Source: Trichoplax sp. H2
Taxonomy: Eukaryota
Direction: 5' to 3'
Length of the DNA stretch: 64,000 nt
Assembly (NCBI GenBank): GCA_003344405.1
Contig: NOWV01000123.1
Coordinates: 124,001 to 188,000, forward strand
In this document: positions 1 through 64,000 of the stretch, one piece after another
Layout: each line of letters starts with the position of its first letter
How positions within the stretch are numbered: position 1 is the stretch's first letter
Translations under genes and position numbers: made by a program
Notes under the pieces: generated by a model
The model's input: the letters and a program-made list of their open reading frames with translations, nothing else
The model's database searches: none
What the model was told of the DNA's origin: nothing

Positions 1-129
1 TACCGATTGGTATATCCTGTTAAATGCTTATAAGTGAATAATTGACCCATTACAATCTTCAGTTGTTGTTTCGTATGTTACGTAATTTTATAAAAATCTT
101 ACCTTAAGATCTTATTGGAATATTTTTAG

Positions 130-3108
130 ATAGCGTCGATTTACCATTTGATTTAAATCAGATACGGGATCTATCGGCTAGGTTAAGAGATGCAGCTGTT
201 GGTATAATTGGAGTCTGTCATTCTCGGCGAAGTAACCATCATTCTTCTTCAATGATTGCATTTAACAAAAGGCCTACGATAGAAGATAACAAAGCAAAAC
301 TAACACAACAGTGGAGTTTTTACGAATGGCTAACTGTTTGCAGAAGTGTTACAAAACTGGTTAAACACCTATATGATCGAGATTCACGCCTATCATTTTG
401 CCAGCCGAACCATTGGTTGTCGCCATTAGCTAATATTCAGATTGACAACGTAAGATTATCTACTGAAATTTTTCACTTTGTACAGTTCACAACTTAAAAG
501 GGTTAACCATTTATTTTTGGAAAACATAGCTGGACTTAGAGTACTTTTTTAAAGATGAAGGTATAGCCTATGTTTCATGCGTTATTATTAACTTAGTACC
601 TGATTGAAACTGCAATAAACACGTATGTATAAACTCACTTTTCTAATTAGAAATGAGAGGGCGTCCAACTCAAGAAGTAGCGCTGGTACAAGAGCTGCCA
701 TTTGTCGTTTCCTTCCAAGATAGGATAAAGGTCAGCACATTATCTGTTTTATAATGGCGAATCATGTAATCTTTTAATATCATGCAATCATTGCTCCAAA
801 TCATTAAGTTCGATATATTCTAACCTCTCTGTTATAGATCTTACACTACCTTGATCGCTTAGATGCAGATGCTAACTCGACTGGTTTAGAACAATTTATG
901 ATGGGCTCTCTAAGTGCTGTAGTAAAGCGTGGTAGAATGTATGAAGATGCATTTAATGCGCTAACGAAGGAGAAAGGTTAGTAATCATCTACTATTATAG
1001 CGTAGCCACTTTTGCATTTCAGTGTTACTTATGTAATTTTAATTTTATTACTCATATGCGTATGTTGATAGCGCCAAATTTGAAGAAAAAGATTCGTGTT
1101 ACAATTTTAAATGAACAAGGATTAGAAGAAGCGGGCATAGATGGTGGCGGGTTGTTTAGGTATTATTTTTGTTACGTTTTATCTGCTGTCAACTTTGTAT
1201 TTATATTTATGTACTACGATTTAATCGCTTTTTGCTGCAGGGAATTTCTGACCGAGGTCTTAAAGGAAGGATTTAATCCGAACTATGGTCTTTTTAAGCT
1301 CACGCAAGATGGTTGTTTATATCCAAATTCAAATGTAAAGCTTCTTTTATCCGTTAATTAATTATAAATTAATTTTACAAACGCGAATTTAAGCGTACAC
1401 CGGTATTGGTAGTGTTGTAGCAACGATATATTATGATTATAATTATTGATACTCTTTACAGGTACCGGTTATAATTTCAAACTTTCGCGATCATTACTAC
1501 TTCTTAGGTAGAATTCTTGGTAAAGTAAGTTAAACTTTGCAAATATCAATTTTGTAGGATTTAATGTAATGAGATTACATTCTTAACTCTTATGTTCGCT
1601 TATGAAGGCAATATTTGAAAAGCATCTTGTTGAGTTACCGTTAGCTGGATTCTTCTTAAGTAAAATCCTAAGTGATAATAGTGAAGTCGGTATCCATCAT
1701 TTGGCTTCGCTAGATCCTGTGATGTACAAGTGTGTATAGCTTCTGGAACATTGTTGATGATATATTTTGTGTATTTAGTTTATTTTTGAAACTAAGAAAT
1801 TTGTTTAATATGTTTTTATTAATTACATCACTATCACATACAGAAATTTGTTGTCATTAAAGAGCTATCAAGGGGATATAGCAGACCTGGAACTCAACTT
1901 TACAGTCGTTAATGAAAATCTTGGCGAAGCGGAGGTATGATAAATAATAATATAATAATGATTTCAAGAAACAATTTATTAAGTAAATTTTATATCTTTT
2001 GCTTATTACGTTGCTATACAAGAATGACAGTATGAGAAATGATTATATTACTTTTAAATTATTAATATAGGTCGTTGATTTAAAACCTGGTGGCCAAAAT
2101 ATTGCCGTTACACCAGAAAATCTAATTGAGTACATTCATAAACTAGCAGATTATAAATTGAATAAGGAGGTAAATACTTGTAAGGTATCATACATACATA
2201 ACACCATATATTCGTTATATTTAGTCTTTTCTAAACGCTTTATATTGTGTGATTTTTAAGGTGTTGCATAAGAACAGTTTAAATTTATTTTATTTAAATG
2301 CGATAGATACGTCGACAGTACTTAGCTTTTAGAGAAGGACTTGCTGATGTAATCAATATTGAATGGTTAAGACTCTTCAATCAGCACGAACTTCAGGCAT
2401 GATTTTATTCTCTCTTTAAAGCGCGATGTGTAATTAATAAATCTAATGCGATATTATAATACATACAGGTCCTAATATCTGGCGCCGAAGTGCCGATAGA
2501 TCTACAAGATTTAAGAGCTAATACAAACTATTCAGGTACCTAGCTAATTGTCTTCTTCGAAATAACTGATGCTTTGCTATTACTTCACAATTATACGCTT
2601 ATATGTAACTTCCTACTATGACTTGATGACTTGAATTGTTAATTATGAAATTATATACTGCAGGTGGCTATAGCGATAATGACGAATATATTAATATGTT
2701 CTGGGATGTAGCCGAGGATTTTACAGACAAACAACGCAGAAAGTTATTAAAGTTTGTTACTAGCTGTTCAAGGCCTCCACTGCTAGGCTTTAAGGTACTC
2801 TTTATTAATTTAAGCGGCATCGAAAAGAGTCCTCAGTCGTACCATAAATTAAAAAATCATTTTCATTCTGTTTCCGTTATTCTGATCAATCAACGTGTTA
2901 ATTACTTCTATTTGAAACATGTTTTATTTAGGAGTTGTTTCCGGCATTCTGCATTCACGGATCAGGCGAGAGCAATGATGAAACGCGACTACCTTCGGCT
3001 AGCACCTGTATGAACTTGTTGAAATTACCAAGATTTCGCAGTCGGGATATTTTAAAAGAAAAGCTGACTTATGCTATAGAATCTAATTCTGGATTCGAAT
3101 TAAGTTAA
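130..3108 (+). CDS. UBE3C: HECT E3 ubiquitin ligase UBE3C, multi-exon, 5' end outside window
   Basis: Spliced translation gives [25 protein letters not shown]...[28 protein letters not shown], catalytic [15 protein letters not shown] and terminal [12 protein letters not shown] (TAA 3106-3108). [11 protein letters not shown] matches UBE3C rather than UBE3B (GIDQDGVFKEF). Confidence 0.92.
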
Positions 3109-4394
3109 CTTTACTTATATCGGATAAATGAATGAAATAGCAGTTTATATTGCATCACAATAAAATTATACTATCTAGGATGTTAACATGATCAATTTCT
3201 TGGTTGTAACTTATTGCCTTATTTTTAGCATCATAGTTTGAATTCAGATTCAGACGCGATTTAAAGTAATCTTTGATAATCATTTAAGTATGACATTTAC
3301 ATTGGAAATGTTGATTTATTGTAAAAAACAAATCGGTACCCAATTTTGTAAGACATTTTAAGCTCATAACGTAATAAATCGCCATGAAGCAAATTTTACT
3401 CTATCACGATGTCGCTTGACTTCATTTCTAGTAAAGACGATTGTGTTGTATGCATTTTAATTTATGTAAAACTATTATCTAAAATTAATCCAGCAATATA
3501 CCAGATACTAGATTGAGGTAAACTTCGAGTTAATCACTCGTAGTCATCACTCGGTGATGATACCTTTTGTTATACATTATCCAAAGGCATTATTTTTACA
3601 ATTTTAACATTTTCGGAGTCAAGTCTATTCTATTAAAATAGATAGTAACATAAATTACTTCCCTATCATTTTAATGGGCGTAATCATGCTACTTAATTCT
3701 ACTGTATTTTGAGCGATGTTTGCTATCGTAATATCAAATGTAAAGTATACATTAAACACCGGCATGAGGTAAAATATTTACTCGTTAATAAATGACAATC
3801 AGTATTCAATACTTCTGTTATTTAATTAGTAGTATCGATAAGTACCGTAGCTGTTTAAATTTAGATCATGCTTAGCATACGTATGGCCGAAGTTGTTTGT
3901 AAACAGTTTAACTAGAGATTTAGATAAAAATACTACTATGAAGTCCCAGCATTAATTAACAACTAATAGCAGCATCGATAAACTGCAAGCTGTGAACACA
4001 AAGAGTGAGCTCAAGATTATTAGTAGTTTTACACGAAATTTCTCATAGTTGCCAATGATTCTTACTAGTACCTGGTTAACCCGCCTTTTTATAGTAGAAA
4101 AATACTCCTACTTCCCCGGTAGCTTAGCTTGCTTGTAATCTTAATTATATGCATGCAAAGCAAAAACACATAGTATAGCAAGTCGCAAGAATGACAAATT
4201 GTAACAATCACTTTCTGTCTATAATTTTCGTTTATTGTTATTACAATTAAACAATTAACTATAAATATATAGATATAGATATATACATATGAATGTATCT
4301 CCAGATATTAGGGAAATGGTTTAAACCGCCTATAACGTAATTACATGTATATCTAATTCAGGTAATAACGCTTATTAGTACAGCAGAAGGTAGA

Positions 4395-6654
4395 TTAGGT
4401 AAATAAATTGCCCATTGGCTGAGGATTCTGTAGATAAGACATTACCACAGATGAAACAGATAACCTAGTGAGAAGAAAGCACATGGGTCTTCAGTAATGA
4501 TATAAATGCAATAGAATCTGGAATATCTATGAGCATAGTAAGCTATTCAAGTTAGCAATCACATCGTAGATGTACAGATACAACCAGAATCCTGCGCAAC
4601 GTTTTTGATGTATCACCACATAGCAGTGTAAAATTAATTTGGTACACTAACGAAATATAATTATGCAGTATGTAGGGGGTAGGCCAGGCTAAGAAAGTAC
4701 GCTTCGTATTAAGGGTTAGATGTCATATTGATATTGACTACTTGTACCTAGAGTGATTAAACGCTATTCTAGATCGTGTTTAGCATATCAATATTGAAGG
4801 TAGAGTGGTAAAGATTAGATTATCATTGATCTATTTACAGGTAGTGTATAAGTGTTTGCATCTAACTCAAACAATATCATATACAATATGATGCAGTGCA
4901 GATTATATTATGATTATACACACAGATGGGGGCCATTTCGCAAGCAAAAATTGCTTCATATTAACGGTATAACATTTTTTCGACTATTTTCACTTCACTG
5001 ACACAAACAATAAAGCGATTTCTAGTATTAAAGAGGTTCGTAACGATAATATCGTTATTAATAAATAGCTTATACTTACAGGAAGCTACTAAACAATTGT
5101 TTAGCATCATCTGACGCTCGAGCATTGGCAAAGCTTATGAAAGCACAGTAGATGGAAGCCCAGGCAGCCCATTTCATCTAATTGGTTTATTAAAAGAAGA
5201 AAAAATGATACAATTACGGATAATACGAGTATTTTAAATCCAGTTCTACATTACACAGTAAATATCTGCGCAAGTTACCAATCAAATGAATTGAAATGGG
5301 TAGAACTACACCGCTATAAAAAGAAGGTATCTAGTATAGCATTGGGTAGAAAATTTGTGTATATTTCGTATCTTTGTCATCACATTACAAGTTTATCACT
5401 GCTGTCTTATTGGATAGATCATTCTTTAACTTGGGAATCTGTAGTTTAGCCCCCAAAATAGATCACGTTTGTGTTACAGGTTAGATCGTAAGATTGTGCA
5501 AGATTTGATTGGTCACAGGAGAGATGGATGCTAAATGCGGATATTGTAATTTTTGATAAAAGAGCTGATTTCGGTCATACAGTGCGAAGTTGAAATAAGA
5601 AATAGGGAGTCTTGCTAAATGATTTTGAAGGCACTTTTATTACTCAAATGATAAGTTACTTTCAATCTGTATGTCTTGTACTATAATTTCTATTTGTGTT
5701 ATGAATTATTGTTGAACATGGGTACAATTGATTATCTACCACTTGAATAGTACGGTAGACTATAATTATAAGTTATAATCAGTTCGTATCTCCACTATTT
5801 GCATTATACTGTACAGTAAGTCGACCGCAAAGCCTATCTGAAACATTTGATAAAAGACAAACTACCCTAGTCTACAAGGTAAAGGAGCATCTTGGAAGAA
5901 TCTTTCCTTTTATTCTAATTCTATCACATCAAATTTATTACTACCTTGTATTGAACACGGATTGTCTACCTTCTAGTTATTGACTGCTTGATATAATTAC
6001 GTTTTTAATATTGCCAGAATTGTCAATTTTGTACGTTTTATCCGTATACAATAAGATATGAAAAGTTCTTGATTCAATACATGCAGTAGAACGGCACTAC
6101 AGCCATCTCTGCAAGTATATTGTGTGTAAAGAGCGAATCAATAATTGACTGTACACCAAATTGAGAAAAGTTGTATGTTTCCTGTACTTTCTGAGCTAAT
6201 TCTACCAATACAAGTATGTACGAGTCTACTGTCGAGCTAGCTGATAAAAGTATAGGCAACATTCGTTCTATGGTACATCAAAGAGAGAGATTCTACTTTA
6301 AAATTCAATCATGAACTGCAATCTATAAATACAAGGATTCATTCTATTTCACATATACACTTGGTTAGTTTTTATTTTGCATGGTAAAATAGTTATCGAG
6401 TAGAGTTGTCAATTGTAGTGGTAATTCTGATGGTAATGTGGTTGTCATGGCATGTGGGGTAGACTGGTGTGGTAAAATCTCATCCATTTCTATCATACCT
6501 TTAACATAAGGCCACACATACTAAAAATCATGCCCAATAAGTTCATATAATCAGGTAATGGATCTTCGAAAGGACTCATCGGAACAGCCTTATAACGGTA
6601 GACTTTTGCTCCATCCGAAGTTGAAAGATTAGGGTTAGGATTTGCTGCGGCCAT
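4395..6654 (-). CDS. WDR83OS: Asterix / PAT complex subunit, 3 coding exons (6654-6499, ~5177-5080, ~4464-4395)
   Basis: Reverse-strand splicing gives MAAANPNP...[78 protein letters not shown], the Asterix signature. Not in the ORF track because the exons are short. Confidence 0.95.
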
Positions 6655-6719
6655 GATGGAAGTTCTTCAGCCAGGAGCTTCTTGTCTTTTACCACTACGC
6701 GTGCCTTAGACTTGGTAGT

Positions 6720-7000
6720 ACTAGTACAGTATGCCGAAATCCAGTACAATACTTGCAGTGTTCAGGTCTGGTTCAGGCCTGGTCCGGACCAGACCTGAAC
6801 CAGACCCATAAAGATTTGTAGTAGCGTATTGTACAGTGTACAGTACAAGGTTTTCTTTTAGTACTGTAGTCCACTGTACTGTACACTGTACAGTACGACA
6901 TCCATGTACGGACTACAATGTACAGTACGCTGTACTGTACTATATTGTACTGTACACTGTACGCTTCCGGTCTTGAAGTGTACAGTACAGTACTGTACAG
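6720..7000. promoter_or_regulatory. TACTG/CAGTA pentamer-rich array upstream of the WDR83OS start
   Basis: Dense runs such as actgtactgtacactgtacagtac and gtacagtacagtactgtacagta, 70-350 bp from the ATG. Regulatory role inferred from position. Confidence 0.55.
6765..6806. repeat. 42-bp near-perfect GC-rich palindrome
   Basis: ggtctggttcaggcctggtccggaccagacctgaaccagacc is self-complementary around TCCGGA with one mismatched pair. Confidence 0.9.
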
Positions 7001-7880
7001 TAAAATGACCAGCAAAATTGTCGGCCCTGAAAATTTGTTATTGAAGATGAATGGTGGGCGATCTTGCTCGCACCCTTTCCTTTTCTTTACTTTTAGCTCC
7101 ATAGACGTACAGTACAGTCTAGTAAAGAAGAAAAATTACTAATACACTACTGCAAGTAACTGCAACTGCTTGCAGTACTATCAATGGAGACTCCTGGTTA
7201 TGGAATACACTCATAGAAGTGTACTGCATAGAAGATTCAATATATTCAATATATTAACTTAACTCAAAGTATAGTATACCTGTACTGTTTTTCCTTGCTG
7301 AAAGCGACAAAAACAGACAACCCCTGTTGATTACCAAGTACTGTCCTATTTACAGGTATGCTAGCAAAGAGATGGACGATCACTAAAATTTCACTAGCCG
7401 CCTACAGAGATAGAATATTTTCGAGGGAAAATGAACGATATGCCACTATATTTTCGATAATAGTTAACCGCCAGGGACTTGCAAGAGTAGAATTTCTCTT
7501 ACAAGTCTGTGGTTGTAAACTGCACGGTGGACGTTTCCAGTCATTCCATTTCAATGAAACATAACATAGTCCCTGAAAATACTGTACAGTACAGTAGTTT
7601 GCCTCTCTATTAATATAATTATTATTATTTTTATTGGCATTCAATAGCCCATTGATAGCTATCGCCCTTCTCTTTCTTGGACAGTTTCGGTAGTCCCTTT
7701 GCCGTACTACGACTGCGTTACTTTGCAGTATGGTAATCAGGTAATGTCCAATGGTCTGTACCAGGTACGGCACCAATGTCATATTCTATTTTTATTCATT
7801 TGTTGACACCGGCAGATGAGTCGTGGACGTCAAGTGTGCTGTGAGTGAGTGTACAGTGTACAGTCAGTCATCATAGAGAG

Positions 7881-8566
7881 AGATATTCTTCTTCAATAGG
7901 GGATTTTGTAGTATCCTTAATGACTTTAATTTACTGGTAAAAGGTATAACTATCTCCATTTTTTCAATTCAAGTCTTTGAGGATACTGTCGATTTCTCTT
8001 GTTCTACTTTATATTGGCTTTAAAATTCACTAGTCCATTTTCAAATGCAAGTCATTTGACTCTCTACTGTACTGTACAGTGTACAGTATATGGTAGCATA
8101 AGGGTTCGTTGTACTGTATAGTCTACTATTCCGTATCATGGCCATAACGTCATAACCTGCAGTCCTGTCAATACTGTACAGTGCACAGTGTACAGTACTG
8201 CGACGGTCCTCGTACTGTAAAAGATATTCTTCAATAGGGGATTTTGCAGTATCCTTAATGACTTTAATTTACTCGTAAAAGGTATAACTATCTCCATTTT
8301 TTCTATTCAAGTCATTGAGGATACTGTCGATTTCTCTTGTTCTACTTTATGTTGACTTTAAAATTCACTAGTCCATTTTCAAATGCAAGTCATTTGACCC
8401 TCTACTGTACTGTACAGTACAGTATATGGTAGCCATAAGGGTTCGTTGTACGTACAGTATACTGTAGTCTACTATTCCGGCATCATGGCCATAACGTCAT
8501 AACCTGCAGTCCTGTCAATACTGTACAGTGCACAGTGTACAGTACTGCGACGGTCTTCGTACTGTA
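7881..8566. repeat. Tandem duplication of about 341 bp (7881-8219 and 8222-8566)
   Basis: Both copies run from agatattctt...caataggggatttt to cgacggtc(c/t)tcgtactgta, with scattered substitutions and small indels. Confidence 0.95.
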
Positions 8567-11198
8567 CTCGACGATATCACACCTTCTGTACGCGACTTCT
8601 GATAGGAAAACCTAAATGAGGCTCGTCGAACTAGTGTACAGTATAGTAATAAGTTCAAAGTTGCTGGCTATGATATATTTAGTCGTCATTTGGAACTTTC
8701 CTCGCTGACAGATCTTCCATTACAGAAACATTTTCAACACCATAAACCAAAGAAATCGAAAGACTCGTCCACTTTCACTGGCGAAAAACACCTGTGAAAT
8801 GATGTACGTTAGCGCATATTTGTATCAGAATAGTGATAAATAACGCTCTTTTATGCCAATACAGCCTGAAAGATCAGCAATGTTTACAGTCCATGTTAGA
8901 CGGATCATGACTACCCTTATTGAAATTGTTTTATCCATCTATTTCAGTCTCAGATTCCTCTTCTTTTTTCCTCATCTAGACAACTACGCTTTCCTTCATA
9001 ATAGCCATGTTTAGAGTAGTTAAGTGCATTAATGGACTCTACTCAGTGCTAGAATTAGTCGATATACATTCAAAGGTTACAGTCTATCAAGGCCAGTTGG
9101 TAATATAATAAGTAAGTATTCACCTATCAACTACCCCTTTCTTATACAGTACAAAACAAAATGTTCAAATCCCAATATTTTTCTTACAATCCAGATGTAA
9201 GCCTTCAAAATTTCAAATTCTTGACATGCTTTTAAAAGACATGCAAGAATTGTAGAGGAGTGTCGCAACTTGTATTTTAACGGTCTATAGAGAGTAGACG
9301 AAAATTGATTTCAGTCAAGTAAAGTGGAAGAATTGCCAAAATTTGTAGAAGGTATTACAGTACTGTTAGAACTTGACATCATCGTAGACTTGCGGTACAG
9401 TACGTAATAGTAAAACACGATCATCATACTTGGTCTTGAAAATACTCCCAACTATCTACTGTATCTACCTGATTTTAACGACTGAAATTCGACTTACCGT
9501 ATTGGCCTTCGAAGAGCTCTTTACCATCATTAATCATTAGTCATTATTGTCGTAGCGACAAGAAAAAGTCGGAATAGATATACTGTATACGCGTAGAGCT
9601 ATTAAAACCATTAATTTATGGAACTAGACACTGTCGACAGCCATGTTGAGTTAAGAAGTCAATCCTCCCTCATACACGCAAAATCTCCATATACATATGC
9701 GATTACGCGTACATACGAATATATCGTAAGAAAGTTATACACTGTGCAATGCACATTAGCAGTATCTGAAATGTTTTAATGAAGAAATGACTAGTTGACT
9801 TGAATCACTTCTTGGAATTCACTAAAATTGACTGAAACACTAACGTAGGTTATAATTTGTACGTGATAATTGTGGTAGTGGCAACTTGCAAGGATGTTCT
9901 GTATTTATTGTTGGAGTCTGTTCTAACGTAATCCAATGCATCAGTAATGCTACTTTCAAAGTTAAATCCAAGAATCATTCTAGTGCTGATATGAACTGTT
10001 TTTTGATAGCACATTGAAAGTATTCACTAAGTTATTTGGCGATACTGTGATGACCTTTTTTCAATACATCCTATCCAGAATGTTTGTATGCTGTTGGCAC
10101 TTTATCGTGTCTTCTATACTTTCGCTTTGAATGGCTCATGGAAAATTAATTAATTATGTGCGGGTATAGCAAAAGCGATTTCTTTTTTTTTCTATCACCT
10201 TGCTTGATAAAACAGCATTGAATTGCAAAGTTGAATTTCTCTACACTGAGTTTATTAGTAAAAGATACAGTAGTATTCATTTTTGACTGATGGAATAGAT
10301 TCCCTATCTACGACTATGCTTGATATTCTATTAAGTTGACAATAAATCGATCCTAATGCTGCTATGATAAATTCATATGCGCTTTTATGAATCCTAGTGG
10401 TCTTGATCTCACTTTGTTGTCACTTTCAAGTCTGCAAATAGTTTTTAGCGGCATTGAAGGACTGCAACGCTCGAGATAATTTCGCTACAGTGTTAAAAAT
10501 CTTCATGATAAATACGTACGTATACCTGGCTTTAGCTTGCATTACGTAACAAATTCGGAGAACAAAAACAGCGAGCCAACTCTGTCCTGAAATGATGGAG
10601 ATTGCCACTTCATTTACCTGCTCAAGTCGTTACTTGGTAGCTGCATCAAGTAGGCAATAGTGCCCTTGTTATACTTTACGGCTTATGAGCCGTATTATTT
10701 CAAAGACCCTCAATTAGTTTCGATATGCCATCCTACACCTTACATACGTACGCTCTTGCATCTCGAGTTGAAATTTTTCTGATCCAATATGTATTTAAGC
10801 TACGATTCGCATAATTGTCCATTTTATTAGTATTACGGTTATGTGAATTGCTGTAGGTTTTGTCAATTTCTGTAATTTTTAAATTTAATTTTTTTATTGT
10901 CGACGACATTGATTTTAATTATACAGTAATTATTGGTAGCGGAAACTAGCCCTCTATCATTAGGTAATACTGCAAATCTTTAATAAATGACAAAATACCA
11001 TATTCTATAATGTACGTATAGTAGGTATAGAATACGTAATCATCTAATCTATCTTCACAATAAATTCGAATCATCATGATCAATACTGAACGATTGAAAA
11101 CAACCACTGTACCTGCAGCGCTATTTCATTAATTAATTTTAATCTAAAGTATATTTTCTTTTTCGCATGGATTTAAAGCATTTCAATTAGGTTTCAAA

Positions 11199-14100
11199 AT
11201 GACGTATAACTACGATACTGTGGATTTGGATAAGATCCTAAACGATTTAGAAAATGAAGATGATCATCCTCAAGGTAAGCAGCAATCTATATTGTACTGT
11301 TGCTTTACCTAAAGCTAACAAATAATTCTTTATCATGCCGTGCTGTTTTACTGCTTTCAACTAGAATGATCAAATAATTCGTGTTGGTCTTATTCTTTAC
11401 GTATCATTACTTCATATATATCATGAATTTATGGCACCTCATATTTACAGACCGTGGTGTTTATTCCGTCGTATCAGATAAGCTACCTTACCTTATTATA
11501 GGATTTTAAGCTTTTTAATATCTACAATAAGATAGTTTTGATTCATATTACTATTTATCACCTATCGAAATTGTAAATGCAATAGATTTTGATTGTTGAC
11601 ATTGACGATTGTCATTTATATACGCGTATATTAATTATGCACGTAGATTACTGTAGATGCATCGAATGCGAATGACTTTTGCAGCACAGCTTAATGTAGA
11701 TAATGTCAAATATCACATTATATATATACAGTAAGTGCATTATATTCATCGATGTGCAGACCACTCTCTCTCTCTTGAGTCGAACATCCTTGTGTCTTCT
11801 GTTATTTTAATGTGTTACAAAGCGGCAGCGGATACACTACTGTATTATTGTACTATATGCGTATATAGAGTATCACGGAATGATACTGCTTCAACAGCGT
11901 TAACGAGCATTGCCGTACAGTAGTATAAATTTAACCCTCATTCAATCTTATTGTAACGTCTATAAATGAAGTAAATTATTGTCTCTTACAACATCTAAAT
12001 TTGAACGTTAGGACTATCGATGCAGCCGCCATTGTATCATCAAAATAGCACTGTCAATCGTCCCAGTGCTATGACCCCTGACAATTACCGCAAATCAAAT
12101 AATCTCAATAAGAAGCCTATTCCAGAACCAACGACCCATCGACCATTGAATAGAAGTAATGCAGTTAAGCACCCCATACCTTCTATTAGCAGTAGCTCTC
12201 ACAATCGTAGCATCATGGAAGAAACCACATCCAGCAGTGTCTATCCATCATTGGCTGCATTTGAGTCATCGAATACTGGAGTAATTGAACAAGGCTATCC
12301 AAGCGGTGATAGCGCTAACGCTTTGATTAATAGTGATTATAATAAAAATAATAATTTGCAACATAGCAGCAGCTCAGTTAACCGTAACCTATATGGCTTT
12401 CTAGCTGGACACAATTCCATTAATAGCGAAGCCAATGGGTACAGCAGCGATCCCGCTGGCGGAAATGTAATCACAACCACAAACAACGTTAGTACTAGCG
12501 ACGCTGACTATTATCAGAATTTTATTAACCAAAATAGCACCGGTAATGGCCATCCAAACCGTAGTTATAACGATAGCTCAGAGAAAAGGAGTACTAAAGT
12601 CCCCGTGCAACCTTCATCTGATAATGAAAGTGATAATGAGTGGGAAACTATGCTGGATAAATATGCATCACCTATACATGTAAATGACAAGACTGGTAAT
12701 CAAGCGAATTCTGCTACTCCTACATCTACCTCAATTGCTAGCAATACTAATCATGGTAATGCGCAAATGCCTAGTTCTGGCCAAATCAATAATTCTACCA
12801 ATGAACTCAGTACTGCTTTAGATATTGATAATATTTTGCCGAAGTTCGATATTGCAAGCCTTAAATCTGATTTCAATTCAATACCATCTTCTGGTACTTC
12901 ATTACATCCTACTTCAAGTAATGATATTGCCCCAGAAACAAATAGTACTAAATTAAAAACACCGAGTAACCATTATACAGGAAATTTATCGCATCAACCT
13001 AAAGTTGATGCGGATTCTAACGAAGCTCCTACAAGTTTTGAGAACTCTCAGTCTACTCAACATGTTTCAATGGTTCCTACTTCTCATGACAACAGGATTG
13101 TATCGCCTGAAGGTGACATTACTCAAGGATTGGTATCTTTTTCGAACAATGATAACATTAATATTAATCATGATTTAGAAAATAACGTTGTATGGGATAA
13201 ATCTGAAAACAATGATGCAGCTCCCTTACATAAAGAGAGAAACGATGAGATATCTACTATAGGAATTGTAAATACCGAGATAAACGCTATCAGCAATGTG
13301 AATAACCATGAAAATTTCAGTTTAACTGATACAACATCAGTTGATACGTCAAGCATGCTTCAAGATAAACAAAATCTTAGCAATTTTTCAACGAATAAAA
13401 CCAATAATCAAGAATCATCAACATCTACCTCATCTGATAAAAATAGAAATAACAATGAAGTAAGTAGCAGTTACAACAATATTTCAACCCAGCTGGAAAG
13501 TGTGTCCGGATCTTTCAAGAATTCTCACCAAAGTACATCGGATGAACTCTCAACCGACATTTTATCGCCAGTATCAATCATTGATAACACAAACAATCAT
13601 GTTAATGATACTAGTAGTGAATTTACTGTAAAAAATGATGTTACAGCTAAGAATAACGCTTTCAGCAACTTGCCAGACTTAAACGGTCGTATCAGTGGAG
13701 GAATGAAGTTACCAGAAAAATTCGGTAGCGATCAACCTGTTAAGAATTTCGTAGAATCTGCCAGCAAAAGTGGTGATAATACTATTTCTACCGTTCATGA
13801 GTCAATCGAAAAGACTAATTATAATGTGTCAGGTGTGATAGATAACGAAAAAGATAGAATTAGTTCAGAGTCTAGCATCGCTCGCTCTCTCTTGACTGAT
13901 TTTCAAGATAAGAACTCAAATGACGATAAGGCAGCTAAGATTGATAATGAATTAAACTATGATAACGATACCTTACCACTTGCTTTGACTAATGGTAATG
14001 ATTCTGCTACCGAAAAGAAATCTACAGAAAGTTTTGAGCTCGATAATTTAATTTTAGATCCTTTGTACGAAGTTAAAAAACGTGATACAACGGAGAATTT

Positions 14101-17100
14101 GGACTCGAATGATCTATCATCTTTGTTAGACATTAACTTCTCTACTGTCACCGTTACTCCGAATTCTGCTAATAGCATAACAAGTATCTCTTGTTCTGAA
14201 AACGTATCTCCCACCATTAAGACTGGTGATATTGATATTTCAAATAAAGAGACTATAACGGATTCTATTTTAGAGCGACAAGTTTTAACCGATCAGGAAA
14301 AAGTGAGCGACCACGAGGAGAAATCATTAGAATCTAAATCATGCAACGAATCACTACTTATTGACAGTCATGGTAGTAATCAAGTTGATGCTAGCCATAA
14401 CCAAGAAAATTCAAACGTATCTGATTTACATTTGGATAAGGATGATCTTTCTTCTGATATCAAATCTGTAGGCATTAAAATAAACCCAGAGTATATTACA
14501 ACAAATATACCCTACAGCAAGGACGTAATAGAAAATGAAGGGGCTAATAATTTAGATATCACTAGTAGTGAAGAAACTGCAAATGAAAAGTCATCAATTA
14601 TTAATACAGGAAATACACCTGAAGGGAATATTCTGTCTGATAGCAATATGGACTATCTTTCAAGTGATAATATTCCCGTAATCGACGATCTCTTATCTGG
14701 TGTAATGAACGAATTAAATGGTAATGAAGATTATCATCAAGAAATCAACGATAATATTACTAACAGTGGAGGTAGGTTTGTTAGCAGAATTGATTTATCA
14801 GATACAGTGGCTTAGAAATTGACTTAAAAATCACTAAATGAAAACAATTCATGCTGTTGCAGGTGATGTAGCTGAAACTGATATAGAAAATCCATCTTCA
14901 AATGCAACTACAGTTTCTGTAAATAATTCGATGGAAGTTAACTCTCATCCCAATAATGTTACAGATAACGGCAACTCCTTACAAGAATCTGAAGATAACT
15001 TTTTACGTTTGACTGACGATGTAGATTTAATTAGCGGCAGCAATGCGCTATCACAATGCATGGATCTTGTTCTTAATATGGATAATCTGGAGCAGTTTCC
15101 CGAGGAACCAGTTTCGGAAGCAGCAGTAAAAGGTGATGTATTGCCGTCTACAAATACTATGAATGATGTCATGCCACATGATGAGTACAATGGAATTAAA
15201 AATACGCTTGAAACCTTGACAAATGGTAGAGACAACAGCCAAGTTAATGATAGATTATTAACGACGGCTACGGTAGACGCTTTGATTCCAAGTAATGCGG
15301 AGCGTGCACCTGGCCATCTTACTGATAACAACAATGTACCAAGCTCAAGCGGTACATTTAGCGAAGAAAATTTTATGCAGACTTCAATCAATCCACAAAT
15401 TAACGAAATGAGTTTAGTCGACGTTAGTAATGGATTACATTCTGATATTGCAAGTGATCAAGTCTCCAATCAGAACTTACCGACAGAAAATATAGTTGAT
15501 GATATTAACAATAATGTTGCCGAAGCTGCAGCTTCTAGCAATCATAATGTTGGCCAGTCTGATGGAGGCACATCCAATTTAGCCAGTAGCGGGAGGTCAA
15601 ATAAAGTTGGTAGAAGAAGCGTCAGGTTTGCTCCTACAGCAGAATATATTGGCATAGAAAATGTAACAGATGATGGTTTGCCAACATCTCAACCTCAGGT
15701 TCTTCGTCGTAATATTCCAATTGACCAGAGCTACCGAGTTGGTTTGGCTAGTCAGAGTCCTCCAGATAATGAAATACCTTCAACTGGATCTACACCAACA
15801 AATAGAGATGACCTTCCTAGTTATAGCCTTGGAAATCAGGCCGACAATCTAGCTGGCAGTCCTAATAATTTTGTAAGTAATGATGCTACAGGCAACATGC
15901 CTCAACCTGACGTAAGTACATCCTCTGCTGATTACGTACCCATTACTCCTGCATTTCCTGGACTCGGATTTGAACGACCAACTTGGGTGTCGGATACGGA
16001 GGCCGTTCAGTGTATGCAATGTGGGGTTAAATTCACAGTTTTAAAAAGGCGTCACCATTGCCGCGCATGTGGGCAGGTAAATGGACTTTGCATATCGCAA
16101 TACGTGTGTAGTCTTAAATTATATCCCTCATATAAAAACTTGATATTTTAGGTCTTATGTGCTGCTTGTTGTAGCATGAAATTTGTGTTGACCTTTCTGA
16201 GTAATAAACCCTCTAGAGTTTGCCATATATGTTACCAGTACTTAAATCAACAACAGCAGCATCCCATTCGAGAACCAGCGCCATCTTATGAAGAAGCAAT
16301 GCGAGCTCCTCAGCCTCTAGATTATCAAACCGAAATAGCTGCGGGTTCTGCCATAGCTTCTACCACTGGCATGATCACACCACCGACGAATTTTCAACCT
16401 ATATCTGTACAATCTTTAAGTCAACCAAGTACGAATGTTGTTTCTTCTTCTCCAAATACTAATGAAGTGCCTCAGGTTGCTTCCGGTAGTGAAACTAGCG
16501 TAGCTGAGGCCGCCAGTAGTCAAGATAACAGCAGGAGAGAAGGTAAAGACTGTAATGAATTGGTCATCGCCTTTATAGATTATCTTGAATTGAACGTTAT
16601 TAATTTTTATTTCTCTAAGGTCAAGCATTATCTAATAATGGAGAGTCTAATGAAAGTGACAATAGGGGTGATACCGACGAAGGAAGGCAATTAAGTGGTA
16701 TATTTTATGTTTATGTTGTTAAATTTCTGAAAAGTTAATTGTTACAATGACTGTTGTTAATTATTTATCTACCATGATGTAGAGATTGAAGTTTGTACAC
16801 GAAAACTACTCTCATTTACCATTAGTGAACGTGTTCGCGTAAAGGTCAAACTAGCAAACTGTAAGTAGCATGTATGAATTTCTCTTTAACTGTGTACCAC
16901 ATCACTGACCTTCCTTCATTCCTACAAATCAAATCTGTTACTTCCATTTAGATGCTGAAAGATTTTGTTGGTGCTTCTGTACGAGTGGATTATCGAACTA
17001 TGGCCAGCAGGAATTGGTTATTGCTCAGTTAAATTTTGTTTGTAGTAGCATTTTCAAAATTAACTTAACCTTTTCCAATACTAATTCTTGTTCGGTTAGG

Positions 17101-19267
17101 TAATTGTTTTGGAACGATTAAGTACTGACGATGTTGTTCCTCGTGGCATGTTAAAATTTTTTAAAGTGATATATAGACAGGCCAAGCAAGGTATGCATCT
17201 AAATTGGGATTGTATTCGAAAAATTAAGCTGAATACTATTTGCATAAATTAATATTGTAGGCGTACATGTCCGAAATATGGACTACACAACCTTTACTTC
17301 CCCTCATCTTGGTCATAGTGATATAAGCGCATGTCTTTTCATTGAACATGCCGGCCAGGTAGCCACAGTGATTTAGATTTAACAATTTTTTCAACTCTGC
17401 AAACTGCCTACTCAATTGAAGATGTTTTTATTTAGCCACTCATCAATTTAGTTATTCCCAAATCACCCTACCTATTTGGACTACTTATTCATCGTAATGA
17501 ACTGGTATGGGCTAGGGCTTTCCCTCTCCGACTTTTAGTAGGTCTCGGGAACTATTACAAAGGTAAAGCTTTGCTTAGTACAGTACCCAAAAGATTAGAC
17601 CGTTGTTATAGATAGGGATCGAATAACGCACTAATAACGATTTAAATGTTAAAATGATTTCGAAGTTTATAATATAATGTAAACTTGTACGTGGTAGAAT
17701 ATCCTTATCCGATCTGGAGTTATCGAGATCGTCAAGCCCTCTTCTCTGAAATTGGTCATACCATAATGCGATTACTAATCGTAAGAATGATATTGGCTTA
17801 TTAAAACTCTTTGAAATATATCATGGGTTCGTAAATATTAAATAGTCAGGTGCATATTCATGTTCTATTAGGATTTCGACTCTGGACAGTACACATTGGA
17901 GCGCATACCAGGACTTATTGTGCATTTAGAAAAGCGTAAAGTTACAATTACAATGGCCATGGACCAACATGATAAGGTCTCTACTTTGCAAAGTAAATAC
18001 TAGCACAGAGACAATGTTTCTAAAAATTCTATATCATGTATAATTATAGATATTGAAAGTCTTGAGTAAAAGCGATGAAAGGGTCTTAGCCTTTGGAGCA
18101 AACTTCAGTCCATTGGCTGACTCTGTACTGGTATGTACGCAAACGGATGGAGCCTATAAAGCTCAGATTATGTCAAGACCTGGATATGACAGAAATAGTA
18201 AGATTCATTGTAACTAATTGCAATTAACTACCGTATCACTCCATTTTTGATAGCTTGAATCTTAATTTAACCTTTTCTTTTAATAATAGCAATTGGAGCC
18301 AATTTTATCGTACTGAACTGTTCCTTAAAATCTGATAGCTCTTCGAGGATCAAAACTACAATCGTAGAAGGTTGATGCCTAGTATTAATTTTGTAACTCT
18401 ATTCTAGTGTAATAGTATTTTAATAACAAATTTAGTAATTTGCAATATATTCAACAAATAACATTAACAAAAAATCTTTACTGTTGCAGACGGTATAATG
18501 ATGCAATTAAATACGGATGCTAACCGTTGCATAAGAGATGCTATTAGCAATATGACAGATTGTACAGTGGAGGGACATATAGCAACAAATGATGAAGCAC
18601 CTTTAACAACAGAAGATGATTTGGTTGTTATCAAGTGGACACCGAGTGATTGTACCGCAAATTTAGGGTAAGCGATAGGTGTATTTTCGATTTTATGCGT
18701 CGTTTTTCTGAATGATCGTTTATGTAAATTTTGTAGCGTAATAAGTCATGTGGATGGCATGTCACTGGCTGGGATTAAAAGTCTCGATATTTATGAACCA
18801 GTTCTAAATAAAAAGAAATCGAAAACCAAAGCTGCTCTACGCTGGACTAAATTGTTTTATCTGGATAGTGGGAGTGGAGGTCATGCTGAAATTGCTACAA
18901 CATTTGCTGAGATGTTGGCGCAAGCTATACATTCAGCTCTAGAACCATCAGAGGAATTATTTGTTGCAAAGAGCATCAGAGAATTCGCTGTAAGAGTGAC
19001 GCTTGATGGTGAAACGGTAATGGCAAGTCGATATACTTGAATATCGTGGTTATAAGTTATAATTTAAAAATGGCAATTAAATACTAACGCTATGCCACCT
19101 GGTTTATTTTTAACTTTTGATAGCATACGGAATACAAGGCTGGGTACCGAGGACAGCCACTGCCAGAAGAACTTATTGAACAATTTGATGAATGTTTAAT
19201 TCCACTGTTACATCAAACCGGCTCTTCTATAACTAGCTGCATTGAGTTACTTTTTCGTGTATATTAA
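11199..19267 (+). CDS. SARA/endofin-family FYVE protein (ZFYVE9/ZFYVE16-like), multi-exon
   Basis: Exon 1 MTYNYDTVDLDKILNDLE resembles the family N-terminal DLDKLLDDFE motif. FYVE domain PTWVSD...RRHHCRACGQ|VLCAACC...RVCHIC. C-terminal SARA-type domain (YLFGLLIHRNELVWARAFPLRLL, YPYPIWSYRDR, VLAFGANFSPLADSVLVC) ends ELLFRVY*. Cannot choose between the vertebrate paralogue names. Confidence 0.88.
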
Positions 19268-20916
19268 TGATGTGTAAGAAATTTTGTATATGCATATGAC
19301 CTTACTTGGTGGATTCATTATAAGCTATTACGATTTGTTAACCTCGTTATGATTTTAATGATATGGATATACCCATAATAGCGTATATGATTAATATTGC
19401 TGATTATCACATCACTACAGTGTTTCTTCAAGTTGTTGCCTAGCACAACATTGACTTCGGCCGTCATGATAACCAAGTGCAATATTTACCGTGTCTAAGA
19501 AATATCCTAGCGAAATATTTAGAAGAGATCTTCTGCGGGAATGCTATAATTTATTTGATATGTATTGATCCATGCACGGTTGTGCTTAAGATATTATATA
19601 CGGCATACATATAAAATCACTAACTGATACTAAGCAACATTATTATATTATATGGAAATTAACCGTTGATTAATTATAATCTGAAATTATATCACTACTT
19701 TTATAATGTGTATACAGCATTGTAGATTACTTCAATATTATTCGGTAACTACTAATTGATTGTAGCTATTAAGAAATTATTTCGATTATGCATATTATCA
19801 CAAATGAATTTTTGGGATTATGGATGTCTGTATTATATAACATTATTTGAAATTTGGGTTAAATTTTTCAACTTATTGTTAATGTGTAGCAAATTATATC
19901 TTAAAATGCTGTTCTATTTATATTTTAATTAAGCTACGCTCACTTTTCGTTAGAATAAGTTGATATTGCATCTCGCCATGGATGGAGTGATCGAAAATAA
20001 TTATTTACCATTAATAATACGAAAATGATCAGGATCAATAAACATTATTATACCATAGGTTTTTGAGGAATAGCTTGTGGATTGAACTGATAGATTGAAA
20101 ATATTACTAATGTATGATACGTACTAAGCTATGATGTACGGCAGATCTTAATTACAGAATACACCGTCGGTATTGGAGTAGAAGAAATGAATACGAATTC
20201 TTGGTCATACTGTAGATTTATTAATAGTTTCATAGACATTACCTTGTATTATGTGTAGCACCAGAATTCCGCTTATTTGATATTATACAATTATTATTGA
20301 ATTTGTAATGCTGATATCGATGGCTGATTGATTTTCTAGATACCTTACCTTTGGAAAATTTGGCTGATGACTTGAATACTCGATAGCTTATCCATTTACT
20401 AATATACTGTACGTGAGTGTACTGTATGTATGTCATACATATGAGTAAGTAGGTAGACAAGGAGAGCTAGGCGTAAGAGGAAATTATTTGTGATTACAAA
20501 ACGGATATTTGGGGATTCGTTGTTCGATTCTAATACGTTAAGTTTGGTATATTTCGCGTATTACCCGAATATAAGTGTTGTTATCGAATAGTCTGACTGA
20601 TGTACAGTACGTTATACGTACTGTAGTAGGCACGAATGCTATAGGTAAAAGACATCAGTAAAGAACGAACTTCAAAGCAAAGCCAGTTTATTAGTTATCG
20701 ATATAACTTGCATCAAGTTGATAACAATGTTCATGGAAATTAGAGCGAAAATATATTACAGAAACGGTTATTCAGGTCAGAACCATACTTAAAATAAAAG
20801 TTTTCCATAAAAGATCCTTTAAAAGTGAGTAGGCCATGAATATGCAATTCTAGGATCATGTATTACATAATGTTGCTGGATGGTAAGACCAATAGTAATA
20901 GGCTATAACAATTTTT

Positions 20917-21600
20917 TTAATTTTTCAATCCTGCAAGTTTCTTCAATCTCTCGTTTTCTTTAACTCTACCCATAAAACTGTCATGATAGAATAATATTGC
21001 ATATCAGAGAATTGTATTGAACACGAGTTTTATCTATCTTTTAATTATCTCTTTACATCCATAGTACTGTACGTATATAATAGCAACAGCAATCAGTCTT
21101 TCATGATACTAGTTGACTGATGGCAACAATATCAATTTCAATCAACATTAACGACTGAACAGATTGCACTAATGCGTGAGTCGGTCATCATTATATCGAT
21201 CTTGTATCGGATAAGTTAAGTAAAAGTCTTATCGGTTGAAAAGCTAATTTTCATTTTATGTCATCCGACATATTGTATTGAAAAGTACTTACTCTTCATA
21301 TTCGCATTCATGCCAAGCATGTCGTTCATGTTGACATCTCCAAGGTAGGTAATAGTTTTCTTTCCTGCATTTCATCAGAGGGATATAAACATGAGCGCAA
21401 AAGTCACGACGGTGCAATGGAACTTTTGCATCTTCCATTTCCTGGGCCGTAACTTGCATTTCTATCAATAAGAAATAATTTATCATAGAGTTCAGTATTG
21501 GTTGATAAACTGCCCGACTTCAACTATCATGACAGGCGTGGAATAATGCTTAAAATATCATCGTACTTTTATTAGGATAGCAGGGTTTATTGTCAGCCAT
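20917..21600 (-). CDS. NDUFB7: Complex I accessory subunit NDUFB7 (B18), 3 exons (21600-21567, 21461-21293, 20977-20917), about 87 aa
   Basis: MQVTAQEMEDAKVPLHRRDFCAHVYIPLMKCRKENYYLPWRCQHERHAWHECEYED with twin CX9C; splice phases are compatible. Confidence 0.92.
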
Positions 21601-21679
21601 TTTTTCTCTCTCTCTCTCCAGTAGTGTCGTAGTCTGAAAAAGGGTACAACAGACTGTTACCGACGCGAGTGTTGGCTAC

Positions 21680-21980
21680 AGTGTACAGTACAGTACAGTG
21701 AATCACGTTTTGCTGTACTGTACTGTACAGTACTGTAGTTCTTCCAGACCGGACGGACTGAAGTACTGTACCGTTCAGCGGTACAGGGGTATAGACAATC
21801 CACCAATCACGATCATCACTTAATAATTACAGTACAGTACAGCGTACTGTAATCTACAGTATCAGATACTGTGGTTGACTTACAATGTACTGTACTGTGC
21901 AAAGTGTATAGTACAGTATAGTACAGTAATCCTTATAGTGTACAGTTCAGTACAGTACAGTAATCCTTATAGTGTACAGC
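21680..21980. promoter_or_regulatory. TACTG/CAGTA pentamer array in the NDUFB7-MSH1 divergent region
   Basis: acagtgtacagtacagtacagt, tgtactgtactgtacagtactgta and two copies of agtacagtaatccttatagtgtacag. Confidence 0.55.
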
Positions 21981-23665
21981 ACGCGTAAATCGCTATTTCT
22001 GTGCTTTGGCTGATTGTCAGTTACTATTCCTACTTCAACGATTAAGATCAGTCCATCTTCTCACTTTATGTTAAGAAGGGACCTTCATTTGTAATTTTTT
22101 TTTCGTATCATGGACTACTAAAATCACTGTAGTAATTTCTATGAGTCCATGGTTATGCTGTAATCTGTGAAGTTGAAGGTAGGATTTTGAAGCAGCTCAT
22201 GCCATCATGACTTGCCTTCTATCGCTGTGGTTAGCGTTTTAACCACAGCGCAGCTACAGCTACAAGTTGCCTACAACATACTGTAGACTGCACCAACAGC
22301 AGAACAAAAAATTCGACTAGGATTTGCAATGAGATCGTTGATCTACAAGACTACAATTAATACTGAAAAAAATTGAAAGACCATACTGATTGAAATTTAT
22401 TTCTCTATGCTTCCTGACAGTGCACACTGTAGTATGCAGACAAGAGTATACGACCATCACTGTTGAGTTTGTTTGAAATCCTTGCAGATTTACTGGCATC
22501 TGATAGCACCATGATATCATTGCGATGCAATCCAATTACTGTACTGTAAATTACTGCCATTATATATTTATTATATATGCATACTGAATCATCACGACTG
22601 ATTCATCTATTTGCAGTCATTCGCAGTGCTGCAGCAGTGGACTAATCGAGGTGTATATCTTATGGAGAAAGTGTATTTACTTTTGCAAAAGTATCTGATG
22701 ACAGCCATGAGTAATATTGAGCCTGCAAACGCCCGTTAAACTTGCAGCACAGTACTGTACTGTACAACTTCAAAGCAAAAAGTTGAAGACCTCAATCATA
22801 ACCAGGTGCTAAAAACAACCAATAAAACAAAAATATACTACCCTCCAAGGCAGATCTACAAAAATAGCTGATATTCTATTTTCCCTAGTTCAGGCTTAGT
22901 AATCACAGAAGGACAGATCGCGGACTATGCTGAAGGAGCTGAACAAAGCTGGAAACTCAACTGCATTGAGCTCAGCAGCTAATGAGCAAAATGCCAGCAA
23001 GTTGCCTCAGGTTACGGTAGCAGATCCGTTATTACTTTTAGTTCGATGATATCAACTTACATTTTCATATTCCAATTAATGGTATAGATTCTCTGATCTA
23101 TTATTATTAACATAGACAAGTCTCAAATTCTACTCTTTTTATCCTACTGGCCCTGAGAAGCTGACTTTGGTGCAAATTCTACCTGCAAATGGTCATTCTT
23201 CACTGATCAGGTGCAATGTAAAAGTAATACATTCGAGTGGAACTAATTTGGACACAAATTCTATGCAATGTAATAAGAGCATGTATTAATTATATAGTAC
23301 CTGCTAGTCTGCTACTACCCTGGAGGTTTTCTTGTCAATAATGATTAGCTATTATCTACGAATTACAGTATACAGTACAGTACGTAAGACGAGCTATACA
23401 GTATGTGTCATGCAACTGATTCGCACCTTTTCTCGAGAGTTTGCATAAGTTGCATAACTATCTGTACATTTTCTGGGCATTCTATTGCAATTTAATCACG
23501 CTTTTAGAAGAAACTTTGTATAATTGTCTTTACATCTTTAGGCTTTCCATCGTTGAACTGCTTGCTGCTAGTCTATCCTAAAACTTTTCATTACTTGTTG
23601 TACAGTAGATACACAGTATACGCCTCAAGTAGGAAATATTCAATTCTTTGGGTGAAGCAACTAAA

Positions 23666-26600
23666 ATGCTCCTACGCTGTCTAGCAAGAAAAACGACATG
23701 GCCTTCCACTAGTAAAAACTGGCCGCAATTCATTTTATCCTCACAACGTCGTTTTAATTGCTCTCGCTATACTGATAAAATTTCAACTGTCTCAACAGCA
23801 GTCAAATTTAAGCCTACGGTGTCGACAATGAAAAGACCACATTTATTAAAGCAATACAGAGATATTAAACAAAGCTACCAAGATTTTGTCTTAATATTTC
23901 AAATTGGTGAAGCCTATGAAGTGTATGATAAAGATGCTGATATTGTTGCCAGCAAGTCTACACTTCCATTACTTGACACTGCTAATAACATGGAATCAAC
24001 GTCCGCGTTACTTCGAGTGCGCTTTCCAAAGCACCAAGTTGATGATGTTGTCAAGACACTTTGCAGGGAGAAGGTCAAAATCGCCATTTGTAATGAGCAA
24101 ACTACAAGGTATGTATCAACTTGCATAATCGAACATATTAGCAGCGAAATGATTATAGCGTGATAATATAACTATTTAAACTGAATAGTGACCAAAAAAA
24201 TGACCTGTGAATGAATAATGTCGGTAACTGTTAACAAACATCTTTGTTAAAATTACGTATATGTTTGTAGGAGTACAACCTCGGCCAATCTGAGAGAGCG
24301 CAAGGTAACCAAAATTTTCACACCTGGCACTTACACTTTCGCAGAATACAATTCCAGCATCGATACTAGCAATTACTTGCTCTCCATTGTTGATGGCCCT
24401 GAAGAAACTTTAGGATTAAGCTGGATCGATGTTGCAGCTCAAGACTTTCAGGTATTTATTAATATGTTAAATATGGATAGTTAAATTTATATTCAAGCTA
24501 ATATTAATATAAGGAAAAACCGAGAAAAAGCTGTTAATTAATTAGTTATCCATCATCGATTCAGTTTACATCATCAACCTTAACCAACTTGTCCGCAGAC
24601 CTTGGACGCATTAACCCATCTGAAGTTTGTCATCATCGCTACTATTGTTTATGCAGTGATTAAAAGATGAGCACATTATCATTTCTTTTGCCATGTATTT
24701 ACTGGTAGGTTTTAATATCGAAACAAATGCAAGAATTAATTAATCAATGCGAACAAGGATATCTTCATCGTTCTTTGGCTGTAAAAATCAAATTAATTGC
24801 CAAGTTATTTCAAAATATTTGCATTACCTCTGTCGATGTCGCTGATGAAGCTTCTACAAGACATATTAAACGAAGTAATCTTTAGCCTATTTCGTAATTT
24901 AATAGATTGATGCAAGAACTAATGTAACTGTCTTTTTAGAATATGCACAAATTCTTTGCGCCATGCGTAAGGTCAAACCATCTCAGCTAGAATTTGAAGC
25001 TTGTCGGGTTTTAATGCAATATCTGGATTACATCGATGAGCATCTTTTACTTGAAACTTTAAAACCACTTAAATTTAAACAAGATGAACATATGTTAATT
25101 GATCCCACGACTAGAAAATCGTTGGAGCTAACAACGTAATCTTAAATACTTCAAGTGTTTTATTACGATTTTGATAGACATTCTGATCGATACGGTTCAA
25201 TGTGATCATTTTACACCTTAACCGACAAATTTTCTACTCTACTTTTTAGAACAATGTTTGGTGCCGTTCCCACAGTCTCCAAAGGTACGTTAGTTAATGT
25301 TTTGGATAGAACAGTGACCAGCGCTGGACGAAAAATCTTAACTGCGCGTGTTACTGCACCTTCTACGAATGTAAATGAGATTCAGCGCCGCTTGGATTTT
25401 GTATCGATATTTGCTACTAATCCAGGCTGCGCAACTGATATTCATAAATGTATGCAAGGGTGCCACAACATGGATGTTCTTCTACGCACGGTAATAATTA
25501 ATTACTATTATCAGTGCTCCTTTTCTGTATATTTTGAACTAAGTAAATATTAAAGGTTGAAAAAGAGCTTGACATGACCAGATCAATATCGAAATTTTAA
25601 ATTCCAGATTTCGATGAACTTAGGCAGTATCGATACTTTACGTGAGTTAATGAAGATACTAATTATTTCGGGTAAGTTAATTAAATCTGCAAGTAAACAT
25701 GTTTTACTGAATAACATTGAAGTGTAACAGAAAATATAACGTTAGCTTACCTTCAATCCATCGTTGCTAAGATGATATCAAGGATATACTCAGAAATAGA
25801 ATATCTGCAAGTGATGTTTTAGCCGTAGCCGAAGGTAAAAATGCCAAAAGATCGAAATAAAATTAATATTTAATAGAATGATATACGATTTCCGTATAAA
25901 CGTACTTACTACAAGAAAATCTATCAGCACAAACTCATCGTATCCGTCGTAAATTTAAAACTGACTTTGTAATTTACTAGATCTAGGAAACTTTATCGAT
26001 TTAAAAGAAAAGCTTATTCGTTCGGTAATGAACGCTACAGACAATGGATTATTTGCCAAAGGTAAAGATAATACTTTAAGGAAATTTCCTCAGTAAACAA
26101 GGTTATTTTTGTTAATTAAAACGTATCATACTTACCTTCATTAAGGATACTGTGCTGAGGCCGATGAAATTGAATTACTTAAAGCGAACAATGATCATCA
26201 GGCCAACAATTTGAGAATGCAACTTAGCAATCAGTTTGGCCTTCCCCGCTTGGATCTGTTGACTAGCAGAGACTTCCATCGATCATTCTGTATTAGTTCG
26301 CCAGCTGCTAACAAAATTAGTAATCATCATGGATATTTCGTGTAAGACTTATCGTTTTCATTCCTACTTATTGGTTATATTACGTCATAAATTATATAAT
26401 GAATTTTAACATTTTATAAAATTTATTGCTATACCTTACTTACATCTTTAATTTAATACCCTGTTCTTTTATTTAGTATCGACGCTGGTACGTCCGGTAG
26501 TAGTAAAAAAATTGAATTTAGGTACATTAAACTGCTTCAAGATATTTTCTTATGCGCGTATCGATAAGATTGAATTTGTATAGATAACGTAAATATCAGG

Positions 26601-29020
26601 ATTACTATGTAATTATGCTATTATGCTAGCATCCCTGAGTTAGAAGAACTAAATACTGAGTGGTTACAACTTCATCGACGTCAGATTGAATTGCAACAAA
26701 AACTTTTCACTGATCTTCGAGCAAAGGTACCTTTATTTGATTCACCAGTAAAGCGACCAAAGATGACAGCTAAAATATTGCTGTACTGTGTTTTATTACC
26801 TTGCAGATCATACCACTAGTAGATGAATTAACCGTTACTGGTCAAACACTCGCAGAATTAGATGTTGCTTGTGCATTGGGTATTGGAGCACATGAAAGGG
26901 TATATCATGAACTTTTTACTTTTAACAGATTTCTAGTATTACAGTGTATACTCAGTATTCATGCATGAAAATACACATGCTGGTATTTCTATATGTAATT
27001 CTTGCAGGGGTATTGCAGGCCACTGATTACTGAAGATACTACTTTCGATATTAAGAACGGAAGACATCCTATTATTGATGCATATTACAGCGGTAACTTA
27101 TTTAGCTTTTAAATCATTTGAAGAAATGAAATCTATGACAGTTAAATTGCTACAATATATGTACAGTATTTCAATTATTTTGCAAAAAGAATATCTTTTA
27201 ATTTCTCTTCTCAATAGCTGTACGTAGTACAGCATTACTATCCTATATTTCTGGATAACTTGAAGACATAAATCTCATTACAACTGCATAATTAATAATA
27301 ATACTGCTTGTAAATAATCGCATGTATACTATTATTTTTCTGCTATTTGCTCGTATAAACTAGAAATGTGCGTAAGTAACAACTGCAATTTGAACGAGAA
27401 AAATGTTTGGATTATAACTGGGCCAAATATGGCAGGTAAAACTATCACTTACAACGATATTCTATTCTGATACTGATAACAGGAAAAATTAAATGCAGCT
27501 TGTGATAGTATAAATGTACTAATTTACTATCAATCAATTATACTGTATAATCATTGATTCTAGGAAAAAGTACTTTTCTTAGGCAGAATGCCTTAATCGT
27601 TATTATGGCACAGGTTTGTTAGCTTTCTAGTTGCTTATATTCGTATAATCTTGTTTAATTCTCCGAGGATCATTGTTCAACATGAATAACTGAATGAGCC
27701 TTTTACTTTTACAGATGGGTAGTTTTGTACCAGCTCAATCAGCTAAAATTGGTACTATATTGCTTGGTATATAGAAAATGAATTAAACTTGATAGCATTA
27801 TTAATACAACTATATCTTTAGGAATTGTTGATCGAATTTTTGCTCGCGTTGGTGCCTGCGATAACATTGCGCAACATAGATCAACTTTTATGGTCGAGAT
27901 GACGGAATCGGCCTATATACTTTCACATGCTACGCCAAATTCATTTGTAGTACTCGATGAAATTGGTTAAATGCCTTTTTTGATTTATACACAGCATTAT
28001 TTCGTCCTCAATTTATACTAAAACTCATGCATATAAAATGTTTTGATAGGGAGAGGTACTTCAACCCTAGATGGAATATCTGTTGCTCAAGCTATTTTGG
28101 AATACTTTCATGAAGTAATACGTTGTCGAACACTATGTGCAACTCACTATCATCAGCTAGGCAAATTAGCCACAACTTTGAAATCAGCTTCATCATATCA
28201 AGTTTCAGCTAAGAAAAATTCAGATGGTGCTATTATGTATTTGTATAAAATATTTGTAAGCGAAAGTAGAGTAAGATTTATTTATAACAGCGCTAAAAAT
28301 TTGAGGGTTATGACGCTAATTCCTAATTTCGGTCACGGTAAAGTAAGAAATGTCATTCTTGCGTTCTATGCAGCCCGGTTATTGTAAACAGTCTCTCGGA
28401 ATTGAAGTTGCTATGCAAGCTGGTATGCCTACAGCCATTGTTGACAAAGCTTCGGTATACAGTTTACTACAAGCTAAACTTTACTAAAATTGCGATTGTT
28501 TGCTATATTTAGAGATTCCCTTGATTTAGTCTATTTCATTTATCATATACTTATTTTGATTTCCAGATAATATTAAAGAAATTACTCGTAACTGAAGACG
28601 AGTCTTTCAGACAATTTAGTATGGGTGGTTTTCCTCTTTACTGAAGTTAGAGATATAATGCACTTATAAACTTAAATTCCTTAAATATCGTTATTTCATC
28701 TTAGATGATCTTGGCCCTAACTCCTTAATGGCAAGTGGTACGAAGGATTCTGAAAGTCAGTTTGCTACTTTAAATGAAGACAGCATTAAAATAATCAGGA
28801 AAATTTGTAAAGGTAATCACAGAGCAATTTATTATTTCAAGTTCACACTGCTAAATGATCTATTTTATATAATGTAATCTCAGGTATACACCCATCATCA
28901 ATAAACCCCAAGGAAGCAATCATACAGCTATATTCAATTCTAGATAATTTGACACCAAAAGAGGCCGATGGATTTATGCACACCCTGATTCGCTTATCAA
29001 GATTGGCTCCCAGCAATTAA
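23666..29020 (+). CDS. MSH1: MutS1-family protein, MSH1-like, predicted mitochondrial, about 23 exons
   Basis: Arg/Ser/Thr-rich, acid-poor N-terminus ([35 protein letters not shown]); domain I ([22 protein letters not shown]); [35 protein letters not shown]; Walker [59 protein letters not shown]. These motifs resemble fungal MSH1 and bacterial MutS more than MSH2-6. Confidence 0.85.
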
Positions 29021-30020
29021 TTATTTATTAAGTTCATTATTTATAAATAATGGAGATATTGCTCTATATTTGTTATCGAGACATTGATAACTTGTGGAAC
29101 TTTATAGGTAATACAGTCAAATAATTCGATAAGAAACCAAAGGTAATGTTTGTTCTCCACTGTTAATAACGAAGGAAGAATTTGCTATAGACGATACTTT
29201 CGTTATTGCAATTTATCAATTAATTGATATTTGATTGATAAATAGTGAAAGATGACTTTATGCGAACATATTATACATAGAATTTATATTCAGTGTTGAT
29301 ATAATTCTAACAAGCCCTACCAAAATCTGTATTTACACATATTTATATACCTGAGTTTGCATCTTAATAATAACTACGTAGAAGATAAGTACGCTATATC
29401 TATACATCGAAATAAAGACACGTTTCACTAGAGTCTCTAAAATTGTTTAGTTTCGTTGTCAAAAAAGCTGCTACGGTGAATCTAATATTGGATCTTCTTA
29501 AAAGAGCATAAGAATCTTGCTAATGTATGACTATGCAATAACAATGATTAAAGTTCGATCCTGAACATAGCGAAGCATAATTTGTCCAAAAAAATGGTCT
29601 TCCTTATCAGGATAATGCTAAAGCAACGTTAGTAATCACATTAGTAAGGATTTATCGCTTACAATATTTTGTTGACGGTAACGACAATCTCCGTAATGAG
29701 TATTTGAAATAGTAAGCAAATACGGTGTTCAGAACAATAGCAAGGAACTATAAGACACTTATCTACTCATTCACAATTAATCGATCTTCAATGATTATAT
29801 ACGCTGGCCTTTTTTAGCTTAAAATCTGTGTCTACACTTTACTGAAATAGTTTCACATTCGATTTATAGCAAAAGCAAAGAATAGAGTATGTGGGCACTA
29901 ACTACTGCCTATGTTTATAAATTGGGAATTTATTAACAGTCAACTCGATACTGTGCATATTCATATTTCGTGAGTCGGTGTTATGTCACGATAAGTCGTT
30001 TATCAGCCAAATTTAAGAAA

Positions 30021-33000
30021 CTATCGTACCCCGCCACGCGTGGAAGTTACAACGTCAGCTTCTCGAGCCATTTTGCGCTCTTTTGCTTTTCGCTCTGATT
30101 GACGGCGATACTGTTCTAGTTCCTTTAAGAGTATTCAAAAATTTTGATAAAGAACGATAGCATAGTAACTGTTATGAATAACTCGTAACATATTTTTACT
30201 GTACATCGTAATGAGAAAATCGTTATTATGTCATTATATTTAACTATATTTTCGCTCAAATGTAAATACGTGTATGTTCAGTAGAGTCAGGTTAGCAGAA
30301 ACTATAGCTTAAAAATAAGCTTTGATCCGCTATATTATACTATTAGTAACAACTAAAATTGTAATTTTAACTCTCTCTCTCTTCTGCATTACGAAATCTA
30401 TTTCAAACAGGTAAATAAATATGGGATGTGTAACGATAGCACATGGATTTGATATTGATTTATCAATAATTACACTAATGAGCTATTTACCTTCTAGCTA
30501 ATACGTCAGTTAGCATCAATGTAATTGATATAATGTATTCGTAATGCTATTTAATGTAATGTAATAAAATTTCCACCGTTAATGTCCATTAGTAAATCTA
30601 ATACACTATTTGATGCTATTTATTACCTTATCCTTTTGAATTCTCATATTATCGATAGGGGATTCTGTATATTGGGAATCAGCAGCAGGATTTTTATTTG
30701 TATTAGAGTTAGTACTTGCTTCTTGAGGAAAATATTGGCAGAATGCACTTTTCCATAGATCCATAGGCCGTCTTAAAAATTTTTAATTATGTTCTATTAA
30801 TTTGTCTACTTTGCAATGGTTAGGTATACTTTTCGATTAAATTATGATTATAGATTGTTTTGAATAATTATAGCCCTAATTTATATACTAACCGAGCGCT
30901 AATTTTTCCTAATTGCTCATCAGAGAGTGGTGGCGCTCCTAGAATCGATATTAAATAGTTACTCAAGAGCAGACTTCGATATTAATGTTAACCGTCTATT
31001 TACAATACCAATTTGAGAGAATAAATCGGTTCCTGCAGGCACGATAATTGGTTTATTATGATCTGTTGCATTAGTTTTGCTATAATATTTAACAATAGGT
31101 AATAGGAAGAGTTATGGAGATGAGTATGATAAGTTAGGATGAGAAGCATAGTTGAAACTACCTTGGTGGAAAATGGAATGCCAAATTACCAATTAACTGA
31201 CGAGCACGTGCTACTAATGATTCATTTTTTGTACTGAAAAACTGGCCAAATATAAAAGCAGAGTCTATTCATAATTATATAGAAAGAAAATATTTCACAC
31301 ATACGTTTTTGAATGATATAATCTTACTTGCAATGTGGCTCCATAGGTATGAGCTATGAATCGTAATGTCTTGGATATTATCTTTCTCTTTTCTGGATCA
31401 AAATCCTAATATAAAAATTTCATTTTAAAAATTCAAAACTAATTACGATTTAGTTAATAATACTACTCAGTTAGAGCACGAGTCTTTAATATTTAAGCAA
31501 TCAACAGTATCGGTGATAACTCAGCTATGATAATTAATTCAATGTACCTGATATATATCATATTTGCTGCCAACAATAACGAGCGGAACTAAAAGTGGCT
31601 CCATGAGTGATTTATCCTAAAGAAATATCACCAATACAACATTATCATTTTTCTTATTATCTGTATTGGCAGAGTACTTTTAAATTGATGCAGTTTTATA
31701 AATCGGATAATGGAAATAGATGTTTGGGATAAAAAATCCAATAATTTTAGAGAGCAATATCGACATTGGAAGTGACAATTACATCCAGACGCATAAGATT
31801 ACGAAAGATAATCTAGCGAAAATTAAAGTTTCCACTATTATTTTCTATCAGACAACACCGTCAAAAATACTAAGTTCGGGTGTATTTTATGATTAAATAT
31901 TAAATATTATATAGATATACGAGTATTATATTTGGTATACCAATACCCATCCTAAATTCATAAAATGATGACAAAACCTACCGGATGATCTTCATTAATC
32001 CTCCTATTTAATTGCTGCTTTAAAAATTCGTGAATGCTACATAAAACAAGATGTTAGTAAATTAGTGAAATTTCAATTCAAAAATATGCTTCATTATGTG
32101 TATATTGTTGTAGTGGTCATGCAAGCGCCCTTTAGTTGATGCTTCTCCATCACACAGACATGAAAAAACGACAATACGTGCACCGCATTCTAGACCAGAT
32201 TGACGTAAATGCTAACTAAGCATCGAAAATTTTATACGGCACTGAAAGCGCCTACGCTATCTACTAGTTATACAAGAGAAATACAAAATTTCTTGTCTCT
32301 ATTGTCGTAGTTGACATAATCTAAGCTTATACAAGCTGATAGCTGAAGTTATGTTGTTGACGTAAAATTGGAATTGAATTTTTACAACTAAAAGATAGGA
32401 AAAGTTGTAAACTTAAATTATTCGACTTGACATTACCACTATTAGGCAGAGCTCATACATATATTGTACCCACAATGAAGGACTTTATTATCTAAATTTC
32501 GTCAATTATTATAATTGCTATAAAGTAAATGATATAGGGTGTTTAATCAAAATAGTGACTTCAATGTATTGATAGGATTGTAACCTTTTGCTTAAAAGTG
32601 TTTCATGATGGGTATGAAAATATGCAATAAAATTAAAACACTATACAAGCAAAATTTAACCTTTTGTCCTTGCCAGCTACTTCATTTACAACTTGGTTAA
32701 TCCTATTTTTAAGCTAATGAAATTTTTAGAAAACAATTTATCAGCTTTTAGTTCCATTCAAATATGAATAAACCAGCAGTAAGAGAATTTTGCCTGATTC
32801 AAAAGAATTTCTAATGTTGTCCATAATTCATTGGGCTTCGATAGATCTATCACAATGACTATAGATATTGATCTACAAGAAGACATTACAGGAGAATTTA
32901 TCTTTTTATCTTTAATAAGATTAGAAAATAAAATAACTTCGTCTCGAAGGTAGTAAAAATAGTAAGTAGTACAGCTGAAAGTAATCGCGACAGGGTCAAG

Positions 33001-34749
33001 TCCATACTATTAATACTACGAAATACTGAATGTATTATATAATTATTAACTATTGTCGGTGTTGATGAGAGGAATACTGAATTCAATTCCAAGATATAAT
33101 GATGCTTCCATTAACTTATGAGTATAAAATGTTTTATTTTATACGTTTGCAATCAGTTAATAACTAATAACTCTTACACTACTAGTCATACCTTTATCAA
33201 AGAGTAATTTAATTTTATTTTTGCGTATTATTAAGATTAGATTTTAGTAATTTTAGTCAAGGCAATCAGAATGCATTCAACTTTTTCATTCGAGAATTCA
33301 TTATCCTTCTCGCAAACCTGATCGTACGTGGCGTAATAACTGTGTCGATTAATTTCGTTAGAAATGTGCCTCCTCCAAGCTCCCAAATATGAGTCACGTC
33401 TTTAACCTTGAATATCGTTTAACGTGAAGGGAAATTAAACATTCATATTTTAAATCCAAGAGTTCTGTTTGTTATTGAGATAGGTTACATACCGTGTTAG
33501 CACCTCTGGCTCTCCTTCCAAACAGATATTCCAAAGCAACAGTAGGTTTGGGGTTCTCATCTCTAAGAAAAATATATAAATTATATACTATTATTATCTT
33601 ACGTATACATTTTGAAATCGTTGTATACGCGTACATATATCTCGATATTCTTTAGAAAAGAATGTCATTATAGTAGGGTGTTACCTGTCCAGAAATCTCA
33701 TAATTATTGAAGACTTTCCCTAAGCGCGAAGTAACCATGGCATGATTATTGCATCATTTTCTAATAATATGATTATTTTAGTGAGCAGAACGTATAAATA
33801 TTTGACTTACTGAATTTTTACTTCCAAGAAAGAAAACGTTGGTCCCATCGCTACCAACATTATTTCCATCAATCACTTTAAAGATTATAAATGATATTGA
33901 CGGATTAGCTTAAAGCATGTCTAACAATTGCGATTGGTATTATGTTGCTATGATCATTATAATCAAGATATTTTGTAGATAAATATATAGATTTCAGGTA
34001 GTAAGACTTACATTCTTTATTTTCTTGCTCTGCACGATTTCTTTCTAATATCGCAATATCCCATAACGATTTTTCACTTTTGCAAAGATAACATGTAATG
34101 CATTACTTTACGTGGCATCATCATGACATACATACTCTATGTTGCATAAAACTTTAAATATCATTGATTTTTATTTCATTTAGCTGAATAGTTACGCTGT
34201 CCTAAGTTGTATTACATAGCAAGTAGATGCGCTTTTTTTCTTATCGAATCTACGGTATACGTTGCGTCTTCGTAATACAGTATCACAATTATATGTATAA
34301 TTAGTAATCTATAAGGGATAAGAAAAAGATACGCACATTTCAAGTAACTTTAGGTAGAAATTACTCCTTCTTAGTCTGCTATTGCTCTTATTTCTTTATT
34401 TAATATCAGCAGTGGTAGCCGATTCGGAAAATAATGTATCATAACATAATAACATATCGTACAAATTTATGTTAAGAGTATGTATGATTGTTTCACGGAT
34501 TTATCGTTATACAACGACGGAAGCCGTCGAAGCAGTCGCTAATGCATCACATCTACAATTATAGTCCTGGACTAAGTAGCCATTACGTATTTGATGATAT
34601 ACTAATCTATATCACTCCATGACACGTAAACACTTGAGCAGTAATGTCATCATTTCAAGAAGTGGTTACTAGCTTGCCGTATCATAGCAACCAATGGATT
34701 GTATGACTAAAAATTGTGCAGTTTTCATTTCATACCTCTTTTCTCCCAT
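30021..34749 (-). CDS. DYNC2LI1: Dynein-2 light intermediate chain 1, multi-exon; last codons uncertain
   Basis: Spliced MGEKSEKSLWDIA...[36 protein letters not shown]...HIWELGGG...IDLSKPNELW...RPMDLWK...IDNMRIQKDKELEQYRR. Stop placed at TAG 30021-30023 if no further intron. Confidence 0.9.
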
Positions 34750-35662
34750 GTTTCAGAATATGGCAATCGTCACACTTCACTACTTTAGACGGCTAAATAT
34801 ATCTGAATAATATCGGATAAATTGATTGATATGTTGTATCAACTTTAGAATGATCTTACTGCGTTTATGATATGGATCAAAATGTACTGCAGCAAGTAGA
34901 AGTTACATGCCGCTCCGTCGAAAACCTTCTCTAGACTACAATACAGTATAATCCGTCTTGCTCCTGAGTACAGTCATAGACTACTAGAAATTGTATACTT
35001 ATAACGTCAATTGAGTGGATTTATAGTATTACAGTTGTAGTTCTATCAAGATTCTTATATCTCTATCCCGTTTATGATACTTTGGAGTACTTTTATGCTT
35101 CCCTTAGTGTAGTCCTTGAGCACTAGAGTAGGACCTCTAAAATGCAATAGTTTACTTTTCATCGTAACCCAATCATTATTTTACTGACTTTTCACTGAAA
35201 AACGACAAGTGATTCAGCACTTGTGCCATTTGTACACGGTAGCCTCGCAACTTGTAGCGTTATGATACCCTAACGTGATAATAAAAGACTTGCATAAAAG
35301 CGCTGTTTCAGTAGTTAAACAGCCCATACTTACCCTACTGGGTATACTGTACGGACGGAATCAAGACATCCAGTCTGTAAGTGGTCCTAAAGTTGCTATA
35401 CTGGTACCACTTTGCTAGGACCTAAATCATACAGTAGAGTTGAAGTTAGTCCTGAGAGCGGAGTCGAACTGCTCGGCTAACTCTAGTCAAAATTAAAGCA
35501 ACTTCATTTGCTTACCTGCTTTTTTTATATTGCAATTAACGTTCAGATATTAATGGAGGTTGAAAATCAATTTGCTGTGACAGCAAGAATAGTGTAAACA
35601 ATCAATAACCAACTGTAATTTGATTACTGTACAGTGTACAGTACCAATATCAATAATTGCAA

Positions 35663-37009
35663 ATGGCATTCATTAAATTCATTATCAACCGACTACCATC
35701 ATGTCGCCCTTATGGGTTAGCTGCCTTTGCTACAAGGGAAGCAACCAAAGGATTAATGCAATTGAGACGACATTCTATTACTTGTCCATTGGGTACAAAT
35801 TTACCGCATTATTTATACAGCCAAGATGAAGCGAAAGCCAAGAATTTAGCAAAGGATATGTTGGTCCTTGAAGATTTTATCACTCAAGAAGAGGAAGAGT
35901 TGTTATTTAGTGAAATTCAGCCTGCCTTTAAAAGGCTAAAATATGAATATTCGCATTGGGATGATGTAAGTAATAAGCACCTTTTATGATAAGGTAGCTG
36001 CAGATAGCTTTACTCATGGAGTTTCATATCCATTGAACTATTATTTACGCTTAAGAGTTGTTATTGCATTGTTATCAGTTGCATGAAGCCTACATGCCAC
36101 ATTTACAGTACAACTTAATGTAAAATTCGATACAATGTAATTGTTGAACGTAATTTGAACTATTGCTAACTTTGATGGATTGTGCTTGCAGGCAATTCAT
36201 GGCTTTCGAGAAACTGAAAAAACAAATTGGTCTTCTGAATGTAATAGTATAATCGCTCGAGTTAGGGAAACTGCATTTGATAGCAATGATCAAATCATGC
36301 CTTTTGTGCATATCTTGGATCTGGCTGAAAATGGGTATTAAAATGGAAAATAAACTTTTACCTTTCTACTATGTTTGCATGCTTTTTGTTGAAGCATACT
36401 AAATGATTGTGTTTTGTAATTTTTCCAATTTAGTTACATTAAAGCACACGTCGATAGTATCAAGGTAAAACTCGCAAGAGTACATGAGTATTTAGGATCT
36501 GAAATCTAACCTCTGTAACTTTATAGAATAAATATCTACAATATCATAATTTTACTACTATATTATATAGAATTATTAGCAATGATGTTAGTTACTGATA
36601 CTAATTTATTCAAAATGTCATACAAGTTTTGTGGTAGGACAATTGCGGGTATTAGTTTACTATCGGCTAGTATTATGAGACTTAAGCTGGATGGGAAGCC
36701 AGATGATATTCCTGTTGACATTTTATTACAACGAAGATCATTGTACATAATGAAGTAAGTTCTGTAACAGAACGCATGTCTTATACGATTGTAGATTAAT
36801 TGTCCTTTAAATAGATTCTGCTGTTGATCAATGCATGCTATTGCTACACTAACGAATATTATGTGCTGGATCTAACATTGAGCAGAGATTCTGCACGTTA
36901 CGACTATACACATGAAATCTTGAAGGATGAAGAATCGCATTGGAAAGGAGTGCATATACCACGTAGTAGAAGAATTTCTGTTATACGAAGAATTGAACCA
37001 AGCAAATAG
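35663..37009 (+). CDS. ALKBH7: AlkB homologue 7, mitochondrial 2OG-Fe(II) dioxygenase, 5 exons
   Basis: [11 protein letters not shown]...[18 protein letters not shown]...[32 protein letters not shown]...[20 protein letters not shown]...RRISVIRR. HxD...H triad and presequence-like N-terminus. Confidence 0.93.
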
Positions 37010-37663
37010 ATTATCCAATCTACCCTGTTAATAAACTACAGTAATAAAATCTACTCTGTATGCTAATCGGGCTAAGTATTTTTACTTTTGCTAACGAATA
37101 TAACGGACCAAATCTTGTATTCTTAAGAAGTTAAAATTTTACATCTTACAGACATCAATGACTGTAATACTGAAGTTTATTATCATTTCTTAAATGCTCA
37201 CCAGAGCTTTAACCAATGATAGCTATTTTATATGATGAAATATCGCACAGATGCATCCTTAAAAGTGCTTTTGAAATGCACAAATTACTATGCACTGATA
37301 TACATATATACTATATATATATTGCATAGCTTCTTACAATTTGTGTGCTGAAAATTAAAAAATAACATTATATACCGATATATTTCCAATCATGCAATTA
37401 AAACAATATTATCTCTTGCCTATGTACAGTACAATAAAATAGCTGAAATAATAGATATACGAGTAAAATATTATCACACAATAGAAATAGTAACTTTTTT
37501 CTTAGTCACTCAAAAAGAATAAAATGCATTCTACGTGACTTTATCACAGCAAAACGCAAAGCGTTTACACCTGATGTTAATTTTTAACCATTTTGTATCA
37601 ATCAAATTCAATACTGCAAATATTTCCGATGACAATTGGATTATAGTACCAATTAGCCTACAA

Positions 37664-39832
37664 TTAATTTTGAGCACAAATTTCATGCAGATAACTCGAG
37701 AATGCTACAGGGAACCTCGTAAAATTTTCACCAGTATACTCTACCACTGTATGACGGACGCCGTTATAATTATCACCTATTGTGTTAAAAATGTTACCAT
37801 AGTAGGCATGGCATTAACATACTGTGCCAACGCTTGCGTCATAAATTTACATAAAAATGAAACTTACTGATGGATTTTAGTTCATGATACTGGCACAGCC
37901 CGTGTATAAGGAGCCTAACAAAGCTATAAAGTAATAGGCAGTTATTATATTTTTGCTAAAGGCTATTGATGAATATTTATTTACTGAATAAAAACCTATT
38001 TTCCATGATCATCACCAAAATCCCATCAAAATCCTTGGAAAACGGAGATATGACATCTTCCTCAACAATTTTAAGTAAATCCTTAGGGCAGAAAAAAATT
38101 AGTAAAAAAAGATATCAATTACTTGGATAGAAACGAGCATCCTCATTGTAACGCTTACAAGTTTGTACGATATCGACTGGCACTGAAAAAAGCAATTAAA
38201 AGGAAACAAAACTATAGATGTGTGTGTCGCTTACCCAAGGAATGTAGTCATTTGTCTGGATAATTTTACGAATATTTGGATCAATACTATTGTAACGCAG
38301 TTTGGCCAAATGCATGTCTGCATCTATTATGATTGTAATAGCGATTATAAGTGAATATAATTAGCGATTCACGCAAATACACAGTAAATACCAAAATAAC
38401 TGTAAAGGATCAAAACTTATTCTTCAGAGATAGCTTACTCAGAGTATTGATATAGACAAAACTTTAGAAAATAATATAGCTAAAATACAGTATTATATTC
38501 TACTCGCAATCAACTGTATTAACCATGTTATATAATAGTAAGTGCATATTTTATGCTATTTTTTAATGAAACTACAGTTCATCATGTTTTACAACTGCAA
38601 AAGCACCTTGAGGTTCTCGATTATGCTTGCCCTTAACTTTGAAATTTGTTTTCTTTTTTGCTTTATTCTTGTTCAATATCCTTTCCTGTTCTTCTTGTGG
38701 TAAATTAATAAAATCTTGCCACAGCTAGAATGAATCCGTAATAATTCGATTTATATTTTGCTTAATTCAGTTGTAATTATCAAAAATACGATTATCTTTA
38801 TAATTTACACGTATTTCTACTTTTATTCTATAAAAATGTCATAATTTTGTATTAGCGATTAAGAATGTCCAGATAAAAATATTCAGGATGTAAATACAGA
38901 ATAATCGGTATAAAATCTATTCATCAAAATTCCTTCTGACAAATCAAGCAGCTAAAGGTCAATTCAATCAATACTAAGCTGACTTTTCGTGCAAGTATAA
39001 ATTACATTATATAATCACATAAACATTTTATGTAACCTTCATGTTTTCAGTTTTCTCCAACAACAATGTAAAAACAGAATTGAAATCTGGCACTAGATCA
39101 CTTAAATCCATATCGCCAAAGTCATCAATCGGTTTGAATGCAGGAAAATCTTCGGCTGTAATTATAATCCAAAGTTAAAGTCAGCAATCCTGAATTTTAC
39201 TAGTAATAATTAACTAATACAGAGATACGCTTTTAAATTGCGGTAGAGTATTGTAATAAACAAGCTGTTACAGTACTATAATATCTCTCTAGTGTACGCC
39301 CTATGTATTATCAATCAGAAAGTCATTCTCTTCCCTTTTACATCGGTATGTAAGTACTGTACAATCAAGTTTAAAATATTTCTTACGCGTGGTGTCAGAC
39401 TTGTTCTTTTTCAACAGCTTTTTGAATTTTCTTTTTTCTTTTCTCATATACTTGACGGTAATTTCCAATCTAGGAACATTCATTTTCTTGAATAATTTAC
39501 GCTTTTTCTTGTCGTCTTTTTTTTTTTGACGCTCCACTTCAAGATCTTCAATGCATTCGATATCACTAATTTATACAAAAATAGAATATTTAAAATAGTC
39601 CAATAGCGAAGGTGATAAAATTCCAAATTATGAGGTATCCAGTTGTCGCTGCTCGAACATTTAGAATAGAAACTAGCCAAGCTTAAAGTACAGTATACAT
39701 TAGGGATGCCAAATTGTTATCCAAGTAGAGACACAGTCCAACTTGGATTTCTGCTTACATCTGATAAGCAGTAAATGCTATTGCAGCAAATAGAATGTTG
39801 CCTAATTTTGTACCATAACTATAACATTCCAT
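37664..39832 (-). CDS. R3HDM4: R3H domain-containing protein 4; 5' exon structure uncertain
   Basis: Exons encode SVFTLLLEKTENMK|LWQDFINLPQEEQERIL and SFVRLLIHGLCQYHELKSIS (RxxxH), ending YLHEICAQN* at 37664. The start at 39832 is a phase-compatible candidate only. Confidence 0.75.
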
Positions 39833-41467
39833 GTATCTCTCCAGTTAGTATAGTACAGTACTGTGCAGTATCATGTCGTTATCTTAACGCTTATGTAATA
39901 GTTAAATATGACGATAACGGAAAACAAAATGCTTAAATTCTGATTACTATTCAATTTACAGTTCTGTTCTTCACTATGATCGATACTGTGTTTCATATAG
40001 TGTCGGAAAGAATGACGAATGCTGTGACTATCATTCGCCCTATAAGGATTACTAAAACTAATAATAAAAATTTGTTGATCGATCGGATTGGTATTAAGCA
40101 AATATTATACGTTTATGTGTAACATTGCAGGGTAGAATTGGAGCACGAAATGTAAAATTGAATCATCAAGTATCAGTATAACTTTAATCGCTTAGTAAAA
40201 TTTAAAATCTCTCGATTGATATACGAGTATACTGGCTGAAGTTTAAATGACCGTCAAATCTCCTATGATTGTATAAGCAGATCATATTACTTTAGTATTT
40301 CGACAATGGCGCACAGGTTTACAATACCATTTAGATACACAGCCGATCACCAAAATCTGACTTACTGTACAGTAAGTACATCAATAATGTTCATTCCTTT
40401 ATATGGTAGCAATGACAACATTACTGTGCAGCAGCATTTTGTTCTACTATTGTCATGTTACCAGCGAACTTATTACACTGAGTGCAATCTAGAGGAGGTG
40501 TTTATGTTAAGCCATTATCACGGATCCATAAAAAATAAATCATACGTCAAGTAATGTAAATTACAGCAATAAAGGTAGACCTCAGATATACAGTACCAGT
40601 CGTTTACTTATTATAACGTTTTTGAATTTATAGTTTACAAAGGATCTATTGCTACACGACCTTATTCAAGCGTTTATTTCAACGCATCGATGTAACTCAT
40701 CGATAGCAATGCAGTTACGCAAGCTTAATCATCATGATTATTTATTACTATAATAAGCGAGTTTTCTTCTTTCTTAGTCATTTTAATCAGTAATGCAGAT
40801 TAAAGGTGAAAGACTAGGATGTAAGCGTAATAAAGTCATGATTAATCCATCAAAACTGCTAAAAGATGACTGAATGGGCGATCGCATTTTTATTCCGATT
40901 GTAACTCAGTATACGTGGTTATTGACTCTATCGTTAAACTACGTCTACTCGTATTCAAGACCAGTAGGCGGATCAGCAACACAGCAAGTTATCCGTGGTT
41001 AACTCAGTATTACAACAACATAAAGAAACAAGAACTTACCATGATGAAAATCAGCTTCAGAACCACAGTACTAAACTATATCATCATCATTATTATTAAT
41101 AACTACCACATCTAGTCGTTGAATAAGCACTACATCACTGCCCCCCCCCAAAAAAAAGAAACGAGCGCCAAATTACTCCATAGACTGTATCTTTTCATTG
41201 AATTGTTTCTTAATCCAGTACGAATAGCGAGCGCTACCTATTCCTTGAATCAATGAAATAACGGCTAGATACCTGTCTACTTCATGATTTTCCTGTTCTA
41301 ATTTGCTGATTTGACCCATGATGATAATTTTCCAAACTAGAAGAACAGTTCTTACGGCTACAAATTAAAAGTCTATTGGCGATAGAATTGCATCATCAAG
41401 GAATTAATATCCCCCAAAATTATTAAACATAATTAATAATAATACGACGTACGGTACGACAGATGCG

Positions 41468-41621
41468 AGCAGGGGACTACTCGATGTAAATAGTACCCCG
41501 TGCATAAAAATTGTCACTCTCGGCCTAGAAAGAAGAGAATGGATCTTGTTCCCTTTCTAGGGTAGGGGTGACAATTTTTATGCAACAAGAGTGCAATTTT
41601 GATTGAGTAGTAGTCCCTGCT
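41468..41621. mobile_element. Fold-back / MITE-like inverted repeat, about 154 bp
   Basis: Nested complementary arms: agcagggg/ccctgct ends, perfect 17-bp tgcataaaaattgtcac (41501-41517) / gtgacaatttttatgca (41568-41584), inner ctagaaag/ctttctag. Mobility inferred. Confidence 0.5.
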
Positions 41622-41812
41622 AAGAGTAGCACAGTCCAGTCTTACGAGTTTTACGTACTGTACAATAGTCAGACGAAATATATTCAGTAGCACTCTTGGC
41701 GATATCCGATCAATATTAACTCAGTAGTGTAATCCTACATCGCCTACTTTTAGCATGATCTTCTATATTACTATCCGTACTGTGTGCAGTGTTGCAAAAA
41801 AGTGCATTGAAA

Positions 41813-41934
41813 AATAGTACTTGTCACCCCTTTGAGTACTATGTATTGTATACAACGTCGCAAAATGATACTAGAATAGTGTACCGTAGTGGTGCGCTCG
41901 AATACAAAGTACTCAAGGGGTGACAAGTATTATT
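41813..41934. mobile_element. Second MITE-like inverted repeat with arms of about 34 bp
   Basis: aatagtacttgtcacccctttgagtactatgtatt (41813-41847) is the near reverse complement of aatacaaagtactcaaggggtgacaagtattatt (41901-41934). Confidence 0.5.
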
Positions 41935-41938
41935 CAAC

Positions 41939-42202
41939 GAATCAAACATGAAAGAGTTTGATATCGCAAGCTGATGAATACATTATATACAGTACTGTAC
42001 TGTAGTGTATACAGAGTACACTACCGCCAGCAAAAACTTCACCCTTTGCTCGGACTGGACTGTATTCAGTGAATCAAACATGAAAGAGTTTGATATCGCA
42101 AGCTGATGAATACATTATATACAGTACAGTACTGTAGTGTATACAGAGTACACTACCGCCAGCAAAAGCTTCACCCTTTGCTCGGACTGGACTGTATTCA
42201 GT
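41939..42202. repeat. 132-bp tandem duplication just upstream of the AGBL4 ATG
   Basis: gaatcaaacatgaaagag...ctcggactggactgtattcagt starts at 41939 and 42071; I see two substitutions. Confidence 0.95.
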
Positions 42203-42222
42203 GTAGTGACGGTAAAATCGAA

Positions 42223-45200
42223 ATGGCGTCTACGGACAGTTGCGATAGCAGCGATTCTGTTGGCGATCAATCTACAAGTAATAGCCGCCACAATGTGCAC
42301 CTACGATTAGGCAATGTATCCAATTATTATGCCACTCCGCCAAATTATAATGCCGCCATTAAGAAAGGTCACTTAAAATTCGATGCTGAATTCGAATGTG
42401 GTAAGTTCATTTCACCATGGCAACCATCAGAACCGAACAACGATCTTTATTCTAATCGAGCTTTAAAACCAAGCTTAATAATATCCATCGTAAAACGATT
42501 ATAAATGGATATTACAGTAGTTACACTGAAAACATCGGTTGTTTCAACTTGCATTAAAATTGAAACTGAAACTTTAATATCCGTCAGTATTGTATACCGT
42601 TGGCGTTGTTAGGATTGATAGACGCATCAGATTCCGACTTCAGTTTTCAAATTCTAATGTTAAAAATGTCAGCTTTTCTTACTGTTTCAAATTGTTTATT
42701 ATCAATCTTTCTTTATTACTATCTGTACAATGTATATGTTGCCCATGCTATATCTGCCTTTATATGATATATTATAGCCCAAATTAGAAGTATGAGATTG
42801 TTATATGTCTACCATAACATACCATGGCCATAGATCATTATATGCGTATTGCGTATATGGCTGATATTTTATTATCTTTACAATTTCAGGTAACTTATTG
42901 AAAGTGGAGTATATATCAGAGTTCGAATATGATTTATATGTGCGTCCAGACATTAGCAATTCTAGGTAAATAATAGCAATCCATCAAGTAAAATGAGTTG
43001 CTCCTCTTTATGTATTCATATTGTACTTGAGATTTCCTACTATAAGGTATCTTCATTATCCTATTAGGCTTGCATAATGCAAGCTATTCTGTGTGCTTAA
43101 CAATAATACTTTTACACCAGATCGTTACATCGTTGCCATATACTATTTAACTCCTACTATCATTAACGTTGTTTTTCTGCTACCCTTCGGATTTTTTTTT
43201 AACTACATATCCTGATACTGTATTGTTTTATATGCTATCATAACATAGCTAACGAGATCTTATTACAACATGGACCTTATATTATTGAAAATTGTTTACC
43301 TAATAGTGCAATGTTTTCCCTGTAATTTTTTTAGATTTCGCGTCTGGTTCTATTTTACAGTATCGAATAACAAAGCCGGACAAGTAAGAATAATATCAAA
43401 GAATTCTGGATGTTATTGTTTGTATTACTTAGACAGTTGCTGTTATCTGGTTATGACAGATTTCCTTTTAGCATCGTTCTGTTAATGACATGATGAAAGG
43501 CATACGATGTTTACACTACTTACTGAAAAAATATAAATCTTCTGCGTTAACTCCTACATTTTAGAGGGCAATATTCAATATTGTCAATTTTAGTAAGACC
43601 AAAAGTTTGTATCGTGATGGAATGGCACCAGTTATAAAATCGACGACACGGCCAAAATGGTAAGAGATATATCTTATCCGTCACGTACTAGCAAATATTT
43701 CAATAATAGATTTCTGTTACTGCACTACATGCTAATCTAGCAGGTGAATACGTCACCTCAGTAGAATAAAAAGCTTTTTAGAAGTGGCGTTAATATCGGT
43801 TAACAGTTCGTACGCATATCATAATCGGATAGGGTTAGGTTATCGGCAAAGAACGCCTTTTACTATCGATCGCCAGATCATGACAATAACTACGTTATGT
43901 CGTTTGCGGTTGTATTAGATAAAGAGAACGAAGAATATAGTGTGAGTAGGATACGAGAGAGCCGCTGATAACTGCTTATTATAATATCAGCAACCATAGA
44001 TAACATTTTTCTAATTTAAAACTTTCATCTTCTTGCCAATTCTAGTTTGCCTATTGCTACCCGTATTCCTATTCTAAGCTCCAACGTTATTTAGATGCTA
44101 TTGAAGCGAGATCGTTGCGTTATGTTCGAAGAGAGTGTATTGCCTTGACATTGGTATGACACCTTACTGAATGCTATCATCAGTTGCAATAACGCACAGA
44201 TCGCTATGATGTATTATGTTATCTATATTATACTACATATCTTGGCTTTAATAAATGCTCGAATAATTCTGTCTTTTATATTGCAACCAAACAGCAACAC
44301 CGTCGTTTAGATATGATAACAATAACTTCGCCAGGTACGGTACTCCATATGATTATTCCTGACTTGAATAAATTTTAAGAGCTAACTTGTTAGTTTTTTA
44401 AACATCTCAAATTTTTAAGTTAGACGAATGAAATCTGTAATACATACTTTCTTTACGAATATGAGTATCTCATAATTAATGGATTTTGTTTCGCTATTGC
44501 AAAAAAAAATAGGAAATCTACAGCATGATGTGGAAAAGAAGTTAATCTTTATCAGTGCTAGAGTTCATCCGGGGGAATCCCCGTCATCTTACGTTTGTCA
44601 AGGTAACTAGATATTATATTACTCATAATGTAATTAGCAAATAAAGCTCCATATATGTCTAATTTAAAATTAAGAAACAGATCTATTGTTTCAGTTTTAA
44701 CTTGAATCTATTTGTAATATAGGAATAATTGACTTTTTGATAAGCGACTCGCCTGCGGCGAAGATATTACGGGATAACTTAGTGTTCAAGATAGGTTAGG
44801 ATGATACATTTAGTAACAGCGTTTCATTTCTGATTTCCTTTTGTGATTCCATTCGTTTAAAAAAGCCAAACATGGGAGAGCTTTTTAATTAATATTTTAA
44901 ATATAAGATTGATTTATTTCAATTTATGCTAGTGCCAATGCTAAATCCGGATGGAGTCAGTGTTGGAAATTATAGGTTTAAAATGAAATGATTTGGCTAA
45001 TAAATTAACAATTGCGCAAATGCGTTAGTTATATAGTACATCGTATGTAAGTATGCTAATATGATCTAACAATATTACGTACTAGATGTTCTCTAGCTGG
45101 TGATGATCTAAATCGCCACTGGCATAATCCTACTCGGCAACATCCTACTCTTTCTGCCACGAAAGATATTTTAATGGAACATGATAGTGACAATGTAAGC

Positions 45201-46815
45201 TATATTTATTTATCAATAATATTGATCCTTTTGGTGATTGATTATCTATTTCGTTTTAGACATGCAATGTAGAGTTTTACGTTGATATTCATGGTCATAC
45301 CTCACTTGTTAACGGTATTGTAAAAATTATATGTGAACTGAAACCACTATCATTATTTATAGAACTTCAGAATTTAACACAAAGTTTATAAATTACCGGG
45401 TTTTCCTATTTTAGCTTTTATTTATGGAAACATTTTCGATGATAGCACCAGATTCGAAAAGCAAAGTATATTTCCTAAACTATTGAGTAATAATGCGGAT
45501 GATTTTTCCATGGTAAGGAATACTAGCCCAATATTATTTCAATATTTTATGAATGATTACAGCAAAGTATATTTCCTAAACTATTAAGTAATAATGCCGA
45601 TGATTTTTCCATGGTAAGGAATGCTAGCGCAATATTATTTCAATATTTTATGAATGATTACTCAATACCGATTGATTATTCTAAATTGCTCAGATGTTAC
45701 CTAATTAATTTATGATACACTATCAGCTACAAATAATCACAATTCCGAAAGATTTACAGTAAATAATGCAATTTCTATATAAAGGCAAAAACATGCTTCA
45801 ATAAAGACGCAGTAAAAGCTGGGACTGGAAGAAGGTATGCGTATTAGCGGCTAAGATTAGCTTTTGCACGCTTGTACTAATTTTAATATCGACCTAATGC
45901 AGAATTCTTTCTTATAACTTTGTGCATAGATTTCTAGGAAGTTATCTTAATCCGAATGCCTTATGCTATACTCTTGAAGTATCATGTTACGGTTATCAAA
46001 ACGTCGCTAATTCCATTACCCCGTATACGGAAGAAGGATGTATCTAAACCTAATAAAAAATCTTCATTTTCGTTTTTGAAAGTGACTAATACAGTGCTAG
46101 CCTCTGGCGTATTTTAGCTGGAGTATCTTCGTTAGGTTTATGGAACATTAGTTCATTTTATATAGAGAATCTTATAAATAAATCCGTAATTCGATGACTA
46201 GCTTATTTCTCTTTTATGTATTGATCAACTACGATAACAGATTTAACGTTTCCTTGACTCATAATTAATTAATTAATCATTACAGTTATGCGCTTAGGAC
46301 GAAGTTTTGCAAAAACATTTGTAGATTATTACGAGCTAAATGGATGTGTTAGCGAACTTGTGGCCGAACGAGCTGCTGCAGCTGCCATTCGAAGGAAAAA
46401 TGCACGAGAACGAGAGGGGAACAAAGGTAAAAAACAAACAGGCGATAGAGATATTAAGGAAACTAGGAAGACTGATTCTCAAGCAGTTTTATGGAACAGT
46501 TCTAAACAGAATTATGAAGGGTAAGTCTTAAGACATTTATAAGATTATTTTTAATTGATTTTATCCTAATTGTGTAAAATGATTCGTTATCAATTACATC
46601 AATTATATATCAATTACAGCTTTTAAACTAATTCTTATCTTTAATTTAGAATTAAGAGCGCTCTCGAATTACGTAGAAGTCGAAACTACAAACTACAAGG
46701 TAATTCGATCGAGAAAAACCCGAAAAGCTCCATCAGCAAGATCGACGAGTTTTCTCCTATTTCCTTAAAGTTACGTCATAGAGAAAGATTCTATAGTAAA
46801 GATTTTAAATTATAA
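42223..46815 (+). CDS. AGBL4: Cytosolic carboxypeptidase 6 (tubulin deglutamylase), multi-exon
   Basis: GHLKFDAEFECG|NL, RFRVWFYFTV, NFSKTKSLYRDGMAP, FAYCYPYSY, M14 zinc motifs ARVHPGESPSS and DIHGH, PMLNPDGV, DLNRHW, KAGTGRR, YTLEVS. Confidence 0.92.
45460..45661 (+). repeat. 101-bp tandem duplication spanning an AGBL4 exon 3' end and splice donor
   Basis: agcaaagtatatttcctaaac...atgGTAAGG...atgaatgattac occurs at 45460 and 45561. Confidence 0.95.
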
Positions 46816-47924
46816 GTTATAAATAAGGACTAATTTTCATATGGAATCAATTGTTTTAATTTACAACTGCCTAAATATTGAAAAATATATTGAAATCCGC
46901 TTATATTAGCAATCATGACACAAATGAATTGTTTGATTAGTATTGTACATTATTGAGATAGCAAGTGCGTCTTGCAGTGAACCCTTACTAATCAAATTTA
47001 TGTACAGTAATATCTATAGTGGAATGGTACTATATTTAGATCTAAATCTGAAAGTTAATAACTTGGCCTTAAATATATTTAATCAGAATGGTAGACTTAA
47101 CGTTATTCGGAATAGCCTTTTATCGTTACTTACTGAGTTATTAGCATTCTCAGAATGTTATTTATATTTCAGTAACGGTAAAATCACTATCCTGTTGCGA
47201 GGACAAACGTATATTATCTAAATAACGTTGAATTAACTACAATTATTTACTAATTCAATTTATTTGAGAAATACTTTTCTCACATTTTTCTTGAGCAGAT
47301 GTGCAAATTATTACAAAACAAATAAGAAAAAATTTTTCAGTCATTGCTGTACAAATTATATTATTATGAATGCATGATTGCAGCATTAGACTTCATTCAA
47401 TGATGTATCAAATAGTTCTCCGAATTTGCCCATCATAATCGAGCATAATAAAATTTCGATTACATATCAAGATACGGCACATTTAACAAGAGCAAATCAA
47501 AGATTTCGCTATACTTGCGTAGAACATTGATCAAATAGGATATTATTATTTACTATACAGTAATACGTAGAAGTAGAAATTAATCCAAATAACGTAATAA
47601 TAACAGTACTAAAGGTTGATGTCAGTACTTACTCTTTATAAAAAATTTGATCATTACATGTTTACTATTATCATACATTAATTAGCACAGGAAAAGTATC
47701 GCACCGACCGCCATGCAATTTGCTCAATGAAAGGGCTTGACGAAAGGCGGCAATATAGTCACAATGTCGAGTTATGCCATTATCATGTCAATGATGAACT
47801 GTACAGTACGGCAAATATTGATGCCTTTTACCTAAGCGATAGTACCTTATAGGTAGCAAATGTACTTAGTAATTACATTATGTACTGTATATTTAAGTCG
47901 TCGTTATACATAAGCATTTATGAA

Positions 47925-50900
47925 TCAGCTTTCAAAACAAAATTCATAGTCAAACACAGTATATGGCAAAATTACTAATTCATCATTTGGAGTTGGCATA
48001 GGTATATTCCATGTACACCAACTGCCATCGAAGGCATAGCGACCACATACACCGTCTACTTTATTACTGATGTCATTTTCGTTGCTACTATTTTGTATTT
48101 TATTTATATCCTTATCTTTTACTCCCCAATCAAGCCGCAGTCTAAGGGATCTCTTTCTTACGTAGTTATTTTCTGCTTGGGTTTCAAGTTCGCTTATGGA
48201 ATTCAGTAATTGGTCTAGCACGCTAGCCTGCTGTTTACGAATGCGTTTCACGTCCGCCTTCATATTTAGTTCTTTTACCTTGCTAGGTATAGGGATTTTA
48301 TAACCACTTGCCATATCATTTGATTCACTATCTGATTTATCGACCTTACTAGCATTAGTTGATGCACAGGTTTTATTTTCAATTTCTATCGTAGGTGATA
48401 AACTTTCCAGATCGTTATTTACTCCGCTAGTGTCACTGTTATCGTTTTCTATTGCACTTTCAAAAGCAGACGCGTTAATATTATCACCATACGATGTCAT
48501 CGCTGTGGAGACAGTAGAGTCATTTTTAATAATTGGTAAGGATTCAACACGTGGTATTTGAATACAGGCGATTGCTGGTTTATTAATGACATCTAAAGTA
48601 TCATCGCTTAAAGACTTCTTTATACGTTTCGGCTCGGTTTCTTGGCTATCTCCATCATGTACATTATTACTGTCATCAAATTTCCTTTTCATTTGATCGC
48701 CATTTTGTAAGATGCTATTTGAGCCTCTCAAATAATCTCGTTGCCATTGCTTGAGCAATTCCTTTAACTGTTTCTTTACATCTTCATTGGCAATCTTCTT
48801 ACGTATATTATTAACAACCTTACCCAAACGCGTTTTCTGAAAAATTTCAATAAATTATGTCAGAAACGTAAAATTGCCAAAGGTAAACATATTTTACTAA
48901 GATGTGGGACAATTATAGAAGTAATCTTTCGACGATTTCGTGATAAAGTATGCCGCTATACAAAAATAAAGCACTTTGATAATTATCTAAACGCATGATA
49001 AACTTGAATAACTATGGTATTTACTACTGTAAGTCATATAGTAACGAAAATCCTTAGTGGAGGTATAAAAGTATCTCAGATCTTATTCTTTTATTATTAA
49101 TAGTAGCATGTCGTGTTCGTGATTCTTGGCGTAAATGTATTGTTATACTGTCAATGTATAGCACTGTGTAAGTAAAAATACATACTGTGTATGCATTCGA
49201 CAGACTAATAATAGTATGATTTCCATGGTAGTATTTGTCATAGTGTTACATTCCAATAAATTGCTATAGTAGGGTACTGAAAAAATTTTGAAACCCTAAA
49301 TAGTGATATACCACATCTACAATTATTTTTATCTGACTACATGATTCGACCATTTTGCCAGTACAGTAAACGACGTAAACAACAAGTATCACAGTAAAAC
49401 ATACCGTATAGAATTAGGAACGTTTATACAGTAATCATTGTGCAGGAACATTCAGAAACATATTCGTATACTGTATATCTTGGGAGTGAGATAAACCTTA
49501 GACTACAAGAAGAAAAGGTTTCTTCTAGTAGTCCATGCGTAAATCAATACATTCTTTTTTGTTCTTCTTAAGACATAACGATACACCTTAGGGAATTGAG
49601 TACATCATGGCAGCCGAAGATGACACATACTGTAGACTAGATATACGCGTAGATACACGTCTACTAGACGAACTGTATTTGGCCCCACTTGTACCGTACT
49701 AAACAAAACAAAGGTTCGTAATGGGGCTTTAGACCGCCAAAATGCTGCAACTTCGGAATCTGAATTTCTCGCGCCTGCTAAAACTACCACTGTAAAGAAA
49801 ATTACCTCAAAATAGTTAAAAATAGACAGTGCGCAGTATACCTTATGCATAGCGCGGAACTGCATATGTAACCATATAGGTAGTCTAATTACTCGTCAAT
49901 TCTTAAAATTATTGTCACCAATTCCAGATCTTTGATCTATGACTTAAAATAATATTTATTAAATGCAGATTAACTTACTTTATACCTGTACTACTGTCCT
50001 GCAGCCTGCATTTCGAGAATCAAGCGTTCTAACTATGAACTAATAGGTCTACCAAAATAGTATCCTAGTAGTCAATCGACATGGTATGTTTTTATACAAT
50101 ACCGTATAGCTGTACTTTGATGGAAGATAATATAAAACAAATTGTAATAAGTCGCTTTCACATACTGCTGTAAAGTAGTAGCGTTTCGATTATTTTCGTA
50201 TCACCATAAATACTCGTATACCGTAGGTTACTGTATACAAATTTTAAGGATAACGGCTTCCCTTACATAATATCTAACTCAAAACATTAAGCCGAAAGAA
50301 GTTACTGAGTGACACATACGACTCGTATCATACTTTATAATTTACGAGTTTCTGTATAAAGTTACATTAATGTACGTCTACGATTTACAATTACGGCATA
50401 CCCAGTGCACCGTGTTAATATAAGTGTTATAATAAATAAATGGTCGCCTATTTAAAATTCTGAGATAGAATGATGCTGTACATTGGTTGTGAGTAGCGAC
50501 GTCACTACATGTGCTGTATGATATTAAGCATATATTTTAACTAGTTAGCTAATTTCTCATTAGCTGGACAGAATAACTTGTACATTTGCATAATATTGCA
50601 ATAGGTTTCAAATTACGTATGTCTCAACAGCTTCATACGTAAACGGTCTCATTTGCCTGATTTTGAAAACGTATAGATTTCTATTTTTTAAAGGTGTTGT
50701 GGAAAACTATTATGCTGTAAAAAAATAACTGTCAATTTCCTTTCTTAATTACTTAATTATACAAGCATTTCTATTCGTCATTAATATTAAACAATAATAA
50801 AGTTCTTAAAACTTTGGATGTCAATGTAATAAATATACTATGGAGTTAGCCGTAAATTTGCTGTTAGTAGAATTTGTAGAAAGCATGAAATGCATGACTG

Positions 50901-52975
50901 CAGCAATAAGAGTCCTACAGTATATAATGTATTTATCAACAACAATATATCATTTATTATTTCAATAAGCAAAATTATTAGATGAAAAGTAGCCCCATTG
51001 AATGTAATAAATTCTACATATTTCGCATCGTAATGATACATGTGTACAGTCATAAAATATATTACTAAGTTGAAAAATCGATATTCAAACTGAAGAAGAT
51101 CATTATCGGGTCAGATGATACTTACTTCTAAAATATCTTTGGAAACAATTTGATGTTGATTTCGAAGTGCATTTATGCATACTTGTAATTTTTCCTGGTC
51201 TTGCGTTGAAGTCTACAATCAGTATTCAGTTTCAAAGCAATAAAATCAGTATCACTATTAAGATCTTAAAAAGATTCACGCTATAAATGTTGTACATTTC
51301 AGCCTTCGATCGAAATTGATGACTTTGGCTTATACCTCGCTAGAAGTTAACGAGCACTTTTGTAAAATATATCATTAACAATTTCAATTTCATCTTACTA
51401 CTTTATGTTGGTAGCATAAGTGCAATTTTACTCAATATCTTAACAGTGTGAACGATATCCAGGTTAAAACCAGTGACAGTATAAGCTTAATCAAAACTGT
51501 TTTCGACCTAATTTAGTGGGGTAAATAGTATGCATACCAATGCTAGGCCAAATCACTATCTTAACGTCATGTACTATAGCAAAATGGATATAGCATAGAC
51601 ATACTTCTTCATGAATTAATTAATATACCTACTATTGATTTGTTCAAATTAATCAACGATAAAAGATTTTTTCCTTCTACTCGTTCTTATTGTAGACCGT
51701 ATAGATGAATTGGACAAAATGTATTATTTTGCCCTAAAATCAGCAAGAGCAACACAGGATGATCCAATTTAATTTCTTTACTGTTAATACTAATATTATT
51801 TTCGAATTAGTGAGGCAATATGAGGTCACTTTCCAAGATTTCATTATCATGACTCATAGGGCAAATCTAAGATAAGCACTGGACATAAAATTATTCAATA
51901 TTATTGCGATATACTGTATACCGGTGGTTAGATTAGTTACAACTGTAGCATACTGCATAGTACGTATTGCCATTCTTGATTTATGAGTTATGCATAGAGT
52001 AAGCTTTCAATTCATTTTGATCATGCTCGCAATGTTAGTATTAGGCATTTGTAGGTCATTTGCAAATGCATTAATTGCACTCGTTAATACGTGCAGTCCA
52101 GTACCAATATAGTAAGTTACAATTAGCGACTTGTACAGTACAGTAAAAATGATGAATGGAATTTCTTCTTAAAACGTGCTATGTATAAATAAAGGAGCTT
52201 GAAAATAGCTATTTTAAAATTGAAGCCTTGAAGGTAAGGGAGTCCATACAGTTGGGTCCATTTTGTAGTAGTCTCATGTCTGCGTTACTATTTTTACACG
52301 TCAAAAGTCGCCGTCACCTGTCATACCCGGAGATAAGAAGCTGAGAGCAGACGAGGTTGAGCGTTTTTGCGTACTAGACGTATAGCAGGGGATCATTGTC
52401 CTGCAATATAATCCAGTACAGTACACAGGTGCAAATGGCTAATATACTGTACTGTATAGCACTGTAACTACTTTAGTACTGTACAATACCTTACTAGTCA
52501 CATTGTAACAGGATTGTACTGTACTCAGTGAAGTGAGTGAATAGCACAGCATGTTACAAAGACTAGAAATGTTGTACGCTTCAAGGTGAACACTGTACAG
52601 TATGGAATATTCACTGTACTATTGACTATACAGTAGACATGGCCACATCGATATCCAATTATTTTCCCGATTGCATATCCGTTTTCTAGCGGAATTACAG
52701 ATACTGCATGATGTGTGTAACAAGAAATCAAGTTCTAAAAAGAACATAGATTACTCTAGAAAAAGTTGATGGAATCAAGACTGTAACACACCAACAACAC
52801 TCTTAGCATGAAGGTGTTCTCAAACTGCTCACAGTCACACTTTAAAAAACATGGCGGCCCAGTGATATACAGTGAGAAATTATTACTTGTAGTCACTTAC
52901 GTTCCCTTCGTCGTCGATCTGATGGAAAACCGCTTTCAGATCCTCAGCGATAACATCAGCAGACAATACGGACAT
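47925..52975 (-). CDS. MED26: Mediator subunit 26, 3 exons (52975-52901, 51212-51126, 48836-47925)
   Basis: MSVLSADVIAEDLKAVFHQIDDEGN|TSTQDQEKLQVCINALRNQHQIVSKDILE|KTRLGKVVNNIRKK...LLKQWQ (TFIIS-N-like domain) and C-terminal GVCGRYAFDGSWCTW...LVILPY. All junctions phase 0. Confidence 0.85.
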
Positions 52976-53149
52976 AGAAGTTGGCAGTTAGTAGAGTTTA
53001 CTAATGGAAATTTGCCAACGTAGCCAACTAAGAGCAGCAAATAATTTTTAGCCAACCGCCACCATCTAACTTTCACGTTAAATGTACAATCGTGTACCTT
53101 GATGTCGGCTATAAAAGCGTAACACGAACTTGCTGGATGTATCACAGCA

Positions 53150-53770
53150 CAGTACAGTACAGTCTCTAGACTACTAGTCTACTACATATAATATAGTGTA
53201 CTGTATGTCTGTATATGTACAGTACACTGTACAGTATAATATCAAGAGGACAGTACTGTACTGTATGGTAGTAGTACTGTATACAGTACTGTACTGTACA
53301 GTGTACAGTCCAAGAACTGTCCTGCTAGTACAGTACTGTACAATACACTACACTACACTTCTCCAAATCATTTGTTACAAATACTCTACAGTACAGTCTG
53401 TACTGCACCCTAGTAGTACTTTTGGTGTTGGGATACTGAATTATGGAAATGAGGTGAAAGTTCCTTTGAAAGGATACCGTTGTCTTGTCATGTGCAGTAC
53501 AGTACTAAATAGTGATATAAAAAAATACACCTTTATATAAAGTGAATGTCACTGCCTTTGTACCTCGGCTATCATCATGTTCTATACTGTAGTTCTAGTG
53601 ACCATTCATAGACATTGGACAATGGAATGTACTGTAGATTGTACAGTGTACAGTACTGTAAAACGGCATCTTTGACTGAATCTGTTTTACAGTATAGCAA
53701 CATCATGTACTGTACTGTACTGTACTGTACTGTACATGTATGTACAGTATAGTACTGTACAGTACAGTGA
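53150..53770. promoter_or_regulatory. Largest TACTG/CAGTA pentamer array, upstream of the MED26 start
   Basis: For example gtactgtactgtactgtactgtactgtaca (about 53707-53736) and tacagtactgtactgtacagtgtacagt. Confidence 0.55.
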
Positions 53771-55091
53771 GACCCTTAGACTCTGAAGGTGTACAGTATA
53801 GGAACGTACAGGAGAACCGGCAAGCTAGAATACAGTATTCGATTACGACTGGATTATCTGTCTTCATGTTGTTGTTTTTATGAATGATGTGAAGTTGAAA
53901 TGTTGATGCATAATCAAAATTGAGCAGGGCGCCTAAAGTGCAATTCAACAACATACTCATATATTGACAAAAATACTATACGGTAGTCACATACTGTACA
54001 AGGACGACTCAAATGTGTTTATACGCGTCAACTATACAGTATACAAGAAGTTAAATAACCTACTCGATCGTTGCTGCAATCTAATCATTCTAAAAAAGGA
54101 TAAAGTTACCTTATAATCGTTGACTTTACTAAAGTCATTACGATTTCGTGATTTATACAGTAATATACTGATTGACTATAACCTGAACGAGCTTTCAGTA
54201 AAACGATTAGCTTCTTTCAAAATTGCTGGAGTCCCCCCTAATACAATTCGCATGCAAGCAATTAGCACTCTTAGATCGACTTCACACGGCTCACAAAGAG
54301 CACTTTCTTTCAGTGCATTCATGCAACGAGTAAACAATACTCGACAGATGCTGCAATTCCTACCATTGCATTTTTTGCCACCGCCAACAATGACGGAATA
54401 GTAGTTTTATTAAGTCATAATACAGTACCTGCACGATTATGAGAAATCGATCACTGTTGTACAGTAGTCAACTATAGAATATACAGTGTAAAGAATTAAC
54501 AAGCCACATAAATTCCTACAGATATCAAATATTAGCTCCTGTAGCAGTAGTAATCGTGTTTACAGACTGTATCTCTGTACTGCAGATGTGTGTATTATTA
54601 CCGCAAAACTTAATCTATCATACACTTGGAAATTTCATGTTGTTAGTCTCACGTGCAGCAACAGCTGAATTAAAGCTGACCTAAACTTACCATCACTTAC
54701 AGCAGTATGGTGCGTAGCTTCTTTCATATCAAACATGGATATACCGTTCATAGATTCAATAACGTAAAAGATAGAATTGTTGTAGGATTCCAATTGGCCA
54801 ATCAATAGTTATAATAATCAATGCAGCAACAGTATTACAATATTCTCAAACAGAATTTATTGGTGGAAACGCGACCATTTCGTATGAAACAAGACGTTAC
54901 GTATTTATTAATAGATGTATTATTAACTGCATGCTGTAAATATTACAGTATATATCATATGCAATATGGAAAAAATAATATCAAAATCACTCTATTTTAA
55001 AAAACTAAACTTGGAAATGCCGAGAAATACCACAGATAACATACAATATTCAGCATGACTTATATCGTTTTTAATAGCTGGTTTAGCGTGC

Positions 55092-57140
55092 TTAATGGGA
55101 CAGCATTACTGAAGTTGATGCTTTCGTCTATTATATAATGAAAAGATTACTAGGTTAGAAATAAGTAAAAAGTTGGATATACAATTGATTAAGGCAAATA
55201 GTGGTAATGCACAAGAGTAAATTCATAAAATATTGTAGACTTCAGAAGTACTCTTGAAATATACTAAATATCGTAAGATATTACATCGCTACCTTGGCTT
55301 CGTTGATTTCTTCTGTCCAATCCATTGCAGCAATTCGGGGTACAACATCAAGAAGTAGATCAATAACTTTATTGATATTCTGCTTAAATGCGGCGAGTGC
55401 TAATTCGACCGTTACCTTCAAAGTAGTAAAATACAGACATAGTTTTTTTGAAACTGTGTTTTACTTTATGCAAAATATATATTTTAAATTTCTGTCACAA
55501 CAACAGAAGAATAAGTAAGAGGAATAGAACTATGCACATTTAAACAATTTCTTGGTGATTTTGGTTTTGCTCTAAGAATTGCAGCACACTGTCTGCTTTC
55601 TAGTAGGTTTTCAAAATAGTTGCATGATTATATTATGCAGTACTACTTACAGCTTGCTCCGTTTCTAACCAAGCATCATAATCCGTTGGAAGAGCTATAC
55701 TTGCGTATAGTAGACCAGCTTCATTCGCAAGGCAGACTTCAGGTACAGTGGTCATATTTACAACAGTAGCCCCCCAGCTCTTGAAAAGTCTGCTTTCAGC
55801 TCTGGAAGAAAATCTGGGGCCCTCGATCGTCACTACAGTTCCTGACCGATGATGTTTCAGATTGAGGCTTGAAGCGCTGTTTGAAATGGTCTGAATAAAA
55901 ATAACTCATTTAAAAAGATTCAAAAACTATTCACAGCAAGCTAATGCACTTATTACTATCGAGACGCATGCATACTCGTACCTCTCGTAGCTTAGCACAG
56001 AAAGGCTCACTCATAGGGATGTGGCATACTCCGGCTGGGCTGTTTTGATGACCATCATAGAAGGTAGAAGTTCTCTTAGTCGTACGATCAAGGAATTGAT
56101 CAAGGATGACAATATCGCCAGGTTCGACATGTTGTTGCAATGACCCGCATGCAGTAGTTACAATTACATGTGTGCAGCCAGCTTGCTTCAAGGCGTCAAT
56201 ATTAGCGCGAAAGTTTACATTGGTCGGCATGATGGAATGTTTACGACCATGCCTATGGACGTAATTAATTAATGATTACACTAAATTTAATACTATACTA
56301 TACATTATTATTATTTATTAGTTGTTATATTATTGACAGGATTACGGTGATCTGACACTATCTTGCATTGTAGCAATACAGTTAAGAATGAGTTGCTTAT
56401 CGAAATGCATAGACTGTGTGTATTTAATTCTCACCGTGCTAATAAAACACAAGGAACGCCTTTAATTTTTCCAGATATTAGTTGATCAGAAGGCTGTAAA
56501 ATCATCAGGTAAAAGCTGCTTGAGACACTAATATAATCGTATTAATAACTACTCCATATTTATTTATGCTATATAGACTACTTCATTTTGCAATGAACAG
56601 TTAATATTTTCTTCTAGCATCAATAAAGAGCGTATCATTCAATCAATGCTACCTTGCCGTATGGTGTATCATATTCCTTTTCTACTCTCTCATCAAGAAT
56701 ATTAGGATTATCAAGCCCCGTGCCACCAATTATGCCTATCTAAAATAGAGGATATGTATTGCTATACTTTAGCTTAGAAATGGTTTGAAAAAATTTAAAA
56801 TTGAATGCAGCTATTGCAAGTCGGCAATACCGTAGCCACCTAGTTGCAAATACTTCTGGTGCAATTAAGTTTGTCGACACAAATTTGTATGCGCGGAAGA
56901 CGGCATAGTTAAATGAACGTGGAGCATAAACGTAATACTGTACCGATCGATCAAGATTTCATTGCTAATTGCAAAACTACACTTTATGCATGTACTGTAC
57001 GAATATATGGCATAATCCAATTCACAGTTAATAAAGTACGCGTATGTGTACGATTAAATAACGTCTGATTGCTGTAGATTTTATATTAATCAATGAAATA
57101 GCATTTTCCATTTTACGCGTAAACTTACTTTTACTGACAT
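55092..57140 (-). CDS. MTAP: S-methyl-5'-thioadenosine phosphorylase, multi-exon
   Basis: [16 protein letters not shown]...TPYGK|PSD...[22 protein letters not shown]...TTACGSL...[13 protein letters not shown]...NMTTVPE...TDYD. Confidence 0.96.
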
Positions 57141-57720
57141 CTTGAATTTCTGCAAGTACCTTGTACGCCTAAATTAACTAATTAATTAGCAGAAAGTCGA
57201 TAACTTGGGTGGGTAATTGAATCAATCAATCTGATCTTTCTGGATAGTATCTTGGACTGGTTGGTATTAGAACATGTGCATTACCATTTGACTGCATATT
57301 AATAACCTTACTCGTATTACTAGTGGGGTTACAATACACTACCTGGGACTAAATGAAAACCAGAGGGACAGATGGACACGAAACGGTCGCTCTATACAGT
57401 ACAGTATAGTAAACGCTTTCAGTGATAGAATGACCACCCGGTACAACTTTTGATTGAGTACATGGCCTCCCCCTCACACCTGACTAATGACTACTACAAT
57501 ATATCCTACAGACGCATGACACGTATGCACGAGTTTGCGCGTTCACTCGAACTACGGTAGAGCTTCAATGACCGTTTCGCTAGCGAATTTCTTCATATTC
57601 AAAAGTCTGTTACAGAATCTCTAGGTACCTAAAGTGGAGAGTTGAACATCAATTTCCTTTCCTGTACAGTAATTCTCGAATCTTTACAGTTTAGACAGTT
57701 AAGGAGTTGGTCGATTGAAA

Positions 57721-60700
57721 ATGACTGCCCAGAAATACCTTTGGTTTACTCTTACTTGCCTTTTTTACACAAGTTTGCTCGCTAGTATTGGTTATGCTGG
57801 CTCAGGATTACCTAAGGGTGCTCAACCATCACGTAAGTTGTCCATGATAATAAACGAGTATCATTAATTATTGTAATCACTTGCACCAAAATTTCTTAAA
57901 CCTTGACGTCGAAATAGTATTCTATACGTGTACATGAGCTGCGATGGAGCTTTATTGAGTTAGCATATACAATAAGCTTGAACAGCAGCATGAAGGCATT
58001 TTATGGAAATGACGACGACGATTTATCGTTGATACAATTAGCTTGTATTTGGATTTCTTTTACTACACTACTGTACTGTACACTGATCTAGAATTGAAAT
58101 TGAAGACTATGAACACAGATTGTCATATCTAGCAATTTAAGAATCGACATTTATAGTAAATTGGTATCATAATCCCAAACAGTAAAATTATACTGTTATC
58201 AAATAATGCAGTCGCTAGTGTAATTCTAGAGCAGCGATCAACTTATCTTTCGAGATTCTGCTGTAATATCGTGTGCCTTTAGGGAAACAGATGACTAGGA
58301 AATAGAAAAACTCATATGATTGCCCCATTAGCAACGGCTTACGTGTATATCAGTCTGTATCCATACGAATAGATAGAACATTGTAAATAATTCCGACAAT
58401 AAAACACGTCAAACGTAAGACTAGGTTTAGTGCTCATGTTCTATGTTCCACTTACTATGCAGTACATCAGAATTTGCACAGTCTTATTTTACGTCTATTA
58501 TACCCACACCTTTGTCACTAGGTCATCGAAAGTAGTGGCTGTATTAATTGAATATTTACTGCAACTCCATGGAAGGTGCAGCTAAATATGATGTACCAGA
58601 CGTACTCTAGATCATCCCCATGATAGATTACTTATACTATAGAATACTATAATTATATACATCTAATTTAACTAAATTATGCAGTAGTATAGATATATAA
58701 ATTGCTATCAATGAATTATTATACTTGAATTAATATGATTGTAGTTTATAATTGCAATACTGATATGGTTATTCGTACTAAGTACGAACCAATTTATTTG
58801 CGGTCTACTGCAAATCAACTATATAAGCCGTATATAAATTCACGATGTATTTGATTGCTATGCCACTGCAATATCATTCTCATTTATAAACAACCGGCGT
58901 CATACAGTATCTCACGTAGTTCACGTTGCATATGTTAAGCTTATCTTGGTGTTATACTAAGACAATTGTACTTAAATTATATATTATAGTTGCTTCGAAC
59001 TATGACTCCAGCCGTCCTTTCCGATGCTTGAACGGATTAGCAACTATTGATTTCACTAGCGTGAACGACAATTACTGTGACTGTTCTGATGGAAGTGATG
59101 AACCAGGTAATATACTGCTCTATATATCAGTAATTTTAAAGCGTAACAAAAGTGATATTTATGTGCGTATGTCTTTCAATACATGTCCCATGGCTGATAT
59201 AATTTAAGATTAAAAGTTATATTTGTGCTAATATCCACGTAACTACCAACTCTTTGATAATCTGTAGATACATTACATTGCGTTGAATAAAACTGTGGAT
59301 GTAGTGTATTAGTTTGAGGGTATTCCAAGTTTGCAATTTATGCTTTTCGATTGCAAGGATGACCAAATTACTTACATCAATATTAATGAATTTTAAGGTC
59401 AAAAATTCACTTTTATTTCACGAGCCTGACTAAGAACCGAATTTGAGTAGCTCGTAGTAGAGTGCACGACTGGATAGTTCGTCAAATGCTTCAATAATGA
59501 TTAAATATTATTGCTTATGGCTGTATTCTCTCTGTACACGCATACTGGCCTAAATGATCGTTTCCACTACAGTATAATTGAAAGCTTACTTGGAAAGAAT
59601 TATCTTAAAGTTCAAACACAGTATCAATAGTATCGTTAAATCTAATTCATCTCGTTTCGTTTCGTCGTTATTTCTAGGCACGTCTGCTTGCCCAAATGGT
59701 CGATTTTATTGCCATAATGTTGGTTATAAACCGTTGATATTTCCTTCTTCTCGCGTAAATGATGGCATTTGTGGTAAGACATATAATTGTGATTGAATAA
59801 TGAATCAATTTACAACGTTGATACAGTAGTTATAGTTAAAATAGATATCCCGAATAATTTACTCTTAGTACCTAGTAATATTATAATTATATCGACAAAG
59901 TAGTACAGGTCCAAGGCAGTCAAAAGCTAAGCCACAGATCAGTAGTGGAACAGCTGAGCGTACTCATACATGTAACATTTAAGATGGATGTTGCTACTGT
60001 TAAAAATATGAACGATTCAGCTGCTACAGTCTATATCAAATATATTCCTGTTAATTATTCCTTATTTTTATATCCATTGCGATTTTGTAGCTATTCTATT
60101 GTAAAAGGCAAAAAGATCAATAGTGCGTTATTCGAATTGGCTATAATATCATCCTGTTAAACTGACAGTCGTTGTTGTTACTTTACTATCTATGGACATG
60201 TTAATGTATGGTATAGTATGCTTTTTGAAATTAATTACTGTACTAGTAGAGAACAACAATTGCTCATACTGTTGCTAATAGTCTGGATATTATTAGTGAA
60301 CAAATACGATCGAAAGTATTCACATTCGACTAGACTTTCCTAAAAATAACAACTTCCTCAATTAACCTTACTCTTAGTACAGTATAATGCCTTATCTATA
60401 GATACAAGTTTCAATATCACTTCATTCATATAATGCTCGTGGGCTCTGTAATCAAATAACAAGGCACTTAAAATATATGGGAATGAAATTTTTAACTTAT
60501 AAAAACATTGAAAAATTATTATTGTGATTATTATAATTATAGTTCTATTAATAATATTTTTAAATGAACTAAAATAGATTGTTGTGATGGTACGGATGAA
60601 TATGACGGTAAAATTTCTTGCCAGAATACATGCGAGTCAGTACTTGTTTTTTTATTCAATTAAATACCGTGAAATAATCAGTACTATGAGGATATATCCA

Positions 60701-63697
60701 TATCGATCTATTTCTATGCGTGACTCTTTTAGTGAAGTAGGAGCTAAATATCGCGAAGAGTTGAGAAAATTGCAAGAGGAAGCTGAAAAGGTTGAGTAAA
60801 TTATTTTTATGCATGGATGGTGTATTTGAATTGCCAATGTTCAATATTTTAAATCTGCAATAACGTAATCTTGAGACAATGGCCCAAAGTCAATAGGAAT
60901 TGCTAAATTTACCCTCAAATAGGGCTATGTGATGCGATTACAATATGCAAAGGAGGGTTTAGAAGCTAAAGAAAAATATAAGGTTCGTTCTATCTGTATT
61001 ACGTAGACATTTTTAATTTTGTGTTTCAACAAATTCTATATATTCACTAGAGTCGATTGATTACGTGCTATATTGCGTATAAATATAATACAGTATTTGG
61101 AACTAATTGTGTTCTTATTAGGCAAAACTGCAATCGTTGAAAGCAGATATTGAAACTGTTAGGCAGAAAGCTTCAGAGCTTGAAGGTAACTCAATTGTAC
61201 TTCACGACCCTATCATTTATCTGGTTTCCTATTGTGATATTTGCTTTTTTATCGGAATACCTTATGTTGTAATGGTGGTGTAGATCATTTACAGTATCAT
61301 GGGTATTGAATATGTCATTTCAGTTGCTAATATTTAACACGTTACACTCGCTATATGATATTCGATAATAATCACACGATAATACCGAAGGCATACAATG
61401 CAAAGCATAGTTTTTTTGTATAAGCGACCAAATTTCTTACAGTTAACTTAATTCTTTATTTAAATGGATAGCAAAAAAGAGTGAAGCCGAAAAATCTGAA
61501 AAGGAGAGATTAGACGCTTTCGAAAAGGAATGGGAAGGTATAGTCAATTCTACATCGGTAGCTATTAAAATACGTCTATACATTGTATTGCACCATTGTT
61601 TATTGCAGAAACTAAGGCTAAGAAACGCGAAGAATATTATAATAGTAAATCGAAGAGTACTTTCGACGAGCTTGATAGCAATAAAGACGGCAGGTGATAC
61701 GTTTATAAGATAAGTTAGAATCACCGTTTGTCAAACGTTTCACTAACAACTGTTGTAACGAACGCGCAGTATCACCGTCAACGAAATCATTGGAAATCTC
61801 GCATTTGATGCCGACGGCAATGGTGAAGTGAGTGAAGAGGAAGCAAAAGTAAGATTTATAAACTAAATTTTCATATTTTTCCTACAAAATACTAATGTAG
61901 ATAAACCTTAACCATTTTAGCAAGCCCTAGGAGAAGCCGGCATAATTTCAAGTTATGATAATTTTATGTCTGATGTGTGGCCAAAGTTTAATGATAAGCT
62001 GGTTCAGATAAAACCTCAAGTAACTAGAAATCTGGGGTTCAATTTATACGTAGAAAATACATAAGCTAACTATATATATCATATTTTTAGGGGTTGGACT
62101 CTGGTGAGCGCTCGATGGAGTAAGTGATGCGTTGTTATCTACAATTTTGTCAAAAATTTTCGCTATATGAATTGCATACCTTCATGAAATTATAGACAAC
62201 CCGCTGATAGCCATGAAGTAAACATCGATGACGACATCGTAGCTGAAGATGAAGATGAAGCTGCAAAGGAACATGTAGCTGTAGCGCAAGGTGTGTACAG
62301 CAAGGATTAGGTCTAGCTAAGTATTATTTCTAGAAAATAGTAAAGTTACGGGTGCAATAAATCTATCTGATGTCATAGTAATTATTATTGTGAGATACTA
62401 TCGCCTTTTTTATTGCCTTTTGTTGGCAACTAATATTAGCAAGTATAGGACTTTACAAGTATGATTATTGTTCCTTAACTTTACTGATTTTACCACACCC
62501 TAAACACTATATGAGACTCAGCATTAAAATAGCGTATTAAGTTGATATACACTAATTTTGTTTTTATTCCCTTTCCGTTAACCTGTAGAAGAAGACATGT
62601 ACGGTCAAAAACCTGAACATGATGAAGAATTAAAAAATCTCGTTGCAGGTATAACTCAACTATCCTTAGCAATGATGTCGATGTTGATATCGCTTTACTA
62701 TTTAATTCCCATGATTACAGTAAACAGTAATCAAGCTTTATAAAATAGTATTCCATGTCTATTTTACCACAAAAATCTATTGTTATACAATTAATATGCA
62801 CTGAAAGTTATCATTTTCAACTCTTGTGTAAAAATATACTTACATTAACAAAAAACAGTGGCTGATAAAGCTCGGCAAGAATATAAGGCTGCGGAAGACA
62901 ATAAGAACAATATGGAGAATGAAATCCAGTAAGACAAACTATTTACTTTGAGATTGTGTTACTTGTGACAGTGGAGCTGTAACAAAGCTGAATTTGTCAT
63001 TTTGTTACAGGGAGATCGAGAAGGTACTAGGTAGTGACTTTGGATCGGAAGAGGAATTTGCCTACCTACGAGGCAAATGCTATCAATTTACCGATAGAGA
63101 GTGTGTATTTATTGAGTCTAATTGGTTGTCATACTGTATAAACTCACATGTCGGCAGCTTATATAATTAAACCAATTGTAATTATCTATTGGTTCTAGAT
63201 ACACTTATGAGCTTTGTCCGTTTGACAAGGTAACACAAACTTCAAAATCAGGAGGTTCACAAACATCATTAGGGTATGTTATATATACGACAAGGATATG
63301 CGGTATATTATAATGTATATGATGACATGAAAAGTAAAAAGCGCTGCTGCGCTCCTAATTATTTCGATTGCAGTACATGGGGTTCCTGGGTTGGAGCAGA
63401 AAACAAATACTCTAAAATGAAATACGAAGGAGGCCAAAATTGTTGGAATGGCCCTGACCGATCAGCGACAGTCAGTATACTGATACTACTAGTCTTAGAT
63501 ATAAATTTACTAACATTGCTTTCAACCAATTGAGTTGATTACATCATATTTGCATTTCGTAGATCGTCATATCCTGCGGTACTGAAGATTCATTGATATC
63601 GGCATCAGAGCCTAATCGATGCGAATATTTGATGGAATTTAAAACCCCTGCTGCTTGTTTTTCTAGAGGCAATAAGAACTCTCACGACGAATTATAA
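57721..63697 (+). CDS. PRKCSH: Glucosidase II beta subunit, multi-exon
   Basis: Signal-peptide-like start, [27 protein letters not shown]...[19 protein letters not shown]-hand-like and acidic segments, MRH domain ([27 protein letters not shown]) and terminal HDEL*. Confidence 0.96.
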
Positions 63698-64000
63698 TTA
63701 TTAGAAATAATGTTATATTTCTTGCCAATTTAAACATTACTGATCCCATGTGAAACAGTGACGGCGTTATTTTATGTTCAACTAATATTCGATTACATAG
63801 TTGACAGAAAGTGAAATAGCTTAAATATTTTTAAATGTAGTAATTACTGATGTAAATGATGTTAACTGGGTTTTGAGCCAATTCCTGAAATTTGTGATTT
63901 ACTAATTAATTAATTATTAATTAAATAAAATTTTATCTACAATTTATTTTACCGAGGACGTACGCCTATAAAAATCAAGTAGCACCTGTGTATCATCTAA

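What the first reader, a model, noticed from the sequence alone, without database searches (positions are those of the whole stretch)
23860..24108. Mitochondrial MutS homologue with the mismatch-reading Phe replaced by Ala
Seen: domain I reads [14 protein letters not shown]; codon GCC (23912-23914) occupies the Phe position of the canonical GDFYE motif, and the downstream MAGIP/GFP motif reads LRVRFP. The ATPase motifs look intact and the exons I read are open. Established: this Phe (E. coli MutS F36) stacks on the mismatched base, and Phe-to-Ala substitution impairs mismatch binding and repair. Phe to Ala needs at least two base changes, so one sequencing error cannot explain it. Inference: a retained, ATPase-competent MutS that no longer reads mismatches could have a different mtDNA role (recombination surveillance, loop or junction binding), or pair with a Phe-retaining paralogue, analogous to MSH2 in MutS-alpha.
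Basis: partly seen in the sequence, partly recalled or inferred. Interest (0 to 1): 0.8.

Follow-up and report, generated by a model that had tools for sequence, protein, structure and literature searches.

The report
Trichoplax mitochondrial MutS lacks mismatch phenylalanine
A real, expressed Trichoplax nuclear gene for the mitochondrial MutS-type DNA repair protein carries alanine where its relatives carry the mismatch-sensing phenylalanine, but this was already reported in print in 2021 and what the protein does remains untested.

Summary
Window 23666-29020 (+) holds a 23-exon nuclear gene. Its product is letter for letter the 972-aa "DNA mismatch repair protein MutS [Trichoplax sp. H2]". 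Codon 83 (GCC, 23912-23914) aligns without gaps to E. coli MutS F36, and E85 aligns to E38. Of 373 homologues aligned at that column, 367 carry F and only the two Trichoplax proteins carry A. DNA and RNA contigs of 4 public runs show no other letter at the codon, and spliced contigs cross it. The ATPase motifs are intact, and the protein sits in a eukaryotic MSH1 clade next to a sponge.

It is not new. Muthye & Lavrov 2021 (PMC8438181, section 6) state that the duplicated MSH1 proteins of T. adhaerens and Hoilungia carry alanine at this position.

New here:
- Two neighbouring domain-I loops are also remodelled.
- The divergence is not specific to domain I.
- Spliced transcripts exist.
- Two donor sites of the annotated model disagree with the RNA.

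The second placozoan MSH1 copy could not be retrieved, so the idea of a Phe-bearing partner stays untested. The printed sentence argues against it. Function is inferred only.

The parts
23666..29020 (+). Nuclear MSH1 (mitochondrial MutS1-type) gene. It has 23 exons and 22 GT-AG introns and encodes 972 aa as annotated. Exons: 23666-24108, 24271-24451, 24565-24624, 24709-24874, 24940-25135, 25250-25490, 25608-25671, 25772-25834, 25981-26061, 26146-26341, 26477-26521, 26630-26726, 26807-26899, 27008-27092, 27364-27435, 27564-27613, 27715-27751, 27822-27965, 28050-28270, 28374-28454, 28567-28624, 28705-28812, 28884-29020.
   Evidence: The exon chain reproduces P0001 exactly. P0001 is named MutS [Trichoplax sp. 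H2] by its source. One search lists 15 GT..AG joints in RNA contigs and says 8 more are not shown.
23666..23839 (+). N-terminal 58 residues, a likely mitochondrial presequence and linker.
   Evidence: It has 12 K+R, 1 D+E and 16 S+T, with the first acidic residue at position 37. Model pLDDT is about 30 over residues 1-56. TargetP values of 0.96 and 0.73 are printed for the two T. adhaerens MSH1 proteins in PMC12292046 Table 1. An in-frame stop lies at 23630-23632, upstream of the ATG.
23843..24337 (+). MutS domain I (residues 60-170), interrupted by intron 1.
   Evidence: Pfam MutS_I, E 1.3e-20, residues 60-170. pLDDT is 92-94 over residues 61-100.
23906..23920 (+). GEAYE motif. A83 (GCC, 23912-23914) stands in place of the mismatch-stacking Phe. 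E85 is retained.
23975..23989 (+). DTANN loop, in place of the basic LT(K/Q)(R/K)G loop of relatives (N107 for R, N108 for G).
   Evidence: At the column of N107, 68 of 75 relatives have R. At the column of N108, 63 of 68 have G.
24011..24028 (+). LRVRFP, in place of PMAG(I/F)P. R119 replaces a Gly that is invariant in relatives.
   Evidence: G in 75 of 75 relatives in the multiple alignment. The column is nearly invariant in alignment A1. See also the alignment print.
27408..28584 (+). MutS domain V, the ATPase (residues 686-878), spread over exons 15-21. Walker A GPNMAGKST is at 27420-27574, STFMVEM at 27881-27901, DEIGRGTST at 27956-28066 and ATHYH at 28139-28153.
   Evidence: Pfam MutS_V, E 7.5e-75, profile positions 1-187 of 188. 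Invariant columns are kept. 60% identity to the sponge protein in this domain.
28256..28270 (+). 15 bases counted as exon in the annotated model but spliced out in an RNA contig (donor at 28256).
   Evidence: A joint 28255>28374 is seen in X17. The isoform stays in frame. pLDDT is below 50 at residues 842-852 of the annotated protein. E. coli has a 5-residue gap at this point.
28901..28951 (+). C-terminal helical region that HMMER aligns with the C-terminal end of bacterial MutS.
   Evidence: TIGR01070 matches residues 60-945. Many HMMER matches run to about residues 945-950. Helices at 916-968 in the model.
23178..23210 (+). 3' end of an upstream, probably non-coding, 5' exon joined to about 23606 in one RNA contig.
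   Evidence: The loose end of X17 was located in the window at 23178-23207 and is followed by CAG|GT.

Best explanation
SHOWN. This is the intact, transcribed and spliced nuclear gene for a placozoan MSH1. MSH1 is the mitochondrial descendant of alphaproteobacterial-type MutS1. All MutS domains fold like E. coli MutS, and the ATPase and C-terminal regions are conserved. At the wedge position that stacks on a mismatched base, Trichoplax has Ala. Two neighbouring domain-I loops that are conserved in relatives are also rewritten (LTKRG-like to DTANN, PMAGxP to LRVRFP). The Glu of the Phe-X-Glu motif and the hairpin around it are kept.

INFERRED (my odds about 0.75). The protein cannot recognise base mismatches by the canonical Phe-stacking mechanism.

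INFERRED (about 0.4, the mechanism I commit to). It still works as an ATP-driven dimeric DNA clamp in mitochondria. It senses DNA structure rather than single mismatches: heteroduplex or branched recombination intermediates, loops, or the GC-rich hairpins that crowd placozoan mtDNA. It would do so either as a homodimer or together with the other, apparently also Ala-bearing, placozoan MSH1 copy. In that way it would police recombination and repeat-mediated rearrangement rather than replication errors.
For: Identity and integrity:
- The exon-1 translation is 100% identical to P0001.
- The 23 open GT-AG exons reproduce P0001.
- Pfam finds MutS_I, II, III and V.
- NCBIfam NF003810 MutS scores 606.6 bits against a cut-off of 480, over profile positions 4-792 of 793.
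- The AlphaFold model has pLDDT 79.9 and pTM 0.77. Its best Foldseek matches are E. coli MutS chains, with target-normalised TM 0.83-0.84.

Clade. In a FastTree of 152 sequences, Trichoplax joins the sponge Corticium (support 0.997), then four fungi (0.982). Together with amoebozoans and unnamed sequences they form a 15-leaf clade (0.999).

Expression. An RNA-Seq contig of X19 spans 23837-24106 joined to 24269-24446. A 2630-base spliced contig of X17 starts at 23603. No variant was reported at codon 83 in 4 of 4 runs.

Constraint. In the one DNA contig that covers the whole stretch (X2), 3 of its 16 differences lie in 2919 exon bases and 13 in 2682 other bases (Fisher p = 0.010). Non-synonymous changes are 2 per 2277 sites against 13 per 2682 non-coding bases (p = 0.016).

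Domain I is not singled out for decay. Conserved family columns changed in Trichoplax versus the sponge are I 16 vs 9 of 33, II 6 vs 2 of 14, III/IV 16 vs 8 of 40, and V 16 vs 5 of 89.

Loss of reading. A83 = F36. At the column, 367 F, 3 K, 1 Y and 2 A among 373 proteins. E. coli MutS F36A fails to bind G-T mismatches but still binds G-quadruplex DNA (abstract and passages of PMC3437207).

Context. Trichoplax and Hoilungia mtDNAs carry a large proliferation of short GC-rich inverted repeats, and a repeat-mediated recombination is deduced for one haplotype (passages of PMC7813641).
Against: - No biochemical or genetic data exist for this protein. The role is inference from a bacterial point mutant.
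- E85, G81, Y84 and a confidently folded hairpin are retained, and domain I is as constrained as the other domains. That would also fit a protein that still reads some base-level feature.
- A low substitution rate of placozoan mitochondrial protein genes is reported (passage in PMC7813641). This is not what one expects if all mitochondrial mismatch reading were lost.
- Across the 4 runs, 8 of the 9 exonic variants are non-synonymous. Non-synonymous against synonymous is not significant (p = 0.69). Three of the eight lie in the presequence region (codons 40, 42, 59).
- The second placozoan copy was not seen here, so its residue at this position is known only from one printed sentence.
- The link to hairpins is a coincidence of two facts, not a test.
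Confidence: 0.5

Rival explanations
1. It is the non-reading subunit of a heterodimer. It pairs with a second mitochondrial MSH1 copy that keeps the Phe and does the mismatch reading, as MSH2 pairs with MSH6 in MutS-alpha.
For: Two MSH1 copies in T. adhaerens and three in Hoilungia are reported (PMC8438181 section 6). Two T. adhaerens accessions, both with mitochondrial TargetP scores, are printed in PMC12292046 Table 1. MutS dimers use only one Phe per dimer; this is established knowledge from the E. coli and Taq structures, and the structure titles appear.
Against: [quoted passage not shown] That reads as no Phe-bearing placozoan copy. The paralogue was not found in this window and was not retrieved by any search. 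So neither its residue nor any co-variation at the dimer interface could be examined.
Confidence: 0.12
2. It still performs mismatch or lesion recognition. The remodelled domain-I loops (LRVRFP, DTANN) and the retained Glu would compensate for the missing aromatic wedge.
For: E85 is retained. The hairpin is modelled with pLDDT above 90. Domain I is not more degraded than the other domains. A low mitochondrial substitution rate is reported for placozoans. MSH3 recognises loops with Tyr-Lys instead of the Phe; K was seen at this column in 3 MSH3-type proteins.
Against: F36A alone abolishes mismatch binding in E. coli MutS (passages). No aromatic residue was gained next to A83: the neighbours are E82 and Y84, and Y84 is the family's own conserved Tyr. 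The basic residues of the LTKRG-like loop are lost rather than gained.
Confidence: 0.2
3. It is a decaying duplicate on its way to becoming a pseudogene.
For: The Trichoplax stem branch is long, 1.01 substitutions per site. 8 of 9 exonic variants are non-synonymous. Pfam does not detect MutS_IV.
Against: All 23 exons are open. Spliced RNA contigs exist in runs of two studies. Residues invariant across the family in the ATPase are all kept. Exons carry about one fifth of the variant density of introns in the DNA contig. The acceleration is spread over all domains.
Confidence: 0.03
4. It is a sequencing or assembly error, or RNA editing restores Phe.
For: None found.
Against: The same codon is present in a DNA contig (X2) and in RNA contigs (X19, X17, X18) from different studies, and in the independently annotated T. 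adhaerens protein. Two base changes would be needed.
Confidence: 0.01

Closest known systems
Animal and fungal MSH1 (mitochondrial MutS1-type; nearest named relative here: Corticium candelabrum 'MutS-like', P0270/P0121)
   Same: Same clade. Same domain order: I, II, III, V plus a C-terminal helical region. The motif context is nearly the same: the sponge reads FQVGEFYEFY where Trichoplax reads [10 protein letters not shown]. It has an N-terminal extension. 60% identity in domain V.
   Different: Ala for the Phe, Arg for the invariant Gly of PMAGxP, and loss of the basic loop. The branch is long: 1.01 substitutions per site on the Trichoplax stem. Identity to a bacterial MutS (P0290) is lower than the sponge protein's in every domain I-V. 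Pfam MutS_IV is detected in the sponge but not here.
E. coli MutS F36A (laboratory mutant)
   Same: The same residue change at the same aligned position. The rest of the protein, including the ATPase, is intact.
   Different: F36A is a single engineered change. It is reported to lose G-T binding and repair while keeping G-quadruplex binding (PMC3437207). The Trichoplax protein is a natural variant with further changes in domain I. It works in an organelle, and its binding properties are unknown.
MSH2 and MSH3 of nuclear MutS-alpha and MutS-beta
   Same: They are MutS-family subunits that do not use a Phe wedge on the mismatch. K occupies this column in the 3 MSH3-type proteins seen here.
   Different: They belong to different MutS subfamilies. 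The PDB sequence matches to Msh3, Msh6 and Msh2 are weaker than those to bacterial MutS. They are obligate heterodimers, and a Phe-bearing partner for the Trichoplax protein is not shown.
Cyanobacterial-like MutS1 of Zygnema and ferns with a lost Phe-X-Glu motif
   Same: A natural loss of the mismatch-reading residues in an organelle-associated MutS1 that otherwise looks intact (passage of PMC12292046).
   Different: It has a different origin (plastid-derived) and a different lineage, and one or both motif residues are lost. Trichoplax keeps the Glu.

Membership tests
MutS1 / MSH1 family (by descent) | MutS domains I, II, III and V in order | tested here: met
   Pfam on P0001: MutS_I at residues 60-170, MutS_II at 182-318, MutS_III at 340-635, MutS_V at 686-878, all above their cut-offs.
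MutS1 / MSH1 family (by descent) | MutS domain IV (clamp) | tested here: inconclusive
   Pfam MutS_IV was not reported at E <= 0.01. However, phmmer aligns residues 304-878 continuously to E. coli MutS 236-796, and the whole model superposes on MutS chains.
MutS1 / MSH1 family (by descent) | Curated full-length MutS model above its cut-off | tested here: met
   NF003810 scores 606.6 bits against a cut-off of 480. The stricter TIGR01070 mutS1 scores 511.1, below its cut-off of 641.7.
MutS1 / MSH1 family (by descent) | Groups with eukaryotic mitochondrial MSH1 rather than MSH2-6 or MutS2 | tested here: met
   It lies in a 15-leaf clade with sponge, fungal and amoebozoan proteins, support 0.999. 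The tree held only the best 150 HMMER representatives, so MSH2-6 were not in it. Their weaker similarity is seen.
MutS1 / MSH1 family (by descent) | ATPase motifs (Walker A, Walker B, signature, His) | tested here: met
   G690-T698, S744-E752, D769-T775 and H804 are invariant columns in the 41 aligned sequences, and Trichoplax keeps them.
MutS1 / MSH1 family (by descent) | Mitochondrial targeting | tested here: inconclusive
   The N-terminal 58 residues are basic, rich in hydroxyl residues and nearly free of acidic ones, and are unstructured in the model. No targeting predictor is on hand. TargetP values of 0.96 and 0.73 are printed for the two T. adhaerens proteins, but I cannot tell which accession is this gene.
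Mismatch-reading MutS subunit (functional class) | Phe of the Phe-X-Glu motif | tested here: not met
   A83 stands at the F36 column.
Mismatch-reading MutS subunit (functional class) | Glu of the Phe-X-Glu motif | tested here: met
   E85 = E38. The column is invariant in A1.
Mismatch-reading MutS subunit (functional class) | Preferential binding to mismatched DNA | not testable with these tools
   Needs purified protein.

The most novel reading that the evidence does not exclude
Placozoans have no Phe-bearing mitochondrial MutS at all. After an ancient Phe-to-Ala change and duplication, their MSH1 copies became structure sensors: ATP-driven clamps that recognise hairpins, cruciforms or recombination intermediates formed by the GC-rich inverted repeats of their large mtDNAs. 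Low mtDNA substitution rates are kept by some other means. This would be a natural MutS1 lineage re-tooled from mismatch reading to structure reading.
Probability: 0.15. Interest if true: 0.7.

Novelty: already known. Interest (0 to 1): 0.3.

Why it matters
MSH1 is the candidate explanation for slow mtDNA evolution in non-bilaterian animals, and the Phe wedge is the best-understood residue of the MutS family. A natural, conserved and expressed Phe-to-Ala MutS1 is a ready-made test of what a MutS can do without mismatch stacking. It also tests whether low mtDNA mutation rates in placozoans depend on mismatch reading at all. The substitution itself is already in print (Muthye & Lavrov 2021), so the value lies in the untested function, not in the discovery.

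Tried and rejected
1. Fetching the second placozoan MSH1 copy failed.
   - The exon-1 search over longer proteins gave 2 hits among 260 candidates, both this gene.
   - The whole-protein word search gave 120 hits and no further placozoan name.
   - HMMER over 1.84 billion representatives lists only the best 150. I looked up names for 16 of them, and none was placozoan apart from P0002.
   - A search with the sponge protein was saturated by alphaproteobacterial MutS: 8000 of 8000 candidates passed and 120 were listed.
   - tblastn of P0001 on the window finds only this locus.
   - All three word searches and the one HMMER job are spent.
3. dN/dS is underpowered. There are only 9 exonic variants in 4 runs. 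Non-synonymous against synonymous gives p = 0.52 for X2 alone and p = 0.69 for all runs.
4. Yeast msh1 wedge-mutant literature: searches for 'Msh1p'/'F105A' (76 papers, the 12 listed irrelevant) and for 'msh1-F105A' (0 papers) found nothing. What I remember of that work is recalled only and is not used as evidence.
5. Yamamoto et al. 2000 (PMC110738) is not held. It is cited only through the passages of two other papers.
6. The net charge of domain I is not unusual: +3, against a median of +2 and a range of -3 to +8 in 73 relatives.
7. The pairwise-BLAST count for the Gly column (residue 119) was spoiled by gaps, with 100 of 377 gapped. I used the multiple alignments instead.
8. RNA contigs of X19 give no cover for 25183-26678, and those of X18 none for 25931-26678. 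Nothing is concluded from that.
9. Complex prediction was not used. A homodimer of ATPase domains would pass by likeness to solved MutS dimers, and the partner in question was not available.
10. Supplementary files of PMC8438181 are closed. They may show which placozoan copies carry Ala.
Full report
WHAT IS THERE

Reading the window and listing stop-to-stop frames shows an intron-rich gene on the + strand in AT-rich DNA (GC 0.31-0.38). Of 10 exon pieces given to Pfam, 5 matched MutS domains (one MutS_I, one MutS_III, three MutS_V) and 5 matched nothing.

The translation of exon 1 is 100% identical to P0001. Its source names P0001 "DNA mismatch repair protein MutS [Trichoplax sp. H2]", 972 aa. 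It is 97% identical to P0002, T. adhaerens TRIADDRAFT_58819.

A script that chains GT-AG introns reproduces P0001 exactly with 23 exons, 23666-29020. tblastn of P0001 finds no second MutS locus in the 64 kb. The neighbours are ordinary nuclear genes: HECT, a FYVE/SARA-like protein, a Med26/TFIIS-like domain and a PNP_UDP phosphorylase.

THE OBSERVATION

Codon 83 is GCC at 23912-23914. phmmer against PDB sequences aligns residues 60-161 to E. coli MutS 13-111 with no gap near the motif. So A83 = F36, Y84 = Y37 and E85 = E38, and LRVRFP (24011-24028) lies opposite PMAGIP.

They read 367 F, 3 K (MSH3-type), 1 Y and 2 A, and the two A are the two Trichoplax proteins (the earlier count on 255 proteins is). 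The nearest named relative, a sponge protein, reads FQVGEFYEFY where Trichoplax reads [10 protein letters not shown].

Contigs of four public runs were laid on 23500-29100. No other letter is listed between 23843 and 24114 in any of them, and all four have depth there. The one DNA contig (X2) covers the whole stretch with 16 differences. DNA and RNA contigs agree, so editing does not restore Phe.

IS THE GENE ALIVE?

RNA contigs are spliced exactly at annotated introns. X19, a declared RNA-Seq run, joins 24106/24269 in a contig that also covers codon 83. X17 has a 2630-base contig from 23603 through at least ten exons. One search lists 15 GT..AG joints and says 8 more are not shown.

In the X2 DNA contig, 3 differences fall in 2919 exon bases and 13 in 2682 other bases (Fisher p = 0.010). 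Non-synonymous changes are 2 per 2277 sites against 13 per 2682 non-coding bases (p = 0.016).

Against this, 8 of the 9 exonic variants pooled over the four runs are non-synonymous, three of them in the presequence region. The numbers are too small for a dN/dS statement (p = 0.69).

All family-invariant ATPase residues are kept. Pfam MutS_V covers profile positions 1-187 of 188 at E 7.5e-75.

The AlphaFold model, built from a 41-sequence alignment, has mean pLDDT 79.9 and pTM 0.77. Domain I scores above 90 over residues 61-100, and residues 1-56 score about 30. Its best Foldseek matches are E. coli MutS chains, with target-normalised TM 0.83-0.84. A pseudogene is very unlikely.

WHICH MUTS?

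NCBIfam's MutS model NF003810 is passed (606.6 bits against 480). The stricter TIGR01070 is not (511 against 641.7).

The HMMER search of 1.84 billion representatives gave 35,479 hits at E <= 0.001. Among the best 150, the named top hits are a sponge (Corticium), Balamuthia, the fungi Syncephalis, Spizellomyces, Calcarisporiella and Ambispora, and Polysphondylium.

In a FastTree of 152 sequences with 826 trimmed columns, Trichoplax joins the sponge (support 0.997), then the fungi (0.982), inside a 15-leaf eukaryote clade (0.999). The Trichoplax stem is long, at 1.01 substitutions per site.

The N-terminal 58 residues have 12 K+R and 1 D+E. PMC12292046 prints TargetP values of 0.96 and 0.73 for the two T. 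adhaerens MSH1 proteins and argues that the clade is of mitochondrial origin (passages). An earlier paper had already sorted a T. adhaerens mutS among eukaryotic genes for mitochondrion-imported proteins with valid introns (passage of PMC3641634). So "mitochondrial MutS homologue (MSH1)" is well supported, but localisation is predicted, not shown.

ALREADY IN PRINT

Muthye & Lavrov 2021 (PMC8438181; I read section 6 in full and other passages) report two MSH1 copies in T. adhaerens and three in Hoilungia. [quoted passage not shown] Their 2020 preprint still said that all had the Phe. The paper gives no functional discussion in the passages I saw. The finding is therefore a correct rediscovery.

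(a) The Phe is not the only change. In a 77-sequence alignment (75 relatives), Trichoplax differs at 16 of the 33 conserved domain-I columns. These include R119 where 75 of 75 relatives have G, N107 where 68 of 75 have R, N108 where 63 of 68 have G, and L116 and R117 where relatives have P and M.

(b) The divergence is not specific to domain I. Conserved columns changed in Trichoplax versus the sponge are 16 vs 9 of 33 (I), 6 vs 2 of 14 (II), 16 vs 8 of 40 (III/IV) and 16 vs 5 of 89 (V). A chytrid MSH1 that keeps the Phe also differs at 16 of 33 in domain I. Domain I thus looks remodelled under constraint rather than abandoned.

(c) The net charge of domain I is ordinary.

(d) Two donor sites of the annotated model disagree with the RNA: 28255 rather than 28270, and 28618 rather than 28624. 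The RNA form stays in frame at 965 aa and removes a 5-residue insertion. That insertion is a gap against E. coli and has pLDDT below 50.

MECHANISM

What is established:
- The Phe stacks on the mismatched base.
- F36A abolishes mismatch binding and repair in E. coli MutS.
- F36A still binds G-quadruplex DNA and rescues a structure-related phage phenotype (abstract and passages of PMC3437207; passage of PMC12292046).
- Natural losses of the Phe-X-Glu residues are also noted in plastid-type MutS1 of Zygnema and ferns.

Placozoan mtDNAs of Trichoplax and Hoilungia are large and crowded with GC-rich short inverted repeats. They show repeat-mediated recombination, and a low substitution rate is reported for them (passages of PMC7813641).

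My committed reading is an ATP-driven dimeric clamp that no longer reads mismatches by stacking (odds 0.75) and acts on structured or recombination-intermediate DNA (odds 0.4).

Rivals, with odds:
- A compensated mismatch reader (0.2).
- A non-reading partner of a Phe-bearing paralogue (0.12). The printed sentence lowers this, and the paralogue could not be fetched to check.
- A decaying gene (0.03).
- An artefact (0.01).

VERDICT

The core fact is already known. Interest is modest.

Noticed in passing
window 28256-28270 and 28619-28624: An RNA contig of X17 uses donors at 28256 (GTAAGC) and 28619 (GTATGG) instead of the annotated 28271 and 28625. This gives an in-frame 965-aa product without a 5-residue and a 2-residue insertion. 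A variant in the DNA run X2 at 28626 changes the annotated GT donor. The annotated insertion coincides with pLDDT below 50 at residues 842-852.
   Followed up: yes
window about 22959-23210, joined to about 23606: The spliced X17 contig carries 252 further bases upstream. Their last 30 map to 23178-23207 and are followed by CAG|GT. This points to a 5' exon and an intron of about 395 bases ahead of the start codon. In-frame stops at 23606 and 23630 keep the ATG at 23666 as the start.
   Followed up: partly
P0002 (T. adhaerens orthologue) against window exons 3-4, 17-18 and 19-20: The 907-aa T. adhaerens model skips exons 3-4 and reads through parts of introns. It holds extra stretches after FQ, inside AKIG...IVDR and after SESR. 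[quoted passage not shown]
   Followed up: partly
window 21903-21979 (and GTACAG-rich DNA at about 21590-22000): A tandem repeat with a 34-base unit, 2.3 copies and 93% matches. It is rich in GTACAG and gives the odd YSTVQYSTV frames on both strands upstream of the gene.
   Followed up: no
window 23784, 23790, 23842, 25811, 25829, 27600, 28589, 29004: 8 of the 9 exonic variants among the four runs change the amino acid. Three lie in the presequence region (codons 40, 42, 59) and none lies inside domain I (residues 60-170). The numbers are too small for a test.
   Followed up: partly
window 2630-3010, 12005-19037, 47928-48854 (-), 55934-56275 (-): The neighbouring long frames match HECT, FYVE plus SARA_C (one large gene), a Med26/TFIIS-like domain and a PNP_UDP_1 phosphorylase. 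This is an ordinary nuclear context.
   Followed up: no
P0270 (sponge MSH1) against P0001: The sponge MSH1 is 37-40% identical to many alphaproteobacterial-looking MutS proteins (E about 1e-150 to 1e-160). Trichoplax reaches only about 30-34% (best bacterial-type E about 1e-118). The Trichoplax lineage is the fast-evolving one.
   Followed up: partly
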